From assembly GCA_046484125.1 (NCBI GenBank), contig JAWOBX010000049.1, positions 4,437-68,436 of the forward strand: DNA of 64,000 nt, written 5' to 3'. The stretch's first letter is position 1; every line of letters starts with the position of its first letter. The notes below the pieces were generated by a model that had not been told where the DNA came from, searched no databases, and saw nothing but the letters and a program-made list of their open reading frames with translations. Origin of the DNA: Dehalococcoidia bacterium. Lineage in GTDB: Bacteria > Chloroflexota > Dehalococcoidia > SZUA-161 > SpSt-899. Shown piece after piece: positions 1-64,000 of the stretch. The translations under genes and the position numbers were made by a program.

Positions 1-627
1 GCCTCCAGTATGGAGCGATCCATGAAGGCTCCCGGGTCTCCTTCATCCGCGTTGCAAATCACGTACTTGACAGGGCCGGGAGCGTCATGGCAGAATTGCC
101 ATTTCATGGCGGTCGGAGCGCCCGCCCCACCCCTGCCCCTCAGTCCAGAAAGTCTCACCTCCTCTATCACATCTTCCGGCGTCATGGTGGCAAGCACTTT
201 TCTGAGGGCCCTGTAACCGTCCCGTTCGATATAATCCTCGATTCTTTCCGGATTAATATGCCCGCAGTTACGCAGTATCACGCGATGCTGTTTGAGGTAG
301 AAGTTTATATCGGAATAGAGAGATATGACCTCACCTGTCATCGGTTCCGTGTAGAAGAGGCGCTCCACAGGTTTGCCTTCTTTCAAATGCATTCCAACTA
401 TGTCGACAGCATCCTCAGGCTGAACCTGGGTATAGAAATATCCATCCGGTTCGATGACAACGTTGGGTCCCTGCTGGCAAAAACCGTGACAACCGCTGAA
501 ATCTATTGAGGCGTTTTCGACGCGCTGCTTTTCCATCTCCTCGAGCAACGCGTTATATACCGCGTCTCCTCCACCGGAGACACATCCAGTTCCTCGACAG
601 ACAAACACAGTGTAATACGGCTTTTCC
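1..627 (-). CDS. NuoF-like NAD(P)H-binding flavoprotein subunit (N-terminal thioredoxin-like 2Fe-2S domain + FMN/NAD domain); partial, runs off window start
   Basis: Own minus-strand translation starts ATG at 627: MEKPYYTVFVCRGTGCVSGGGDAVYNALLEEM...LSGLRGRGGAGAPTAMKWQFCHDAPGPVKYVICNADEGDPGAFMDRSILE. No stop before coordinate 1. Paralogous to the 6706-8631 protein. Absent from the ORF track because it is truncated. Confidence 0.8.
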
Positions 628-639
628 ATAATATTACCT

Positions 640-1119
640 CTACTGCCTGTTACCGAATATCTGACTGACTTTCTTCGGATTCAGTTGACCGTATGTATCG
701 TTGTTGATGACCATATTGGGTGCCAGCGCGCAGACGCCAATGCAGGCCACGGTTTCCAGCGTGTATTCGAGGTCCGCGCTTGTCTCCCCCTCTTCCAACT
801 CAAGTTGTTGCTTTACCAGCTTCAGAATGGTCTTACCTCCACGTACGTGACACGCTGTTCCACGGCATACCTTTACGACATTCCTGCCCCTCGGGGTAGT
901 ATAAAGGCCGGTGTAGAAGCTGATTACGCCCTGAACCTGACTGGGGAATAAACCCAGGCCATCCGCTATGGGTTTAATAGCTGCAGGGGGGATATATCCT
1001 ATCTCAGATTGCACCTCTTGCAAAAGAGGTATCAACAACCATTTCTGTCCTCTGTATTTATCGACGATTTCACCGATTTTGTTCAGGTCTATCTCCGGGA
1101 TTTCCACATTCTCTACCAT
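640..1119 (-). CDS. NuoE-like thioredoxin-fold [2Fe-2S] ferredoxin subunit (HoxE/HndA family)
   Basis: 159 aa; CRGTACHVRGG ... CIGVCALAP four-Cys pattern typical of NuoE/HoxE. Confidence 0.8.
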   Translation of the reverse strand: MVENVEIPEIDLNKIGEIVDKYRGQKWLLIPLLQEVQSEIGYIPPAAIKPIADGLGLFPSQVQGVISFYTGLYTTPRGRNVVKVCRGTACHVRGGKTILKLVKQQLELEEGETSADLEYTLETVACIGVCALAPNMVINNDTYGQLNPKKVSQIFGNRQ

Positions 1120-1156
1120 ATACAGCCCTCAAATCAGCAAATTCACGGCTTATACC

Positions 1157-3544
1157 TTAAAACATCCGGTTTTCAGGATTCATAGCATTCAATCGTGGAG
1201 ACATCGTACTCCGAACTTCGCTGCCAAACCTGTACAGGGACCTGCTCGAAAGAAGCCAGAAAGGATAGTCATTCAGGCTTTTTTCATCAGGAAGCCTCGA
1301 CGGCGCCGGAAGGAATCTTCCATAACCTTCATCGAACCTCTCCTCGTATAGTCGCCGTGTTCCACCACGCCGGCCGTTTACGTTTGGCCAGTAAATCCCC
1401 CCCGTTTCCAGGTTCTCATATGTTATTCCCTGGTACAAAGGTACCATAGAGGAAACCTCATCCATGATCTCCCTGTCGGAACCGTATGACATTGTATGGC
1501 CCATCTTCTCGGCCAGATTGGCTATGATCTGCCAGTCGGGCATGCTCTCCCCCGGCGGGTCGACCACCCTTCTAACCCTCTGAACCCTCCGTTCAAAGCT
1601 GGTGAATGTTCCGTCCTTTTCAGCGAAGCAGGAGGCGGGGAAAACGACGTCGGCCAGCCTGGCTGTATCATTGAGGAATAAATCTTGTACTACCAGGAAA
1701 TCAAGCTGCTTAAAAGCCGCTTCAGCGTCAATGACTCCCGCAATGGTGCCGATAAGATTCTCACCCATGATATACATGCCCTTTATCTTTCCCGATCGGG
1801 CCTGATTGATCATTTCGAAAACGGTTAGCCCGGCTTTACCCGAAACTTCATACCCGGGACGGAAATCCGGAAGGCAGCCCATATCTGACGCGCCCTGAGC
1901 GTTGTTCTCTTCAAGAAGGGCCAGGATTCCCGCTCCCTCCTTGCCGATGTTTCCGGTTAGCAGGGCCAGGTTACTGAGGGCGGTAACGCAATCTGTGCCG
2001 TTCTGCTGGCGCGAGACGCCGGGCCCGTAGATTATTAAAACCGAGTTTGCCTGAGCGATTGTTCTGGCTGCCTCCTGAAGCTCTTTGACGGTGACACCTG
2101 TTGAATTCTCCACATCCTCGGCATTGTAGATCTCGAGCGACCTTTTAAGTTCCTCAAAGCTTTCGGTTCTCCGTGAGACAAAGCTTTTATTCCAGATGCC
2201 CTGATCGATGATCGTCTTTATTATGCCGTTGATAACCGCTGATTCGGTTCCAGCTTTGGGATATAAACCAGGACTTGCGAAGCGGTCGACTGATGTTTCA
2301 ACCGGATTTATACTTATCAGCGGTATATTCCTTAACTTTGAGGCCCTCTTCACCGCGTAGCCTACCAGCGGCGCTGATATCTCGGGGTCGGCCCCAACCA
2401 GCAGTATTACCTCGGCCAGTTCGATATCATCTACAGGATTTGTACTTGCCGGCAATCCAAGGCATTCCCGGAGTGTGGCAATCGAAGTAGAGTAATACAA
2501 TTGTCCGCCGTTATCAATGTTCGGGGTCTCAAGGACCTCACGGGCAAACCTCTGAAGAATGTAATTATCTTCGTTGGTACATTTGGTCGAACCGATGACA
2601 GCGATGCTGTCCGGGCCGTGCTCCGCCTTTATTCTGTTTAACTCGCCCGCCACTTTATCAAAAGCCTCTTCCCATGAGACTGGCTGGAATTCCTCCCCCG
2701 CCTTCACAAGGGGCCGGGTAAGTCGATGGGGGCTGTCAATATAGTCGAATCCATATGAACCGCGTACGCATGCGGTAACTCCATTGGGGGTATCACCATC
2801 CGCTGGCCTGGCTCTGATAATCATGTTGCCGGCAACTTCAAGAGACAGGTTGCATCCCGAAGCGCAGAACCCGCATACCGTCGGCACTACTTTCGTTGTG
2901 GTTCCGTGATAGGGCTTCGCTTTTTCTGATAGTGCCCCGGTAGGGCATATAGCCACACATGTTCCACAGAAGGTGCACTCTGAGAGCTCCAGTCCCACAT
3001 CCCCGACGGTGGCCGGCCTTGACGAAAAACCACGGTTAAAATAATCTATAGCGCCTTCAACGACCAGCTCCTGATCAGCCCTGATGCACTTGGCGCACAT
3101 GATGCACTTACTGAGATCACGCTCGATGAAGGGATTTACGTCACGGATTTCAGCCGGATGGGGAATTCTGTGCAGATCGATCCATCCCACCCCAAGTTCT
3201 CCGGCGATTTGTCGGAGTTGACAACGATTGCCCTTATCACATACCATGCACGAATCGGGATGGCTCGCCAGCATAAGTCTGACGATGGTCCTTCTTCCCT
3301 CAAGCACTTTCTCAGATCTGGTGTTGATGACCATGCCGGGGCCGATAGGGGCTACACAAGAAGCGAGCAGGGATCCGTTTTGTTCATTTTCAACCAGGCA
3401 GATCCTGCAAGCGCCGTACGGCTTCAGGTGCTCATCGTGACACAGGGTAGGGATATGTATTCCTGATTCTCTCGCCAGTTCAAGGATAGTCATTCCCGGC
3501 TGACCGCTTACTTCAACGCCATCCAAGGTGATCGTAATGGCCAT
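1157..3544 (-). CDS. NuoG/FdhA-family large subunit: N-terminal 2Fe-2S + multiple 4Fe-4S motifs fused to a molybdopterin-oxidoreductase-fold domain
   Basis: 795 aa; CHDEHLKPYGACRICLV, CDKGNRCQLR, CIMCAKCIRAD, CTFCGTCVAICP, then molybdopterin-oxidoreductase-like region (VTACVRGSYGFDY ... KCTNEDNYILQRFAREV). I could not see the Sec/Cys-His active-site pair expected for formate dehydrogenase. Confidence 0.7.
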   Translation of the reverse strand: MAITITLDGVEVSGQPGMTILELARESGIHIPTLCHDEHLKPYGACRICLVENEQNGSLLASCVAPIGPGMVINTRSEKVLEGRRTIVRLMLASHPDSCMVCDKGNRCQLRQIAGELGVGWIDLHRIPHPAEIRDVNPFIERDLSKCIMCAKCIRADQELVVEGAIDYFNRGFSSRPATVGDVGLELSECTFCGTCVAICPTGALSEKAKPYHGTTTKVVPTVCGFCASGCNLSLEVAGNMIIRARPADGDTPNGVTACVRGSYGFDYIDSPHRLTRPLVKAGEEFQPVSWEEAFDKVAGELNRIKAEHGPDSIAVIGSTKCTNEDNYILQRFAREVLETPNIDNGGQLYYSTSIATLRECLGLPASTNPVDDIELAEVILLVGADPEISAPLVGYAVKRASKLRNIPLISINPVETSVDRFASPGLYPKAGTESAVINGIIKTIIDQGIWNKSFVSRRTESFEELKRSLEIYNAEDVENSTGVTVKELQEAARTIAQANSVLIIYGPGVSRQQNGTDCVTALSNLALLTGNIGKEGAGILALLEENNAQGASDMGCLPDFRPGYEVSGKAGLTVFEMINQARSGKIKGMYIMGENLIGTIAGVIDAEAAFKQLDFLVVQDLFLNDTARLADVVFPASCFAEKDGTFTSFERRVQRVRRVVDPPGESMPDWQIIANLAEKMGHTMSYGSDREIMDEVSSMVPLYQGITYENLETGGIYWPNVNGRRGGTRRLYEERFDEGYGRFLPAPSRLPDEKSLNDYPFWLLSSRSLYRFGSEVRSTMSPRLNAMNPENRMF

Positions 3545-3768
3545 AAGGTGAAATACTCCTGCTATCGTCGTTTAAAGGGACATCCAAGGGGGACTTTGAC
3601 AGTTAGGGTACACCAGTATTTCTGATATTGTCAAGCATTTTTCTTTACCGTAAAATTAGCGACGGTTATTTTGAGCTTGCGGGAGCGTCGATGAAGTAAT
3701 TTATCGCGCTTAAAATCAATGGTTGAATATTTTCACTTGAAACGCTGTTTTGGTGTTCGGTACGGCAC

Positions 3769-3797
3769 TTGACTTCCTCACAAATGGTTGGCATAAT
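3769..3797 (+). promoter_or_regulatory. sigma70-like promoter candidate (TTGACT, 17 nt spacer, CATAAT) upstream of the histidine kinase gene
   Basis: ttgacttcctcacaaatggttggcataat read directly in the divergent intergenic region 3545-3842. Confidence 0.35.
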
Positions 3798-3842
3798 TGT
3801 GCCAATTCGTGATGACTACGCAAGTCGAAGTGGAACGGAGGA

Positions 3843-5120
3843 ATGGAAAACAAGTCCGTGGATATTTACAAAGCACTGTACGATATAGCGGTGCAAGTCT
3901 ATTCAAGCACCTCAACTGAGACAGTGCTGAACGACATCGTCAGGAGTACCGCTCTCGCGCTCGGACTTAAAGGATGCTCCCTGATGCTGCTTTCGCCGAA
4001 TCGGAAACAGCTCATCCACACTGCATCATATGGACTGAGCGAACCATACCTTGGTAAAGGACCGGTCGGTGTCGGGCCGATTCTCGCTGAGGTGTTGAAG
4101 GGAAATCCGGTTGCCGTAGACGACGTAACCACCGACCAGCGCGTCCAGTACCGGGATCAGGCCATCCGAGAAGGAATAGTCTCCATGCTGTCAGTACCCA
4201 TGGTACTCCGGAACGAAACTACGGGCGTCTTGAGAGTGTATACTAACGAGCCCAGGCACTTCACCTTTGACGATATACAGTTTCTACACCTGGTCGCCAG
4301 CCTGGGGGCCATAGCCCTTAAAAAGGCTCGTGAGTATGAATCTCAGGAAGAGTATTATGAGCAGCGCTTGCGAGAGAAGGTGAATCAGCTCGAAGCGGCA
4401 ACCATGGAGCTGGAAAAGCTGGAGGAGGGCAAGAAACGGCTCTTAACCTTCATGTCCATAGTCGCCCATGATCTGAAATCGCCTCTGGCTGCGATTCAGA
4501 GCTATTTCGGCGTAATGCTGGGAGGCTATGCCGGTGAGCTCAATGATAAACACCGCCAGATGATAGAGAGGAGCAGTACACGTATCGACGAATTGCTGGA
4601 ACTGATAAGCGACCTGCTGGATATCTCCCGCATAGAGACCGGACAGACCGTCCAGGAGATGAAAGAGGTGTCGCTCGTTGAACTCTGCCGGAACCCGGTG
4701 GAGGACGCCCAAAGGCTGGCGGAACATAAAAAGATCCGTCTTGCCGCCTCAGTTGAACGTGACCTGCCTGCTATTTACGGTTCGCCTATAAGGATTCGAC
4801 AGTTGTTTACCAATCTGTTGAGCAATGCCGTAAAGTTCACTCCAGAAGGAGGAAATGTCAACTTCTCTCTTTACGAAAGAAACGGCTTTATCGTTGGCGA
4901 GGTGAAGGATAACGGAGCCGGCATCCCTGAGGAGGACCTGGAACATGTGTTCAACGATTTCTACCGCGCCAGCAATGTGGAGGTGCCCGGCACAGGACTG
5001 GGCCTGCCTATCGTAAAACGGATTGTCGAGTCGCATGGTGGTGAAATCAAGGTGGAGAGCCCGTGTCCAGATACCGGCACGGGATGCAGATTCATATTTA
5101 CGCTTTACGTTGAAGACTAG
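3843..5120 (+). CDS. Sensor histidine kinase with N-terminal GAF domain (HisKA + HATPase_c)
   Basis: 425 aa; H-box VAHDLKSPLAAI; G-boxes DNGAGIPEE and GTGLGLPIVKRIVESHGGEI; no obvious TM segment. Confidence 0.85.
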   Translation: MENKSVDIYKALYDIAVQVYSSTSTETVLNDIVRSTALALGLKGCSLMLLSPNRKQLIHTASYGLSEPYLGKGPVGVGPILAEVLKGNPVAVDDVTTDQRVQYRDQAIREGIVSMLSVPMVLRNETTGVLRVYTNEPRHFTFDDIQFLHLVASLGAIALKKAREYESQEEYYEQRLREKVNQLEAATMELEKLEEGKKRLLTFMSIVAHDLKSPLAAIQSYFGVMLGGYAGELNDKHRQMIERSSTRIDELLELISDLLDISRIETGQTVQEMKEVSLVELCRNPVEDAQRLAEHKKIRLAASVERDLPAIYGSPIRIRQLFTNLLSNAVKFTPEGGNVNFSLYERNGFIVGEVKDNGAGIPEEDLEHVFNDFYRASNVEVPGTGLGLPIVKRIVESHGGEIKVESPCPDTGTGCRFIFTLYVED

Positions 5121-5145
5121 ACTTACTTACTTCACTGTTAGTATA

Positions 5146-5592
5146 ATGAATACGCTGAGAAACACCGGAGGCTCGCAATTGCCACAAGGGCCAAAAATAT
5201 TAGTCATTGATGACGACCCCGATATCAGAGAGGCTCTCGCCATAATACTTGAAACCGAGGATTACCAGGTAACCACAGCCCGATATGGCGCTGAGGGGCT
5301 GGAGAAGGTCAAGTCTGATAAACCGGACCTGATTATTCTCGATCTTATAATGCCGGGAGTAGGTGGATTCGCGGTGTACAAGAAACTCAAGAGTCCGGAT
5401 AAACCCGAATGGAACGATATACCGATTCTGGTTCTGACATCCCTGAGGGAGGATTCCAGCCGGGCGAGATTTGAGGAAGAAACGGGTATGGAGATGAGGG
5501 TTGATGACTATATTGAGAAGCCGATTTCTCCGGCGACAATAGTGGAACGGATTGGAAGGCTGCTTAAAAACACAAAGGAACATACAACTTGA
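5146..5592 (+). CDS. Stand-alone response-regulator receiver (CheY-like)
   Basis: KILVIDDDPDIREAL ... DLIILDLIMPGVGG; start moved to in-frame ATG at 5146 to avoid overlap with the kinase gene. Confidence 0.75.
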   Translation: MNTLRNTGGSQLPQGPKILVIDDDPDIREALAIILETEDYQVTTARYGAEGLEKVKSDKPDLIILDLIMPGVGGFAVYKKLKSPDKPEWNDIPILVLTSLREDSSRARFEEETGMEMRVDDYIEKPISPATIVERIGRLLKNTKEHTT

Positions 5593-5626
5593 TGTTCAAC
5601 CTGTGATAAGTTGAAAGGAGAGACTG

Positions 5627-6013
5627 ATGGATGACAAAGAAGCCAGAATTCTGCTAGTGGATGACGACCCGGATTTCGTGGAAGCGACAAAGACCGTGCT
5701 GGAGACCAAATACTCAGTGAGTATTGCCACTGAGGGTGAAGAGGGTTTGAAAAAGGCAAGGGAAGAAAAACCTGACCTGATAATCCTCGATGTGATAATG
5801 CCCGTTAAGGATGGATTCACAGCGGCTGAGCAGTTGAAAAAGGATTCTGAGCTAAGTGATATACCCGTGATCATGCTTACGAGCTATGCCGAGAGGAAGG
5901 GAGAGACCAGTATACCTGTCTCCAAAGGTATGAGCCTCGAGGCGGAGGATTACATCGAGAAACCGGTCAAGCCTGAGGAGCTCCTTAAAAGGGTTGATGC
6001 TCTCTTAAAATAG
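5627..6013 (+). CDS. Stand-alone response-regulator receiver (CheY-like), second copy
   Basis: RILLVDDDPDFVEATK ... DLIILDVIMPVKDG ... YIEKPVKPEELL. Confidence 0.8.
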   Translation: MDDKEARILLVDDDPDFVEATKTVLETKYSVSIATEGEEGLKKAREEKPDLIILDVIMPVKDGFTAAEQLKKDSELSDIPVIMLTSYAERKGETSIPVSKGMSLEAEDYIEKPVKPEELLKRVDALLK

Positions 6014-6181
6014 GCCATGATCGCCGCTATTACCAGTTAATCCGGTGGGTCAGCTTATTCTAGTCAATAAATAATGCTACGAGACGCGCAGGGGCAGGGG
6101 AATAACCTGCCCCTGTAATTTGAAATAATACTTACGGAATAGCAATTCCCCATTCCGATCAGCAAGTTCGGAGAAGGTGAT

Positions 6182-6709
6182 TTGACTGAGGCAACCTCTG
6201 AGACAACGGAAGAAGAGAAGAAACAGATAAACGGCCTGCTGAAAAACCTTGACCAGAAGTTTTCCAAAGACCGCAGGAATCTCATTCCGATACTGCAGGA
6301 AGCGCAAAGTCTGCTTGGATACCTTCCACATGAAGCCATGCAGGGAATTGCCGGGTTCCTTCGAATTCCGGCAATTGATGTATTCAGCGTGGTAACCTTC
6401 TATAACCAGTTCAGACTTAACCCGCCCGGTAAACACTCTATCAGAGTCTGTTTGGGCACAGCCTGTCATATTGCGGGCGGTAAAATAATTCTTGACTCGT
6501 GGAAAAGGCGGCTGAATATCGGTACGCGGGAAACTACCCCGGATCGTGGATTTGACCTTGACACTGTAGCGTGCGTTGGATGCTGCGCCATGGCGCCGGT
6601 AACGGTGATAGACGGGCAGGTCAACGGCAGGATAACTCCCACCAGAGTGGATGGCATCCTTCTCTCATACAAGATGGAGCAGGATAGCGAGAATGAGGAA
6701 AGCCGATGA
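6182..6709 (+). CDS. NuoE/HoxE-like [2Fe-2S] thioredoxin-fold subunit
   Basis: 175 aa, TTG start after GGAGAAGG; CLGTACHIAGG ... CVGCCAMAP; 4-nt overlap with the next gene. Confidence 0.8.
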   Translation: MTEATSETTEEEKKQINGLLKNLDQKFSKDRRNLIPILQEAQSLLGYLPHEAMQGIAGFLRIPAIDVFSVVTFYNQFRLNPPGKHSIRVCLGTACHIAGGKIILDSWKRRLNIGTRETTPDRGFDLDTVACVGCCAMAPVTVIDGQVNGRITPTRVDGILLSYKMEQDSENEESR

Positions 6710-8631
6710 ATTCCGACGTCGCCTCCATTTTTGAAAAACTGCGAAAACAGGCGGTTGCCAGGTGGGAATCGGTTTTTCGTGGAGATAATCCAGTGGTTCT
6801 GGTGGGAACAGCGACATGCGGCAGGGCCGCCGGCGCTATTGATGTACTCAACACCATAAGAGATAAACTGGCCGCGGAACACCCGGAGATCGCCGTTCTT
6901 GAAGTGGGATGCATGGGCCATTGTTACGCGGAGCCGCTGGTGACCATTATAAAGCCGGGGGGCGAATATCCTCCCATATTGTACGGATACGTCACTCCTG
7001 AAATCGCGAGTTTGCTGGTACGTGACTATGTCCTGGGAGAAGATCCTTCCTTCGAGTTCATGCTGGGAGCGCTTGAGGAACACCAGGTAATACCTTCTAT
7101 TTACGATCTGCCCCGGTACTCTTATGAACAGCATTTACTGCTAAGGAATTGTGGCAACATCGATCCCGATAGTATAGAACATTATATAGCGAACGGGGGT
7201 TATTCGGCCCTATCAAAGGCACTGCAACTTAAGCCGGAAGATATCATCGGGAGCCTGATAGAATCCGGCTTGAGGGGAAGGGGCGGGGCGGGTTTCCCCA
7301 CTGGAGAGAAATGGCAGATATGCCGGGATGCCGGAGCTGACAGCAGCTATTTGATCTGTAACGCTGATGAAGGCGATCCCGGGGCCTTCATGGACCGGTC
7401 CATTCTGGAGAGCGACCCCCATTCGGTTATCGAAGGAATGGCCATCGCCGGTTATGCCATCGGGACTCACGAGGGTTACGTTTATGTGCGCGCGGAATAC
7501 CCCCTGGCGGTTGACCGCGTAAAGATGGCAATAGAACAGGCACGCGAATGGAACCTGCTTGGAAAGGGTATTCTAGGCAGTGATTACGACTTCGATATTG
7601 ATGTATTCCGGGGTTCGGGGGCTTTTGTCTGTGGAGAGGAGACCGCGCTCATTGCGTCTATGGAGGGAAGACCGGGAATGCCGCATCACCGCCCCCCGTT
7701 CCCCGCCATCGCAGGACTTTATAGTAAACCCACCGTAATCAATAATGTCAAAAGCCTTGCCTCGGTCCCTCACATAATCGGAGAGGGCCCTGAATGGTTT
7801 TCAAGTACCGGGACTGAGGAGACCAGCGGAACCGCGGTCTTCGCCCTGGCGGGTAAGTTGGTCAACACCGGCCTGACAGAGGTTCCAATGGGAACTACAT
7901 TGCGTCAGGTTATATTTGATATAGGCGCGGGCATTCCACAAGGTAAGAAATTCAAGGCGGTGCAGATCGGCGGCCCGTCGGGTGGTTGCCTCCCGGAATC
8001 CGAGCTGGACAGGCCGATTGATTTTGATTCCCTGAGAGAGGCTGGAGCCATGATGGGATCGGGTGGCATGGTGGTTCTCGATGAAGATGACTGCATGGTT
8101 GATGTGGCACGGTACTTCCTTGAGTTTACACAGGGGGAATCCTGCGGGAAATGCACTATGTGCCGGCTCGGCACCAGGCAGATGCTTGAGATTCTCGAGG
8201 ATATAACCAGGGGCGAGGCCAGCATGGAACAGCTCGACACGCTTGAAAAGCTGGCCGCTGACATTAAGGACGGGTCATTGTGCAATCTGGGAAAGACAGC
8301 GCCGAATCCAATCATGACAACTCTCAGGTATTTCAGGGAGGAATACGAAGCTCATATCAACGAAAAAAGGTGTCCGGCGCTGCGCTGTCCAGAGCTGATA
8401 GCATATTACATAGTGCCGGAGAAATGCGAGCGCTCGTGCGACGCCTGTGTGGGAACATGTACGGTCGAGGCGATATATACCGGCACCAAAAGAGTGAAAG
8501 TCATCGATCAGAGCAAGTGCGTCAAATGCAATACCTGTGTCGATGCGTGTCCGCCTCAATACAATGCGATTGTAAAGATATCCCCGTTAAGCGAGCTGCC
8601 GGAGGCTTTGCCTCCCCTCGAGCAGAAGTAG
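6706..8631 (+). CDS. NuoF/HoxF-like NAD(P)H:FMN flavoprotein subunit with C-terminal 2x[4Fe-4S] ferredoxin extension
   Basis: 641 aa; GLRGRGGAGFPTGEKW (NADH/FMN), ESCGKCTMCR (N3 cluster), C-terminal CDACVGTC ... CVKCNTCVDACP. Confidence 0.85.
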   Translation: MNSDVASIFEKLRKQAVARWESVFRGDNPVVLVGTATCGRAAGAIDVLNTIRDKLAAEHPEIAVLEVGCMGHCYAEPLVTIIKPGGEYPPILYGYVTPEIASLLVRDYVLGEDPSFEFMLGALEEHQVIPSIYDLPRYSYEQHLLLRNCGNIDPDSIEHYIANGGYSALSKALQLKPEDIIGSLIESGLRGRGGAGFPTGEKWQICRDAGADSSYLICNADEGDPGAFMDRSILESDPHSVIEGMAIAGYAIGTHEGYVYVRAEYPLAVDRVKMAIEQAREWNLLGKGILGSDYDFDIDVFRGSGAFVCGEETALIASMEGRPGMPHHRPPFPAIAGLYSKPTVINNVKSLASVPHIIGEGPEWFSSTGTEETSGTAVFALAGKLVNTGLTEVPMGTTLRQVIFDIGAGIPQGKKFKAVQIGGPSGGCLPESELDRPIDFDSLREAGAMMGSGGMVVLDEDDCMVDVARYFLEFTQGESCGKCTMCRLGTRQMLEILEDITRGEASMEQLDTLEKLAADIKDGSLCNLGKTAPNPIMTTLRYFREEYEAHINEKRCPALRCPELIAYYIVPEKCERSCDACVGTCTVEAIYTGTKRVKVIDQSKCVKCNTCVDACPPQYNAIVKISPLSELPEALPPLEQK

Positions 8632-8669
8632 TCGCATCTACGGCGATAATATGTAATGGCTCAGAGCAG

Positions 8670-9326
8670 GATGTTATGGCGATGAAGGAAGTCACACTCA
8701 CTATCGACGGCAGGGAGGTCACTGCTGCCCAGGGCGAGACAGTTCTATGGACAGCTCTGGATAATGATATATACATACCTAACCTGTGTGCCATTCGTGA
8801 GGCCCCGGAGGTGAGCGCCTCCTGCCGGCTCTGTTTCGTAGAAGTCGAAGGGAAATCCCGGCCGGTAACCGCATGCACCGAACCGGTTGATGAAGGTATG
8901 GTTGTCAATACGCGCGGTGAGTCCTCCACACAATTGGCCCGAACGGCACTGGAGTTGCTGCTGGCGAGCCATGACGTGGATTGCAAAAACTGTTCGGCTA
9001 ATGGTTCATGCGAACTGCAGAGAGCGGCGAGGCACCTTGGTGTCAAGCTAAAGACGAAAAGGCTTAAAAAGCTGGTCCGGGACCTGCCTGTAGATGATAG
9101 CAGCCCGATTTTCATATATGATCCAAACAAGTGCGTACTATGCGGGAAGTGCGTGTGGAAGTGCCGGGAGCAAGGGATCGGCGCCATCGGATTTGCCTAC
9201 CGCGGATTTGAAAGGATGGTAACCTCTTACGGGGGTCAGCCTATAGGTCAGTCACAGTGCAACCAATGCAGAGAATGCGTAGAGATATGTCCTGTCGGAG
9301 CACTGAGTCTAAAGGAGAACAAATGA
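8670..9326 (+). CDS. HoxU/NuoG-N-terminal-like small Fe-S subunit (2Fe-2S + 4Fe-4S motifs), no catalytic domain
   Basis: About 218 aa from in-frame ATG 8670 (MAMKEVTLTIDGREV...): CRLCFVEVEG, CKNCSANGSCELQ, CVLCGKCVWKC, CNQCRECVEICP. The track ORF 8280-9326 extends upstream into the NuoF-like gene. Confidence 0.7.
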   Translation, partial: DVMAMKEVTLTIDGREVTAAQGETVLWTALDNDIYIPNLCAIREAPEVSASCRLCFVEVEGKSRPVTACTEPVDEGMVVNTRGESSTQLARTALELLLASHDVDCKNCSANGSCELQRAARHLGVKLKTKRLKKLVRDLPVDDSSPIFIYDPNKCVLCGKCVWKCREQGIGAIGFAYRGFERMVTSYGGQPIGQSQCNQCRECVEICPVGALSLKENK

Positions 9327-10108
9327 CATACCAATCACTTCTCCTGGAAAAAGATAGCGGTCTGGCTACAGTCACGCTTAACAGGCCTGAGAAGATGAAC
9401 GCCATCTCTCCCGAACTGGTGGACGAATTGATTGAAGTGATAGATGAAACAGAGCGCGATGACGAAGTCCGCGCGGTACTGATTACCGGGGCGGGGAGGG
9501 CATTTTGCGCGGGAGGGGATGTCGAAACCCTTCTTTCCGGGACCGATAACCCGGCTGAAGTCTACAGCTCCAGCCTGAAGGGTGCCAAGATAATCTCCGG
9601 AATTAGAAACGCCTCCAACCCATGGATAGCGGCGGTCAATGGTCCGGCGGTCGGTGCCGGGTGTAATCTTGCTATCGGTTGTGATATTATAATTGCGGCC
9701 AGTAGCGCTACGTTCAGCCTGGCGTTCATGAAGCTCGGGTTGCACCCGGATACCGGGGGCATTTACCTGCCCACCCGATTGTTGGGCCCAGCTCGTGCGC
9801 TTGAGCTGGTTTTAACCGGTAAAACAATCGGAGCGGAAGAGGCTGAAAGAATAGGATTGATAAACCTGGTTGTACCGGATGATGAACTGGCGATCAGATC
9901 AAAAGAGATGGCACTAAAGCTGGCTCACGGTCCATCAAGGAGTATAGCGATGGCCAAGTCCAGCATCTATAGCGCCGCGAGTATGGATATGGAGTCGATA
10001 CTGGAGAGTGAAGCTCGTGCGATCAGTCTGACAATGGCAACAGACGATGCGCGAGAGGGAATAAGAGCTTTTCTGGAAAAGAGAAAGCCTCAGTTCAAAG
10101 GAAAGTAA
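9323..10108 (+). CDS. Enoyl-CoA hydratase/isomerase (crotonase family)
   Basis: LITGAGRAFCAGGDV oxyanion-hole motif; about 261 aa from in-frame ATG at 9323. Confidence 0.8.
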   Translation: MTYQSLLLEKDSGLATVTLNRPEKMNAISPELVDELIEVIDETERDDEVRAVLITGAGRAFCAGGDVETLLSGTDNPAEVYSSSLKGAKIISGIRNASNPWIAAVNGPAVGAGCNLAIGCDIIIAASSATFSLAFMKLGLHPDTGGIYLPTRLLGPARALELVLTGKTIGAEEAERIGLINLVVPDDELAIRSKEMALKLAHGPSRSIAMAKSSIYSAASMDMESILESEARAISLTMATDDAREGIRAFLEKRKPQFKGK

Positions 10109-10110
10109 TT

Positions 10111-10866
10111 TTGGCTGTCACGATAGTAACCGCGGGCAAGGGCGGAACGGGTAAGACGACCATAGCCGCTCTTTTAATTGATCTACTTTCGAAAAAAGGG
10201 ACCGTTCTGGCCGTCGACGCCGATCCAAGCACCAACCTCAACCTGGCGCTTGGAATGCCCGTGGAAGAAACAATCGGCAAGATCAGAGAGGATATGGCGG
10301 TGGCGGTCAAAAGCGGCACATACGATAACAGCGTATCCAAACCAGACTATATAGAGATGAAGATAATGGAGTCGCTGGTCGAGTCAGAGAAGGTGGATTT
10401 ACTTGCCATGGGGCGTCCGGAGGGGCCGGGGTGCTACTGCGCGGCAAACAACATGCTCAGGGCGTCAATTGACCGCCTGGGGAAGAATTATGATTACGTG
10501 GTAATTGATTGCGAAGCGGGCATGGAGCATGTGAGCCGCCAGACGACCAGGGATATAGATATATTGCTTATCGTCTCCGATCCTACCATAAGAGGTATTA
10601 TAGCCGCTTCGAGGATGAAACCTCTGATAAAAGAGATGAGGGCTAGGGTAGAGCAGATATGGCTGATAGTAAACAGGGTAGATGGAGATCTTCCTGAGGA
10701 AATACTGAACGCGGTAAAGGAAAACGAGCTTGACCTGCTGGCCAGCATCCCCGCGGACCCAAATCTGGCTGCACTTGAGTTGAAGGGTGAGCCCTCAATA
10801 AACCTTCCGGTGGAATCACCGTTGAAGACAGGGATAGCTGAGATCGCCGGTAAACTGGGACTTTGA
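10111..10866 (+). CDS. cooC: CooC/AcsF-type Ni-insertion ATPase for CO dehydrogenase (MinD/ParA family)
   Basis: Deviant Walker A AGKGGTGKTT; CooC-like length; GPGCYC motif typical of CooC metal site. Confidence 0.7.
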   Translation: MAVTIVTAGKGGTGKTTIAALLIDLLSKKGTVLAVDADPSTNLNLALGMPVEETIGKIREDMAVAVKSGTYDNSVSKPDYIEMKIMESLVESEKVDLLAMGRPEGPGCYCAANNMLRASIDRLGKNYDYVVIDCEAGMEHVSRQTTRDIDILLIVSDPTIRGIIAASRMKPLIKEMRARVEQIWLIVNRVDGDLPEEILNAVKENELDLLASIPADPNLAALELKGEPSINLPVESPLKTGIAEIAGKLGL

Positions 10867-10955
10867 GTCAATCAAGAGGCAAGTCCTCTTCAGATGCGTC
10901 GGCTTCCGAACGAGGCCATTACGAACATAAATACTTAAGGAAGGAGAAAAACAAC

Positions 10956-11882
10956 ATGGAAGTAATCGGAGAGAACATTCACATCATCTCCAAGCAGATC
11001 CGGGAGGCCGTTGACAATCGCGACAAAGGGTTTATTCAGGACCTGGCCAGAAAACAGCAGGAGGCAGGAGCCAAATTCCTGGACCTGAACATCGGTCCGC
11101 GGAAAAAGGATGGCGTGGAGGTCATGCAATGGATGGTTGAGACAGTCAAAGAGATAACAGATCTCCCTATCTCTCTGGATACCACCAATGCCGCTGCTAT
11201 TGAAGCCGGACTTAAGATGCTGCCGCCAAAAACCATAATAAACAGTACAAACGCCAACCCTGAAAGGATGCAGGTTCTCATGCCTATGGCGGCTGAGCAC
11301 GATGCGATGCTGATTTGCCTGACCTTGAGAGCCACCGGCCTGCCGGCTACGGCGGACGAGCGAGCCGAAATCGCCGCCACCGATCTGATGATGACCGCTA
11401 TGGAATACGGTCTGCCCATGGAGAATATCATATTCGATCCTCTGGCTATGACCGTCAATGGAACGCAGTCTCATGGCCCCGAGGTTATAAAGGCGACGCA
11501 GGTCATAAAATCGTTGAACGATCCGCCCTTCCTTACCACCTGCGGGCTTTCCAACGTCTCAAATTCCTGCCGTGACGAAGTTCGGCCCATTCTCAATCGA
11601 GTGTATGCCGCCATGCTGGCCGGAGCCGGGATGGACTGGCCGATCGCCGATGCTTTTGACCAGGAACTTCGTAAAGTAATTGACATAGTTAATAACCGTG
11701 ATGACTCAACACCGCTCAATAAGTTGTATCTTGCGCTGCATGATGCCTCGGCAGCGGGTGCCGCCGAGGAGTTTGATTTCAGCATCGTTGATCAGAATGA
11801 CCCCGAGCAGGTTGCTGTCATGAAAACCGCCAAGGTGCTGTTAAACCAGACGCTTTACGCTCACGGTTTTCTAAATCTCTAA
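10956..11882 (+). CDS. acsE: Methyltetrahydrofolate:corrinoid/iron-sulfur protein methyltransferase (pterin-binding, AcsE/MeTr)
   Basis: Matches, region by region, Moorella MeTr as I remember it: IGENIH..., FLDLNIGP, INSTNAN, GLPMENIIFDP, GLSNVSN. Strong RBS AAGGAAGGAG upstream of ATG 10956. Confidence 0.8.
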   Translation: MEVIGENIHIISKQIREAVDNRDKGFIQDLARKQQEAGAKFLDLNIGPRKKDGVEVMQWMVETVKEITDLPISLDTTNAAAIEAGLKMLPPKTIINSTNANPERMQVLMPMAAEHDAMLICLTLRATGLPATADERAEIAATDLMMTAMEYGLPMENIIFDPLAMTVNGTQSHGPEVIKATQVIKSLNDPPFLTTCGLSNVSNSCRDEVRPILNRVYAAMLAGAGMDWPIADAFDQELRKVIDIVNNRDDSTPLNKLYLALHDASAAGAAEEFDFSIVDQNDPEQVAVMKTAKVLLNQTLYAHGFLNL

Positions 11883-11885
11883 AAA

Positions 11886-11930
11886 TCAAAACAGCCTCCC
11901 GGAGTCAAATTCTCCGGGAGGCTGTTCTTA
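11886..11930. terminator. Bidirectional hairpin between convergent acsE and mutL (12-13 bp GC-rich stem; T-run on the mutL side)
   Basis: cagcctcccggag-tcaaattc-tccgggaggctg; the minus-strand reading gives stem followed by ttttgattttt. Confidence 0.6.
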
Positions 11931-11949
11931 AATCATCTCCGTATCGCGG

Positions 11950-13656
11950 TTATCTTCCGAATTCCCTTTCCAAACGGGACAGGTCGAGACTGATGATAGA
12001 AGGCCTGCCATGGGGACATGTGCGGGGTGAGGCAGTCTCCTCAAGTTCCCTCAACAACTGTTCCATCTCCTGTAAACTGAGCGCCTGCCTCGCTTTGATA
12101 GCTCCGTGACACGCGAGTGAAGCCGCGATTCTCTCCATCGTCGAGCTGGTAAGTAGATCATCCAGGAAGTCTATCGTCTCCAGTAGAAAAGGAACTATCT
12201 CCTGCCGACTGAGAAACGCCGGAATTGCGCGTAAAAGATAGGTCCTCTCACCGAATTGCTCAATATCAAAACCTGATTCCCTCAGTTCATCCAGGTGAGT
12301 ACTGATGACCTCAGCCTGACTGGCTGTCAGGTCTACGCTGACAGGTTCAAGCAACCCCTGTACCTCTATGTTTGAATCTGCTTGTTGACGGCGGACCTTC
12401 TCAAAAAGGACCCTTTCATGCGCCGCGTGTTGATCGATGAGAAAAAGTCCGTCGGGGCCTTCAGCCAGTATATACGTCCCGTGAAATTGCCCGATAATGC
12501 GCAGTATGGGAAGATGAGTCGAGACTTCTCCGCGACTTACCTCTGTTAGTGCCTGTCTGGCCTGATAGGGTGTATGCCGTGCCGTTTCAGGTAACGGTAT
12601 CGGTGACGGAATGGCGTTCGAGGTCAGTTGGGTGCGCTCATTAATGGCGGGAACGACCGGTTTACCGATGAGCGCCTCGCGTACAGCTTTCTGAACCGTG
12701 GTGAAGATCGTCCCTTCATCACGGAACTTGACCTCGCGCTTGGTCGGGTGAACGTTTACATCAACTTCGCTCGATGGTATAAAGATGTTCAGAACTACTA
12801 CCGGATGTTTACCGGAGATGAGCATACCCCGATACGCTTCTTCAGCGGAGTAATTGAGCATACGGCTCTGCACCCATCTCCTGTTGACAAAAAAGCTCAG
12901 GTAATTGCGGTTCGAGCGTGATACTGTGGGCGGGCTTACGAACCCGGATAGTCGCACCGAATGGCCTTCCAGCAGGCCTTCATGGGAAAGCTCTATCATC
13001 GATTCCGCGATATCCAGTCCATACGCTTCAACAAGTACGTCCTTCAGACTGCCATTTCCTGGTGAGCGCAGAGTTGTCCGGCCATTTATTAAAAGTTCCA
13101 GCTTGACCTCCGGATAGGCCATACTGTACTGGGTAACCATGTGGCTTATATGACCGCTCTCAGTTGATGTTGACTTTAAGAACTTCAGTCGAGCCGGCAC
13201 GTTCTGAAACAGGTTTGTTACGGTTACAGTCGTGCCAGGCGGTGCGCCCTGTTTGCTGCGGCTCTTGATTACGCCGCTCTCCAGTTTTAGGCTGGTTCCT
13301 GCGACATCACCGGCGTTCCTTGTAATCAGTGAAACGTCGGAGACAGAAGCGATCGTTGGTAGCGCCTCGCCCCGGAATCCAAGAGTCGAAAGATTTTCGA
13401 TGTCGGCCTCGGAGCTTATCTTACTGGTGGCATGCCGATGGAAGGCCAGCTCTATCTCACCCTCAGCGATACCCGACCCGTTATCAGAAACGCGAATCAG
13501 ATCCTTTCCGCCTCCTTTGACTTCAATCGATATCTGAGTAGCGCCGGAATCAAGGGAATTCTCGATGAGTTCCTTTACGACGGAGGATGGCCGTTCAACC
13601 ACCTCACCGGCGGCGATTTTAGAGACAACGATAGGGGGTAGAGTCTGAATCGGCAA
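11950..13656 (-). CDS. mutL: DNA mismatch repair protein MutL
   Basis: N-terminal GHKL ATPase motifs (KELIENSLDSGA, DNGSGI); 568 aa. Confidence 0.9.
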   Translation of the reverse strand: MPIQTLPPIVVSKIAAGEVVERPSSVVKELIENSLDSGATQISIEVKGGGKDLIRVSDNGSGIAEGEIELAFHRHATSKISSEADIENLSTLGFRGEALPTIASVSDVSLITRNAGDVAGTSLKLESGVIKSRSKQGAPPGTTVTVTNLFQNVPARLKFLKSTSTESGHISHMVTQYSMAYPEVKLELLINGRTTLRSPGNGSLKDVLVEAYGLDIAESMIELSHEGLLEGHSVRLSGFVSPPTVSRSNRNYLSFFVNRRWVQSRMLNYSAEEAYRGMLISGKHPVVVLNIFIPSSEVDVNVHPTKREVKFRDEGTIFTTVQKAVREALIGKPVVPAINERTQLTSNAIPSPIPLPETARHTPYQARQALTEVSRGEVSTHLPILRIIGQFHGTYILAEGPDGLFLIDQHAAHERVLFEKVRRQQADSNIEVQGLLEPVSVDLTASQAEVISTHLDELRESGFDIEQFGERTYLLRAIPAFLSRQEIVPFLLETIDFLDDLLTSSTMERIAASLACHGAIKARQALSLQEMEQLLRELEETASPRTCPHGRPSIISLDLSRLEREFGR

Positions 13657-13939
13657 AACTTCCTCACCCTGAATAATTATGTCTTATTTTACCAGAGCCG
13701 GTTCTACTTCCACAAAAAAGATGCGTGCCCGAAAACGGCGATTAGTTCGGCCGCAAATGGCATACTGTCAATATACGGTTTACCCTCCGCCATGCAAACA
13801 TACCGTTTCATCACATAGTTCAAATTTTTGCCGTATGTTTACCGCAATGAGCATCCCCTCACCTTGCGTTTCCATTCATTTTGTCTTAGAATAAGCCTAG
13901 AATCGCAACATCTTATTCAACCCCTTAGGAGGCCATCTG

Positions 13940-15493
13940 GTGAAAACCGTCTCTCAACGTTTGGAAGAGCTGCGCGAGCGCCGGGGAAAAGAACTGGCAA
14001 TGGGAGGCCCTGACCGGATAAACAAACAGCATGATTCAGGTAAGTTGACGGCAAGGGAAAGGCTCCACCTGCTATTCGATGAAGGAAGTTTCGTAGAAAC
14101 CGACATGTTCGTGAGGCACCGGTGTGACATGTTTGGCATGGAAAAAACATTCATTCCCGGCGAGGGAGTCGTCACCGGCTATGGGATGGTTGAAGGCAGA
14201 AAAGTATGCGCGTTCGCCCAGGACTTCACATCTACCGGTGGCACACTGGGTGAGATGCACGCTAAAAAGATATGCAAGGTAATGGACCTGGCCATGAAAA
14301 CAGGGTGCCCCCTCATAGGTCTGAATGACTCAGGCGGCGCGAGAATCCAGGAGGGCGTAGACGCGCTCAGCGGATACGGCGACATATTCTATCGGAACGC
14401 AATCGCCTCGGGCGTTATACCTCAAATATCCGCCATAATGGGGCCGAGCGCCGGAGGCGCCGTTTATTCGCCGGCAATGACGGACTGGATCTTCATGGTC
14501 AAGAAAACAAGCTATATGTTCATCACCGGCCCGGGAGTAATTAAAGAGGTGACCGGTGAAGAGATCACGTCAGAGGAACTTGGCGGCGCAATGTCCCACT
14601 CGACCAAGAGCGGGGTGTGCCATTTCGCCTGTGAAAGCGACGAGGACGCGATAGAGAAGGTAAAGGAGTTGCTCAGGTATCTGCCCAACAACAATATGGA
14701 AGACCCGCCCATGGTTCAAACGGAGGACGATCCGGACCGGACCGAACCCGGACTCGATACCTTAATCCCGGATAACCCCCAGCAGGTTTACGATATGAGA
14801 AAAGTAATTGAGGCGATAGTCGACAACGGGGTGACCGTCGAGCCTCATTATCATTATGCTAAAAACCTCATCGTTTGCTTCGCCCGCCTCAACGGCAGAG
14901 CGGTGGGGATCATCGCCAATCAGCCGATGCACCTGGCCGGTTGCCTCGACGTTGACGCCTCGGATAAACTCACCCGATTTGTCAGGTTCTGCGACGCCTT
15001 TAACATACCCATGCTCACCATCGCTGACGTCCCTGGATATCTCCCCGGCACCAATCAGGAGTGGTCGGGAATAATACGGCATGGCGCGAAGATACTCTGG
15101 TGCTATTCGGAGGCGACCGTTCCCAAAGTCACATTAATCACTCGGAAAGATTACGGTGGATCTTATCTGGCGATGTGCAGCAAGGCGCTTGGCGCTGATC
15201 TGACGTTCGCCTGGCCGACGGCCGAGATCGCTGTCATGGGAGCCCAGGGAGCTATCCCCATCCTTTATGGCAAAGAGATAAAAAAGGCGGAAGATCCCGA
15301 AGCGGTGAGGGCACAGAAGCTGGATGAATACAAGGATGCGTTGTACAACCCTTATATCGCGGCAGCCCGCGGACTGGTGGACGAGGTGATAATGCCCAGT
15401 GAAAGCAGGCCCAGGATAATCAATGCTTTCGAGATGCTCGATACCAAGCGTGAGGTAAGGCCACCGAAGAAGCACGGCAACATACCGGTATAG
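13940..15493 (+). CDS. Acyl-CoA carboxyltransferase, 12S-type (methylmalonyl-CoA carboxyltransferase / propionyl-CoA carboxylase beta family)
   Basis: 517 aa; typical N-terminal LEELRERR...GGPDRINKQHDSGKLTARERL and both carboxyltransferase halves. Confidence 0.85.
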   Translation: MKTVSQRLEELRERRGKELAMGGPDRINKQHDSGKLTARERLHLLFDEGSFVETDMFVRHRCDMFGMEKTFIPGEGVVTGYGMVEGRKVCAFAQDFTSTGGTLGEMHAKKICKVMDLAMKTGCPLIGLNDSGGARIQEGVDALSGYGDIFYRNAIASGVIPQISAIMGPSAGGAVYSPAMTDWIFMVKKTSYMFITGPGVIKEVTGEEITSEELGGAMSHSTKSGVCHFACESDEDAIEKVKELLRYLPNNNMEDPPMVQTEDDPDRTEPGLDTLIPDNPQQVYDMRKVIEAIVDNGVTVEPHYHYAKNLIVCFARLNGRAVGIIANQPMHLAGCLDVDASDKLTRFVRFCDAFNIPMLTIADVPGYLPGTNQEWSGIIRHGAKILWCYSEATVPKVTLITRKDYGGSYLAMCSKALGADLTFAWPTAEIAVMGAQGAIPILYGKEIKKAEDPEAVRAQKLDEYKDALYNPYIAAARGLVDEVIMPSESRPRIINAFEMLDTKREVRPPKKHGNIPV

Positions 15494-15494
15494 G

Positions 15495-15686
15495 ATGTCA
15501 ATCATGGAGGATAAGAAAAAGCTGTCAGCCATTACCGCTGCCATAAACGCCTACATCGAGGAAGAGTCAGCGCCTGGAATTCGAAAGCAACCTGTACCCG
15601 AGGTAAGCTTATGGAGGGCATCAGGACGGCAGGAGATAATGATGATGTCCAATCTATGGCAGCGTAGAATCGTACCGTTACGTTGA
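15495..15686 (+). CDS. Small hypothetical protein (63 aa) between the 12S and 5S genes; possible carboxylase-associated small subunit
   Basis: Tightly packed between two co-oriented genes; no TM segment; no family recognised. Confidence 0.3.
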   Translation: MSIMEDKKKLSAITAAINAYIEEESAPGIRKQPVPEVSLWRASGRQEIMMMSNLWQRRIVPLR

Positions 15687-15705
15687 ATCTGAAAGGAGCT
15701 TTTAA

Positions 15706-17670
15706 GTGAAGGGAATTAAAGAGGGCACGATTAAGGCCAGAGACCTTACCTCGGATAAAGTAAAGGAGAGGCCCAAACAGCCCAATCCTGTCAAAATATG
15801 TGATACCACTCTTCGCGACGGACATCAATCCCTGCTGGCCACCCGCATGCGCACCGAGGATATGGAATACGTGGCGGAGGAAATCAGCAAATGCGGCTTT
15901 CATGCCGTCGAGGTATGGGGAGGCGCCACATTCGATGTTCCGCACAGGTACCTGGGGGAGGATCCGTGGGAACGCCCCAGAACCCTGAAAAAACTGATTC
16001 CCGATACCCCTTTTCAAATGCTGCTGAGGGGACAGAACATCGTTGCCTATCGCAATCACCCGGATGACCTGGTAGACGCCTTCGTCGAGCAGGCGGCGGA
16101 AGTCGGGATCGATATTTTCCGCGTCTTCGACGCTGTTAACGACGAGCGAAATATGGAAAGAGCCGGAAAGGCGGTCAAAAAGGTAGGTAAGCATTTCCAG
16201 GGAACGGTATGCTATTCACTGACCCAGCCGCGTATGGGCGGTCCTGTATACAACGTCGACTTTTATGTAAACAAGGCGATCACTCTCCAGAACATGGGCG
16301 CCGATTCGATTTGCATCAAGGATCAGGCCGGACTGATATCACCGTATGACGCGTTCGAACTGATAAAGGCGCTTAAGAAAGCTTTGAGTATACCGGTGGA
16401 ATTGCACACCCACTACACCAGCGGACAGGCCTCTATGTCATATCTAAAAGCGATTGAGGCTGGTGTCGATATCATCGATACAGCGATATCGCCGTTTGCT
16501 TTGCGAACATCCCAGCCCGCGATAGAGCCATTGATAGTTGCCCTCTACGGAACCGAAAGGGATACCGGTCTCGATGTTGAGCAGATATTCAAGGTCGCGC
16601 AGATGCTCGAGGAAATAGCTCCCAAATACCGCGATTTCCTTGATACGTCTTCAATGTCGGTAATCGATTCCGGCGTGCTGGTCCACCAGATACCCGGCGG
16701 GATGACCAGCAATCTTGTATCTCAGCTCAGGCAAGCGGGCTCGCTTGATAAGCTGGCGGAAGTGCGAGCCGAAACCGCCAGAACACGCGCTGAACTGGGT
16801 TACCCGCCCCTCGTAACACCCACAAGCCAGCTGGTAGGTGTTCAGGCTGTCCAAAACGTGCTTGGCGGAAGATACAATATGATAGCCAAAGAGACCAGGG
16901 ACTATTGCTATGGACTCTACGGCAAGCCGCCGGCTCCTATTGATAAAAACGTGCAGAAGGCTATTCTGAAAGGATATGAACGGGGAGAAAAACCCATTAC
17001 GGGAAGGGCCGCGGACGAACTGGAGCCCGAACTGGAAAAAGCCAGGGAGGAATCAAAGGAATTTGCCCGAAACGATCAGGACGTACTCCTGTATGCTATG
17101 TTTCCTACCACAGGCGCCAGGTTCCTGAAGTATAAGTACGGGATTGATAAGACAATACCTCCCGACTGGAAACCGCCAAGCGCTCCAAAGACACTGGAAG
17201 AGGTCAGACGGGAGGACGATTTGATCGCGAAGGCTAAAGCCGGCGAATTGACTGAGAAAAAAGAAGCGCCGCCGAAAGGAGGCGGAGTCAGAACCTTCAA
17301 TGTGTATATAGGTGACGAGTTTTACGAGGTTGATGTTGAGCCGGTGGGCAATGCCCCAGTTGCGGTCAATCAGTCCGTAAGGTCCCAGCCGGCACCACCC
17401 ACGGATGCCGGAGCCCAAAAGCCGGAAACTCCTTCGGTAACTGCGAGCGTTGAAGGAGAGCCGGTTGTCGCGCCGATGCCCGGCATGATTATAAATTACA
17501 CTGTAAATGTCGGTGATAAAGTATCGGCGGGTGACCCGCTGGTAATACTCGAGGCCATGAAGATGCAGAACACTATTTCAGCTCCGGTCGGAGGTACCAT
17601 TGCCTCTATCAACTGCAAGCCGGGGGCGAATGTCGCCAGAGAAGATGTTCTGGCAGTGATAAAGTCGTGA
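15706..17670 (+). CDS. Pyruvate/oxaloacetate carboxyltransferase 5S-type subunit fused to C-terminal biotin carboxyl carrier domain (PycB/OadA-like)
   Basis: ICDTTLRDGHQS TIM-barrel carboxyltransferase motif; C-terminal biotinyl-lysine motif EAMKMQN; Ala/Pro-rich linker. Confidence 0.85.
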   Translation: MKGIKEGTIKARDLTSDKVKERPKQPNPVKICDTTLRDGHQSLLATRMRTEDMEYVAEEISKCGFHAVEVWGGATFDVPHRYLGEDPWERPRTLKKLIPDTPFQMLLRGQNIVAYRNHPDDLVDAFVEQAAEVGIDIFRVFDAVNDERNMERAGKAVKKVGKHFQGTVCYSLTQPRMGGPVYNVDFYVNKAITLQNMGADSICIKDQAGLISPYDAFELIKALKKALSIPVELHTHYTSGQASMSYLKAIEAGVDIIDTAISPFALRTSQPAIEPLIVALYGTERDTGLDVEQIFKVAQMLEEIAPKYRDFLDTSSMSVIDSGVLVHQIPGGMTSNLVSQLRQAGSLDKLAEVRAETARTRAELGYPPLVTPTSQLVGVQAVQNVLGGRYNMIAKETRDYCYGLYGKPPAPIDKNVQKAILKGYERGEKPITGRAADELEPELEKAREESKEFARNDQDVLLYAMFPTTGARFLKYKYGIDKTIPPDWKPPSAPKTLEEVRREDDLIAKAKAGELTEKKEAPPKGGGVRTFNVYIGDEFYEVDVEPVGNAPVAVNQSVRSQPAPPTDAGAQKPETPSVTASVEGEPVVAPMPGMIINYTVNVGDKVSAGDPLVILEAMKMQNTISAPVGGTIASINCKPGANVAREDVLAVIKS

Positions 17671-17784
17671 TGATCTATCGGTTATAATACGGAGCGCCAG
17701 CTATTAATGATCCAACTTATTCCCGATAAGTGCGGAAGTCAGACGATAATTGCTGGATAAACGTGAATTTATGGAGGTAGAAGG

Positions 17785-18711
17785 ATGAGAAGCAAGGTCT
17801 CGATAATAGGCGCTGGTAACGTGGGGGCAACCTGCGCCTTCAGGATTGCCGAATGGGGGTATTCCGACGTTGTGCTGGTCGATATAATCGAGGGCATGCC
17901 GCAGGGAAAAGGCCTGGATATGCTGGAGGCCACTCCGATATTGGGTTCGGACATAACTGTAACAGGCACAAACAGCTACGAGGAAACGGCTAACTCTGAT
18001 ATCGTGGTTATAACATCGGGTATAGCCAGAAAACCGGGGATGAGCCGGGATGATCTGGTTCTTACCAATACAAAAATTGTACAGGAAGTCACTGAAAACG
18101 TTGTCAAAAACTCGCCTGACTGCATCATAATTGTGGTATGTAATCCGCTTGACGCCATGGCTCAACTGGCGTTACATGTCAGCAAGTTCCCGAAGAACAG
18201 GGTCTTCGGGCAGTCAGGAGTTCTGGACAGCGCCCGATTTCGCACGTTCATCGCCCAGGAACTTAAGGTTTCTGTTAAGGATGTGTTCACCTGCGTCCTC
18301 GGTGGCCATGGTGATACGATGGTTCCGGTCATAAGTCTCTGTACCGTGGGAGGAATTCCCATTACCGAGCTCTTGCCGAAGGATAAGATTGATGAGATGG
18401 TAAAGCGCACCGTCAATGGTGGTGCCGAGATCGTAAACCTGCTAAAAACCGGGAGCGCTTTCTATGCCCCAGGCGTGGCTACGGCTCAAATGGTGGAAGC
18501 GGTATTACTCGACCAGAAAAAAATACTGCCGTGCTCTACACTGCTTGAGGGAGAATATGGAATAAACGGTGTATTCGCGGGCATCCCGTGTAAGCTGGGT
18601 AAGGATGGTGTCGAGCAGATTGTTGAATTGAAGCTCTCGGATGACGAGAACGCCGGCTTGAAGAAATCCGCCGAGGCTGTCCGGGAGTTACTCAACGTTA
18701 TGGGGATCTAG
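17785..18711 (+). CDS. mdh: Malate dehydrogenase (LDH-like family)
   Basis: [11 protein letters not shown] Rossmann motif, 308 aa, MDH-type substrate residues. Confidence 0.85.
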
Positions 18712-18818
18712 CGCTCGAAAAAGCATACCGCCAAAAATACGAGGGCCTGATTCCCTTTGAGAGAGGGGAACAGGCCTTTCAATTGTTAAGACTTCTCGTT
18801 GTCGAGCAGGAGAGATAA

Positions 18819-19664
18819 ATGAGAGATATAAACACAGGTGATGTAACAGCGACTGTGTCTAGATTATGTAAAGAGGCCAATTTCTACCTCGGTGATGATG
18901 TCCGTTCAGCCCTCCAGAGGGCAAAGGATTCGGAGAAGTCAGAGATCGGCAAAGAGGTGATAGAACAAATCCTGAAAAACGCCGATATAGCCGCCAGTGA
19001 ACAAATACCGTTGTGCCAGGATACCGGCCTGGCGGTGGTGTTCCTGGATATAGGGCAGGATGCCCATATCTCAGGCGGCGATCTCTATCAGGCAGTGGAG
19101 GAGGGGATAAGGAAGGGTTACGAGGAAGGCTTTCTCAGAAAATCTGTGGTCGAACATCCATTTTCGACACGTGATAATTCCAGAGACAACACACCACCGG
19201 TTATCCACACCCGAATAGTTTCTGGTGATCGATTGAAGGTGATCGTAGCACCGAAAGGCGGCGGCAGCGAGAATATGAGCAGGGTAACGGTGCTCAAGCC
19301 CGCTCAGGGACGCCGGGGTATTATAGACTACGTGGTCCAGGTCGTAGTTGAAGCCGGCAGCAATCCATGTCCGCCATTGATAATAGGAGTTGGTATAGGG
19401 GGCACCATCGAGCAAACGGCCCTTATAGCCAAAAGATCGCTGCTTCGCGAAGTGGGCAAGCCCAATCCCGACCCCGAGATCGCCGAGCTGGAGACCGAAC
19501 TTCTGCAGCGGATCAACGAATCCGGCGTAGGGCCTCAGGGATTTGGGGGAACCTCCACAGCGCTCGCCGTTCATATAGAGACCTATCCAGCCCACATAGC
19601 AAGTATGCCGGTGGCTGTCAATATCCAGTGTCATAGCGCGAGGCACAAGGAAGCTGTATTGTAA
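18819..19664 (+). CDS. Class I (Fe-S) fumarate hydratase, alpha subunit (N-terminal domain)
   Basis: 281 aa; CQDTGLAVVF and 4Fe-4S hydro-lyase alpha-type cysteines. Confidence 0.8.
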   Translation: MRDINTGDVTATVSRLCKEANFYLGDDVRSALQRAKDSEKSEIGKEVIEQILKNADIAASEQIPLCQDTGLAVVFLDIGQDAHISGGDLYQAVEEGIRKGYEEGFLRKSVVEHPFSTRDNSRDNTPPVIHTRIVSGDRLKVIVAPKGGGSENMSRVTVLKPAQGRRGIIDYVVQVVVEAGSNPCPPLIIGVGIGGTIEQTALIAKRSLLREVGKPNPDPEIAELETELLQRINESGVGPQGFGGTSTALAVHIETYPAHIASMPVAVNIQCHSARHKEAVL

Positions 19665-19682
19665 GGTTGTAAGGTAAAAACC

Positions 19683-20081
19683 ATGAAAAAGATCAATCCG
19701 AAAAAGACCGACTTTATCCAGAGGATTAACGCTATAAGCGGCCAGAATGCTGGACAGTGTTACCAGTGCGGTACCTGCTCAGCGGCGTGCCCTAACGCGG
19801 AAGATCTGGACTTGCTGCCCAGACAAATAATGAGGCGGACGCAACTGGGTATGGAGGCAGATGTCAAGAATGCCACGGCCCCCTGGATATGCGCTTCGTG
19901 CCTTTCATGTACGATTCGTTGCCCTAGGGGAATAGACCTGGCAAGGGTTATGGAAGCCATAAGGCTTCTTAAACTGAGGGATAATGTGGATTATGTCAAT
20001 CCAAGAGAGCTTTCGCTCGAGGTACTGGAGGATTTGCCTCAAATCGCGCTGATAAGCAGTTTTAGAAAACACACAGCCTGA
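19683..20081 (+). CDS. HdrC-like 2x[4Fe-4S] ferredoxin-type subunit
   Basis: CYQCGTCSAACP and CASCLSCTIRCP motifs; 132 aa. Confidence 0.7.
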   Translation: MKKINPKKTDFIQRINAISGQNAGQCYQCGTCSAACPNAEDLDLLPRQIMRRTQLGMEADVKNATAPWICASCLSCTIRCPRGIDLARVMEAIRLLKLRDNVDYVNPRELSLEVLEDLPQIALISSFRKHTA

Positions 20082-20091
20082 GGAATGAGAA

Positions 20092-20982
20092 ATGAAGTTG
20101 AACTATCTGCCGGGATGTACACTGAAAACCAGAGCCACAGAGCTTGATACGACCACAGTTGCCGCCATGGAGAAGCTTGGTATCGAGCTTGAGGAACTTC
20201 CCAGGTGGAACTGTTGCGGCACAGTCTATTGCTTCGCCGAAGATGACTTGATGCACCAGATAGCGCCCGTCCGTAATCTCATCAGAGCCCAGGAGCAGGG
20301 TGGTGGCAAGCTGGTGACCGTGTGCTCATTCTGTTATAACACCCTTAAACGCGCCAGTCTGTTAATGGAAAATGACGAGGAGAAGCTCAACATCCTGAAT
20401 GATTTCATGGATGAAGAGCCTGACTACACCAGAAGCGTAAGTGTGGTTCACCTACTCGAGTTAATTCGTGATGATATTGGCTGGGAAGAGGTGGCCAGAC
20501 ATGTCGAGAATCCCCTGAAAGGACTTAAGGTTGCGCCCTACTATGGGTGCACTCTCCACAGGCCGAAGGAGGCGGCGATTGAGCCCGCCGATAATCGAAC
20601 CGTGTTGCCCGACCTGCTCAAGACTCTGGGGGCTGACGCTGTTAAATTCCCGGACGAGGACAAGTGTTGCGGGTCTTATCAGGTGGTAGCTAATCCGCAA
20701 ATACCCTTGAACCGCGCGAGAGAGATACTTAATTCGGCTCGTGAAAAAGGTGCCGAGGTTCTCTGCGTGAGTTGTCCTCTTTGTGAATGCAACTTGAGGC
20801 AAATGCAAATAAAACTCAGGGAAGAAGAGGGATTCAGGGAACTCCCTATAATCTATTTCACGCAGCTTATGGCGCTGGCCTTCGGTCTGGAGTCCAGCCT
20901 GTGTCAATGCGAAGCCTCAGTGGCTGACGCGAGCCCGGTTCTCGAAAACAAGGGAATTCTACCCGCACGATCAAAGGCTTGA
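20092..20982 (+). CDS. HdrB/SdhE-like subunit with two cysteine-rich CCG domains
   Basis: CCG-type motifs NCCGTVY...CSFC and KCCGSYQ...CPLCECN; 296 aa. Confidence 0.75.
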   Translation: MKLNYLPGCTLKTRATELDTTTVAAMEKLGIELEELPRWNCCGTVYCFAEDDLMHQIAPVRNLIRAQEQGGGKLVTVCSFCYNTLKRASLLMENDEEKLNILNDFMDEEPDYTRSVSVVHLLELIRDDIGWEEVARHVENPLKGLKVAPYYGCTLHRPKEAAIEPADNRTVLPDLLKTLGADAVKFPDEDKCCGSYQVVANPQIPLNRAREILNSAREKGAEVLCVSCPLCECNLRQMQIKLREEEGFRELPIIYFTQLMALAFGLESSLCQCEASVADASPVLENKGILPARSKA

Positions 20983-21106
20983 GAGAGTCTGGTTAACCTT
21001 TGAAAACTGGTAAAGCGGTGATATATCACGGAACTGAGGGCAGGTTTTTTTGCGCAAGGTCGGCTGAGTCGCAGCACCAGTAGTTTGCGACGAGGGATCA
21101 TAAACT

Positions 21107-21895
21107 ATGGAGGATACCACTGTGGAAGAGCAAATTGCAGCGGTTGAGACAAGAATGATACCAATATTCATAATGGGGAAGAGATATGATGTCCCTGAGG
21201 GACTGACCATAATGAAGGCGCTGGAATATGCCGGGTATCAATACATACGGGGATGTGGGTGCCGGGGGGGCATATGCGGCGCCTGCGGAACGATTTACCG
21301 CAAGCCGGGCGATTACAAAATATACAGCGCGCTTGCCTGTCAGACAGCCGCCGAACCGAACATGTATTTGACCCAGTTGCCGTTCTTTCCGGCAAATCAT
21401 GTCGCATGTAATTACGAGGAACTTGCGGGAAAACCGGAGGAGATTTACAAACTGTACCCTGAGTTGTTCAGATGCGTAGCATGCAACGCGTGCAGCAAGA
21501 TATGCCCGATGGATGTTCCCGTTATGGACATAATATCCTACATCAAACAGGGTAATATTGAAAAAGCTGCCTTTGAATCCTTCGATTGTATCCAGTGCGG
21601 TCTCTGTACCAGCCGCTGCTTTGCGGAGGCACCTCAGTACCATATCATGCAGCTGGCCAGGCGTTTATATGGAGGCAAGCTGGCGCCACAGGCCAAACAT
21701 AACGCCCGTGCGGCTCAGGCTGTTAAATACGAACATAAGTTCAATGATATGCTGGATGAACTGAAAAAGATGAGCGTCGATGAGTTGAAGAAAACCTATA
21801 CGGAAAGGGAGATAGAGCCCGAGACAGCGGGAGAGGATTGGCAACCAAAGGACTTCAGATTCCTGCTAGATGATTTCAAGAAACAGGCAGTGTAA
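21107..21895 (+). CDS. Succinate dehydrogenase/fumarate reductase iron-sulfur subunit (SdhB-like)
   Basis: N-terminal 2Fe-2S plant-ferredoxin-like fold (CGCRGGICGACG) plus two 4Fe-4S motifs (CVACNACSKICP, CIQCGLCTSRC). Confidence 0.75.
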   Translation: MEDTTVEEQIAAVETRMIPIFIMGKRYDVPEGLTIMKALEYAGYQYIRGCGCRGGICGACGTIYRKPGDYKIYSALACQTAAEPNMYLTQLPFFPANHVACNYEELAGKPEEIYKLYPELFRCVACNACSKICPMDVPVMDIISYIKQGNIEKAAFESFDCIQCGLCTSRCFAEAPQYHIMQLARRLYGGKLAPQAKHNARAAQAVKYEHKFNDMLDELKKMSVDELKKTYTEREIEPETAGEDWQPKDFRFLLDDFKKQAV

Positions 21896-21905
21896 GGAGA
21901 AGGAT

Positions 21906-23579
21906 ATGGCTTACCCGGAGAGTTTAAGAAACCTCATTAAGAAAGTGGAGGAGACCAGACCGGAGCGAGTGGAAAAGAAGAAAGCCGGCATCGAAGTGCC
22001 CATGCTGTCGCTCGATGAACGGAGTGAAATCCTTGAGAATTTTCACCCCGATTATATTCCAGGGACAAGAAGAGATCTCAGGGTGGGGCCAAGTAAGGGG
22101 TACGCTGTGGCTCACGAGTTCGCCGATCTTCTTGAATCGAAAAGCCGGGTCGATCCTGACAGGGTGGATCTCACAAAGATTGATTACGAGACCGATGTAC
22201 TGGTGATCGGTGGAGGCGGTGCCGGAACGGCCGCGGCCCTGCTCGCTCAGGAAAACGGCGCTAAAGTTATTATCGCTACCAAACTGCGGCATGGAGACGC
22301 AAACACCATGATGGCGGAAGGGGGCATACAGGCAGCCGACAAGCTCTGGAAGGATTCGCCCGCCTATCACTATCTTGACACCATCGGAGGCGGCCATTTT
22401 ACCAATGATCCTGACCTTGCCGCCAGGCTGGTAACCGAGGCTCCTGATGTTCTGAACTGGCTTGAAAGACTCGGTATGATGTTCTGGAAGAATTCCGATG
22501 GCACCATGGACACTTTGCCGGCAGCGGGATTCAGTCGCAGCCGACTGCACTATTCCGGGGATATAACCGGCGCGGAGATAATGCGTGTGATCAGAGATGA
22601 AGCCAGAAACCGGAAAGATGATATCACCGTGCTCGAGTTCTGCCCGGCAGTAGACCTTATACTCGACGAGAACGGCCAATGCGCCGGCGCGCTTATGTAC
22701 AATCTGGATACCGAAGAATACTTCATAATCAAAGCCAAAGCTACCGTAATAGCTACAGGGGGTTCAGGCAGGCTTCACGTTCAGGGATTCGTCACTACAA
22801 ATCACTACGGAGCAACAGCCGACGGTATAGTCCTCTCATATCGAGCCGGCATACCGCTTAAATTCCTTCATACATTGCAGTATCATCCCACTGGCTGTAT
22901 ATTCCCCGAGCAGCTCGAAGGTTTGCTCATAACCGAGAAGTTCAGGGCCGCCGGAGCCAATGTACTCAATGTCGACGGCGAGCAGTTTGTATACGAACGC
23001 GAGCCAAGAGATATTGAAGCAGCAGCGTACATCAGGGAATGCGCTGAGCGGGGCAAGGGTGTTCCAACTCCTACGGGGAAACAGGGTATATGGCTTGACT
23101 CTCCCATGCTGGACCTGATTCACTGGGAGGGATATGTCAGGAAAGAGTTTCCCGGCAAGTGTAAGCAGTTCGGAAGGCACGGGATTGACATATCCAGGGA
23201 GCCTATGCTTGTATATCCAACACTCCATTATCAAAACGGTGGTGTGGAGTTTAAGGCATCGGGCGAGACGAGTATACCGGGACTTTACCTCGCCGGTGAG
23301 GTTGGGGGAGGTATACATGGTGAGAATCGGCTGATGGGTAACTCGCTGCTCGATATCCTGGTGTTCGGCAGGATATCGGGTGAGAACGCCGCGATATATG
23401 CCAGAGAGCACTCAGAGTCAGGAAAACTGAGCCTGGAACATGTGAGAGCATACAACCGGGAAGTGGATGAGGCCGGCATTGAAACTGACATCGTCTCTCC
23501 GATGTTGCTTCCAAATTACACCAGTCCGGAGGTAAGGGAAAGGCAGCTGAGTTCAAAATATGTTGGCAATCTAAGATAA
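21906..23579 (+). CDS. Succinate dehydrogenase/fumarate reductase flavoprotein subunit with about 100 aa N-terminal extension
   Basis: VLVIGGGGAGTAAA FAD Rossmann; RHGDANTMMAEGGIQA covalent-FAD-type His motif; about 557 aa from ATG 21906 after GGAGAAGG. Confidence 0.8.
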   Translation: MAYPESLRNLIKKVEETRPERVEKKKAGIEVPMLSLDERSEILENFHPDYIPGTRRDLRVGPSKGYAVAHEFADLLESKSRVDPDRVDLTKIDYETDVLVIGGGGAGTAAALLAQENGAKVIIATKLRHGDANTMMAEGGIQAADKLWKDSPAYHYLDTIGGGHFTNDPDLAARLVTEAPDVLNWLERLGMMFWKNSDGTMDTLPAAGFSRSRLHYSGDITGAEIMRVIRDEARNRKDDITVLEFCPAVDLILDENGQCAGALMYNLDTEEYFIIKAKATVIATGGSGRLHVQGFVTTNHYGATADGIVLSYRAGIPLKFLHTLQYHPTGCIFPEQLEGLLITEKFRAAGANVLNVDGEQFVYEREPRDIEAAAYIRECAERGKGVPTPTGKQGIWLDSPMLDLIHWEGYVRKEFPGKCKQFGRHGIDISREPMLVYPTLHYQNGGVEFKASGETSIPGLYLAGEVGGGIHGENRLMGNSLLDILVFGRISGENAAIYAREHSESGKLSLEHVRAYNREVDEAGIETDIVSPMLLPNYTSPEVRERQLSSKYVGNLR

Positions 23580-23657
23580 GCTTAAACGTTGTTTTTTTTG
23601 CATTCCAAATAGTTAACGGAAATTCTGATCCGGGTGGTTAACCAATGAGGAGGGTGT

Positions 23658-24215
23658 ATGGCACTTCGAATCAGTTCCCCGATCGATTCCACGACAATCG
23701 ACAAGTTGAAAGCGGGCGACCAGGTGGTTATCAGCGGCACTCTTTACGTCGCCAGGGATGCGGCGCACAAACGAATGATTGAGGCGCTTGAGATGGGAGA
23801 GGGCCTCCCATTTGATATATCAGGCCAGACTATATACTATATGGGTCCCTCACCAGCTAAACCAGGTCAGGTAATCGGCGCGGCGGGGCCAACCACAAGC
23901 GGAAGGATGGACGCTTACGCGCCAAGACTGATGGAGGCAGGCCTTAAAGCTATGATTGGTAAAGGTCTCCGCTCTGATGAAGTCAAGAATGCCATGAGGA
24001 AGCATAAGGCCGTTTACCTTGCTGCCATCGGGGGGGCGGGAGCGCTTATCTCAAAGAGCATAAAAAGCTCCGAGATCGTGGCCTACGAGGACCTTGGAGC
24101 CGAGGCGCTGCGAAAGCTTGAGATTGAGGATTTCCCGGCCACGGTTATCAACGACATTCACGGGGGAGACCTGTACCAGGAAGGTAAAGCCAGGTACCGG
24201 GTGCCGGCGGGCTGA
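23658..24215 (+). CDS. Class I (Fe-S) fumarate hydratase, beta subunit (C-terminal domain)
   Basis: 185 aa; GPTTSGRMD ... AIGGAGAL beta-subunit signature. Confidence 0.8.
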   Translation: MALRISSPIDSTTIDKLKAGDQVVISGTLYVARDAAHKRMIEALEMGEGLPFDISGQTIYYMGPSPAKPGQVIGAAGPTTSGRMDAYAPRLMEAGLKAMIGKGLRSDEVKNAMRKHKAVYLAAIGGAGALISKSIKSSEIVAYEDLGAEALRKLEIEDFPATVINDIHGGDLYQEGKARYRVPAG

Positions 24216-24242
24216 TAACCTGAAAGTACATGGTCGCTGGAC

Positions 24243-24785
24243 TTACGGCATCTCCAGTCGGCCGACCGCGATTTTCAGAAGTCCGGCGACACTCTTAGCG
24301 TCACATATTTCGCCGCTGAAAATCATTTGAAGAGCCTCATTCAGTGATACGAGAAGAACATCCGATATTTCATCGTCATCAGTATTGCTCTCCTCGCGTT
24401 TCAAATCAGTGGCCAGGAACAGGTGCAGATACTCGGTGGAGTAACCGGGACCCGCGTAAAACCCTCCAAGTTGCTCTATATTGCCGGCTGAGTAACCCGT
24501 CTCCTCCTCGAGTTCACGGATAGCGCACTCCAGGGGCGACTCACCAGGTTCCCTTTTGCCGGCGGGAACTTCAATAAGCGAATCCCCAACGGCTGTCCGG
24601 AACTGTTTGACAAGTATCACGTTATCATAAGCGTTAATGGCTACTACTACGACAGAGTCGGTATGTTCCACGATCTCACGAGTTGTTCGCCTCCCTGAAG
24701 GAAGCTCAACTGAGTCGACTCTGAGGTTTATCATCCTTCCCTGATAAACCGGATTGCTCTCCAATACCCTCTCGCCTCTTACCAT
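24243..24785 (-). CDS. NUDIX hydrolase (ADP-ribose pyrophosphatase-like)
   Basis: Nudix box GKREPGESPLECAIRELEEETGY. Confidence 0.8.
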   Translation of the reverse strand: MVRGERVLESNPVYQGRMINLRVDSVELPSGRRTTREIVEHTDSVVVVAINAYDNVILVKQFRTAVGDSLIEVPAGKREPGESPLECAIRELEEETGYSAGNIEQLGGFYAGPGYSTEYLHLFLATDLKREESNTDDDEISDVLLVSLNEALQMIFSGEICDAKSVAGLLKIAVGRLEMP

Positions 24786-25255
24786 TTTACCTCGGCCTCC
24801 GGTTCCAGCTTGAGAACCATGGCGTTCTCATCGCAGTCAGGGTATTTGGGGCACCTCTGACACTCACCCCAAACCTTTCTGGGAAGCTCCATTAGGTCAA
24901 TCTCTGAGAATCCGAACCGGCTGAAGAACCCTGGTTCATAAGTGAGGGCGAAGACAACCGGCGCGCCCAGGTCCCTGGCTTCTTTAAGGCAGGCCTGGAC
25001 TATGGCCGCCCCCACACCCCGCCCCTGCCTTTCCTCGGCTACAGCTACCGCCTTTATCTCCAGGAGGTCAGACCAGCATATGTGAAGAGCTCCACATCCA
25101 ACGACCTCATCCTCTTCCCGTACAACGTAGAAATCCCGCATGTTCTCATACAGCTCGCTCAGCGGCCTGGGCAGCATGAGGCCCCGAGACCCGTATTTGT
25201 TGACGAGTTTGTGTATCTGCGTGACGTCCTTTATCGTCGCTTTGCTGGCTTTCAT
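24779..25255 (-). CDS. GNAT N-acetyltransferase (short ArgA-like amino-acid N-acetyltransferase)
   Basis: 158 aa; acetyl-CoA motif QGRGVGAAIV; strong overall resemblance to short-form ArgA. Confidence 0.7.
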   Translation of the reverse strand: MKASKATIKDVTQIHKLVNKYGSRGLMLPRPLSELYENMRDFYVVREEDEVVGCGALHICWSDLLEIKAVAVAEERQGRGVGAAIVQACLKEARDLGAPVVFALTYEPGFFSRFGFSEIDLMELPRKVWGECQRCPKYPDCDENAMVLKLEPEAEVKW

Positions 25256-26100
25256 TTCTCTGTATCTCTGCCAATGCTGAGTTTCTTCAGCAGTATCTGG
25301 TAATAGGATGATCTGGGCTGTAACCTTAACAATCGTGTTACCAGTGGACTCCTTCTGATCTTGATTGTATCGACATTCCTCAGTGAGACCTCAACCTGTC
25401 CATCAATGCTTACCCTTGACTCGTGGGCTGTCTGCACGGCAAGCTCTACTTCAGTATCATCAGGCATTACCAGCGAAGGTGACGGGCCTTTGATGGGTAT
25501 CAGCGGTGTGAGAACGAATTCCCTCGCGTTGGGGAAAAGCATCGGCCCGCCGGCCGCCAGTGAGTAAGCGGTACTTCCAGTGGCGGTTGCCACCACCACC
25601 CCATCTGTTGTGTAACTCGCGACCGGCTGTCCATTGATGTTAGCCTTTATCTTTATGACCCTTATGACAGATCCGCGCCCCACAACAACATCGTTCAACG
25701 CGTGTGCTGTGATAAAATCCGAATGTAAGGGCAGCTCGACCTCAAGCATTGCCCTTTCGTCAATCCATCCAGCGCCATTCATCAAGTCGGGTATTCTATC
25801 CATTGCCTCGGACGCGGGGAATTCCGTGGTGAAACCAAGGGTGCCCATGTTAATGCCCAGAATGGGTATACCAGCGGGTGAGGCCAGTCTGGCCACACGG
25901 AGAATAGTTCCATCGCCTCCAAGGCTTATAATGACCGCCGTTCCGGAAAGCCTCTTACTTGCCGTGTTCTCGTCGGACGCGGGGCAAAGCCAGGAATCAA
26001 CTTTCTTCTCTTTCAGGAAGCCCTGAAGATTCCGGGCGAATTCCTCAGATTCAGCAATACGCGCGTTGTAAAGTATGCCAGCCTTTTTCATTTGTGCCAC
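25252..26100 (-). CDS. nadK: NAD kinase
   Basis: GGDGTILR and NMGTLGF motifs. Confidence 0.85.
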   Translation of the reverse strand: MAQMKKAGILYNARIAESEEFARNLQGFLKEKKVDSWLCPASDENTASKRLSGTAVIISLGGDGTILRVARLASPAGIPILGINMGTLGFTTEFPASEAMDRIPDLMNGAGWIDERAMLEVELPLHSDFITAHALNDVVVGRGSVIRVIKIKANINGQPVASYTTDGVVVATATGSTAYSLAAGGPMLFPNAREFVLTPLIPIKGPSPSLVMPDDTEVELAVQTAHESRVSIDGQVEVSLRNVDTIKIRRSPLVTRLLRLQPRSSYYQILLKKLSIGRDTEK

Positions 26101-26576
26101 TCATTTGATTCTAACACATCTCCTAACTCCTCAACCATCCTCTCCCAGTGAGTACCTTTCCAGTAAACCCGTCCACATTCAGGGCACTGCATGAACGTAT
26201 TACGGGTTTCGAATACATATGGTGGAACAAGATTCCTTATCTCCTCCTTTTCTCTCGTTACCAGCCTGGTATTACATTCCATGCATATGGTAAACGGATC
26301 GGACTCACCTCCAAGTTCCAACTCGTCAATAACCTGCTGTAACTGCTCTTTAACCTCGCCCGCCTCTATTAATAAAGCCCGGGCCTTTCCCGAGGTTACG
26401 ACCCTTCTTTTCATTATCCCCGAATCCCTTGTCAGTAGAACCCTGCCCTCTTTCCACGCGATCTTCAGGAGCTCGTCATCGTGGGCCCCGTTTATGAACA
26501 TGGTGTCATAGCCCAGCATCCTGAGCCTCCGGGCAAGTTTCCCCGCGTTAACGTCGACGATGAACCTTTCTTTCAC
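26088..26576 (-). CDS. Mut7-C RNase-domain protein (DUF82, PIN-like) with C-terminal zinc ribbon
   Basis: N-terminus RFIVDVNAGKLARRLRMLGYDT matches the family consensus; C-terminal CxxC...CxxC. Confidence 0.65.
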   Translation of the reverse strand: MKERFIVDVNAGKLARRLRMLGYDTMFINGAHDDELLKIAWKEGRVLLTRDSGIMKRRVVTSGKARALLIEAGEVKEQLQQVIDELELGGESDPFTICMECNTRLVTREKEEIRNLVPPYVFETRNTFMQCPECGRVYWKGTHWERMVEELGDVLESNEWHK

Positions 26577-26810
26577 ATCTTCAATAATAACATGATCAAT
26601 TATGCCCTTTCATTACAACCTGGAACAGCGTTTTATTCGTAAACCGTTCAGCCGGCGGACTAACAGTATATCAGGTAATAACACCACACCAGACCAGCGC
26701 TTTGTTATCACCTCATGGAGGCAAAAAAGCAGCGATTGATATGATGCCGGCATGGAATGACTTCAATCGCTGTTCTGGGTACAGGACAAATCTGCTATAA
26801 TGCATCTACC

Positions 26811-27224
26811 ATGCCTGAATTCGAGATAATCGATCACACCGCCGACACCGCGATTGTCGCGTATGGTGATAACATGGAAGAGCTCTTCATTAACGCGGCT
26901 CGCGGAACTATGAGTCTGGTCGCTGACCTCGAAAAAGTCGAGCCTGTTGTTTCACATGTGATAACAGCGGAAGCGGCCAACCAGGAAGAGCTCCTCGTGG
27001 CATGGATCAACGAGCTGCTGTATTTATTTGATGCTGAAGAGCTCATATTCAGCCGCTTTGTGATTGACTTCGTCGGGACTGACCATGTGAAAGCCACTGG
27101 TTACGGTGAAAAAGTCGATGCATCCCGGCATGACCTGAGGACACAGGTAAAGGCGGCCACATACCATGAACTGGAGATCAATGCGACGGACGGCTATAGG
27201 GCGCATATAATTCTTGATGTTTAA
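26811..27224 (+). CDS. Archease (RtcB activator)
   Basis: MPEFEIIDHTADTAIVAYG...; start at in-frame ATG 26811. Confidence 0.8.
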   Translation: MPEFEIIDHTADTAIVAYGDNMEELFINAARGTMSLVADLEKVEPVVSHVITAEAANQEELLVAWINELLYLFDAEELIFSRFVIDFVGTDHVKATGYGEKVDASRHDLRTQVKAATYHELEINATDGYRAHIILDV

Positions 27225-27237
27225 AGGGGATTAAGAG

Positions 27238-28698
27238 ATGGCCCCCGAATTAAGAGATCACCTGAGGAAAATAGACGATTACCGATGGGAGATATCAACG
27301 GATTACAAGCAGGGCATGCTGGTACCGGGAATGCTTTATGCCAGCGATTCGATGATAGAGCAGATAGCAAAGGATAAAACTCCCGAGCAGGTAGCCAATG
27401 TCGCCTTTCTCCCCGGGATTGTAGGCAGGTCAATGGCCATGCCCGATATTCACTGGGGATACGGTTTCCCTATCGGTGGCGTCGCCGCCACGCGATTTTC
27501 GGATGGTGTGATTTCACCTGGCGGTGTCGGGTTCGATATTAACTGCGGTGTCAGGCTCTTGAGAACCGGATTGACGGAGGAAGAGGTCAGACCACGTATC
27601 AGGCAGATAATAGCTGAACTGTTCACGAGTATACCTTCAGGGGTAGGCTCAGAAGGCAGGATAAAACTGAAGGGTAACGAGATCAACAGGGTTTTGAGAA
27701 ACGGCGCAAAATGGGCGGTGGATGAGGGTTACGGCAATGAAGATGATCTGGAGCGCACGGAGGATGGTGGCTGTGTCAAGTATGCGGACCCCGGGAGTGT
27801 CAACGAAAAGGCGAAAAAGAGGGGAGTTCCTCAATTGGGAACGCTCGGATCAGGGAACCACTTCGTTGAAGTCCAGGCGGTTGATCACATCTATGATGAG
27901 GATACAGCTAAGGCATTCGGGGTTGAAAGATTGGGACAGGTGCTGATTCTCATTCATACCGGTTCGCGGGGATTCGGGCATCAGGTATGCGACGACTATC
28001 TTAAAACAATGGGAAGTGCGGTAAAAAAATACGGCATTCAATTGCCGGATCGACAGCTCGCGTGTGCCCCGCTCAAATCGGAGGAGGGGCAGGCCTATTT
28101 ATCGGCCATGGCATGCGCGGCGAATTACGCCTGGGCCAATCGTCAATGTATCACTCACTGGGTGAGGGAAGGCTTATCTAATATCTTCGGCCGGAACCTG
28201 GGAGAAGCCGGTCTCTACCTGATATATGATGTAGCCCACAACATCGCCAAAATTGAAGAGCATCAGTTTCAGGGTAAGATAGCAAAACTCTGCGTACATA
28301 GAAAGGGTGCCACCAGAGCGTTTCCGGCGGGGCACCCGGATGTCAGTCCAGTGTATAGACACGTCGGTCAGCCTGTGCTCATACCCGGCGATATGGGACG
28401 TTACTCCTATGTTGCCGTGGGAACCGAGACAGCAATGAATGAGACATTTGGTTCAACGTGCCACGGGGCAGGGCGAATTATGAGCCGCTCAGCGGCCAAG
28501 CGCGAACTGTCAGCTTCAGATGTTACCGATGTGCTGAGGGAGAAAGGCATTGAATTCAAGACAGCGAGCAAATCGGGCCTGGTGGAAGAGGCCTCAGAGG
28601 TATATAAGGATGTCTCAGATGTGGTCGACGTAGCGCATGGAGCCGGTATCTCCAGGAAGGTGTTTAAAGCGCGGCCAATCGGCGTGATTAAGGGGTGA
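27238..28698 (+). CDS. rtcB: RNA-splicing ligase RtcB
   Basis: 486 aa; metal-binding motifs (DIHWGYGFPIGG, GSGNHF, HTGSRGFGHQ, CHGAGR). Confidence 0.9.
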   Translation: MAPELRDHLRKIDDYRWEISTDYKQGMLVPGMLYASDSMIEQIAKDKTPEQVANVAFLPGIVGRSMAMPDIHWGYGFPIGGVAATRFSDGVISPGGVGFDINCGVRLLRTGLTEEEVRPRIRQIIAELFTSIPSGVGSEGRIKLKGNEINRVLRNGAKWAVDEGYGNEDDLERTEDGGCVKYADPGSVNEKAKKRGVPQLGTLGSGNHFVEVQAVDHIYDEDTAKAFGVERLGQVLILIHTGSRGFGHQVCDDYLKTMGSAVKKYGIQLPDRQLACAPLKSEEGQAYLSAMACAANYAWANRQCITHWVREGLSNIFGRNLGEAGLYLIYDVAHNIAKIEEHQFQGKIAKLCVHRKGATRAFPAGHPDVSPVYRHVGQPVLIPGDMGRYSYVAVGTETAMNETFGSTCHGAGRIMSRSAAKRELSASDVTDVLREKGIEFKTASKSGLVEEASEVYKDVSDVVDVAHGAGISRKVFKARPIGVIKG

Positions 28699-28739
28699 TT
28701 GGCCGCGTGTCGTTTGTACAAGAAAGGAGCCTTTTTGTA

Positions 28740-29549
28740 ATGAAAAAAATATGCCTTATGAATTTTACACTGGTGGTCGCCATGTTCTTGTTGATCACCG
28801 GATGCGTGAGCAATTCACCGAGTGACAAGGACGTTAAGGAACATCATGAAACGCTCACTCAGGTATCGACCTTAGATGCCCTTCTAAACGGAATATACGA
28901 TGGCGTGATCTCATATGAAGAGTTATCTGAATATGGTGATTTCGGTCTGGGCACATTTGAAGGACTGGATGGGGAGATGCTCGCTTTTGATGGAGAATTC
29001 TATCAGGTGAAGGCTGATGGGGTGGCTTACAGGGTCAAAGATGAGATGAACACACCGTTTGCGCAAATTGTGTTCTTCAACGCTGAGCAGTCCCTTCCTT
29101 TGGCCGACGAAATTGATTATGACAACCTTGACGATTTCTTAGATAACCATTTACCAACGGAAAATATTTTCTACGCCATAAGAATAGAGGGCAACTTCGA
29201 TTATGTTAAAACTCGCAGTGTTCCCGGTCAATCAAAGCCATATCCACCGCTCGCGGAAGTAACAGTAGAACAGTCCACATTTGAATTCCACGATGTGGAC
29301 GGAACGATTGTCGGGTTCAGGTCACCTCCATATGTAGGTGGAATTGGAGTGCCGGGATATCACCTTCACTTCCTCACCAAAGATGGTACGGCCGGAGGAC
29401 ATGTTCTGGAACTGGATGTAAATGAGGCTACAGCCTCGATAGACCATATATCGGATTTTTTCATGATATTACCCGGTGAAGGTAGTGATTTTTATCAGGT
29501 TGATCTGAATGAAGATAAACTGGACGATCTGCGTCAAGCGGAGCGATAA
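28740..29549 (+). CDS. Alpha-acetolactate decarboxylase with lipoprotein signal peptide
   Basis: GLGTFEGLDGEMLAFDGEFYQV core; N-terminal MKKICLMNFTLVVAMFLLITGC lipobox. Confidence 0.75.
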   Translation: MKKICLMNFTLVVAMFLLITGCVSNSPSDKDVKEHHETLTQVSTLDALLNGIYDGVISYEELSEYGDFGLGTFEGLDGEMLAFDGEFYQVKADGVAYRVKDEMNTPFAQIVFFNAEQSLPLADEIDYDNLDDFLDNHLPTENIFYAIRIEGNFDYVKTRSVPGQSKPYPPLAEVTVEQSTFEFHDVDGTIVGFRSPPYVGGIGVPGYHLHFLTKDGTAGGHVLELDVNEATASIDHISDFFMILPGEGSDFYQVDLNEDKLDDLRQAER

Positions 29550-29568
29550 TGGATGCGCTTCTTTTCGA

Positions 29569-30162
29569 CTATTTCCATGAACTGCGAACTTGATCCAGCC
29601 ATAGGTTAAGCTCTTCATAGAAGGCCAGGCGGTCTTCCCCTTCCGGTGCACTCATGGTAGCAGCTTCAACAGGATGAAAAACCTGCTCTTCTCCCGCTGG
29701 TTTTATGGGTAAAGATGTATTGCTCACTCCATCCCATTCCTTATTTACCGGAAGTCCGAGTCTCTCAAGAGGCGGATCGACCGTGGCGTCGATAAGGACG
29801 AAATCGCCATTGACCTCCGCGCGGCACGCGAGATGGTGACTCAACGGAAGCTTCATAGCCAGAGACCTCAGCCTCTCAGGCATATCTATTTCAAGGTCCG
29901 CCCAGTTAAAAGGAAAGACCGAATAAAGCACTGTCATACCCAGCCTCTCATACATGCCGGCCATAAGGAAGTGCTTTGGTGTGCATGAGCCCTTCCAGTA
30001 TCTCAGGATGTCTGCATACGTCTCATGGCTGACAAGTTCGGGAATGACCGCGTACGGAATATCCCTGATGCTCTCGAAAATCTTGATTCTGGCCTCAATC
30101 GCTGTTTTCCCCACGGACCATTCCCGGAATTTCCGGTTGACCAGTTCCGACTGCATTGTCAT
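29569..30162 (-). CDS. Hypothetical protein, possibly transglutaminase-like (Cys/His/Asp) fold
   Basis: 197 aa; candidate catalytic GSCTPKHF ... HHLACRAEVNGDFVLIDA. Weak assignment. Confidence 0.3.
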   Translation of the reverse strand: MTMQSELVNRKFREWSVGKTAIEARIKIFESIRDIPYAVIPELVSHETYADILRYWKGSCTPKHFLMAGMYERLGMTVLYSVFPFNWADLEIDMPERLRSLAMKLPLSHHLACRAEVNGDFVLIDATVDPPLERLGLPVNKEWDGVSNTSLPIKPAGEEQVFHPVEAATMSAPEGEDRLAFYEELNLWLDQVRSSWK

Positions 30163-30566
30163 CCCTCGAGTTCATTAAGTCCTGTATATTTGTCCAGGTA
30201 CCGGCTCAGTTGAAAATCAAGCTCTCCTATCATAACTTCGGCTGTGGAGAATACCTCCGCCTCCACCAGATGCCCTCCGGAACAGCCCTTATCGCTGGCG
30301 AGCTGTATGTGAATATGGAGTATTCGTTCGCCATTCTTCAACGCCACGGAACCCTGCGCGCATACTATTTCCAGTGGACCTTCGTACCGATGCGATTCAT
30401 ATTTCCCCGGCAACTGCTTCAGGTAGTTTAGCGTAGCGCTATTTACCGAGCCTATTATGCCGATAATAATCCCTGATGTAATCTCCCGAGACGTGCAGAA
30501 GTGTTCTATTCCCTCGACTATGTCAACCCCTGGTTGTATTCTGAATACGTGTATATTCTTGAACAT
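30159..30566 (-). CDS. PPC-domain (DUF296) protein
   Basis: 135 aa; start resembles DUF296 consensus (FRIQPGVDIVEGIEHF...SGIIIGIIGS). Confidence 0.55.
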   Translation of the reverse strand: MFKNIHVFRIQPGVDIVEGIEHFCTSREITSGIIIGIIGSVNSATLNYLKQLPGKYESHRYEGPLEIVCAQGSVALKNGERILHIHIQLASDKGCSGGHLVEAEVFSTAEVMIGELDFQLSRYLDKYTGLNELEG

Positions 30567-30591
30567 TAAAACAAATATCCGATTTCATCAT

Positions 30592-30777
30592 TTACGGAAA
30601 ACAGCCAAGCTGACAAGCCGCGATCTTTACATCCATCTCGTTGGCGGCATCCCCGATTCTCCGGGGGTTGATACCCATATCCTGCGCGATCTTAAAGGCA
30701 ACCGGGCAGAGCAACTTGCCGTCCACCAGTGATGAACTTATTTTTTCTTTAATTTCCTCATCTGAGACCGTACTCAT
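30592..30777 (-). CDS. Small Cys-containing hypothetical protein (61 aa)
   Basis: LCPVAFKIAQDMGI ... KIAACQLGCF; family not recognised. Confidence 0.35.
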   Translation of the reverse strand: MSTVSDEEIKEKISSSLVDGKLLCPVAFKIAQDMGINPRRIGDAANEMDVKIAACQLGCFP

Positions 30778-30783
30778 ATTTTA

Positions 30784-31569
30784 TCATCCTCCCTTAAAGA
30801 TAAACCGTTTTATCGATTCGAAGTAAACATCCTTACCGACCAGCATTATATCATTATGCCCGGCATTCGGAACGATGACCAGCCGCTTCTGGTCAGTACC
30901 GATATGATTGTAAATCACTTCAGACTCATCAGGGGAGATCAGCGTATCCCGCTCGCCATGAATCAATAATGCCGGCATCGTGATCGTACTCAACAGTTCA
31001 AGGTTCTTCTTCTCGAACTCTTCCATGCCGGGTATAACAAGAGGCAATCCTATCTGGCCGAGTAAACGGCGGTTCTGAGTAAATCCGCTCTCCAGTATGA
31101 GGCCACTCATCCTCTCAGGATAGTTCGCAGCCAGTTCGATAGCCGACTGGCTGCCCAGTGAACGCCCCATTACGAACTTGTTGCTGGTGTAGCCACCGGA
31201 AAGGAGCATTTCTTCGAAATAATCCAAAATCAAATGAGCGTCTGAGGCGGCACTGGAAAACGCTGGAGTACCATTGCTTCTTCCATACCCACGATAGTCC
31301 GCCACGAAAAGGTTTATTCCGATCTGGTTGTAAAGCGGAGCGATCCAGTCATAGTCACTCGCCACTTCCCCGTTTCCGTGAAAATACAGGATCGACGGGG
31401 AATGCTGGCCGATGGGATAAAATCGGCAGGATATGGAGAGATCCTCCCAGACTGGCACAAAATGATCGACCACTCCGGCGGGACTCGGGGTCCAGTCCTG
31501 CCGCGGGAAGAACACAAATTGAATCAGGGAAGGATCGTCCAGTATGGAGTAGTCAAGTTGATCGGCCAC
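30784..31569 (-). CDS. Alpha/beta-fold hydrolase
   Basis: Nucleophile elbow GRSLGS; HGNGE oxyanion region; 261 aa. Confidence 0.75.
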   Translation of the reverse strand: MADQLDYSILDDPSLIQFVFFPRQDWTPSPAGVVDHFVPVWEDLSISCRFYPIGQHSPSILYFHGNGEVASDYDWIAPLYNQIGINLFVADYRGYGRSNGTPAFSSAASDAHLILDYFEEMLLSGGYTSNKFVMGRSLGSQSAIELAANYPERMSGLILESGFTQNRRLLGQIGLPLVIPGMEEFEKKNLELLSTITMPALLIHGERDTLISPDESEVIYNHIGTDQKRLVIVPNAGHNDIMLVGKDVYFESIKRFIFKGG

Positions 31570-31633
31570 GGACTTATATTATCATATCAATCGGCAGGCA
31601 TACTACAGGAGACCAGCCGCTGTATTGCTGGGA

Positions 31634-31897
31634 CTAATCCGCGCGCCTGAGTTCGAACACAACAGGGTTCTCAGGATCCGGGCAAGCTACCGTGGTCCTG
31701 CCTTGTTCGTTCTCCCAGGGGAATGAGCATCCCATTTGCAGCACCGTCGCGAAGGGGAACAGGGCACAGAAGGCCCAGGAACACATATCCGCCGGTGTAA
31801 CTTGCCCGATGATGAATCGATCACCGACTTTATGGCCGGCCGAACATGTACCCTGCTGGGATATTACTATGGCTAATACGTCACGCATCTCTTCCAT
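31634..31897 (-). CDS. TIGR04076-family small cysteine-rich protein
   Basis: CSAGHKVGD ... FPWENEQG ... CPDPENPVVFEL matches the family signature as I remember it. Confidence 0.65.
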   Translation of the reverse strand: MEEMRDVLAIVISQQGTCSAGHKVGDRFIIGQVTPADMCSWAFCALFPFATVLQMGCSFPWENEQGRTTVACPDPENPVVFELRRAD

Positions 31898-31905
31898 AGA
31901 AATCC

Positions 31906-33171
31906 TCAGACTTTGAACTCATTCAATTTTCCAAAATCGAGCGTGGCAAAATAATCCTCGATGGTTTCAGGCCTTCGGATCCGGACCACATCGCCGTTCT
32001 CCCTGAGAAGCAACTCAGCCGACCTCAGCTTGCCATTGTAGTTGAATCCCATGGCGTAACCGTGCGCCCCGGTATCGTGAATTACTATCAGGTCGCCGGG
32101 TTCCAGTTCGGGAAGCGGTCGATCAATGGCGAACTTGTCTATGTTCTCACAGAGAGAACCGGTAACATCGTAAAACCTGTCATGGGGAAGGTCTTCCTTA
32201 CCCATGACCGTTATGTGATGATACGCCCCATAAATGGCCGGTCTCATGAGATCGGCCATCGTAGCATCAAGTCCGGCGAAATTCTTATAGGTACTCTTTA
32301 CGTGACGCACGCGGGAAACGAGATATCCATAGGGTCCTGTGACCATTCGACCGCATTCCATGAATATTTTCACAGGCGCCAGTCCGTTTGCCTCAATGAT
32401 CCCCTCATATCGCTGTTTTATTCCCTCGCTCACGGCGTTGAGGTCAACCGGCTGCTCCTCAGGCCTGTAGGGTATGCCTATACCACCACCGATATTCACG
32501 AACTCAAAACCAATCCCAAGTTCTCGTGCAATATCGACAACCAGATTGAAAAGTATCTCAGCCGTCTCCACGAAATAATCCCGATCAAGTTCATTGGAGG
32601 CGACCATGGCGTGAAGGCCGAATCGCGTGACGCCCCTGTCACGAGCCTGACGATACCCGTCGAACAGCTGTTCCCTGGTGAATCCGTACTTGGCTTCCTC
32701 GGGTTTACCAATGATCACATTCCCTCTCTTTAAAGAGCCGGGATTGTACCTCATACAGAGAATTTCGGGCAGTCCAGCGTGTTTTTCCAGGTAGCTGAGG
32801 TGTGTTATATCGTCCAGATTTATTATGGCTCCAAGTTGCCTGGCTTTAATAAACTCCTCTGCCGGGGTATCATTGGAGCTGAACATTATCTGCTCACCCG
32901 TGATGCCGGTCCTCTCAGCCAGTATCAATTCCGGAAGAGAGCTGCAATCGGCGCCAAATCCCTCAGCTTTGAGAATTTTCATCAGGAAGGGATTAGGAGT
33001 TGCCTTCACGGCGAAGAACTCTTCAAATCCCTGGTTCCAGTTAAAAGCCTTTTTCAAGTAACCGGCATTCTCCCTGATAGCCTTCTCATCATAAATGTGA
33101 AAAGGCGAGGGATACTGTGCAAGTATATCTTCAAGTTGCTGGTGTGAAAATGGAACTTTTTTTTCTACCAC
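31906..33171 (-). CDS. PLP-dependent decarboxylase of the Orn/DAP/Arg decarboxylase (alanine-racemase-fold) family; LysA-like
   Basis: 421 aa; FAVKATPNP PLP-lysine region; C-terminal CENID...GAHGYAMGFNYN. Confidence 0.6.
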   Translation of the reverse strand: MVEKKVPFSHQQLEDILAQYPSPFHIYDEKAIRENAGYLKKAFNWNQGFEEFFAVKATPNPFLMKILKAEGFGADCSSLPELILAERTGITGEQIMFSSNDTPAEEFIKARQLGAIINLDDITHLSYLEKHAGLPEILCMRYNPGSLKRGNVIIGKPEEAKYGFTREQLFDGYRQARDRGVTRFGLHAMVASNELDRDYFVETAEILFNLVVDIARELGIGFEFVNIGGGIGIPYRPEEQPVDLNAVSEGIKQRYEGIIEANGLAPVKIFMECGRMVTGPYGYLVSRVRHVKSTYKNFAGLDATMADLMRPAIYGAYHHITVMGKEDLPHDRFYDVTGSLCENIDKFAIDRPLPELEPGDLIVIHDTGAHGYAMGFNYNGKLRSAELLLRENGDVVRIRRPETIEDYFATLDFGKLNEFKV

Positions 33172-33342
33172 TTTTTATCCCTTACTCTGATCGTCAGTTG
33201 AATTAAGGAACCTCTGATCAACCCCCTTAAGTCCCACAGTCTCGGTCAACATATGATACATAAGTGAGAACGTATCAGTCAATCAAAATGGGTATATTAA
33301 TGACCGCAGGTAAAGCATTATTAGAGATTTGAGCGCTTGAAG

Positions 33343-34338
33343 TTAAGTTCCCAGCACCCTCGTTGCCGCCTCCTGGAATTCGTTGAACACCTCAGAATCA
33401 TATTTCTCTATCTCGCCCTTATCCGACAGGGTTGCCAGTTGTGGATCAAGCGGGATTTGCCCCAGTATCGGTGCGCCTGTCCTTGAAGCCATCTCTCCTA
33501 CCCTGCTCGGCCCGAATATCTCTACCTTGTTGCCGGTCTCCGGTACCAGGAAATAGCTCATATTTTCGACCAGGCCCAGTACAGGCACGCTCATTTGATT
33601 GGCCATATTTACCGCCTTACGTACAACCATCGCGGCCAAATCCTGGGGACTCATAGCTATTATCACGCCGGATAGAGGCAATGATTGCATCACGGTCAGG
33701 GGCACGTCAGCGGTTCCGGGCGGTAAATCCACTATAAGATAGTCAAGTTTACCCCAGAGCACATCCTCCCAGAACTGCGTGACTGATTTCCCAACCAGCG
33801 GCCCTCTCCAGATAACGGCATCATCCTCATTGGGAAGCAGGAGGTTTATCGACATGATCTCAATACCGCTTTTAGATGTAACAGGCAGGAGACCGTTATC
33901 ACTTCCACCTGGGCGTCCGTTAATACCGAACATCTTTGGTATGCTTGGCCCGGTGACGTCCGCATCAAGTATGCCCACGGCCTTTCCCTGTCTCCTCATA
34001 GCAATCGCGAGTAGAGCCGTAACCAGTGACTTGCCTACCCCTCCCTTCCCGCTCATCACCGCCACAACCTTATTGACTTTGTTGATATCCTTTGGAGTGG
34101 CCTGTTCAAAATCCACCGCGACCGCGTCGACACCCTCCAGGCCGGTCAGATTGTTTTGAATCTCGTTGCGCAGCCATTCCTGCACGTCAGAAGCCAGCGC
34201 GGCATCGGAGAGCGTTATCTTCATGCGGTTTTCCTTTATCTCAATGCTGCGCAGCAAATTCAACTGAGTAACACTGCGCAATACCGCTGGCACAAGTATT
34301 TCTTCCAGCTTCTGTTCGACCTGTTCTTTCGTAGCCAT
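33343..34338 (-). CDS. apbC: Mrp/ApbC-type Fe-S cluster carrier ATPase with N-terminal DUF59-like domain
   Basis: MSGKGGVGKS deviant Walker A; CxxC dimer-bridging motif region; start set at MATKEQ. Confidence 0.8.
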   Translation of the reverse strand: MATKEQVEQKLEEILVPAVLRSVTQLNLLRSIEIKENRMKITLSDAALASDVQEWLRNEIQNNLTGLEGVDAVAVDFEQATPKDINKVNKVVAVMSGKGGVGKSLVTALLAIAMRRQGKAVGILDADVTGPSIPKMFGINGRPGGSDNGLLPVTSKSGIEIMSINLLLPNEDDAVIWRGPLVGKSVTQFWEDVLWGKLDYLIVDLPPGTADVPLTVMQSLPLSGVIIAMSPQDLAAMVVRKAVNMANQMSVPVLGLVENMSYFLVPETGNKVEIFGPSRVGEMASRTGAPILGQIPLDPQLATLSDKGEIEKYDSEVFNEFQEAATRVLGT

Positions 34339-34434
34339 TAGTTGATCCTCCTCATTTCTTTGAAAATATTTTATAGTAACCCTTATCAATCCCTTTTTAA
34401 TTACCCGAACACTCTTTCTCGATCCCCGGTTCTA

Positions 34435-35024
34435 CTACGTGAGTTTCCTTAGTAAAGCAAAGATCTCCTCCACCTGTTGCCTCGTATTCTGGAAAGATCC
34501 ATCGTTATCGATTACATAATCAGCGTATTTCGATTTCTCCTTAATCGGCATCTGGACCTCGATTACCCGCTCGGCATCCTCTTCAGCCAACCCCCTGGCT
34601 TTCAACCGCTCAATCCTGTTCCTTCTGCTTGCTGAAACCACTACCACCTTATCCACTGTCGTGTGAATTCCGGTTTCTATCAACAGGGGCACGTCTTTTA
34701 TTACTATCGCCTCCGGATCAGTCTCGGCTATTTCTATCAACCTCCTGTCGGCCTCATCGAATATGGCGGGATGAGTTATGCGATTGAGAGTGTTCAGCTT
34801 TTCTGGATTTCTGAACACCATCTCACCCAGTTTTTCCCTGTTTAGAGTCGAATCCTGGCTCAATATCTCTTCGCCTAATTCCTCAACAAGCCTCGACCAG
34901 GCCGGTTTCCCCGGTTCCACCACCTCCCTCGCCAGTAAATCATAATCAATTATGTAAGCCCCCAGATCTCTGAATATTCCCGATACCGTGCTTTTGCCAG
35001 ACCCAATGCCGCCCGTCAAACCGA
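34435..35024 (-). CDS. coaE: Dephospho-CoA kinase
   Basis: GLTGGIGSGKST P-loop; start moved to GTG 35024 (GGAGG 6 nt upstream), which removes the overlap with the upstream ORF. Confidence 0.8.
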
Positions 35025-35030
35025 CTACTA

Positions 35031-35303
35031 TCACAGGACCTCCATCCGATGCGCGGCTCCACCCGACTCCCACCACAACATAAACCGTACGGTTTTGCCC
35101 TCTACCAGGCAGGGCTCGTATTCGCTCCGAAGTTTATTGAAATCGTTTGTCTCTAGAAAGGATTTCAATATCTCGAGTCTTTCGGCCAGATCCGGATCCT
35201 CCTCTCCGATCTCCAGCAACTGTCTCATAACCCGCTCGTATTCCCTCCTGGCACGGGTTTGTACGCACTGGGAAAGATCCGGCTCGAGTTCAATTTCCGT
35301 CAT
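35031..35303 (-). CDS. Hypothetical protein (90 aa)
   Basis: In-operon position; no family recognised. Confidence 0.4.
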   Translation of the reverse strand: MTEIELEPDLSQCVQTRARREYERVMRQLLEIGEEDPDLAERLEILKSFLETNDFNKLRSEYEPCLVEGKTVRFMLWWESGGAAHRMEVL

Positions 35304-36127
35304 GGCAATGTCAGCACTGTCCCGGAGTTATTCAGGAAGAATCTGTCGGGGAACTCCCCGGCAAGCCAGCACGAGGCATTGAAACCTGTACAATGTGATA
35401 CCCCTATTTTCTCAACTCCTATCTCACGCAGGTCCGCCGTTGTTCTTACCAGCCTCTCTTCATCGGCGGATATAAGATGCGTACCGCCCAGTACGCAGTA
35501 AACCTTTTCCTCGCCGGTGATATTTTGCATGTGCCGAATGGTGTTGATCATACCTCTGTGACCACACCCGAGTATAACTATGAGGCCCTTTTCGCTCTTT
35601 ATACCGAGGGCGAGGTCATCCATTAGCTGATCCGGAGTGAAACTTCCGTTATCTTTGACATACATCCCGGCATCGATTCTCTCATAGTCGTTCTCCATGG
35701 GGATCTCCCCGCTGGTGACCATGAGGTCAGTAAGCCAAAGCGGTTCCCTGGTCAGTTGAAACTTCGCCCCCATACCCTCCAGTTCCTCCCGGTGGAAAGG
35801 TATTCCGATATAGCGCTGGATTTCCCCATAAACCGCATACTTTAAATCCCACATATCGGGGTGGGCGATTATTTCGATTTCGCCCGTTTGCGCCAGTACG
35901 CTGACAAGTCCACCGGTGTGATCGTAGTGACCGTGACTGAGAATAAGTTTATTCACCCGGGCGAGGTCTATCCCCAGCAATTGCGCGTTATGCGCCGCTG
36001 AGATTCCCTGCCCGGTATCCAGCAAAAACATGCTTCCATTCAGTTCAATCAATACACTGAGGCCCCATTCAGCCAGCACGGCCGGATTAGCTGTATTCTC
36101 ACTTAAGGTTGTTACTCTAATTTCCAT
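35300..36127 (-). CDS. MBL-fold metallo-hydrolase
   Basis: HGHYDHTGG motif. Confidence 0.75.
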   Translation of the reverse strand: MEIRVTTLSENTANPAVLAEWGLSVLIELNGSMFLLDTGQGISAAHNAQLLGIDLARVNKLILSHGHYDHTGGLVSVLAQTGEIEIIAHPDMWDLKYAVYGEIQRYIGIPFHREELEGMGAKFQLTREPLWLTDLMVTSGEIPMENDYERIDAGMYVKDNGSFTPDQLMDDLALGIKSEKGLIVILGCGHRGMINTIRHMQNITGEEKVYCVLGGTHLISADEERLVRTTADLREIGVEKIGVSHCTGFNASCWLAGEFPDRFFLNNSGTVLTLP

Positions 36128-36129
36128 AG

Positions 36130-36684
36130 CTAATCGCCTCCATTGAGCTCAGCCTGACTTGCCTTTCGTTCCGCTTCGTCAATTGAACCGTACCCAATCC
36201 TCTCGAAAAGCCAGTCGAAACGCTCCTTGGCAAGATTCCTGCCGTCCTTTTCCGCTTCGAGCACATCGCGTAAATACAAATCGAGGGTTCCATCCGAATA
36301 TGTTTCCAGCTCGCTGGCCAGATAAACCCTGAATGCCGGTCCCCCCTTGATTACCCGGGAATAACGCTCGGCAAGTTCTTTCATCCACCTTTCCTCGACA
36401 GTGGCGATGATTTCGATTGCCGGGTTTTCTTTGATGGGAGGTATTTGCCGGTCAATTCTGGCATATTTCAATGTCAATAGATTCCTGCCTTCGTCTCGGG
36501 CGTTGTGCAGATCGCTCAGGTATGATCCCAGCGTCTCTGTGCTGAGTACCGAATGTGTCATGGATCGCATGGATCTGAAGGTTTCGGGGTTTTCTTTGCA
36601 ACGGGCTGGCTCTGATGTTCTCACGTGATTGAACATATCCAGTTCAAGCTCAACTATCTCTTTCAAAAGCTCTTCCCGGTTCAT
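36130..36684 (-). CDS. DUF4125-like protein
   Basis: MNREELLKEIVELELDMF ... CKENPETFRSMR ... GRNLLTLKYARI matches my recollection of the DUF4125 consensus. Confidence 0.5.
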   Translation of the reverse strand: MNREELLKEIVELELDMFNHVRTSEPARCKENPETFRSMRSMTHSVLSTETLGSYLSDLHNARDEGRNLLTLKYARIDRQIPPIKENPAIEIIATVEERWMKELAERYSRVIKGGPAFRVYLASELETYSDGTLDLYLRDVLEAEKDGRNLAKERFDWLFERIGYGSIDEAERKASQAELNGGD

Positions 36685-37277
36685 TATCTATGGCTCCAGT
36701 TCATGCATGGATTCAGCTCATACATCGGTGAACCGGCGTGTAAAGAGCGCTGAGTAACCGGACTCATAATGCCGCATCTGACGAAATGATCCAGCGTGTC
36801 GTGCATATCCAGATCGATGCCGAGGTCCGTTTGCAGTACCTGCATTTCGCTGACCTTCATACGGTTATTCTTCGCCATCTTTATGACTGTATTCAGAAAG
36901 CTCACCGTCTGTTCGACATCCTGATTGCCCGCTTCTTTGAGAGCTTCTCTTATGGCATAATCACAGTCCCATAAGCCAGATTCTTCCGCTCGGAGAGCCA
37001 GTAATTTCACGACTCTGGGCAGATGATATCTTTCATTTTCCGCGAAGTTCAGTATTCTGTCCTCCCACGCTGAACCCCTGATCGATTTGACAGGAAGCAA
37101 TAACCTTTCCTCATACGCCAGAAGGATGATCTCGTCTTTCTGCTCAGGTACGATGCCGATATCATTGTAGCGAATGCCATCATCACGGACGCAACAGGAG
37201 AGAATCACCGCGATATTATGTGCCTCTTCCTGAGAGAAATAAGCGCTCAGAGCTCTGATAAGGTTAAAGCGGTCCAT
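36684..37277 (-). CDS. Hypothetical protein, paralog A of a tandem pair
   Basis: 197 aa; shares RLL(L/I)PV(K/R)..W(E/D)DR and C-terminal P(M/L)YE(L/F)NP with 37492-38127. Confidence 0.5.
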   Translation of the reverse strand: MDRFNLIRALSAYFSQEEAHNIAVILSCCVRDDGIRYNDIGIVPEQKDEIILLAYEERLLLPVKSIRGSAWEDRILNFAENERYHLPRVVKLLALRAEESGLWDCDYAIREALKEAGNQDVEQTVSFLNTVIKMAKNNRMKVSEMQVLQTDLGIDLDMHDTLDHFVRCGIMSPVTQRSLHAGSPMYELNPCMNWSHR

Positions 37278-37283
37278 TCCCTT

Positions 37284-37439
37284 CTAAGCGAGTCCGTCCG
37301 ACCCCCTCCTGAGCTTTTCCAGTTTCTCTTCCATTTCCTCCAGTTGCTCCAGCATACGGGGAGGCACTGAATGGGGCGGAATCCTGCTTCTGATCTCCTC
37401 AATGCGTTTAATTAATTCCTCTTCTGATTCTTCGCTCAT
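37284..37439 (-). CDS. Small ORF (51 aa), acidic and predicted helical, between the tandem paralogs
   Basis: Own translation: MSEESEEELIKRIEEIRSRIPPHSVPPRMLEQLEEMEEKLEKLRRGSDGLA. Below the ORF-track size cutoff. Confidence 0.3.
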   Translation of the reverse strand: MSEESEEELIKRIEEIRSRIPPHSVPPRMLEQLEEMEEKLEKLRRGSDGLA

Positions 37440-37491
37440 TTTCTCTCTCTACATCGTCATTGCGACGTGAGTTCGACTTATCCTGTTACGG

Positions 37492-38127
37492 TCAAAGCGT
37501 CCCACTGTCGCTGACATGAAGCCCAACCGTCGACTCAGCGAATACACTCGGATTGAACTCATAGAGAGGCGCTCCAAACTCTGATACCAGGGCAAGTGAC
37601 CCCAGTTTCGGACTGATTACTCCCGCGCCTTTCAGGATCGCTATCATGGTATCCGCCCTGTCCTTCAGACCGGCAGCATTACATGCCTTGCTTATTCCAG
37701 GCGCATCAATGGTATAGTTTGAACACATCTCCTTTATCCTCATTACCAGATCGGGCAGTTTATCCCAGTCACGCTCATGGCTCTGCTGGAAGTATATCTC
37801 TACGGCGAGGTGAGTGTTCCACTTACGGCTGGATATGGCTTCATCGACCAGAAAACATACGATATTCGGCATCTCGAATTCTTCTCCGGGTTCCAGCATA
37901 ATTACCCTGTCATCCCATTCTCCACACCTGGAGGTCCGCACCGGAATGAGAAGCCTCCATTGCCAGCCAGTCAGAATGATATCTTCAGCATTATCTCCGG
38001 CTATTTCCTCAACCCGACTATAATCAATTTTACCGGATTTTCGGGCGTATTCCATAATTTGGGATAGCATCCATGCCGTCTTCTCATCATGAACAAAGCA
38101 TTCTAACGCGTTGGCCAGATTATTCAC
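37492..38127 (-). CDS. Hypothetical protein, paralog B of a tandem pair
   Basis: 211 aa; see paralog A. Confidence 0.5.
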   Translation of the reverse strand: MNNLANALECFVHDEKTAWMLSQIMEYARKSGKIDYSRVEEIAGDNAEDIILTGWQWRLLIPVRTSRCGEWDDRVIMLEPGEEFEMPNIVCFLVDEAISSRKWNTHLAVEIYFQQSHERDWDKLPDLVMRIKEMCSNYTIDAPGISKACNAAGLKDRADTMIAILKGAGVISPKLGSLALVSEFGAPLYEFNPSVFAESTVGLHVSDSGTL

Positions 38128-38130
38128 TTT

Positions 38131-38433
38131 TTATGCCTGTTCCCGTTTCAGAGATTCAAGCTTGCCCTTTATACTGACTTCCCGGTCGCGGCGATCATCT
38201 ATTCGAATCAGGGTTTCAACTCGCATAACATCATCAGAAAAGGCGCTTTCATGCATCCTTCTGGCAACCTGCATCAGCCGGTCCAGGTCCCCTTCAATGA
38301 TGGTTCCCATTGCCGTGGACTCGTATTTCAGGTCAGGTTCTTCCTTCAAGACCTCTATCACGCGAGCCACGACCTTACTGACCGAGGGCGTTTTCGTACC
38401 AAGCGGAACCACTACAACTTCAACAACTGCCAT
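38131..38433 (-). CDS. MTH1187/YkoF-family (DUF77) small protein
   Basis: MAVVEVVVVPLGTKTPSVSKVVARVIE ... typical start of this family; 100 aa. Confidence 0.65.
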   Translation of the reverse strand: MAVVEVVVVPLGTKTPSVSKVVARVIEVLKEEPDLKYESTAMGTIIEGDLDRLMQVARRMHESAFSDDVMRVETLIRIDDRRDREVSIKGKLESLKREQA

Positions 38434-38696
38434 CTCTTCCCCTTTTCGACAATAGCATCATCCATGCTAACATTCAAATCACTCGCTGTAACCGTAACGT
38501 CCTTGTGATCAAATCGCGATAATACTCAAGTCAAGAGTCGATCCAGGATAACTCTGATCAATCTCTTTTACCCCCCCCGGGTTTGACCGCAGCCCACAAC
38601 GTATCCGCTGAACTACTTATCCTCTTTTGCATTCGCAGTCACTGGTTTTCCAATCCCTCCCCGCACCATAGAGAGAACTATAAAATCCCGCATATA

Positions 38697-39377
38697 TCAT
38701 CTCATCCACTCAGCGAGAGAGTCGATCGGCTCACGATCGCTCTTGAAACTATTGGCCGGGAAATCCCAATCCGGATAGCCGATATCCACAGCGACGATGA
38801 GCTTCTTTGAATCAGGAATGCCAAGCGCCTCTTTGAGTTCGTCCGGATAAAATACCGTATCCTGTTGTATACATGTGCCAAGGCCGTATTCGAGCGCTGC
38901 CAAAGCAATTGTCTGGGTGATTATCCCTATATCCAGTAGTGATATATGGTGGGCCTCGTTGTACATACCCTCATCCACACATACGATAATTGCGGCGGGA
39001 GCATCGAAGAATCGTTTTCCTCTAAACTGCCACTCCTTTCGTCTGTGCCTGTCATCGCGTTCAATACCCATTGCCCCGAAGAGTCCCCTGGCGAGATCAT
39101 TCTGACGGTCCACGTACGGGCTGGGGAGTTTATTGGGTGGCAGTGCCTTGAAATCCGGGCTGATGGGCGCACCTTCATTAAGTTTTTGCTCGTTTATCCT
39201 CTTTGACCGGGCGAGTGCATCCCCGTTGAGTACAATGAACTTCCAGGGCTGACAATTGGTTGCCGAAGGTGCCAGCCGTGCCAGATCAAGGACGGCTTTT
39301 ATAATCTCTTCCGGCACCGGCTCTGACTTAAATCCCCTGATGCTTCTCCGTTCTCTTATGGCATCTTTTATATCCAT
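38697..39377 (-). CDS. Nitroreductase-family flavoprotein
   Basis: RRSIRGF ... PSATNCQPW motifs. Confidence 0.8.
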   Translation of the reverse strand: MDIKDAIRERRSIRGFKSEPVPEEIIKAVLDLARLAPSATNCQPWKFIVLNGDALARSKRINEQKLNEGAPISPDFKALPPNKLPSPYVDRQNDLARGLFGAMGIERDDRHRRKEWQFRGKRFFDAPAAIIVCVDEGMYNEAHHISLLDIGIITQTIALAALEYGLGTCIQQDTVFYPDELKEALGIPDSKKLIVAVDIGYPDWDFPANSFKSDREPIDSLAEWMR

Positions 39378-39389
39378 TGGCCCCCTATA

Positions 39390-39665
39390 CTACCTCTTGA
39401 GTTTCCCAATGCGGTCGATGATTTTTTCCGTCTCAGCCCGCAAACCGTAGACTTCCTCAATAAGACGGGGCAGATCAACAGGCTCAGATTCGGCCGCCAG
39501 AATTGCGCCTTGAGTGCATACCGTCACACATAACCCGCACCCGTTGCACCTGGCCTGATCTATGCAAGCTACTCCCGATTCCAGCGAAATTGCGCCGCGA
39601 AAACAGGTCATGGCACATCTTCCACAGGCCTGGCAGAGATCTTTCCTTACCCTGAACCGCTTCAA
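39390..39665 (-). CDS. 4Fe-4S dicluster ferredoxin
   Basis: CQACGRC and CNGCGLCVTVC. Confidence 0.8.
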   Translation of the reverse strand: MKRFRVRKDLCQACGRCAMTCFRGAISLESGVACIDQARCNGCGLCVTVCTQGAILAAESEPVDLPRLIEEVYGLRAETEKIIDRIGKLKR

Positions 39666-40357
39666 ACTGTCAATTCCTTACCGACACCAACTTCTACGAA
39701 ATTATCACCGAACGATTCCTTAAAAGCCTTCATAGCCTCAGCACCGGAACAATGACAAGGCGCAACTTTCTGGACGCCGAGCTCAATGAACCTGTCCACT
39801 ACAGATTCGGGGGGAGAATGGAACCCGCCGAGTACCAGATGTATGCCTGTGCCTGCTACTTCCTTCGCGGTTTGGACAATATTTACGATGCCCGGGTGAG
39901 CACATCCCGTAATAATCACTGTACCTTTAGTGGTTCTAAAAGCTAGTGCTTGTTCCGGGATTATGCCGTGCATCTCACCGGTGGTGAACACCCCTTCAAG
40001 AATTTCCCCTCCCTCAGCTATGTCTTTTACAGCGACTCCGAAGTGTCTCACATTAGACTTATACGATTCAGGGAATGATTCCGGCAGGTAAACCATTACA
40101 TGGTTGTTTGATTCCAGCAATACTCCCAGCCCGTTAGCGTGATCCCAATGAGCATGTGAGAGCGCAACCACTTCAATTTCTCCCGGATCAACACCCAGCT
40201 TTTTCATATTTTCGATGAGAATTGTTCCGTTGGCACCGGTATCGAACAGCATTGTCTTTCCCCCGTACCATATAACGCAGGCAAATCCCCAATCCGCTAC
40301 CAGCTCTGATTTCAACGTTTTATTGTCGAATACTACCAATCCTGAAAATTCCGCCAT
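39662..40357 (-). CDS. MBL-fold metallo-hydrolase
   Basis: SHAHWDHANG motif. Confidence 0.75.
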   Translation of the reverse strand: MAEFSGLVVFDNKTLKSELVADWGFACVIWYGGKTMLFDTGANGTILIENMKKLGVDPGEIEVVALSHAHWDHANGLGVLLESNNHVMVYLPESFPESYKSNVRHFGVAVKDIAEGGEILEGVFTTGEMHGIIPEQALAFRTTKGTVIITGCAHPGIVNIVQTAKEVAGTGIHLVLGGFHSPPESVVDRFIELGVQKVAPCHCSGAEAMKAFKESFGDNFVEVGVGKELTV

Positions 40358-40406
40358 ACTGATCTGACCTCTCTCTGTATATGAGAAGACAATAGAATCG
40401 ATATTA

Positions 40407-41288
40407 CTAAGATTGCTTTATATATGTATAGGGCTCTTTCCTGTATTTCATTGCTTCATTCAAGAACAGTTTACCCGTGAGATATTTAAGCACGGGCGAT
40501 AAATCCACTGACTTGGCGCCCCGCGGACAGTTCTTAACACAACTCATACAACCAAGGCATAAGTTTTCTGCGGATTTGTTCTTGTAAATTTTTGTCTCCC
40601 AATCTATTATACCCATCGGACAGAATTGCACACAAATTCCACAATGGTCGCACTTCTCCAGGTCAGTTTTCGGCTTCGGCGGGATTTCAGGAGTGATCCT
40701 CAGAAGCACATCCCGCTGACCTGGAACATCCTCGGCATGTACTTCATTGAGTGTACCCAGAGAGTCATGAATAGCCTTACCAAAACCACGGGCCAGAGTC
40801 ATATCATTATCGTCAGGTCGCCCCAGAGCTATCGGGAACTCTGAGGACAATGAATGTTCACCTATGAAAGAGGCCACCCCCACAACTTTAAAATCGTTCT
40901 TATCAAGCATCGTTACCAGTTGCTTCAGCCCGATACCAGCCCCCTTATTACCGTATACGACGATGGCTATAGCCAGCTTTCCGTTCCCGTTTACTTCTGC
41001 AAAGCTCTTCGAAAAGAACTTGGGTATCTTATCGAAATAGACCGGCAAACCTACGATGAGCAAATCCGATTCATTTATGAAAGCATCGGGACTGTTGAAA
41101 AAACTTTCCCTCTCATCTGCATTTGAAAGGTTAATGACCTCGTCGTTATTCAACCCCAACCCACAGGATACATTCTCTACTACGGTTCTGGTTGTACCGG
41201 TCGGCGAAAAATACAATTGCTTTATGTTATGTTGTTTCAAGCCACCCCCTGGCTCAAAAGGAACTACCACCATTAATTTACAAAGCAA
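40407..41288 (-). CDS. Flavodoxin-like domain fused to 4Fe-4S dicluster ferredoxin (EFR1-like)
   Basis: YFSPTGTT flavodoxin start; C-terminal CDHCGICVQFCP and CLGCMSCVKNCP. True start may lie downstream of the track start. Confidence 0.6.
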   Translation of the reverse strand: MLCKLMVVVPFEPGGGLKQHNIKQLYFSPTGTTRTVVENVSCGLGLNNDEVINLSNADERESFFNSPDAFINESDLLIVGLPVYFDKIPKFFSKSFAEVNGNGKLAIAIVVYGNKGAGIGLKQLVTMLDKNDFKVVGVASFIGEHSLSSEFPIALGRPDDNDMTLARGFGKAIHDSLGTLNEVHAEDVPGQRDVLLRITPEIPPKPKTDLEKCDHCGICVQFCPMGIIDWETKIYKNKSAENLCLGCMSCVKNCPRGAKSVDLSPVLKYLTGKLFLNEAMKYRKEPYTYIKQS

Positions 41289-41343
41289 TTTGATCGATAG
41301 TAGTCCTAATTATGTTTTCCTCTTGCCGAATAACACACTCGAA

Positions 41344-41802
41344 TTACCTGGGCCGAAATAAAACCTCGCAGGAATCAGCTCCTGTTGCGCGTGATTCAAC
41401 AATATGCATCTCGACATCAATACCACTGACCGATTTGAACTGACCTTGATTGACGCTCATAACCGCTTCGCAAATCTGACGTCCGGCGCCTTCCAGTCCG
41501 ACAGCACATGGTTGACCCTGCTCAGTCCTGAAGTGATATCCATTATTCGAAAGCTCCAAAAGTTGACCACCCAGTTCATCCAGTTTGAACGAAAGGTCGT
41601 TGATGGCACTCGCTGCCGTTTTAAAATCATGGATTTCACGTTTAGTCTTCAAACGCTCCCCGAGTTCCAGTCCCATGTAATACCATGCATCTCTGACTGC
41701 CGGAATCGCTTCATCACCGAACAACTGGTACGAACGCAAAGACAGTCGACAAAGTGCCTGGTAGGCAATGGTGAAGGGGCTTTTATTAGTCTGGTCTTGC
41801 AT
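41344..41802 (-). CDS. Hypothetical protein (152 aa), possibly V4R-like domain
   Basis: No confident family; sits between EFR1-like and HdrD-like genes. Confidence 0.3.
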   Translation of the reverse strand: MQDQTNKSPFTIAYQALCRLSLRSYQLFGDEAIPAVRDAWYYMGLELGERLKTKREIHDFKTAASAINDLSFKLDELGGQLLELSNNGYHFRTEQGQPCAVGLEGAGRQICEAVMSVNQGQFKSVSGIDVEMHIVESRATGADSCEVLFRPR

Positions 41803-41826
41803 CTCTCCTCCCTGTTAACTGGAGCC

Positions 41827-42930
41827 TTATCCTAACGCACGGAGAACAATACCGGTAAAATAGGTCACTGTCTGTTCAAGCTGTCTCTTTTTTGAAGCAT
41901 AGTTCAGGTTGAACGTACAAAACGGACAGGCGCTTATTATCGAATCTGCGGGCATCTCGTTAAGAGTACTGGCGGCTATATCCATCGATAAATCGCGGTA
42001 AACGGATCTTATTCCCCCACCCGCACCGCAGCAAGTTGCCTGCCCCCGGTTATTTTCAGCTTCTTTCAGTTCCACCCCGCACCACCGTAAAACCTCGCGT
42101 GGCTGCTCGGTTATCCCTTCACCCCTGGACAACCTGCATTGATCCTGATACGTTGCGGATTCCTCGATATTGCGGAGAGCGGTTTTGTTCTCCTTGAGGG
42201 AATCGTAAATCAATTCAATAACATGCCTTACACGAAATTCCGTCTCTCCGAGCATGTCCGGATAGAAATATTTGAAGCACTTGAGACAACCGTTACAGGG
42301 GACAACGATCTCTTTAACACCGAGCGAATTGAAACGCTCAACATTTCTCTGAAATAATTCGCCGGCCAGGTCGGTTCGGCCGGATTCATAAAGGTAAGTC
42401 CCGCAACAACCCTCATCCTCGAGAATCATGAAATCCACATCGAGTTTCTTCAGACACAGATAAGTGGAGGCAGCGGAATCCTTTACCAGATACGATGGCA
42501 GACAACCAAGATAAAGAAGTCTTTCAGACTCGTTCTTCGGAAACCTCTCGGGTAACCAGTCGAGGCGGGTCTGAGGATCTCCGTTAACGGAATTACCCTT
42601 TTCTAAAATCCCTTCAATTACCTTGTTGTGTTTTTGTGTCGGCCCCAGACCACGCCTGACCAGCTCTTTACGGGACTCGTGTAATACGAGTGTGAAGGGT
42701 ATCTCTTCAGGACATACGGATTCGCACCGCATACACTTTGGACAGTTGTAAATGCTCTCCATCTGGAGCTCGCCTATGCTCCCGCCCTCAAATATGGCTG
42801 CTGCTGTCTCGAGTCGTTTCGGTGGTGAAAACAACTGGTTATGTGTCACATTATACGTAGGGCATATATCCACGCATTCTCCACAGTCGGTACAGGCTCT
42901 GGCCACAACCGCTACGTCTATCATCAACAA
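41827..42930 (-). CDS. HdrD/GlpC-like Fe-S oxidoreductase (2x[4Fe-4S] + two CCG domains)
   Basis: CTDCGECVDICP, CPKCMRCESVCP, then CCG-type cysteine clusters (CCGTY, CNGCLKC, CCGAGGG, CPFCTFN). Confidence 0.75.
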   Translation of the reverse strand: MLMIDVAVVARACTDCGECVDICPTYNVTHNQLFSPPKRLETAAAIFEGGSIGELQMESIYNCPKCMRCESVCPEEIPFTLVLHESRKELVRRGLGPTQKHNKVIEGILEKGNSVNGDPQTRLDWLPERFPKNESERLLYLGCLPSYLVKDSAASTYLCLKKLDVDFMILEDEGCCGTYLYESGRTDLAGELFQRNVERFNSLGVKEIVVPCNGCLKCFKYFYPDMLGETEFRVRHVIELIYDSLKENKTALRNIEESATYQDQCRLSRGEGITEQPREVLRWCGVELKEAENNRGQATCCGAGGGIRSVYRDLSMDIAASTLNEMPADSIISACPFCTFNLNYASKKRQLEQTVTYFTGIVLRALG

Positions 42931-42946
42931 TCCTGAAATATGTTAC

Positions 42947-43615
42947 CTATATGCGTTCGTACCATCTGGCGACATCATCCGGTGTGAAGGGACCGCCATG
43001 CCCCGGATAAATCACATTCGGATTGTGGTCCAGCAGGTGTTTGACGCTCTCTTTGAGGAGAGACCGGTCGACTTCAAAGGGTGGCAGATTGGGGTGATGG
43101 GGGCGAATTTTCCCAAAAAAACCTCCCATAATCAGGTCGCCTACAAAAGCCTCACCCGTATCAAGTATTACCGAAACAGACCCCCTTGTATGACCCGGCG
43201 TCAACAGGATTCCGCCACTTATTCCGTATTCACCCAGACTCATTTCATTTTCTATGACTAAATCAGGCTCAACCGGAGCTGTTTTTGTAGATCGCATGAA
43301 CAGTGGCATAAGCCGCGCTATTATACCAACAGGTTTGTCCATCCTGGATATACCCGTGCGCGTACAATCCGCATCTTCTGAATGTATGGCAATCTCCGCG
43401 CTTGTCGAACTTTTTAATGAGGAAGCTGATCCCATGTGGTCGAAATGACCGTGTGTGATTATGATCAGATTTGGCATAATTTCCATCTCTTGGCACTTGG
43501 AAATAATATCCGTTTCACCTCCTGGTAAGCCAGTATCGATCAACACCGCTTTTCCAAGTTCCTCTACGATATATGTATTGGCAAATCCTCTAACAGCAAC
43601 CCGTTCAATCCTCAT
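42947..43615 (-). CDS. MBL-fold metallo-hydrolase
   Basis: THGHFDHMG motif. Confidence 0.75.
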   Translation of the reverse strand: MRIERVAVRGFANTYIVEELGKAVLIDTGLPGGETDIISKCQEMEIMPNLIIITHGHFDHMGSASSLKSSTSAEIAIHSEDADCTRTGISRMDKPVGIIARLMPLFMRSTKTAPVEPDLVIENEMSLGEYGISGGILLTPGHTRGSVSVILDTGEAFVGDLIMGGFFGKIRPHHPNLPPFEVDRSLLKESVKHLLDHNPNVIYPGHGGPFTPDDVARWYERI

Positions 43616-43627
43616 AAACAGTCCTGC

Positions 43628-44398
43628 TTATAACTGAGGCCTTCGACGAAGCGTCTGTTCCATGTTTACAGGTTCCACAGCAGGTTTTTGGGATTCGTAT
43701 ACCATGACCACCCGGTCACCGAGCTCCTTGAACTTAGACTTAATGGAAATCATCGTGTCCTCGGCCAGCGGCCGGACTGCGCATGGCCTGGTCGGCGTAT
43801 TGACTTGAACTTCATTCGGTGAAATGGCGGCTGCCAGTTCAGCCATGTCACTGACTCTGACATAGTTCTCCTCCATGAACATCATCTGCAGTGCCAGCCT
43901 GCCGGAAAACCGGCTCCTGAACTTCTTTATGCCTTCGATTATTCCATTCAACCGAATCCCTTCAACGGGCCGATTAACCATTTGGAACGTATGTTCATCC
44001 GGTGCATCCATTTTGGCTACAACAACATCCGCGCGTGACAAATCCCTCCTGACATCGTCAAGAGAGATCAGTGAGGAATTGGTCAATATCGCAACCGGTA
44101 AATCAAGTGTGTCTCTGACAAGTTGAATAGCATCACCAAGGTTAGATGCCAGCGTCGGTTCACCTGTCCCCGAAAAGGTGACAAAATCTGCCGCGATACC
44201 TTTTACTGATATCAACTCTCGAGCAAGCGTATCTATGGAAATATACTCTGACCTTCCAGACGCAAAAGCTTTCGTCTTACCCAGTTGGCAATAGATACAA
44301 TCGAAGGAACATGTTTTTCCCTCTTGAGAAATAAGGTCTACACCCAGAGACCTTCCCAATCTCCATGAAGCGACGGGACCGTATATAATCTCGTTCAT
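43628..44398 (-). CDS. Radical SAM protein
   Basis: CSFDCIYC (Cx3Cx2C) near N-terminus; GTGEPTL glycine-rich SAM motif. Confidence 0.75.
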   Translation of the reverse strand: MNEIIYGPVASWRLGRSLGVDLISQEGKTCSFDCIYCQLGKTKAFASGRSEYISIDTLARELISVKGIAADFVTFSGTGEPTLASNLGDAIQLVRDTLDLPVAILTNSSLISLDDVRRDLSRADVVVAKMDAPDEHTFQMVNRPVEGIRLNGIIEGIKKFRSRFSGRLALQMMFMEENYVRVSDMAELAAAISPNEVQVNTPTRPCAVRPLAEDTMISIKSKFKELGDRVVMVYESQKPAVEPVNMEQTLRRRPQL

Positions 44399-44428
44399 GG
44401 CTTCAAGTCCGATGACTTATGCTCTTAT

Positions 44429-44809
44429 CTAACCCCATTTCTGAACCGTATAGCCTTTTGGCAGATGGGCAGTTCCTTTCACGCATGGGATACCCGTATC
44501 ATTGTGCACCCTTTCGATTATGCTGTCGATATCAGGGCAGAAACCGCCACCTTCCAGCTTCCAGCCCTGGTCCGTTTTATTGGCGAACGTGCAGGTGCAA
44601 AAGTGGATCACCTCAGCACCCTTTTGCTGAAGTATCCTGGCCAGTTCCGGGGTGGAGTCTCCGGGACAGTGACATGTAAAGACACCTGAAAGAGTACACT
44701 CATCATACATAGAGAAGCCCTCTTTTCGGCCTGCCAGACAAGCAAAACAGGCCGTCAATGGACACTGATCCATGTTCTTCTCGCATCTCATGATAGCTAC
44801 CTTCGCCAT
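44429..44809 (-). CDS. CGGC-domain protein
   Basis: AIMRCEKNMDQCPLTACFACL ... FTCHCPG ... IHFCTCTF pattern. Confidence 0.65.
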   Translation of the reverse strand: MAKVAIMRCEKNMDQCPLTACFACLAGRKEGFSMYDECTLSGVFTCHCPGDSTPELARILQQKGAEVIHFCTCTFANKTDQGWKLEGGGFCPDIDSIIERVHNDTGIPCVKGTAHLPKGYTVQKWG

Positions 44810-44825
44810 TGTTCATTGCTCCTTT

Positions 44826-45185
44826 TCAGAAATTGTTATTCAAATCATCGGCCATTCTTCTTTTCCAGCATCTGCCTCCCCTCCCACGACCTCTTCCACA
44901 TCTTCCACCACCCCTCATAAACCAGGTTGAACCTGTCTCACCTAAATGAACAGCCCTTCCCATACGGTTGTCATAAAGCCAGCGAGATGTCGGGTCGCTC
45001 AAAACCTGATAGGCCTCGTTAATCTCTTTGAAACGTTCCTCCGCCCATGCTGTATTTGCCGGATTTCTATCCGGGTGATAAAGTTGCGCCAGCCTTCGAA
45101 ACTCCCTCTTTATATCATCCTGACCGGCGTTTCTGTTCAGGTTTAGAATCCTGTAGTAGTCTTTTTGAACATCATATGGCAGCAT
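44826..45185 (-). CDS. J-domain (DnaJ-like) protein with Gly/Arg-rich C-terminus
   Basis: DYYRILNL...HPDRNP...EAYQVLSD J-domain with HPD; tail GGGRCGRGRGRGGRC. Confidence 0.75.
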   Translation of the reverse strand: MLPYDVQKDYYRILNLNRNAGQDDIKREFRRLAQLYHPDRNPANTAWAEERFKEINEAYQVLSDPTSRWLYDNRMGRAVHLGETGSTWFMRGGGRCGRGRGRGGRCWKRRMADDLNNNF

Positions 45186-45187
45186 AT

Positions 45188-45934
45188 CTACCTCGCCCAG
45201 TGAACGATTTCAAGCAACTTCGCCGGGATAAGCCCTCCCGCCAACCCGACATATTTCCGAATAAGCGCACCGTGTGATTTCGGCTCAAAAGAAGGGAGCC
45301 TTTTCATATCAGGACTCTGGTGTATTTCCTTGATTTTTTGCAGTAACTCAAGATTTCCGCCCCTTCTCTCGATTTCTCTCCACACACAGTCCCTTTGGGT
45401 ATCCAAGGTGCATTCCACACCATCTTCAGGCGCTTTACTGCAAGGCCCGTACAGGCTTCTTGCCGGACATAAAGCAACTGGACATATACCTGCCGTGTAA
45501 GAAATCACACAGTGGCCGCACGATTTGCAAAGTGACTCCGCTATCATATCGCCTTCATAATCACCAGGATGAACCAGGCTGGATGCACCGACCGTGTCGC
45601 ACGCTGCGATGACCGGGATTCCGGGTTCGCACAGGATGGCAGATTTAACTCCTGCAGCGCAGCTAATAACGATAAGTTTGTCTGTATCGGATTTACGCAA
45701 AACAGACTGCTGTGCCTGTTTCATAATCGGTTGAGGGCAGCATGCGGCTATCGTCTTTGAGGCGGTTACCTTGTTTCCCCACCCCTCCACAAGCCCCTTT
45801 ATGAAGTTCATTCCCCTCACACCACCCACATCACATAAATTGGCGCAAGCCCCGCATGATATGATGGCTACGTTATCGTTTTCGCCTATTGAAAATCTCA
45901 ACTCCTCTGCCGATTTGTACCTCGTCTCGATCAT
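45188..45934 (-). CDS. Cysteine-rich Fe-S protein resembling the MTHFR C-terminal domain / MetV family
   Basis: CGACANLCD, CKSCGHCV...GICP motifs; 248 aa; no metF nearby. Confidence 0.45.
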   Translation of the reverse strand: MIETRYKSAEELRFSIGENDNVAIISCGACANLCDVGGVRGMNFIKGLVEGWGNKVTASKTIAACCPQPIMKQAQQSVLRKSDTDKLIVISCAAGVKSAILCEPGIPVIAACDTVGASSLVHPGDYEGDMIAESLCKSCGHCVISYTAGICPVALCPARSLYGPCSKAPEDGVECTLDTQRDCVWREIERRGGNLELLQKIKEIHQSPDMKRLPSFEPKSHGALIRKYVGLAGGLIPAKLLEIVHWAR

Positions 45935-46136
45935 TTTGCTCCTAAGATGCCGCCTGCCAGTGCTGCTGCGATTGCGCTGAGGGAGTCAAGATAAGTTTAT
46001 GCTACACTAATACATGTTATTATAAATCCGCGGGAACCGAAGCTTTCGAGGTGCTGATGTGAAGGTTTGTGTTGATTCCCGGAAATCCGGTAAAAGTAAT
46101 ACAAAAATCTCGATGATTGGTATATTTCCGCTGGTT

Positions 46137-46598
46137 CTATCTTCTCCTGTATGCTTTCTTCCACGGCTCGCGCTTCATCTTGAGGTAATCCTTGATGGCC
46201 TCTTTTATCGCATTGGCTGCCAGCGCAGCGCAATGCTCGTTCTCCTCCGGTAAGCCATCAAGTGATTTCAACACGTCCTGTTGTCCTATCCTTTGCGCTT
46301 CAGCTAGGGGCTTGCCCTTGGCCATCTCAGTGATGACGCTTCCACATGCGATCGTGCTGGAACACCCATCCGTCCAGAATCTTGCATCACGTACAACGTC
46401 ATCTTTAACTTTCAACCATATCTCCATGGAATCCCCGCATGAGCCAAGCGCGCCGCCATACCCATCAGCAGCAGGCATTTCGCCCACATTGCGTGGATTC
46501 ATAGCGTGATCTATGGTCTTTTCCGAATATATCTTTCTGATGTCTTCCAGGACCATTTCCTGAAGCTCTTGCTGGATCTGGTCGATATCTTTTTCCAT
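46137..46598 (-). CDS. IscU/NifU-N-terminal-like Fe-S cluster scaffold protein
   Basis: Three scaffold cysteines in GSCGDSMEIWLKV, DGCSSTIACGS, HCAALAANAIKEA. Confidence 0.75.
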   Translation of the reverse strand: MEKDIDQIQQELQEMVLEDIRKIYSEKTIDHAMNPRNVGEMPAADGYGGALGSCGDSMEIWLKVKDDVVRDARFWTDGCSSTIACGSVITEMAKGKPLAEAQRIGQQDVLKSLDGLPEENEHCAALAANAIKEAIKDYLKMKREPWKKAYRRR

Positions 46599-46764
46599 TT
46601 CTGCCTTTACCCACTATCAATTTTACGTCATATCAAGAGCAAACCTCTTTTATAATTTGCTTGAAATTCCAGATGACCTCTTGTTTCTCCACGTACGGGC
46701 TGAGTATTTGCTTTGTAACCACCTTACTTCAGTGCTGCAGTCTAATTACCAGATAATACAAAGA

Positions 46765-47103
46765 CTAGTGGTCGCATGTATTATCGCCCGTCTCCAGATT
46801 TCCCTTCAGATATTCCATGACTATCTCTTGCGGTTCCATAGAGGGTGCACCGATAACCACATGGATTCTGCTCTGCCAGAACAGGTCCTGTGCCCGTGTA
46901 CCCATACCGCCCGCAATGACTACCGAAACTCCCTGCTCGGCGAGCCAGCCTGGCAGAACCCCCGGCTGGTGTCCGGGAGAAGGAACAATCTCCTTACTTT
47001 TGACAACCTTGCTATCCTCATCCGCATCTACAAGTGCAAATGCCTGGCAATGACCGAAATGCTGATCAAGAACACCATCGCTTACAGGTATTGCGTATCT
47101 CAT
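46765..47103 (-). CDS. NifB/NifX/NafY-family dinitrogenase FeMo-cofactor-biosynthesis-domain protein (stand-alone)
   Basis: MRYAIPVSDGVLDQHFGHCQAFALV start typical of PF02579 proteins; 112 aa. Confidence 0.7.
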   Translation of the reverse strand: MRYAIPVSDGVLDQHFGHCQAFALVDADEDSKVVKSKEIVPSPGHQPGVLPGWLAEQGVSVVIAGGMGTRAQDLFWQSRIHVVIGAPSMEPQEIVMEYLKGNLETGDNTCDH

Positions 47104-47148
47104 CTTCCTCCTCTTTAATGCTGTGCATTATCTTAACTAAAATTACCG

Positions 47149-47394
47149 TCAGTTTTCATTCTTTCGGCATGTACCACCTGTGGAACAGGGTGGTGCGTCA
47201 CAACGCTCCTCTCTACCACAGCATGTCGTGCCTGATGTAGTAATCCCCGTCCTTATTGCATACGACTTGTTGAGGAGTCTTTCCACATTGGCGCTTCCAC
47301 AATCCGGACAGCTCACGCCACTGATATCCGAACTATGCAGCAACACCTCGGCTACCGCTCCGCAATCACTACACTTAAAATCGTATATGGGCAT
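47149..47394 (-). CDS. FmdB-family zinc-ribbon protein with Cys-rich tail
   Basis: MPIYDFKCSDCG...CPDCG; C-terminal TTCCGREERCDAPPCSTGGTC. Confidence 0.7.
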   Translation of the reverse strand: MPIYDFKCSDCGAVAEVLLHSSDISGVSCPDCGSANVERLLNKSYAIRTGITTSGTTCCGREERCDAPPCSTGGTCRKNEN

Positions 47395-47424
47395 TATTTC
47401 TCCATATCGCCAGAAATTTTTATT

Positions 47425-47634
47425 TCAGGCCCAGCTTCCAGGACGAATATATTTTGCCTTTTCCCCACCACCCCCATAGGCCATTCTCCAGTACCTGCAG
47501 ATCCTGTAAGTGCTGTTCTCAGGCTTAAAAGCTCCACAATGAGGACAGTATGGCGGGTCACCTTCCTCCTTACAGGGTTCAAGCAATTCAAATTCCTCAC
47601 CACATTTGTCGCACCGATATCCAAAAATAGGCAT
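47425..47634 (-). CDS. FmdB-family zinc-ribbon protein
   Basis: MPIFGYRCDKCGEEFE...CPHCG. Confidence 0.7.
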   Translation of the reverse strand: MPIFGYRCDKCGEEFELLEPCKEEGDPPYCPHCGAFKPENSTYRICRYWRMAYGGGGEKAKYIRPGSWA

Positions 47635-47695
47635 TATTCCCCTTTCTAGGTATCATAACTCACTGTCAGGACAGACCTGCCCTATCTCAAATTGC

Positions 47696-47884
47696 TCAAC
47701 CTCCTGAAGGGGCCGGAGCGCATCCGGTATCCGAGCCTCCGCTCCTCGCGAACACAGATACACTTCTCTCAGGACTCTCCTCCCCGCATCTGGGGCACTT
47801 GATCTCGGAATCATCGTCACTGAAGCGCCTCATCAACTCGAACTTGTGACCGCATTTGCTGCACACGTACTCATAAATCGGCAT
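47696..47884 (-). CDS. FmdB-family zinc-ribbon protein
   Basis: MPIYEYVCSKCGHKFE...CPRCG. Confidence 0.7.
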   Translation of the reverse strand: MPIYEYVCSKCGHKFELMRRFSDDDSEIKCPRCGEESPERSVSVFARSGGSDTGCAPAPSGG

Positions 47885-47895
47885 GACAGATCACC

Positions 47896-48756
47896 TCAAG
47901 ATGCTATTATTCTGGAGACCGATTGCCACATCGACTCCATTTGTCGGGCAACTTCTCCACTGGTGTATTCTATCACAGGTACACCTTTAATAAGAGCCTC
48001 CGTGATCACATCATCATATGGAATCCTGGCAACAACCTCAAGTCCAAGCTCCTGGCACGTAGACTCAATACTGGTGGTATTTTCTTCGCTCAGATCATAT
48101 TTGTTAATGCAAACCATAGCCGGGACGCCAAAATGTTTACAAACTCCAATGACTCTCTCAAGATCATGCATACCCGAGAGTGTCGGTTCGGTAACAACAA
48201 GCGCGGCGCTCGCGCCAGACAGTGATGAGATCACCGGACACCCGATGCCCGGCGGCCCATCGGTGATAACATAGTCAAGTCCCATCTCCTCACCCACCCT
48301 CCAGGCCTCTTTTCTTACCGTGCTCACCAGTTTACCGGAGTTCTCCTCGGCTATTCCGAGCCTGGCATGTACGAGCGGCCCATATCTGGTATCCGAAAAA
48401 TACCAGTGCCCTGAAAGGTTATCCTCCATTATGATGGCTTCCTCGGGGCATATGTGAGAACAAAAACCGCAGCCCTCGCAGAACGAAGGATTAACCGCAT
48501 AATCACTGATGGCATCAAACCGGCACATATCCTCGCATAGACCGCATTGCGTACATTTTTCCGGCTCTATTCTGGCGGTCTGACCGCTCCAGAATTCGTT
48601 ATCCTGTTTCCTGACCGGATCAAGCAAAAGGAATAGGTCAGCGGCGTCAACATCGCAATCGCACAGGACCTTATTATCCACGAGGCAGGCCAATCCGCCT
48701 ACTATACTGGTTTTTCCGGTACCACCCTTACCGCTGAGAACAACGACCTCTTTCAT
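47896..48756 (-). CDS. MinD/ParA-family P-loop ATPase with inserted 2x[4Fe-4S] ferredoxin domain (MinD-Fer)
   Basis: SGKGGTGKTS deviant Walker A; CTQCGLCEDMC and CEGCGFCSHICP insert; start set at MKEVVV. Confidence 0.75.
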   Translation of the reverse strand: MKEVVVLSGKGGTGKTSIVGGLACLVDNKVLCDCDVDAADLFLLLDPVRKQDNEFWSGQTARIEPEKCTQCGLCEDMCRFDAISDYAVNPSFCEGCGFCSHICPEEAIIMEDNLSGHWYFSDTRYGPLVHARLGIAEENSGKLVSTVRKEAWRVGEEMGLDYVITDGPPGIGCPVISSLSGASAALVVTEPTLSGMHDLERVIGVCKHFGVPAMVCINKYDLSEENTTSIESTCQELGLEVVARIPYDDVITEALIKGVPVIEYTSGEVARQMESMWQSVSRIIAS

Positions 48757-49013
48757 TCCGGCACCTTCGCCCAAATCCGAAATACCCTCTCGCCGTCACG
48801 CTCATAACAGGCCAATCCCGCTGGATCCACCTCTTCTACCTCAATATCCCCGTCCCCATACACTTCCCTGAACTGTTCCAGCCAGTTACGAAAGTGAGAG
48901 CCACCTCCGAAATAGACTTTTCTCCACATGTTACCTTCTCTATCGGCTCTCTCTCTGATCGCTTCTTCACGTGCTATCCATTCAGGGGCGCAAGCCTCGC
49001 TCTCCATTAACAT
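48753..49013 (-). CDS. Small hypothetical protein between the two MinD-Fer genes
   Basis: 86 aa, acidic; overlaps both neighbours by a few codons (translational coupling). Confidence 0.4.
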   Translation of the reverse strand: MLMESEACAPEWIAREEAIRERADREGNMWRKVYFGGGSHFRNWLEQFREVYGDGDIEVEEVDPAGLACYERDGERVFRIWAKVPE

Positions 49014-49849
49014 ACCCCCTGTTTTATTCCCTCATAAAGAGCACAAAATCTCTCTTTCCATTCGGGTTTACCTGTAACAAGCGGAACACCCTTCGCGTAC
49101 ATCCTGGCGATATCCATATCCAGAGGTATCTTCATCATCACAGGGATGCCCTTCGAGTGACAATATTTTTCGACGTTAATGTCACCATCACCGCTACGAT
49201 TAATAACCACACCGCGTGGTATCTTCAGGGTGGCGATCGCGTCAACCGCCAGTTCAAGGTCATTGAGGCCGAAAGGTGTAGGGTCAGTAACCAGCAGGCA
49301 GAAATCGCTTCCCTTAACCGCTTCAATAACCGGGCACGATGTGCCGGGCGACGCATCGATAATGGTGATATCCTCACCACCAACGCATTTCTTCACCTGC
49401 CGAATAACCGGAGGTGCCATAGCCTCCCCTACATTGAGCACACCCTGAGCGAATTCTATTCCACTGGCTCGGCCCTTCTCGATCTTCCCGATTGCCCTTG
49501 GCTCTTCTGTAATGGCCTTTTCCGGACACAGATAACCGCATGCTCCACACCCATGGCAAAGCTCATGAAAAGTCATCACCGTCGTCTTCAAAACCGCGAG
49601 GGCATTGTACGCGCATACATCCGCGCATAAACCACAATGAGTGCAAGCATTTTCGTCAATTACCGGAACAGGAATTACGGCGACTTCGCTCTCAACAAAC
49701 TCAGGCCGCATAAATATATGGTCGTTCGGCTCCTCGACATCACAGTCGAGGAGTTTTACCCGGTAACTTCCCGAAAGCGACAGCGCCAGGCTGGTTGCTA
49801 CCAGTGTCTTTCCTGTACCGCCTTTTCCACTGGCAACCGAGATTATCAT
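49007..49849 (-). CDS. MinD/ParA-family P-loop ATPase with inserted 2x[4Fe-4S] ferredoxin domain (second MinD-Fer)
   Basis: SGKGGTGKTL; CTHCGLCADVC and CHGCGACGYLCP. Confidence 0.75.
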   Translation of the reverse strand: MIISVASGKGGTGKTLVATSLALSLSGSYRVKLLDCDVEEPNDHIFMRPEFVESEVAVIPVPVIDENACTHCGLCADVCAYNALAVLKTTVMTFHELCHGCGACGYLCPEKAITEEPRAIGKIEKGRASGIEFAQGVLNVGEAMAPPVIRQVKKCVGGEDITIIDASPGTSCPVIEAVKGSDFCLLVTDPTPFGLNDLELAVDAIATLKIPRGVVINRSGDGDINVEKYCHSKGIPVMMKIPLDMDIARMYAKGVPLVTGKPEWKERFCALYEGIKQGVC

Positions 49850-49850
49850 C

Positions 49851-50078
49851 CTATTCTCTCACCATGGCCGTACTGCATTTCGGGCAACTGATTTCGGTGC
49901 ACGGTGTTCCCGGCTGATGCGGAACTCTCTCACCACAGCTCGGGCAAACGCAATTACCCCCAGGCCCCATTCCCGGTCGACCCATTTGCCCACTCTGCCT
50001 CTTTTGCCCTTTGCCTCTCATTCCTCTGCCCGTCCCCGGGCCCTTTCCAGTCGGTCCTGTTCCATCACCTCTGGGCAT
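49851..50078 (-). CDS. DUF5320-like small protein with C-terminal zinc ribbon
   Basis: N-terminal MPRGDGTGPTGKGPGTGRG matches the DUF5320 start motif; CVCPSCG...CPKC ribbon. Confidence 0.55.
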   Translation of the reverse strand: MPRGDGTGPTGKGPGTGRGMRGKGQKRQSGQMGRPGMGPGGNCVCPSCGERVPHQPGTPCTEISCPKCSTAMVRE

Positions 50079-50107
50079 TATTCCACTCCTTTTGCCATAC
50101 AGGCAAT

Positions 50108-50608
50108 CTATTTGATTCTTTTCTCCAGATCATTTATCCGCGAGATCATATCATCCATCTGCCGTTTCATTGAGTCGGCCCTGCTCTTTAAATCTTCGAT
50201 CTCAGTGCTGGCATTGCCGGCATACCCGACATCTCCAGCGTTCTTCCCTATACCCGCGTGCGCCCCCACCGTGGGACCGTGCGCAACATTCATGCTTCCT
50301 GATTTATAACGCTCAACCGCTTCTTTTACGCTGCCGGAAACACCGGTCAGTATTTCAATTCCCGCCTGGGCGAGAACCCGGTGTGCGTTCGGGCCAATAT
50401 TGCCGGTCAACACCGCCTGTACTCCCCTGTTGGCAACAACCTGGGCGGTGGCAATACCAGCTCCTCCGCCCGCCGAGCTATCGGCATTATTGTGCGCTTC
50501 GTATTCCATGTTTTCGGTATCTACAAATATAAGGTACTGGCATCTTCCAAATCTGGGATCCACTTCTGCGTCAAGTGTCTGGCCTTTAGCTGAAACTGCT
50601 ACTTTCAT
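50108..50608 (-). CDS. NifB/NifX-domain protein with C-terminal DUF5320-like Gly-rich/coiled-coil tail
   Basis: MKVAVSAKGQTLDAEVDPRFGRCQYLIFVDTEN (PF02579-like); tail ...EIEDLKSRADSMKRQMDDMISRINDLEKRIK. Start set at MKVAVS, not the upstream track Met. Confidence 0.6.
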   Translation of the reverse strand: MKVAVSAKGQTLDAEVDPRFGRCQYLIFVDTENMEYEAHNNADSSAGGGAGIATAQVVANRGVQAVLTGNIGPNAHRVLAQAGIEILTGVSGSVKEAVERYKSGSMNVAHGPTVGAHAGIGKNAGDVGYAGNASTEIEDLKSRADSMKRQMDDMISRINDLEKRIK

Positions 50609-50830
50609 CAATCCTTCCTTTTTCAATTTATGGAGTTTTATTTGGCGTACCTGTTCAGGCAAACTCATGAGCAAATTTTCCGGCATCAAACATGGGAATT
50701 GCGAACATAGGTACGACATTCAAATCCACAAACTTGCCACCTGTTCATGAGTCCTCACTGAATTTATGATACTCCTCTATCATCAAAGATATACCAATCC
50801 TTATATCCAGTCAAACAGTAATTTCCCTTC

Positions 50831-50886
50831 GCTAACGGCGGGAACTACCCCGAAGGTAAATCCCCGCCGTTAGCTTTCTTTTTTGT
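50831..50886 (+). terminator. Strong hairpin (12 bp perfect stem) plus T-run, intrinsic-terminator-like in the plus-strand sense, inside a minus-strand gene cluster
   Basis: gctaacggcggg-aactaccccgaaggtaaat-cccgccgttagc followed by tttcttttttg. Confidence 0.5.
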
Positions 50887-50937
50887 TCAATGGCCCGCTA
50901 ATCCAGTACACATCTAACAGCTTATTGAAAAGTCATA

Positions 50938-51270
50938 TCAACTCTGGTTTTGCTGCAACTCTTTTATTCTGGACTCGATATCCTCGAGTTCTTCCTTTAT
51001 GGCCTGCGCCTGATTTTGTAGCATATCCATTTCCTGCTCCCGGCTCATGGCAGGCGGGGCATACGCTGTATCATACGGTGCGCCATATGCCGCACCGTAT
51101 GCTGGGCCTCTCCAGCCCATCCCCCGGCCACGCCCGAATCCAGGGCCGCGTCCAAATCCTCGGCCTCTGCCAAACCACCCTCTTCCCGCTCCCCAGGGAT
51201 TGCAGAAACCTCTTCCTCCGCCGGTCATGGGTCCCATGCCGAGCGGTCCTGTTCCATCAAATCCTGGCAT
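50938..51270 (-). CDS. DUF5320-family protein: Gly/Arg-rich N-terminal region plus C-terminal coiled coil
   Basis: MPGFDGTGPLGMGPMTGGGRGFC start; GRGWFGRGRGFGRGPGFGRGRG repeats; C-terminal EQEMDMLQNQAQAIKEELEDIESRIKELQ. Confidence 0.6.
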   Translation of the reverse strand: MPGFDGTGPLGMGPMTGGGRGFCNPWGAGRGWFGRGRGFGRGPGFGRGRGMGWRGPAYGAAYGAPYDTAYAPPAMSREQEMDMLQNQAQAIKEELEDIESRIKELQQNQS

Positions 51271-51298
51271 TGCTTTTACCTCCTTTCCAAGATATTAT

Positions 51299-51598
51299 CT
51301 ACCATCGGTAGGGATTATTATATGGTCCAGTTGGTGCCGGCGCGGGTGGACCGTACATCGCACCCGGGTACCAGGCTCTTCCGGGTGCCCATGGATAAAT
51401 CCTGCACATCCTGCCCCGGCCGAAACCGCGTCCCCATCCACCCCCGAAACCTCTTCCACGACCCATTCCGAGTCCTCGACCGAAGCCTCTGCCCCAGCCA
51501 AAACCCGGACCGGGGCCCATACCGTACCCGGGGGCCCATCCAAAGCCACCGCCCCAACCGAACCATCCTCTTCCTTTTCCAAACGGCATTTCCATCAC
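51299..51598 (-). CDS. Gly/Arg/Trp/Phe-rich low-complexity protein (paralogous to the DUF5320 Gly-Arg region)
   Basis: FGKGRGWFGWGGGFGW...GRGFGRGLGMGRGRGFGGGWGRGFGRGR. Shares the GRGWFG motif with the neighbouring protein. Several overlapping ORFs on both strands here; frame chosen by operon orientation and paralogy. Confidence 0.45.
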   Translation of the reverse strand: MMEMPFGKGRGWFGWGGGFGWAPGYGMGPGPGFGWGRGFGRGLGMGRGRGFGGGWGRGFGRGRMCRIYPWAPGRAWYPGAMYGPPAPAPTGPYNNPYRW

Positions 51599-51611
51599 CC
51601 CCTTTCGGGAT

Positions 51612-52277
51612 CTATTCCTTTCTTTTCAATTTGCTGTAGTATGAATCGGATAAATACAATCCAGCAGCCGGATTGTGACCGAATACTCTGTCTTTGGCAA
51701 TCAGCACCGTGACCGGTGCCTTACAATGCCTGAAGAACAGGGAATCATGCCCGACACACAGACCTACTGCGATATTGAAGTCCGTCTCTTCATCATTGAG
51801 TATCTGCGCCTGCGCTATTGGATTGCACATGGCCTCGCGTACATCCGGTCCGGCAATCTTCTGCTCTCTGGAGACCCCTATCTGTTCCTTGGGAACGGAA
51901 CCCGCTTTACAACAGACTGAAACCACATCGAATCCACGGTTCTCAAGTATATCTGTCAACGTTAGCGCCTCATTCCGCAGGCCAACACAGAATGCTATAC
52001 CGAGCCTCTTGTATCCCAGCTTCTTCGCGAACTGGGCAACCTCCTCAACCCTCGGATTGCGCGGAGTTCTTCCTTCCGGCAGATTCATATAACATTCATA
52101 TTCCTGAATCGAGGCTTCCTTCGCGAATTCCTTTGTCTCAGACTCTTCATATGTCTTCAGTGCCCTTTTTACAGCATCAGAATGCCTTACCATCGGGCAG
52201 TTCTCCGGCGCCTGGTTCGTTTCCTCACGATAGCACTTGAAACTCGAACACCTCGCGCAATCCGTTTTCATCTCCAT
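51612..52277 (-). CDS. DUF1847-like cysteine-rich metal-binding protein
   Basis: MEMKTDCARCSSFKCY ... FCVGL ... VCCKAG ... CVGHD pattern. Confidence 0.5.
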   Translation of the reverse strand: MEMKTDCARCSSFKCYREETNQAPENCPMVRHSDAVKRALKTYEESETKEFAKEASIQEYECYMNLPEGRTPRNPRVEEVAQFAKKLGYKRLGIAFCVGLRNEALTLTDILENRGFDVVSVCCKAGSVPKEQIGVSREQKIAGPDVREAMCNPIAQAQILNDEETDFNIAVGLCVGHDSLFFRHCKAPVTVLIAKDRVFGHNPAAGLYLSDSYYSKLKRKE

Positions 52278-52306
52278 TTCTATTCCTTACCTTAATTATT
52301 GCCTTT

Positions 52307-52783
52307 TTACCTTCGCCATCCTCTGCCCCTTCGTCTTCCACCCCTTATTTGTCGCCTGGCACCGGCAGCAGGCGGAGCCGGCTCCGAATACGGCTTCTGG
52401 CACCTTGGACATAAACTTAAATCCTCATGATCTACCATATCCAGCGGAACCTCCCATTCATGTCCATCCCAGTCACACCTCAACCTTCGCCGCTGAACCT
52501 CAAAATTGCCGCCTCCTATCCTTATTGCCTTGCCCATCGTAAGGGCCTCAGCCACCTTGGCACGGGCGGAACCAAGCACCCGGTGAAAAGTAGGCCTCGA
52601 TATTCCCATCCTGCTGGCACATTCCTCCTGTTGCAGTCCCTCTCTATCCTTAAGCCGCATCGCTTCCAGCTCCTCAAACGAGAGTGAAATCTCTTCAATC
52701 GATCGGATTGGTATTCCGGCCGGCTTGAAATGAGTGGCCTCAGGTACGTAACCAACGCGCCTTCCTTTTACTGGTCTTGGCAT
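52307..52783 (-). CDS. DUF134 (UPF0251) putative DNA-binding regulator with C-terminal zinc ribbon and Arg-rich tail
   Basis: MPRPVKGRRVGYVPEATHFKPAGIP...LSFEELEAMRLKDREGLQQEECASRMGISRPTFHRVL matches DUF134 consensus; CDWDGHEW...CPRCQ. Confidence 0.7.
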   Translation of the reverse strand: MPRPVKGRRVGYVPEATHFKPAGIPIRSIEEISLSFEELEAMRLKDREGLQQEECASRMGISRPTFHRVLGSARAKVAEALTMGKAIRIGGGNFEVQRRRLRCDWDGHEWEVPLDMVDHEDLSLCPRCQKPYSEPAPPAAGARRQIRGGRRRGRGWRR

Positions 52784-52972
52784 ATTCTCAACATCTCCAT
52801 TATGGACATACGTCCATAATAATGTTATCACCGGCATGTCCACATGTCAATCTGATGATAATAAAATGATTTCAGCTAAAAGGATATTGCATTCAAACGC
52901 CGATGTAAGTGGTAAAGCTTCCAATTGCAATCCTCAATTTGCTCATGTAACATTTTTATGCGGGATGTATTT

Positions 52973-53605
52973 ATGGGAAAACGCATAATCTCATTCGACC
53001 TTACCGGAACACTGGCGACCACCCGGTTTTGTGACTCGATATATTTTCAGGGGTTGCCGGAGATATACGCTTCAATTAATAATGTGGAAATAGAAGAGGC
53101 GAAGCGCTACCTGCGGGTATTCTATGACGAGGTGGGGGACAGGTCGCCGGAGTGGTATGATATTAAATACTGGTTCGAACGCCTCAGTCTGGGCAACGGC
53201 TGGATGGAGCTTCTCAGAGAAATGAGCCACAATATAGAATGGTACCCCGAATCCGAACAGGTTCTGGCCGAACTGAATTATGAATACGACCTGATATTGC
53301 TCACTAACGCGTGCCGTGAGTTTATGGAGGTGGAAACCGAGGCAATCAGCAAGTATTTCAAACGGATGATATCCTGCGTCTCGGAATTCGGCGAGGTGAA
53401 AAAGACACCGGAGTTCTATCTAAGGGTTTGCCAATCCCTCTCATGCGGGACTGAGGATATAATTCATGTGGGAGATCACTGGCATTTCGACTACGTGGCT
53501 CCCAGGGGATGCGGAATGACGGCTTTTTACCTGGACCGATCAGGACGTGATGATGGCGATTTCACTATCCATCAGCTTAGCGATTTGCGAACACGGATGA
53601 TATAA
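52973..53605 (+). CDS. HAD-superfamily hydrolase
   Basis: FDLTGTLA motif I (DxTGT); start inferred from the ORF-track frame. My line count gives 52972, so a 1-nt ambiguity remains. Confidence 0.65.
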   Translation: MGKRIISFDLTGTLATTRFCDSIYFQGLPEIYASINNVEIEEAKRYLRVFYDEVGDRSPEWYDIKYWFERLSLGNGWMELLREMSHNIEWYPESEQVLAELNYEYDLILLTNACREFMEVETEAISKYFKRMISCVSEFGEVKKTPEFYLRVCQSLSCGTEDIIHVGDHWHFDYVAPRGCGMTAFYLDRSGRDDGDFTIHQLSDLRTRMI

Positions 53606-53621
53606 TTTTATCGGAAGAGAA

Positions 53622-54314
53622 ATGGTTGAAGATTACAGTAATGAAATCGAATACGCCTTGAGCCACACCGAGATTGTGAGGCCTCCCATGCAAAGGCTCA
53701 ATACCTTTGGCAATACAAGTGTGCATTATTACCTCCTCACCGAACCAATGGATTCGGTCAATGAAACGCGTATCCGGGAAGGTAGAGTAATTGCGGAGAG
53801 GCCGAGGATCGTCACAGCCGATTATTTCCTCAACGCGTTCGAGGGATTCGGAGAACACGCCAGTGATCAGGCAAGGGAAATGCTCAGCAGGCTCGGCTAT
53901 TCGCCGGACATAATGGAATATAAATACCGGAATGAGGACACCCATAGCTGGGTACTATCGGAGGAAATAGGCGATGTGGCAATCAAGCTCGCCTCCAAGA
54001 TTGATTACGAGGACGACCCGATGGCGGCCATCCTCAAAGGGCCCGATGATGCCTGGCAGGTATCTCTCTTGCAGTTCATTATGCAGGTGACAAGGTCATC
54101 ACTGAGCAAGAATATCCATGATCTCAACAGCCATGGGCTCTTCCAGAGGGAACAGGGAATACCGAAATTCATCAGGGAGGAAATCGAAGACCTGTTCCGC
54201 CAGGTCCAGGAAAGCCGCATCGATATAGACGACCTTGGCTCGAGACTTCAGTCCTACGGTTTATTCGAGAGCTATCAGGATCGCTTTTTTGCCCTTTTCC
54301 ATCGCAACAGATAG
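53622..54314 (+). CDS. Hypothetical protein (230 aa)
   Basis: Long ORF co-oriented with the HAD gene; no family recognised. Confidence 0.4.
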   Translation: MVEDYSNEIEYALSHTEIVRPPMQRLNTFGNTSVHYYLLTEPMDSVNETRIREGRVIAERPRIVTADYFLNAFEGFGEHASDQAREMLSRLGYSPDIMEYKYRNEDTHSWVLSEEIGDVAIKLASKIDYEDDPMAAILKGPDDAWQVSLLQFIMQVTRSSLSKNIHDLNSHGLFQREQGIPKFIREEIEDLFRQVQESRIDIDDLGSRLQSYGLFESYQDRFFALFHRNR

Positions 54315-54419
54315 ATAGATGGCTCATGATACCGTTTCCGGGGAAAAAGCCTCGGCGGTAAGTACCATCAAGGGATCTCCCTCAAATCTATTCAACCCCG
54401 TCCGGGAAGACTTTCAGAA

Positions 54420-55172
54420 ATGGAGAATTACGACAAGGCAGCAAAATTGATAAACGAATCCAGGAGGCTGGTGGTTTTCACCGGAGCTGGTGTAAGTACG
54501 GAATCGGGTATTTCGGATTTCCGCAGTCCGGGCGGCCTCTGGGAGAAATACGATCCGGCCGAGTTCATATTCGACCGCTTCATCTCCAGTGAGCAGACCC
54601 GTGAAAAATACTGGGAGTTCAACCGGGTGCTCTGGCCGGGAATCGTTGAGGCCCAACCCAATGCCGCCCACCTGGCGATTGCCGAACTCGACCGTATGGG
54701 TAAACTTGACTGTGTGATAACTCAAAACATCGACGGACTTCATCAGCGAGCCGGACTTCCGGATGAAAAGGTGATAGAACTGCATGGTACCGCCCGATGG
54801 GTAATTTGCCTTGACTGCGCCAAGAGGTATCCGCGGCAGGAGATCCACGACCTGGTTGAGTCCGGCGTAAAGGCCCCGAGGTGTGACGAGTGCGGCGGCA
54901 TTTTGAAGCCGGCCACGGTATCCTTCGGTCAGGCGATGCCGGAAAAAGAGACTCGTGACGCGGAAAGGCGATCCGGCTCATGCGACCTTTTCATTGTTAT
55001 AGGTTCTTCTCTGGTCGTTTATCCGGCTGCACAGATGCCGCTTTTGGCCCGGCAATGTGGGGCAAAGCTGATCATTATAAATACGACTCCAACCCCGCAC
55101 GACAGCCATGCCGAGGTGATAATCAGAGAGAAGGCCGGGGAGGCCATGCAGGAGATCATCAGGCGGCTATAG
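54420..55172 (+). CDS. NAD-dependent protein deacylase (Sir2 family)
   Basis: GAGVSTESGISDFR; Zn motif CLDC...CDEC. Confidence 0.85.
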   Translation: MENYDKAAKLINESRRLVVFTGAGVSTESGISDFRSPGGLWEKYDPAEFIFDRFISSEQTREKYWEFNRVLWPGIVEAQPNAAHLAIAELDRMGKLDCVITQNIDGLHQRAGLPDEKVIELHGTARWVICLDCAKRYPRQEIHDLVESGVKAPRCDECGGILKPATVSFGQAMPEKETRDAERRSGSCDLFIVIGSSLVVYPAAQMPLLARQCGAKLIIINTTPTPHDSHAEVIIREKAGEAMQEIIRRL

Positions 55173-55259
55173 CCGCCTGAATGCGGGTAAATTCATTAAC
55201 TGTAAAAAGGTGCCCTGACATAGCGCCAGGGCACCCGTTACTACCCCCCTCAATACCGC

Positions 55260-56192
55260 CTAAATCTTCGCCCCACACTTTCCACAGAACTCGAAATCAC
55301 TGGGGATATGTACCGCTCCACAGCCTGAACATTTCTTGGTAGGCGGACCGAATTCGTATTCCGAGGGTATACCAGCGGCGTCTCGCTCCCTGAACCTCAT
55401 CCATTCGGCTTTGCGCTGGTCGACAAAGGCCGAAGTTCCCTCCATCATCTCAGCGGTATTGGCAACGTGAATCGCCCAGAAATCCCTCCCCTGCATCAGC
55501 ACTGTCGAGGATATATCATGCCAGAAGTTGAGCTGGGTCTTGGTGTACCGGATGGCCCACGGGAATTTGTTTATAAGGGTTTTACACAGCTTATCGACTT
55601 CTTCATCCAGCTGGTCGAACGGTACAACTTTATTGACTATACCCCAGTCAAGCGCGGTTTGCGCGTCGATGCGATCATCAGTCATCAGCAGCCAGCGGGC
55701 TCGCTTATCACCCATTATCATGGTAGCGAATTGAGTAGTGCCGATGGCGACGGCTCCAACGAAGGCCTCACCAGCAGTGAATTTCGTGTTATCAGCGGCA
55801 ATAGCCAGATCACAGAACACTAGCAACTCGAATCCTCCCCCGATAATCTGGCCAAAACAGCGTGCTACGACCGGCTTACCGCAACTCCTTATGGCGGCGC
55901 CCATCCTGGCGAAATCGCCAGTTAGCGCCAACCCTCCCATTGGGTCAGTACAGATATCCTCGTTTATTGCCTTTACATCAGCCCCGGCAGCGAACGCCTT
56001 ATCACCCGCCCCCGTCAGCACGATTACAGCGACCCGGCGATCATAACCAAGTTTGTCGAAAGCATCGGTCATCTCACGGAATACTTCGATTGTCAGGGCG
56101 TTGTAGGCCTTGGGTCGATTGATGGCAACTGTTGCCACCATATCCTTGATATCAACCAGAATTGAGTTATACGGGCCGTATTCCACAGCCAT
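55260..56192 (-). CDS. Crotonase-family enzyme (enoyl-CoA hydratase / MenB-like) with C-terminal zinc-ribbon extension
   Basis: LTGAGDKAFAAGADV, GGGFELL; C-terminal CSGCGAVHIPSDFEFCGKCG; start at MAVEYG so it does not run into the tRNA. Confidence 0.7.
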   Translation of the reverse strand: MAVEYGPYNSILVDIKDMVATVAINRPKAYNALTIEVFREMTDAFDKLGYDRRVAVIVLTGAGDKAFAAGADVKAINEDICTDPMGGLALTGDFARMGAAIRSCGKPVVARCFGQIIGGGFELLVFCDLAIAADNTKFTAGEAFVGAVAIGTTQFATMIMGDKRARWLLMTDDRIDAQTALDWGIVNKVVPFDQLDEEVDKLCKTLINKFPWAIRYTKTQLNFWHDISSTVLMQGRDFWAIHVANTAEMMEGTSAFVDQRKAEWMRFRERDAAGIPSEYEFGPPTKKCSGCGAVHIPSDFEFCGKCGAKI

Positions 56193-56220
56193 GCAGAACC
56201 TCCTCAGAATCTTAGATTGG

Positions 56221-56296
56221 GCATAAAAAATCGGGGAGAGAGGATTTGAACCTCCGACCCCCTGCACCCCATGCAGGTGCGCTCACCAGACTGCGC
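56221..56296 (-). tRNA. tRNA-Pro (anticodon GGG)
   Basis: Cloverleaf read by hand on the reverse complement: acceptor CGGGGAG/CTCCCCG, anticodon stem CCTGC/GCAGG with loop ATGGGGT, T-arm GGAGG-TTCAAAT-CCTCT. Confidence 0.65.
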
Positions 56297-56438
56297 CACT
56301 CCCCGATGTAAAGCCAACTTATGTTACCATAGCCATGGAGGAAAATCCAAGCGTCGTTTAGTTATGTCAAGCGGCATCCTGAGGATTCTTGACTTCGAAG
56401 GTGCCAAGATGATATATTAACGTTCGTCCAAACCGCGT

Positions 56439-56513
56439 GGCAGCGTAGCTCAAAGGTAGAGCAGGGGACTCATAAGCCCAAGGTTACAGGTTCGACTCCT
56501 GTCGCTGCCACCA
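56439..56513 (+). tRNA. tRNA with CAU anticodon (Met or Ile2), CCA encoded
   Basis: GGCAGCG...CGCTGCC-A-CCA acceptor, D-arm GCTC/GAGC, anticodon loop CTCATAA, T-arm ACAGG-TTCGACT-CCTGT. The anticodon stem has G-A and A-G end pairs around three G-C pairs. Confidence 0.6.
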
Positions 56514-56852
56514 TTAAGAGGGCCGGACCTCCACAAGCAACAAGGGGATTCCCGTCTTTCGTATTGGGACTAAGTCCACGGTACCGGATTCACATGTACC
56601 CTGTCAACCACCCTTTTCATAGAAGGCTCTACCCTTTAACGGACAGCCGGTGTCAAAGGTGGGGCAAGTTTCATATGTTACAAATCGCTGGTATCATTTC
56701 AACCATAATCAACGCCGCTAATCATTACTCTCCCCGGTTACAAGAGTGCTGAGAGGTCATAGTCACGGGTGAGAAATGATTTGTACTCAGGTATGGTTTT
56801 CACCCCTGGCTTAAATGGTGCTATAATATGCCTCGAAAGCCGTGAGCGAATT

Positions 56853-57398
56853 ATGAAAGTCGTCGCAATAGTGGGAATGAATGGCTCGGGTAAATCCGAG
56901 GTCTCGGCGCGGTTCGAGGAAGCCGGATTCGTCAGAATCCGGTTCGGTGATATTACCGACAAGGAACTCGACCGGCGCGGCATGGAGATCAACGAGGAAA
57001 ACGAGAGGCGCGTTAGAAAGGTTTTGAGGGATGAGCATGGCATGGAGGCATACGCCGTGCTGAATCTGCCCATAATAAATGAGGCTCTCAACCGTGCCCA
57101 TGTAGTTGTCGATGGCCTGTATTCATGGGAGGAATACAGGCTTCTGAAGGAACAATTAGGCGATGACCTGATAATTGTAGCCGTCTACGCCTCACCAAAA
57201 ACCCGGCAAAACCGCCTGCCGAATCGACGCATAAGACCGCTGAGTCCTGAAGAATCCCTCAGTCGCGACTATAACGAAATCGAGAAACTGAATAAGGGCG
57301 GCCCTATAGCTATGGCGGATTTCACCCTTATAAACGAATCGAACCTGCGGGAACTGAAAAGGGAGACCGGAAAGATCATCTCCTCTATCGCCTCATGA
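56853..57398 (+). CDS. P-loop nucleotide/nucleoside kinase-like protein
   Basis: MKVVAIVGMNGSGKSEV Walker A; about 180 aa; 4-nt overlap with the dCMP deaminase gene. Confidence 0.5.
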   Translation: MKVVAIVGMNGSGKSEVSARFEEAGFVRIRFGDITDKELDRRGMEINEENERRVRKVLRDEHGMEAYAVLNLPIINEALNRAHVVVDGLYSWEEYRLLKEQLGDDLIIVAVYASPKTRQNRLPNRRIRPLSPEESLSRDYNEIEKLNKGGPIAMADFTLINESNLRELKRETGKIISSIAS

Positions 57399-57877
57399 AA
57401 GAAGCACAACGACCGAACGCGGATGAATACTTCCTCAAGATAGCCTCAGTTGTGGCGGAACGGTCCACCTGCCTGCGTCATCACGTCGGCGCGGTGGCGG
57501 TCAGTAACAAACATATTCTGGCCACAGGGTACAACGGAGCCCCCGCCGGTTTGCGCGACTGCCTTGAGCTGGGTTGCCTGCGAGATGAACAGGCTATTCC
57601 TTCGGGGATGCGTCACGAAGTATGCCGGGCAATCCATGCCGAACAAAACGTTATTATCCAGGCTTCACTGCATGGCGTGAGCCTGGAGGGGGCCACCATC
57701 TACTGCACGCACACACCCTGCATCCTGTGCGCCAAAATGCTGGTAAATGCCAGGATCAGCCGCTTCGTCAGTTTCCGACAGTACGCCGATGATTCCTTTG
57801 TAAGGCTGTTCGATGAGGCTGGAATCACGGTAGACACCCTTCAGATGCCACCCACGGAGATCACTCACCTGGAATAA
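57395..57877 (+). CDS. dCMP deaminase (ComEB-like)
   Basis: HAEQNVI and TPCILCAKML zinc motifs. Confidence 0.85.
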   Translation: MKEAQRPNADEYFLKIASVVAERSTCLRHHVGAVAVSNKHILATGYNGAPAGLRDCLELGCLRDEQAIPSGMRHEVCRAIHAEQNVIIQASLHGVSLEGATIYCTHTPCILCAKMLVNARISRFVSFRQYADDSFVRLFDEAGITVDTLQMPPTEITHLE

Positions 57878-57906
57878 GACAGCCTCCACTCAGCCGGCTT
57901 TCCACC

Positions 57907-58812
57907 TCAAACCACGTGAATGATGGTCACGCCGCCAACTATCATACCAATGGCCAGCGACCTCATCACGACAGTGCGTACATCCATCCGGCGCTCGAGC
58001 AGTATACCGGAGGCGATCCTGCCTAATATCAACGCGTAGATGAACACGAAAACCGGCTGCGTGCTGGCGATGGTAGAAACCAGCGAAACCGGCCCCCGCT
58101 GAATCGACCAGAAGAGAAGAACAATCGCGACTGGAGCCAGCGTTTCGTTGATTGTCAGTATGGCAAACGTCGATCGCGGTCTCTCCACGCTCCGGAGCTG
58201 ATTGAAGAGACCGCTCCGGAGTGAGAAAACTATCGCCATTAATCCCCAAATCACCGCCCCGATAGCGTACATATTCCAGGAGGATATGTCCTCAAGGGCA
58301 TACTTGCTGGTGAGATTGGCGCCCGCCAGACACAGGGCCGCGATGAACGGCAACGCTACGTATTTATTGAGTCTGGTAGGCCCGGCTTGTTCGTCTCGCC
58401 CCGCCGAGATCAGTATCGCTCCCCCGACTGTGATCATTATCGCCAGCCATTCCACTCCCAGCAGCCTTTCATTCATTAAAGGAACGGCCAAGACCGCCAC
58501 GATTACCGGATGAATGTTGACCACCGGGATTATCCTTGAAACCTGCACCTTCTGCATGGCATAGAGGAACGAAAATACAGCCAGCCCCCTGATAAACCCG
58601 GAACCAGCCGCTACCAAAACAGGGCCGGACCCAACCCCTTCCGGCCAGGGCGCGGTTACCAGGACAATAACACCATAGAATACGGCTATGACACCTACCG
58701 GAAACAGAAAAGCCCACAGACTGGGCATTCTGCTGGCGATCAGGTGACTATCTATAACATTGACCGCGGAAAGGATGGCAGCCGCCAGGATGGCGGAATC
58801 GGCCCAGCTCAA
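57907..58812 (-). CDS. EamA/DMT-family transporter
   Basis: About 10 TM segments in two EamA repeats; 301 aa. Confidence 0.7.
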   Translation of the reverse strand: MSWADSAILAAAILSAVNVIDSHLIASRMPSLWAFLFPVGVIAVFYGVIVLVTAPWPEGVGSGPVLVAAGSGFIRGLAVFSFLYAMQKVQVSRIIPVVNIHPVIVAVLAVPLMNERLLGVEWLAIMITVGGAILISAGRDEQAGPTRLNKYVALPFIAALCLAGANLTSKYALEDISSWNMYAIGAVIWGLMAIVFSLRSGLFNQLRSVERPRSTFAILTINETLAPVAIVLLFWSIQRGPVSLVSTIASTQPVFVFIYALILGRIASGILLERRMDVRTVVMRSLAIGMIVGGVTIIHVV

Positions 58813-59305
58813 AACACATCGCTCACTTTCGGTATATTCACCGGATTATAGCTTACAGGATTCACGGAAGGATTCAAAGTTCCATCCCGATCACGAGAGA
58901 TTACGCGCTCGTCCCCACGAATTCGCGCCGCCTGGAGACTGGTTTAACGAACCTCTTGAGGAAAGTGGTGACTTCGCCCGGTCTGGGAGTTTCCCACGGA
59001 TTCAAATCTCCGCAGGTTTGGGGGATTCAAAGGGTTGATCTGATTTGCCTTAAGGAACCTCTCCAATAAGAGGTGACTTCGGGGGGCGGGGGGGGTCCCC
59101 CAGCTTTAAAAGTCCTCCATGATTGGGGGATTTAAGGAGGTTGATTTAAGTTGCCTTAATACGAACGGCAATGTATATCAGAATGGTACCGCTCCATGTC
59201 ATTCCGGCTTGAGGGCCGGAATCCACTTCCCACCATTCATCCGGATTCGGAGTTTTCGCCGCAAACGGCGGGTGATTATTCGCTCTTTATTTGCCGGTCT
59301 GGTGG

Positions 59306-59638
59306 CTAAGCCGCACAGCTATCATCACTGTGATGAACCACCCCGGCCACCTTCAAAACGGGAACTACAAATGCCAGTCCGGAACCGGGCTCGTTCAGTT
59401 CGGCGGCCTGGACGATTCCCTCAAGAATGGCCTCTACCCTGCCTTCATAGGCTATCGAAAGTATAATTTCCTTCTCCGGTTCGATGGGAATCCCCATTAT
59501 TTTACGCTTTTCATGAATCCCCACCCCGCGGCCATACATAACCGTACCGCCTTCGGCTCCAGCCCCGCATGAGGCCTCCAGAACTTTGGGACCCCATCCT
59601 TTTCTGACAATGCTGATGATAAGAAATATGTCCGACAT
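59306..59638 (-). CDS. P-II-like (GlnB-fold) protein of the type associated with DUF1538 membrane proteins
   Basis: 110 aa; MSDIFLIISIVRKGWGPKVLEASCGAGAEGGTVMYGRGVG; immediately downstream of two DUF1538 genes. Confidence 0.55.
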   Translation of the reverse strand: MSDIFLIISIVRKGWGPKVLEASCGAGAEGGTVMYGRGVGIHEKRKIMGIPIEPEKEIILSIAYEGRVEAILEGIVQAAELNEPGSGLAFVVPVLKVAGVVHHSDDSCAA

Positions 59639-59640
59639 TA

Positions 59641-60375
59641 TTATTCCTCCTTTTCGCGCAATTTGATACGAAACAAAAGTCCGAGCACCATAATGGGGAG
59701 GATGGGCGCCAGGGCTATCAGTGATATCAGTCCAAAACCATCAATAATCGGGTCACGGCCTTCGGTAGTTGAGGCGATACCCACAGCTATTGCCAGCAGG
59801 AAAGTTACTGCCATCGGACCGGTGGCGACCCCGCCGGCATCAAATGCAATTGTGATGAAGTTCTTGTCGGTAAACCATAGCATGATTATTGCCAGAAGGT
59901 AACCGGGTATAATTATCCATAGCAATGGTATTCCATATACTATTTTGCCCATCCCTAAAGCGACAAAAAGGGCAACCCCAATTGATATGGTATAGAGAAC
60001 CACTCTCTTAGGTATTGAACCGCTTGAGACTTCCTGAACCTGTTGACTGAGTATACGGACGGCGGGTTCTCCCAGGGTGGCCAGAAATCCCATCATGAAA
60101 CCAAACGGTATCAGAAGCCATTGCAGCTTAATGGTCCCCAGCATTTCTCCCATGGCCTCGCCCGCCGGGAAGAAGCCGGCGTTTACCCCCTGGAGAAAGA
60201 GGATAAGACCTGCCAGTGCCAGCACAGACCCTTTCAGGAGATTAAATACGTAGCTTACCGGAAGCCTCAGTACCAAAAAGTGAAATATAAGGAAAAGTCC
60301 CAGCAGTGGCGCTAACGCCTGGACGATTCCCAGTGCTGTATGCCCGATGCCGTCCCAGATGGTTATGCTGCTCAA
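59641..60375 (-). CDS. DUF1538-family integral membrane protein
   Basis: 244 aa, about 6 TM segments; paralog of the next gene. Confidence 0.6.
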   Translation of the reverse strand: MSSITIWDGIGHTALGIVQALAPLLGLFLIFHFLVLRLPVSYVFNLLKGSVLALAGLILFLQGVNAGFFPAGEAMGEMLGTIKLQWLLIPFGFMMGFLATLGEPAVRILSQQVQEVSSGSIPKRVVLYTISIGVALFVALGMGKIVYGIPLLWIIIPGYLLAIIMLWFTDKNFITIAFDAGGVATGPMAVTFLLAIAVGIASTTEGRDPIIDGFGLISLIALAPILPIMVLGLLFRIKLREKEE

Positions 60376-61067
60376 TTCAACACCATCCCCATGATCATGA
60401 CTCCTATTACCGGTCCGATGGATGCAAGCCCGATCAAGCCGAAACTGTCTGAGAGAGATGATTTTCCCGCCAGTACCGAACTGAATCCGAGTCCCAGCGC
60501 AAGAATAATGGGGACCGTCATAGGTCCGGTGGTGACACCGCCCGAATCGTACGCGACAGGCACGTATTCAGTAGGAGTGAAGAAAGCGAGGGTAATAACC
60601 GCGGCATAACCTCCTGCGAGAAGGTAAGCTATACGAAAATTCAACAGGATACGAATCATCGCCATCACAACGAAAAAGGCCACTCCAATGGAGATGACAT
60701 AGACCAGGACATTCTTTGAAACAGTCCCCTGAGAGACCTCATCGACCTGATGGGTCAGGACGATGACATCCGGCTCGGCCATTGTCGCGGCGAAACTGAT
60801 AACAAAAGCGATACCGATAACCCAAAATATCGAGCCCCGCCTCGGAAGTTCGGCTCCCAGCGCTTTGCCCATCGGCATTATCCCGATTTCAACACCTAGC
60901 AGAAAGAGAGCCATGCCGGCGATGACCATTATCGCTCCTACAACGAACTGGATGAAGACATCGGCGGGCATTCCGATTACAGCGAACTGTAAAATGAATA
61001 TTACGATAACCAGCGGTAAAACAGCCGATAAGACTTCCAGCAACTTGGCTTTAACATGTTTCCACAT
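60372..61067 (-). CDS. DUF1538-family integral membrane protein
   Basis: N-terminus KLLEVLSAVLPLVIVIFILQF typical of DUF1538; 231 aa. Confidence 0.6.
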   Translation of the reverse strand: MWKHVKAKLLEVLSAVLPLVIVIFILQFAVIGMPADVFIQFVVGAIMVIAGMALFLLGVEIGIMPMGKALGAELPRRGSIFWVIGIAFVISFAATMAEPDVIVLTHQVDEVSQGTVSKNVLVYVISIGVAFFVVMAMIRILLNFRIAYLLAGGYAAVITLAFFTPTEYVPVAYDSGGVTTGPMTVPIILALGLGFSSVLAGKSSLSDSFGLIGLASIGPVIGVMIMGMVLN

Positions 61068-61489
61068 ATCTATAGGATATCATGGTTATGTTGGCTTGAA
61101 ACTCGCCCGAGCGACTTTTTACAGGCAACCGGCTTAACCGATTACATTATTTAACCCGAAACCAGCGTTTCAAATACAATGGAATTCTCCCTGCGGGTGT
61201 CTTGTGAAATTGGGAACAATCCGTTTTCCCCTGACCGGGGAAAACCCTCCCCCTAACGAGGTAGGTTCTTCAGGCCACCTGATGGCACTTGCCATCAGGT
61301 GGCCTGAAGAACCTTATTAAACCGGGAGGGGAAAACAGCGATGCTGATATGCATCCGAATCAATCGCTGTTTTAGGGATTTAAGAGGGGGGCTTGACTTG
61401 TTAGCTCTTCTTTATGTAGTATATTGAACACCTTGGGAGCGGTGCCGCGGGAGAATGCGTCGCATATTACTCCCGCAAAGGAGGGGAAG

Positions 61490-61921
61490 ATGCCAAAGGA
61501 TTATCACAAGGCGTTTGAGAAGATAACAAGGCCTGAGGAAGAGGAGGGGAAGGAGGAAACCAGAGCTGATTTGCTGCGAAAATACCTGAAGGCCGCGGAG
61601 GAAACCGTTCCCCGTATCCATTCCGGCTGTAAATCTATGGCGGGTAAGAAAGGGTGGAAGTTCGATAAATGGAAGTACGCTACATGGGTAGATGATAATA
61701 CCTATCAGGTAAGTTGCGGCGCTGTTATTGGGGTCGATTCAGGGGGAAACAAGGTAAAAGTCGATATCCGGCTGTCATTTCCCTCCTCCTCCAGCAATTC
61801 CACCGAAAAAGGGTATGTTGAGCTTCGTTCGGAAAAATCGACGGTACCAAACAAGGCCATACTTATCAGGGACTTCAGCGAGGATTTTCTGGAGAAATCT
61901 CTGCCCTGGTTTTTCAAGTAA
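61490..61921 (+). CDS. Hypothetical protein (143 aa from internal Met)
   Basis: MPKDYHKAFEKITRPEEEEGKEE...; preceded by GGAGGGGAAG; no family recognised. Confidence 0.4.
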   Translation: MPKDYHKAFEKITRPEEEEGKEETRADLLRKYLKAAEETVPRIHSGCKSMAGKKGWKFDKWKYATWVDDNTYQVSCGAVIGVDSGGNKVKVDIRLSFPSSSSNSTEKGYVELRSEKSTVPNKAILIRDFSEDFLEKSLPWFFK

Positions 61922-62173
61922 AGATCAAGCCTCCATGTTCCTTATAGCATTTTGCTCACTGTTGGCTGAATGTATTTTGCCTTCCTCCGGCTCTGCGGAT
62001 GATTACGGCGGCCACTATCAGTAGAAAAGCTAAAGCCAGCTCGATGACACCTGTCTTCCATCCACCCCCATGTATAGAGTGACGTATCCCCAGCGCGAGC
62101 ATGGGTACGGCGACAGCCAGATTCAGCATGGAGTTGACAGGGATTGTTTGACACCAAACTGGCTTCTGATGAG

Positions 62174-63403
62174 CTAAAGATATCGAGCGCCCACCAGTGC
62201 CAGGGACTCGTTAACCCCGTCTTCGATCATCGCTGTCCGGGCGTCGCGAAAGATTTTTTCGACGGGACAATCCCGGGTCAGTCCGAAACTACCAAAAATT
62301 TGAATTGCTTCACTCGCCACTCTAAAAGCGGTATCAGTGGCCAGCGTCTTCGACGCTACAGCATGAGCCAGTGATCCTGGCTGGTTCGCATTATTATACT
62401 GTGCCACTTTCCGGGCAAAAACACGGGCCGCTTCAACCCTGGTGAACATATCCACAACCTTGAGTTTGATGTTCTGATGGTCAATGATTGGCGAACCACC
62501 CTGTACTCGCTGTTTTGCATAACTTAGAGCTTCATCAAAGGCCGCTTGCGCCAGTCCGGAAAAGAAGTTACCCATACCCGTGTTGCCTGCAGTTAAAATC
62601 ACGGGCATCAAGTCCGTCATAGCGGCGGGATCTGTTACTATCATGTACTTTTTCGGGATTCTCACATCGTCAAAAACGATCTCACCCTGGTTTAATGGCC
62701 GTTGTCCCATTTTGTCCAGTGGCCTGCCACGAGATATACCCGGCAGATCCAGCGGAATAACCGCAAGGCCGGTGCCATGCATCCCTTTCGAGGCATCCAG
62801 GCTCACATGCAAGGCAGCGTGAGTGGCTATGGTACCATTACTGACCCATGCCGCCTTGTTTCCATTGAGGATGTACTCATCCTGCTGCATAAAAGCCCGA
62901 ACAGAAGGAGTATACTTCGAATCGTTCATGTCAGGCAGGCTTCCCATTATCCAATCAGAACCATGGTCGGGTTCGGTGAGAGCCCAGCATCCGATCATAT
63001 TCGCGTCTGTATCTTCGGCAAACGCTTTTGCAAGCCCCTGTACTTCCGGATCAGGAGATAACATCGCGAACTGAAATGGAAAGATGGCGGATGTAAGGCT
63101 GATGGCTAAACCGGCATCAGCATAACCCATGGCTTCCCAGATCAGTGGAAAGGCCGTAGCTGGCATGTTCTCCTGCATGCCTCCAAAAGCCTCTGGCAGC
63201 CCCGTTTTATGGAAGCCGAGCTCGCGGAACTTCTTATGTACTTCATACAGGAGAGAGCCTTCTGCAATCACTTCCGACGGATCGGCAAATCTATCCAGTT
63301 CTATCCCGACCGGCCTCATGATTTCCAGGCCAAATTTTCTGGCTGTTTCGCGCATGGCCTTTGCTTCATCAGGGAGATCCGTATCCAGCTCATGGTATCC
63401 CAT
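62174..63403 (-). CDS. Acyl-CoA dehydrogenase family protein
   Basis: ACAD fold: WALTEPDHGSD, C-terminal IFGSFGLTRDCPVEKIFRDARTAMIEDGVNE; start set at MGYHELDTDLPDEAK. Confidence 0.75.
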   Translation of the reverse strand: MGYHELDTDLPDEAKAMRETARKFGLEIMRPVGIELDRFADPSEVIAEGSLLYEVHKKFRELGFHKTGLPEAFGGMQENMPATAFPLIWEAMGYADAGLAISLTSAIFPFQFAMLSPDPEVQGLAKAFAEDTDANMIGCWALTEPDHGSDWIMGSLPDMNDSKYTPSVRAFMQQDEYILNGNKAAWVSNGTIATHAALHVSLDASKGMHGTGLAVIPLDLPGISRGRPLDKMGQRPLNQGEIVFDDVRIPKKYMIVTDPAAMTDLMPVILTAGNTGMGNFFSGLAQAAFDEALSYAKQRVQGGSPIIDHQNIKLKVVDMFTRVEAARVFARKVAQYNNANQPGSLAHAVASKTLATDTAFRVASEAIQIFGSFGLTRDCPVEKIFRDARTAMIEDGVNESLALVGARYL

Positions 63404-63449
63404 TCTTTTTTTCTCCGGTATCCTTAAAATTCTGTACTTGATAATCGCT

Positions 63450-64000
63450 TCATAACAGGTTCTCAATTACCTTGCCAAACGATAGAACTCCATCAAACGC
63501 CATATGGGAGCAAAGTAACATATTACGTACGGGCAGCTTGTGCCATGGATCCAGCATCGATTCACCCGCAAAACTACAGCTTCCCGTGCCCATACTGACT
63601 TCTCCCTTTTCCATGATGTAGTCGACTTTAACCAGTTCCAATATTGAGTGCGTCCGGTTCTCCTCCGGACTGGGTATTGCCCTCAGCACTAACTGCGGCA
63701 GACGACTGTCATCGGGCATCGGACTGAAGACCATCTCATCCCTGACAACCGCGGAGCAGATCCGAATGCCTTTTGGACGTTCTACATACATCCCCAGCAC
63801 GTCCTCTTGCCGGGTGAACTCGATAATGGCCTTCTTTTTAGGGAACCCGTATACCTCGCGCCCCGCTAATATAGGAACGTCCTGATCCAGAAACAGGTAA
63901 ACGATATATGGCATCTGTTCCTCTTTATAGACCGCATCGATTGATAGTGTCACCTCCCGGTACGGGCCCAGGGAACTCTGCTCATACTCGATGAAGGCCA
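63450..64000 (-). CDS. Acetoacetate-decarboxylase (ADC) family protein; the N-terminal part runs off the window end
   Basis: The minus-strand frame stays open beyond 63953 to coordinate 64000 (...AFIEYEQSSLGPYREVTLSIDAVYKEE...); ADC-like beta-cone sequence features. Confidence 0.55.
   Translation of the reverse strand, partial: AFIEYEQSSLGPYREVTLSIDAVYKEEQMPYIVYLFLDQDVPILAGREVYGFPKKKAIIEFTRQEDVLGMYVERPKGIRICSAVVRDEMVFSPMPDDSRLPQLVLRAIPSPEENRTHSILELVKVDYIMEKGEVSMGTGSCSFAGESMLDPWHKLPVRNMLLCSHMAFDGVLSFGKVIENLL

Follow-up and report, generated by a model that had tools for sequence, protein, structure and literature searches.

What might proteins built largely of glycine, arginine and aromatic residues do inside a cluster of Fe-S genes? 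The question is raised by a 64,000-nucleotide stretch of DNA from a Dehalococcoidia bacterium (the window), for which an earlier note had described Gly/Arg/Trp/Phe-rich, largely disordered proteins encoded within an Fe-S gene cluster. Pfam matches, amino acid composition and AlphaFold2 models uphold that description. The four ORFs concerned, 49851-50078, 50108-50608, 50938-51270 and 51299-51598, are all present in the ORF list on the minus strand with exactly these coordinates.

Gene organization of the ORP-type cluster

The cluster is of the ORP ("orange protein") type, an anaerobe-specific Fe-S gene cluster. Its typical gene order, which recurs in related loci, starts with DUF134 and one or more small Gly/Arg/aromatic ORFs, followed by DUF5320, NifX with tail, N-motif joined to a Cys-rich domain, two ATPases, NifX, and NifU. 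Its first gene (52307..52783, minus strand) encodes a DUF134 helix-turn-helix protein (Pfam PF02001, E 2.6e-21) with a zinc-ribbon-like CxxC pair and a C-terminal tail rich in Arg and Gly (RRQIRGGRRRGRGWRR). In its 158-aa form, which starts at 52783, it is NCBI MFO8010104.1. This protein is the probable regulator of the cluster; 49 of 84 loci have its gene upstream of DUF5320. A Cys-rich DUF1847 protein with 11 Cys is encoded at 51612..52277 (minus strand; Pfam PF08901, E 5.8e-61). No DUF1847 homolog was detected among the 84 related loci; the slot is variable and holds DUF364/DUF4213 in relatives.

The small genes encode a 96-aa protein, here called the GW protein (51299..51589, minus strand; read from a GTG at 51598, the ORF gives 99 aa), the 110-aa DUF5320 protein (50938..51270, minus strand), and a 75-aa Cys-rich protein (49851..50078, minus strand; NCBI MFO8010100.1, "hypothetical"). 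The NifX/NifB-type protein MFO8010101.1 is encoded at 50108..50608 on the same strand (PF02579, IPR003731, E 9.8e-25). Between it and the DUF5320 gene lies a GC-rich hairpin with a promoter-like element (50786..50874, minus strand), in which the arms 50831-50842 and 50863-50874 are followed by TTGACT-17-TATCTT (50814-50786). The hairpin occupies the same position in the related loci L001 and L004, and the -35/-10 elements are kept in L004. The element is a probable boundary of two transcription units.

Two MinD/CbiA-type P-loop ATPases resembling Orp3/Orp4 are encoded at 49007-49849 and 47896-48774 (minus strand; Pfam CbiA, ParA, Fer4). Each has an inserted 2x[4Fe-4S] ferredoxin domain, and their order is conserved in related loci; an acidic 86-aa ORF (48753-49013) overlaps between them. 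Solved structures matched the ATPase only through its generic MinD and ferredoxin domains. Three small Zn_ribbon_8-like ORFs (47696-47884, 47425-47634, 47149-47394), a second NifX domain (46765-47103) and an IscU/NifU_N scaffold (46137-46598) complete the cluster, all on the minus strand. The second NifX domain is closest to the C-terminal domain of MrpORP and aligned with positions 265-365 of the NCBIfam MrpORP model at 121.9 bits (cut-off 450). The NifU_N and Zn_ribbon_8 labels derive from Pfam matches on the homologs in L001, L002 and L004, which were transferred to the window ORFs by phmmer. Downstream of the cluster are genes for a DnaJ-domain protein, CGGC, radical SAM and HdrD-like proteins. 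A reading of the small proteins as RiPP precursors, based on the radical SAM gene 6 kb downstream, was rejected because that gene is no conserved member of the cluster.

Reading frames of the small genes

All three small genes are real and conserved, and their frames are supported. Mismatches to relatives at codon positions 1/2/3 numbered 3/4/23 for the 75-aa gene, 7/9/19 for the DUF5320 gene and 16/16/43 for the 99-aa ORF. An AAGGAG-type ribosome-binding site precedes each start; that of the GW gene lies 8 nucleotides ahead of the ATG at 51589, which is probably the true start rather than 51598. The frames first assigned were thus corroborated by ribosome-binding sites, by the excess of third-position substitutions and by synteny in 15 or more lineages. 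Apparent N-terminal extensions or "fusions" with K-E-V before the MP start were rejected, as they are the translated AAGGAGGT ribosome-binding site.

That these ORFs, chiefly 51299-51598, are a compositional artefact, non-coding or read in the wrong frame or strand, is hardly credible. Several overlapping ORFs do lie on both strands in the ORF list, as had been claimed. The NCBI record of the source MAG gives no protein accession for the GW gene, with nothing between the flanking MFO8010102 and MFO8010103, and the 75-aa homolog in L001 was called in the wrong frame by gene callers. Against an artefact stand the substitution pattern, the ribosome-binding site ahead of the ATG, and homologs that share the N-terminus, the core motif and the aromatic C-terminus and lie in the same slot of distant genomes (P0001, L001 7726-7953 and further loci). 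The five alternative-frame or antisense ORFs tested, like the GW ORF itself, were all absent from a collection of 15 billion proteins. A word-index homology search with the 99-aa protein returned one match only, and an exhaustive profile search returned 18, of which about one-third were unrelated Gly-rich repeats. Repeat expansion at the DNA level was rejected because TRF found no real tandem array and the coding strand of 50938-51598 contains no G3-type G-quadruplex motif; Gly codons are mixed in the small genes.

Modular architecture of the small proteins and the NifX protein

The DUF5320 protein is identical to NCBI MFO8010102.1, named "DUF5320 domain-containing", and matched Pfam PF17253 over the full length of the profile (positions 1-99/99, 95.2 bits, E 5.8e-27), above the gathering threshold of 27 bits. 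It consists of an N-terminal motif MPGFDGTGPLGMGPMTGGGRGFC (residues 1-23), a cationic Gly/Arg/aromatic/Pro linker (residues 26-74, pI 11.3) and a four-heptad amphipathic helix (residues 75-107), and contains 25 Gly, 7 GRG and 3 FGRG. In the AlphaFold2 model, pLDDT was <50 for residues 1-66 and 72-91 for a helix at residues 77-109. Both the DUF5320 signature and the C-terminal coiled coil attributed to this protein were recovered, by Pfam, AlphaFold2 and the heptads. The disorder and coiled-coil check proposed earlier likewise gave low pLDDT in the Gly/Arg parts and a 3-4 hydrophobic spacing in the helices. No solved structures related to the DUF5320 or 75-aa protein were found, and tblastn gave no match for DUF5320 on plasmids.

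The 75-aa protein combines a DUF5320-type N-motif (MPRGDGTGPTGKGPGTGRG), a Gly/Arg/Lys linker and a folded Cys-rich domain, CxCPxCG-x4-H-x2-G-x-PC-x4-CPxC. AlphaFold2 gave pLDDT ~47 for residues 1-40 and 88-93 for residues 41-75. Its PF17253 score of 21.6 bits is below the cut-off of 27 and covers profile positions 1-46 only. Some homologs have a precomputed PF17253 match. Besides the CxxC knuckles C45-x2-C48 and C65-x2-C68, the residues C43, H54 and C60 are invariant in the family. Foldseek returned weak zinc-ribbon/rubredoxin-like matches only (E at least 1), none of them significant. The earlier description of this protein as the same N-terminal signature fused to a zinc ribbon was right about the N-motif; the zinc-ribbon label must be qualified, because six invariant Cys plus one His exceed what a zinc ribbon needs.

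In the NifX protein (50108-50608), the NifX domain is followed by a Gly-rich linker and a C-terminal heptad helix homologous to that of DUF5320. A profile built from DUF5320 C-termini alone matched this helix at residues 139-163 of the protein (E 7e-4 and 7e-5) as well as 21 NifX tails (best 2e-11), and the 3-4 hydrophobic spacing is perfect in both helices. The Gly-rich stretch, the helix and the profile match confirm the Gly-rich/coiled-coil tail that had been described for this protein. Fusions of NifX, linker and Cys-rich domain occur in L029 and L064, and a fusion of NifX with DUF5320 in L091.

The small proteins and the NifX protein are therefore modular and not featureless disordered chains, since the N-motif, MPxxDGTGPxGxGPMTGxGxGxC, is nearly invariant. 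A head (N-motif or NifX domain) is joined by a linker to an anchor, for which either the four-heptad amphipathic helix or the Cys6His metal domain is used. The linker is conserved in composition only (~26% Gly, 21% aromatic, 14% Pro, cationic, hardly any acidic residues), and a single Cys usually lies close to it. Across 116 DUF5320 homologs, the linker medians were 26% Gly, 21% aromatic, 8% Arg+Lys, 0% Asp+Glu and 14% Pro, and the net charge was positive in 110.

The GW protein begins with MPFGKGRGWFGWG, continues through GRGFG repeats to the core MCRIYPWAPGRAW, and closes with a Pro/Tyr-rich end ...PYRW. Its 96 residues comprise 33 Gly (34%), 12 Arg+Lys, no Asp/Glu, 21 Phe/Trp/Tyr (22%), 13 Pro and 1 Cys, with a pI of 11.6. 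The GRG, FGRG and GWG repeats reported for both this protein and the 110-aa protein are present (7 GRG, 2 FGRG and 3 GWG in GW; the counts for the 110-aa protein are given above), and the GRGWFG motif said to be common to 51299-51598 and 50938-51270 occurs once in each. No Pfam or NCBIfam family, PF17253 included, matched the GW protein at E up to 0.1. An hhalign profile-profile match of GW to DUF5320 (98.7%) was discounted because two helix-bearing members and low-complexity Tyr/Pro-rich columns drive the score. Judged by its sequence and by the family core motif C-R-F/I-Y-P-W-L/A-P-R-R-W-W, the protein belongs to a separate small family without a Pfam model. The label "DUF5320-type" used in the earlier note thus applies formally to the 110-aa protein; the 75-aa protein shares the N-motif only, and the 99-aa protein falls in another family. 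P0128 and P0135 join the GW core to the shared helix, whereas in P0123, P0125 and P0127 a ferredoxin domain is located upstream of GW or fused to it.

Distribution in other genomes

Among species genomes, 390 DUF5320 loci were confirmed, and the phylum span was taken from 80 of these, which belong to Chloroflexota, Desulfobacterota, Bipolaricaulota, Omnitrophota, Firmicutes, Planctomycetota and others. Synteny is kept across at least 15 lineages. An ATPase gene was found within 5 kb of DUF5320 in 44/59 loci, a NifX gene within 1.5 kb in 38/71, and an extra small paralog nearby in 33/64; many loci have a NifX protein without the helix, or none within 1.5 kb. True MrpORP equivalogs are present in three DUF5320 clusters (L060, L068, L081; 515-557 bits, cut-off 450), and L091 contains a cysteine-desulfurase-like gene. 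DUF134 and DUF5320 proteins are also encoded in the archaeon Methanosarcina mazei (PMC7565180).

DUF5320 proteins form at least 4770 clusters at 90% identity. The statement that RG/RGG-rich regions are unusual in prokaryotic operons consequently needs qualification, given this number, the recurrence across phyla and the precedent of IssA discussed below. Both DUF5320 and the ORP cluster had been catalogued before, and thousands of anaerobic genomes contain DUF5320 proteins and ORP clusters; what is new is the analogy to the IssA tail, the modular build and the additional GW family. Since gene callers systematically miss or mis-frame these small genes, as with the unannotated GW gene and the 75-aa homolog of L001, the distribution is underestimated.

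Proposed role and alternatives

Pyrococcus furiosus has an iron-sulfur storage protein, IssA (PF2025, Q8TZG9; Vaccaro et al. 2017, PMC5524996). Its 70-aa tail, with 15 Gly, 14 aromatic, 7 cationic and 11 Pro residues, 1 Cys and a pI of 10.7, has been proposed to bind thioferrate electrostatically, and its Trp, Gly and Arg are kept in character, not in sequence (PMC5524996). In composition, the GW protein and the DUF5320 linkers lie within a few percent of this tail. By analogy, our preferred reading, to which we assign a probability of roughly 40%, is that the small proteins may be IssA-tail-like polycations made separately, tethered to NifX by the shared helix and binding an anionic Fe-S or metal-sulfide species. 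The linkers, as flexible polycations with stacking aromatics, would wrap and neutralise this species, which could be thioferrate-like (FeS2-)n or a related linear Fe/Mo/Cu-sulfide and would be assembled on, or passed from, the NifX-type domain. DUF5320 and the NifX protein would pair via their homologous C-terminal helices, the 75-aa protein would supply a tail plus a Cys-rich metal site, and the GW protein, lacking the helix, would add further polycation. Loading or mobilising the stored material would fall to the two ferredoxin-ATPases and NifU, and DUF134 would regulate the operon.

The strict conservation of the N-motif suggests a specific docking or ligand site, for which the electrostatic reading does not account. 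It would also suit a docking peptide in a scaffold of the ORP complex, in which the linkers would be flexible tethers without an inorganic ligand, the N-motif would dock the ATPases or NifX, and the coiled coil would oligomerise. The heptad helix common to several cluster proteins agrees with such a scaffold, as do the physical complex formed by Desulfovibrio Orp3, Orp4, Orp5, Orp8 and Orp9 and its putative link to cell division or polar localisation (PMC6345978). However, the tight composition across phyla (no acidic residues, ~21% aromatic, almost always a positive charge) is unexpected for pure tethers, the helix-less and motif-poor GW protein has no obvious tether role, and Orp7, the position equivalent of DUF5320, is absent from the list of five complex subunits (PMC6345978). 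We regard a pure scaffold as unlikely.

The composition also resembles that of RGG boxes. In eukaryotes, these bind RNA and G4 structures. An RGG-box-like binding of RNA or G-quadruplex DNA, with DUF5320, GW and DUF134 serving in regulation or RNA handling of the operon, would agree with the helix-turn-helix and RG-rich tail of DUF134, and DUF134 and DUF5320 were among the four best matches in a scan of the Methanosarcina mazei proteome for an RG-type quadruplex-binding motif (PMC7565180). That published suggestion is a motif match alone (PMC7565180), however. In the loci examined, fusions join the modules with NifX, with ferredoxin or with Cys-rich metal domains and never with a nucleic-acid-binding domain; the context is one of Fe-S genes throughout, each family has a conserved Cys, and an Rfam scan of 45.5-53.5 kb found no element. 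Nucleic acid binding is thus very unlikely.

A comparison with the IssA clade tells against the preferred reading, storage of an anionic metal sulfide on separate tails. The clade is delimited operationally by an IPR003731/PF02579 domain, a pI ≥9, <5 Cys and a Gly content of ≥20% over the last 40 residues (Vaccaro et al. 2017, Supplementary Fig. 7). The NifX protein at 50108-50608 occupies the position of Orp8 and IssA-like proteins and has the PF02579 domain and 1 Cys, but its pI is 6.1 and its last 40 residues contain 5% Gly, the latter because the protein ends in the heptad helix. Being acidic and ending in a helix, it therefore falls outside these operational limits. Among NifX+tail ORFs of related loci, only 4/44 combine all of these features. 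The NifX tails of relatives are rich in Gly, Met and Arg and not in aromatic residues, and could have a different ligand such as Cu(I).

Such repeats also accord with another anionic or soft-metal ligand, namely thiomolybdate, thiotungstate, a Mo-Cu-sulfide cluster like that of the Desulfovibrio gigas orange protein, or Cu(I) bound via the Met-rich GMGRGMG repeats; the role would then be metal detoxification or cofactor trafficking and not Fe-S storage. A [S2MoS2CuS2MoS2] cluster is bound non-covalently in Orp8 homologs (PMC6345978), the variable slot holds Cys-rich DUF1847 or DUF364 "heavy-metal chelation" proteins, and Dde_3197-3199 of D. alaskensis G20 responded strongly in copper-surface experiments (PMC10533852). 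In the same transcriptome, however, Dde_3197-3199 co-vary with feoA and flavodoxin (PMC10533852), which points to iron. Within the cluster, no gene for a transporter or cofactor of Mo, W or Cu was found, and the Fe-S scaffold NifU is a conserved member. A ligand of this kind appears decidedly unlikely.

A broader version of the storage reading is doubtful. ORP clusters might encode a "split IssA", in which a NifX scaffold would recruit small disordered polycations via the coiled coil, templating and sequestering an anionic iron-sulfide polymer. Its partners would be a variable set drawn from DUF5320, the GW family and three or more additional types of paralog, and its product a protein-mineral assembly or condensate. 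If this were true, the ORP complex and DUF5320 would gain a function in Fe-S storage and buffering in anaerobes. To our knowledge, IssA is the sole biological thioferrate store described so far. If separate IssA-type tails exist as proposed, polycation-wrapped iron-sulfide storage would be widespread in anaerobic bacteria, not a Thermococcales speciality, and the ORP complex would acquire a concrete role.

Comparison with known systems

The proteins resemble eukaryotic RGG/RG boxes in their repeated RG/RGG, interspersed aromatics and predicted disorder, a likeness that is compositional only. Unlike those boxes, they have no RNA-binding domain as a partner, are surrounded by bacterial Fe-S genes, and carry a conserved Cys and N-motif.

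In Desulfovibrio vulgaris Hildenborough, the ORP genes are arranged as orp7-orp8-orp9 and orp5-orp4-orp3 (PMC6345978; PMC8359166). The MrpORP domain binds Fe-S, and MrpORP passes clusters to Orp3-Orp4-Orp8 (PMC6345978). The window shares with this system two MinD-like ATPases with two [4Fe-4S] motifs each (Orp3/Orp4), a single-domain NifX-type protein (Orp8), to which a helix is added in 50108-50608, a small Cys-rich protein encoded ahead of the ATPases, a small ORF preceding the NifX gene, and the confinement of the cluster to anaerobes. By gene position only, we infer that DUF5320 corresponds to Orp7 (DVU2107) and the 75-aa protein to Orp5 (DVU2105/Dde_3197, a [2Fe-2S] protein). The window cluster is co-directional and headed by DUF134, whereas the Desulfovibrio genes form two divergent sigma-54 operons with OrpR. 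Desulfovibrio Orp9 (MrpORP) joins an Mrp/NBP35 P-loop domain to a NifX-type domain; the window has the stand-alone NifX half only.

As in IssA, an IPR003731 NifX-type domain occurs together with a disordered cationic Gly/aromatic/Pro segment with one Cys, in an anaerobe and in an Fe-S context. The IssA tail is covalently joined to NifX and ends the protein, whereas here the tails are separate small proteins, each with its own conserved N-motif, coiled coil or Cys-rich domain.

Identity and Reading Frames of the Small Genes

The four ORFs singled out by the earlier note are all present, on the minus strand and at the positions it gave: a 75-aa protein (49851-50078), a NifX-domain protein (50108-50608), a 110-aa DUF5320 protein (50938-51270), and a 99-aa ORF rich in Gly, Arg, Trp, and Phe (51299-51598), here called the GW protein. 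The DUF5320-type assignment held, with an end-to-end match to Pfam DUF5320 (95.2 bits, E 5.8e-27). The 75-aa protein had been said to share this N terminus, and its residues 1-44 did match profile positions 1-46, scoring 21.6 bits, which is below the 27-bit cut-off; its C terminus reads CVCPSCG...H...PC...CPKC. In the NifX protein, a Gly-rich stretch and then a helix with regular heptads come after the PF02579 domain (E 1e-24), in agreement with the Gly-rich/coiled-coil ending described previously. The GW protein had no family match in Pfam or NCBIfam. Residue counts bore out the proposed Gly/Arg/aromatic richness: counted from ATG 51589, the GW protein contains 33 Gly, 12 Arg plus Lys, 21 aromatic residues, 13 Pro, 1 Cys, and no acidic residue, with a pI of 11.6. 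The GRGWFG motif reported as common to the GW and DUF5320 proteins occurs once in each. When the entire 64-kb window was searched, composition, N-terminal signature, or helix of this type was confined to these ORFs.

Each low-complexity gene was compared with its closest relative among the related genome loci. Relative to L004, mismatches at codon positions 1/2/3 numbered 3/4/23 in the 75-aa gene and 7/9/19 in the DUF5320 gene; relative to L001, they numbered 16/16/43 in the GW gene. From this third-position excess, all three genes are under purifying selection in the claimed frames. Direct reading of the sequence revealed an AAGGAG-type ribosome-binding site 5' of every start. Because such a site precedes ATG 51589 (MPFGKGRGWFGWG) and homologues start there too, this ATG is probably the true GW start. 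Gly codon usage was mixed, as in neighboring genes, and the sole repeat found by TRF was a weak 18-nt × 2.3 unit; maintenance of the repeats thus operates at the level of the protein. Alternative-frame and antisense ORFs of the region had no record in the protein collection. On the mismatch pattern, the ribosome-binding sites, and these unrecorded ORFs, a non-coding or wrong-frame reading of the small ORFs was rejected. The composition does generate overlapping ORFs on both strands, as had been suggested: a Pro-rich ORF of 221 aa (51047-51712, plus strand) covers both low-complexity genes and their spacer. It is the complement of GGN/CGN-rich codons, is absent from the protein collection, and was dismissed as a compositional artifact.

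In the NCBI record of the Dehalococcoidia MAG, where the window lies on a contig of 70,461 bp, accessions MFO8010099 to MFO8010104 are assigned consecutively to an ATPase, the 75-aa "hypothetical protein," NifX, DUF5320, DUF1847, and DUF134. The GW gene lies between MFO8010102 and MFO8010103 and hence has no accession. In L001, the GW homologue (7726-7953) is likewise uncalled, and the 75-aa homologue (9275-9523) is annotated in the wrong frame (9288-9515). Low-complexity genes such as these are missed or mis-framed by gene callers. Many database entries (homologues P0003, P0045, P0047, P0123, and P0125, L005 4067-4600, and others) carry an N-terminal extension ending in K-E-V before the MP start. 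Read in frame, the AAGGAGGT ribosome-binding site translates to K-E-V, so the extensions, along with some apparent fusions, reflect miscalled start codons.

Modular Anatomy of the Encoded Proteins

DUF5320 proteins consist of the N-terminal signature (N-motif), a sequence-variable linker, and a C-terminal helix. Across 22 diverse sequences, M1, P2, D5, T7, G8, P9, G11, G13, P14, T16, G17, G21, and C23 of the N-motif are invariant; the hydrophobic positions of the helix are 81, 84, 88, 91, 95, 98, 102, and 105. In line with the expected disorder and C-terminal coiled coil, AlphaFold2 with an alignment gave pLDDT < 50 for residues 1-66 and a helix at 77-109 with pLDDT 72-91. A profile built from DUF5320 helices alone matched 21 NifX tails (best E 2e-11). 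It also matched residues 139-163 of the window NifX protein, and the heptads of the NifX helix are as regular as those of DUF5320. Precomputed Pfam matches independently place DUF5320 on NifX proteins.

The 75-aa family comprises 327 clusters at 90% identity, in which the N-motif is kept and C43, C45, C48, H54, C60, C65, and C68 are invariant. The final 35 residues were modeled confidently (pLDDT 88-93), and the Cys-rich domain gave only weak fold matches, to zinc-ribbon/rubredoxin knuckles. Since six Cys and one His are invariant, exceeding what a zinc ribbon requires, both Zn and [2Fe-2S] are candidate metals.

Natural fusions join NifX, a linker, and the Cys-rich domain (L029, L064) or NifX and DUF5320 (L091), and in L081 the N-motif is doubled and has a GW-like end. 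The modules are thus shuffled in nature and shared among the cluster proteins. A motif scan led to the suggestion that the DUF134 and DUF5320 proteins of M. mazei bind nucleic acids or G-quadruplexes (PMC7565180), but the likelihood of this role for such proteins is rated low, since all fusion partners in the loci surveyed are metal domains.

An exhaustive HMMER search of 1.84 billion representatives returned 18 matches to the GW protein at E ≤ 1e-3, about 12 of them convincing. The family begins with MPFGRGWFGWG, continues with GRG(F/M)G repeats and a core NPYPFCRFYPWLPRRWW (RMCRIYPWAPGRAW in the window), and ends in a Tyr/Pro-rich, aromatic C terminus. A 2x[4Fe-4S] ferredoxin domain precedes or is fused to some members, and two carry a DUF5320-type helix. 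The gene directly adjoins DUF5320 or NifX within a DUF134 cluster wherever enough sequence is available (P0001, P0129, P0125, P0138, L001, L047, and others); P0128, on a 1-kb contig, shows no neighbor gene. At least three or four other small-protein types, mostly with a DUF5320-type helix, occupy the slot between DUF134 and DUF5320 in L005-L046. Three of these carry the helix: one reads MPNGFGRGFGFGRG..GFGFRGSSPPWPYVGRGRGGLPRCGYF, a second MPNGGRGNRWMYQLTGLPGWMRFGF..., and the third, which is Trp-rich, MWPWFGYWRPWRWGWPGYGW.

Organization of the Gene Cluster

In order of transcription, the cluster encodes DUF134, DUF1847, GW, DUF5320, a hairpin with a promoter-like site, NifX with its helix, the 75-aa protein, a ferredoxin-ATPase, an acidic 86-aa ORF, a second ferredoxin-ATPase, three Zn_ribbon_8-like ORFs, a second NifX, and a NifU_N-type scaffold. 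The Zn_ribbon_8 and NifU_N labels derive from Pfam matches of L001, L002, and L004 homologues and from phmmer matches to those loci.

The product of the first gene, the helix-turn-helix protein DUF134 (52783-52307, minus), ends in an Arg/Gly-rich tail (52307-52360), RRQIRGGRRRGRGWRR; its homologues end similarly (...GRGRGCGRGGRR in L001, ...KGRRRRGRGWRE in L004). This probable regulator therefore has the same cationic tail chemistry as the proteins encoded downstream. The following slot holds DUF1847 (51612-52277, minus; 11 Cys), which none of the 84 related loci carries. The slot is variable: in several GW-containing clusters (L085-L089), its occupant is a DUF4213/DUF364 "heavy-metal chelation" protein of 240 aa.

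In each of the three genomes compared, the DUF5320 stop codon is followed by a GC-rich hairpin (window 50786-50874, L004 1019-1120, L001 8397-8428); the sequences differ, and none of the hairpins has a sense-direction U-tract. In the window and L004, a conserved promoter-like site, TTGAC-17-TATCTT, lies between hairpin and NifX gene. RNA folding of the DUF5320-NifX gap gave z = -2.85. The element may mark an operon boundary or serve to set stoichiometry.

The acidic 86-aa ORF (48753-49013, minus; pI 4.7, Trp-containing) overlaps both ATPase genes, the first at its end and the second at its start. A few close relatives (L001, L002, L004, L008, L041) have kept this ORF, and its exact sequence is absent from the protein collection. 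Its product might act as a partner of the cationic tails. The three tandem Zn_ribbon_8/FmdB-like ORFs (47149-47884, minus; 62, 69, and 81 aa) differ in their Cys/Gly-rich tails; copy number ranges from 0 to 3 across related clusters. The genes 3' of the cluster (38697-45934, minus) encode DUF5981, a 119-aa DnaJ-domain protein that is possibly an HscB-like co-chaperone, CGGC, radical SAM, metallo-beta-lactamase-fold, HdrD-like CCG/Fer4, and nitroreductase proteins, and keep up the Cys/Fe-S theme. The DUF5981, DnaJ, and CGGC genes are syntenic in L001.

Conservation and Relation to ORP Clusters

Scanning species-representative genomes with the DUF5320 profile confirmed 390 loci, of which 80 were fetched; these come from Chloroflexota, Desulfobacterota, Bipolaricaulota, Omnitrophota, Firmicutes, Planctomycetota, Lentisphaerota, Acidobacteriota, and others. 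The window gene order recurs among them. An ATPase was found within 5 kb in 44 of 59 loci with sufficient sequence, a Cys-rich family member in 32 of 59, NifX within 1.5 kb downstream in 38 of 71, and an extra small Gly/Arg/aromatic paralog adjoining DUF5320 in 33 of 64.

Three related clusters carry MrpORP (Orp9) above the NCBIfam equivalog threshold (515-557 bits versus 450), which identifies the DUF5320 clusters as ORP ("orange protein") clusters. In Desulfovibrio, the anaerobe-specific ORP genes are arranged as orp7-orp8-orp9 and orp5-orp4-orp3 (PMC6345978, PMC8359166). Gene position would equate DUF5320 with orp7, the NifX protein with orp8, the 75-aa protein with orp5, and the ATPases with orp4 and orp3. 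According to the title of a paper cited in PMC6345978, the small ORP-operon protein binds [2Fe-2S]. A purely protein-scaffold role within the ORP complex is possible for the small proteins.

Comparison with IssA

The MrpORP paper (PMC6345978) points to IssA, the iron-sulfur storage protein of Pyrococcus furiosus, in which a NifX-type domain is joined to a cationic thioferrate-binding tail. The 70-residue tail contains 15 Gly, 14 aromatic, 7 cationic, 11 Pro, and 1 Cys residues (pI 10.7), is predicted to be unstructured, and was proposed to wrap electrostatically around an anionic (FeS2-)n chain; the character of its Trp, Gly, and Arg is conserved and its sequence is not (PMC5524996). The GW protein fits this description, as do the DUF5320 linkers of 116 homologues, with medians of 48 residues, 26% Gly, 21% aromatic, 8% Arg plus Lys, 0% Asp plus Glu, and 14% Pro; 110 of the 116 are net positive.

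Because of this match, we propose that the GW, DUF5320, and 75-aa proteins are IssA-type tails made as separate proteins. DUF5320 would be tethered to the NifX scaffold by presumed pairing through the shared coiled coil, and the 75-aa protein would bring its own metal site. The putative ligands of the tails would be anionic metal-sulfide species, which the ferredoxin-ATPases and NifU may either load or mobilize. Mo/Cu/W thiometalate binding, as in orange protein, is a possible alternative. Circumstantial support for IssA-type tails comes from D. alaskensis G20, where Dde_3197, Dde_3198, and Dde_3199 changed by ~6-7 log2 together with feoA and flavodoxin (PMC10533852). Against them count the Gly/Met/Arg-rich NifX tails of relatives and the invariant N-motif, which the electrostatic model leaves unexplained. 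The pI and terminal Gly content of the window NifX protein also fall below the values published for the IssA clade, and 40 of 44 NifX-plus-tail ORFs of related loci likewise deviate from the published definition.

In a full-text literature search, DUF5320 appeared in only two papers, and neither links it to Fe-S. DUF5320 is an already catalogued family, the ORP cluster was described by 2011, and the IssA tail by 2017; new here are the explicit IssA-tail analogy, the demonstrated sharing of modules, and the unannotated accessory GW family.
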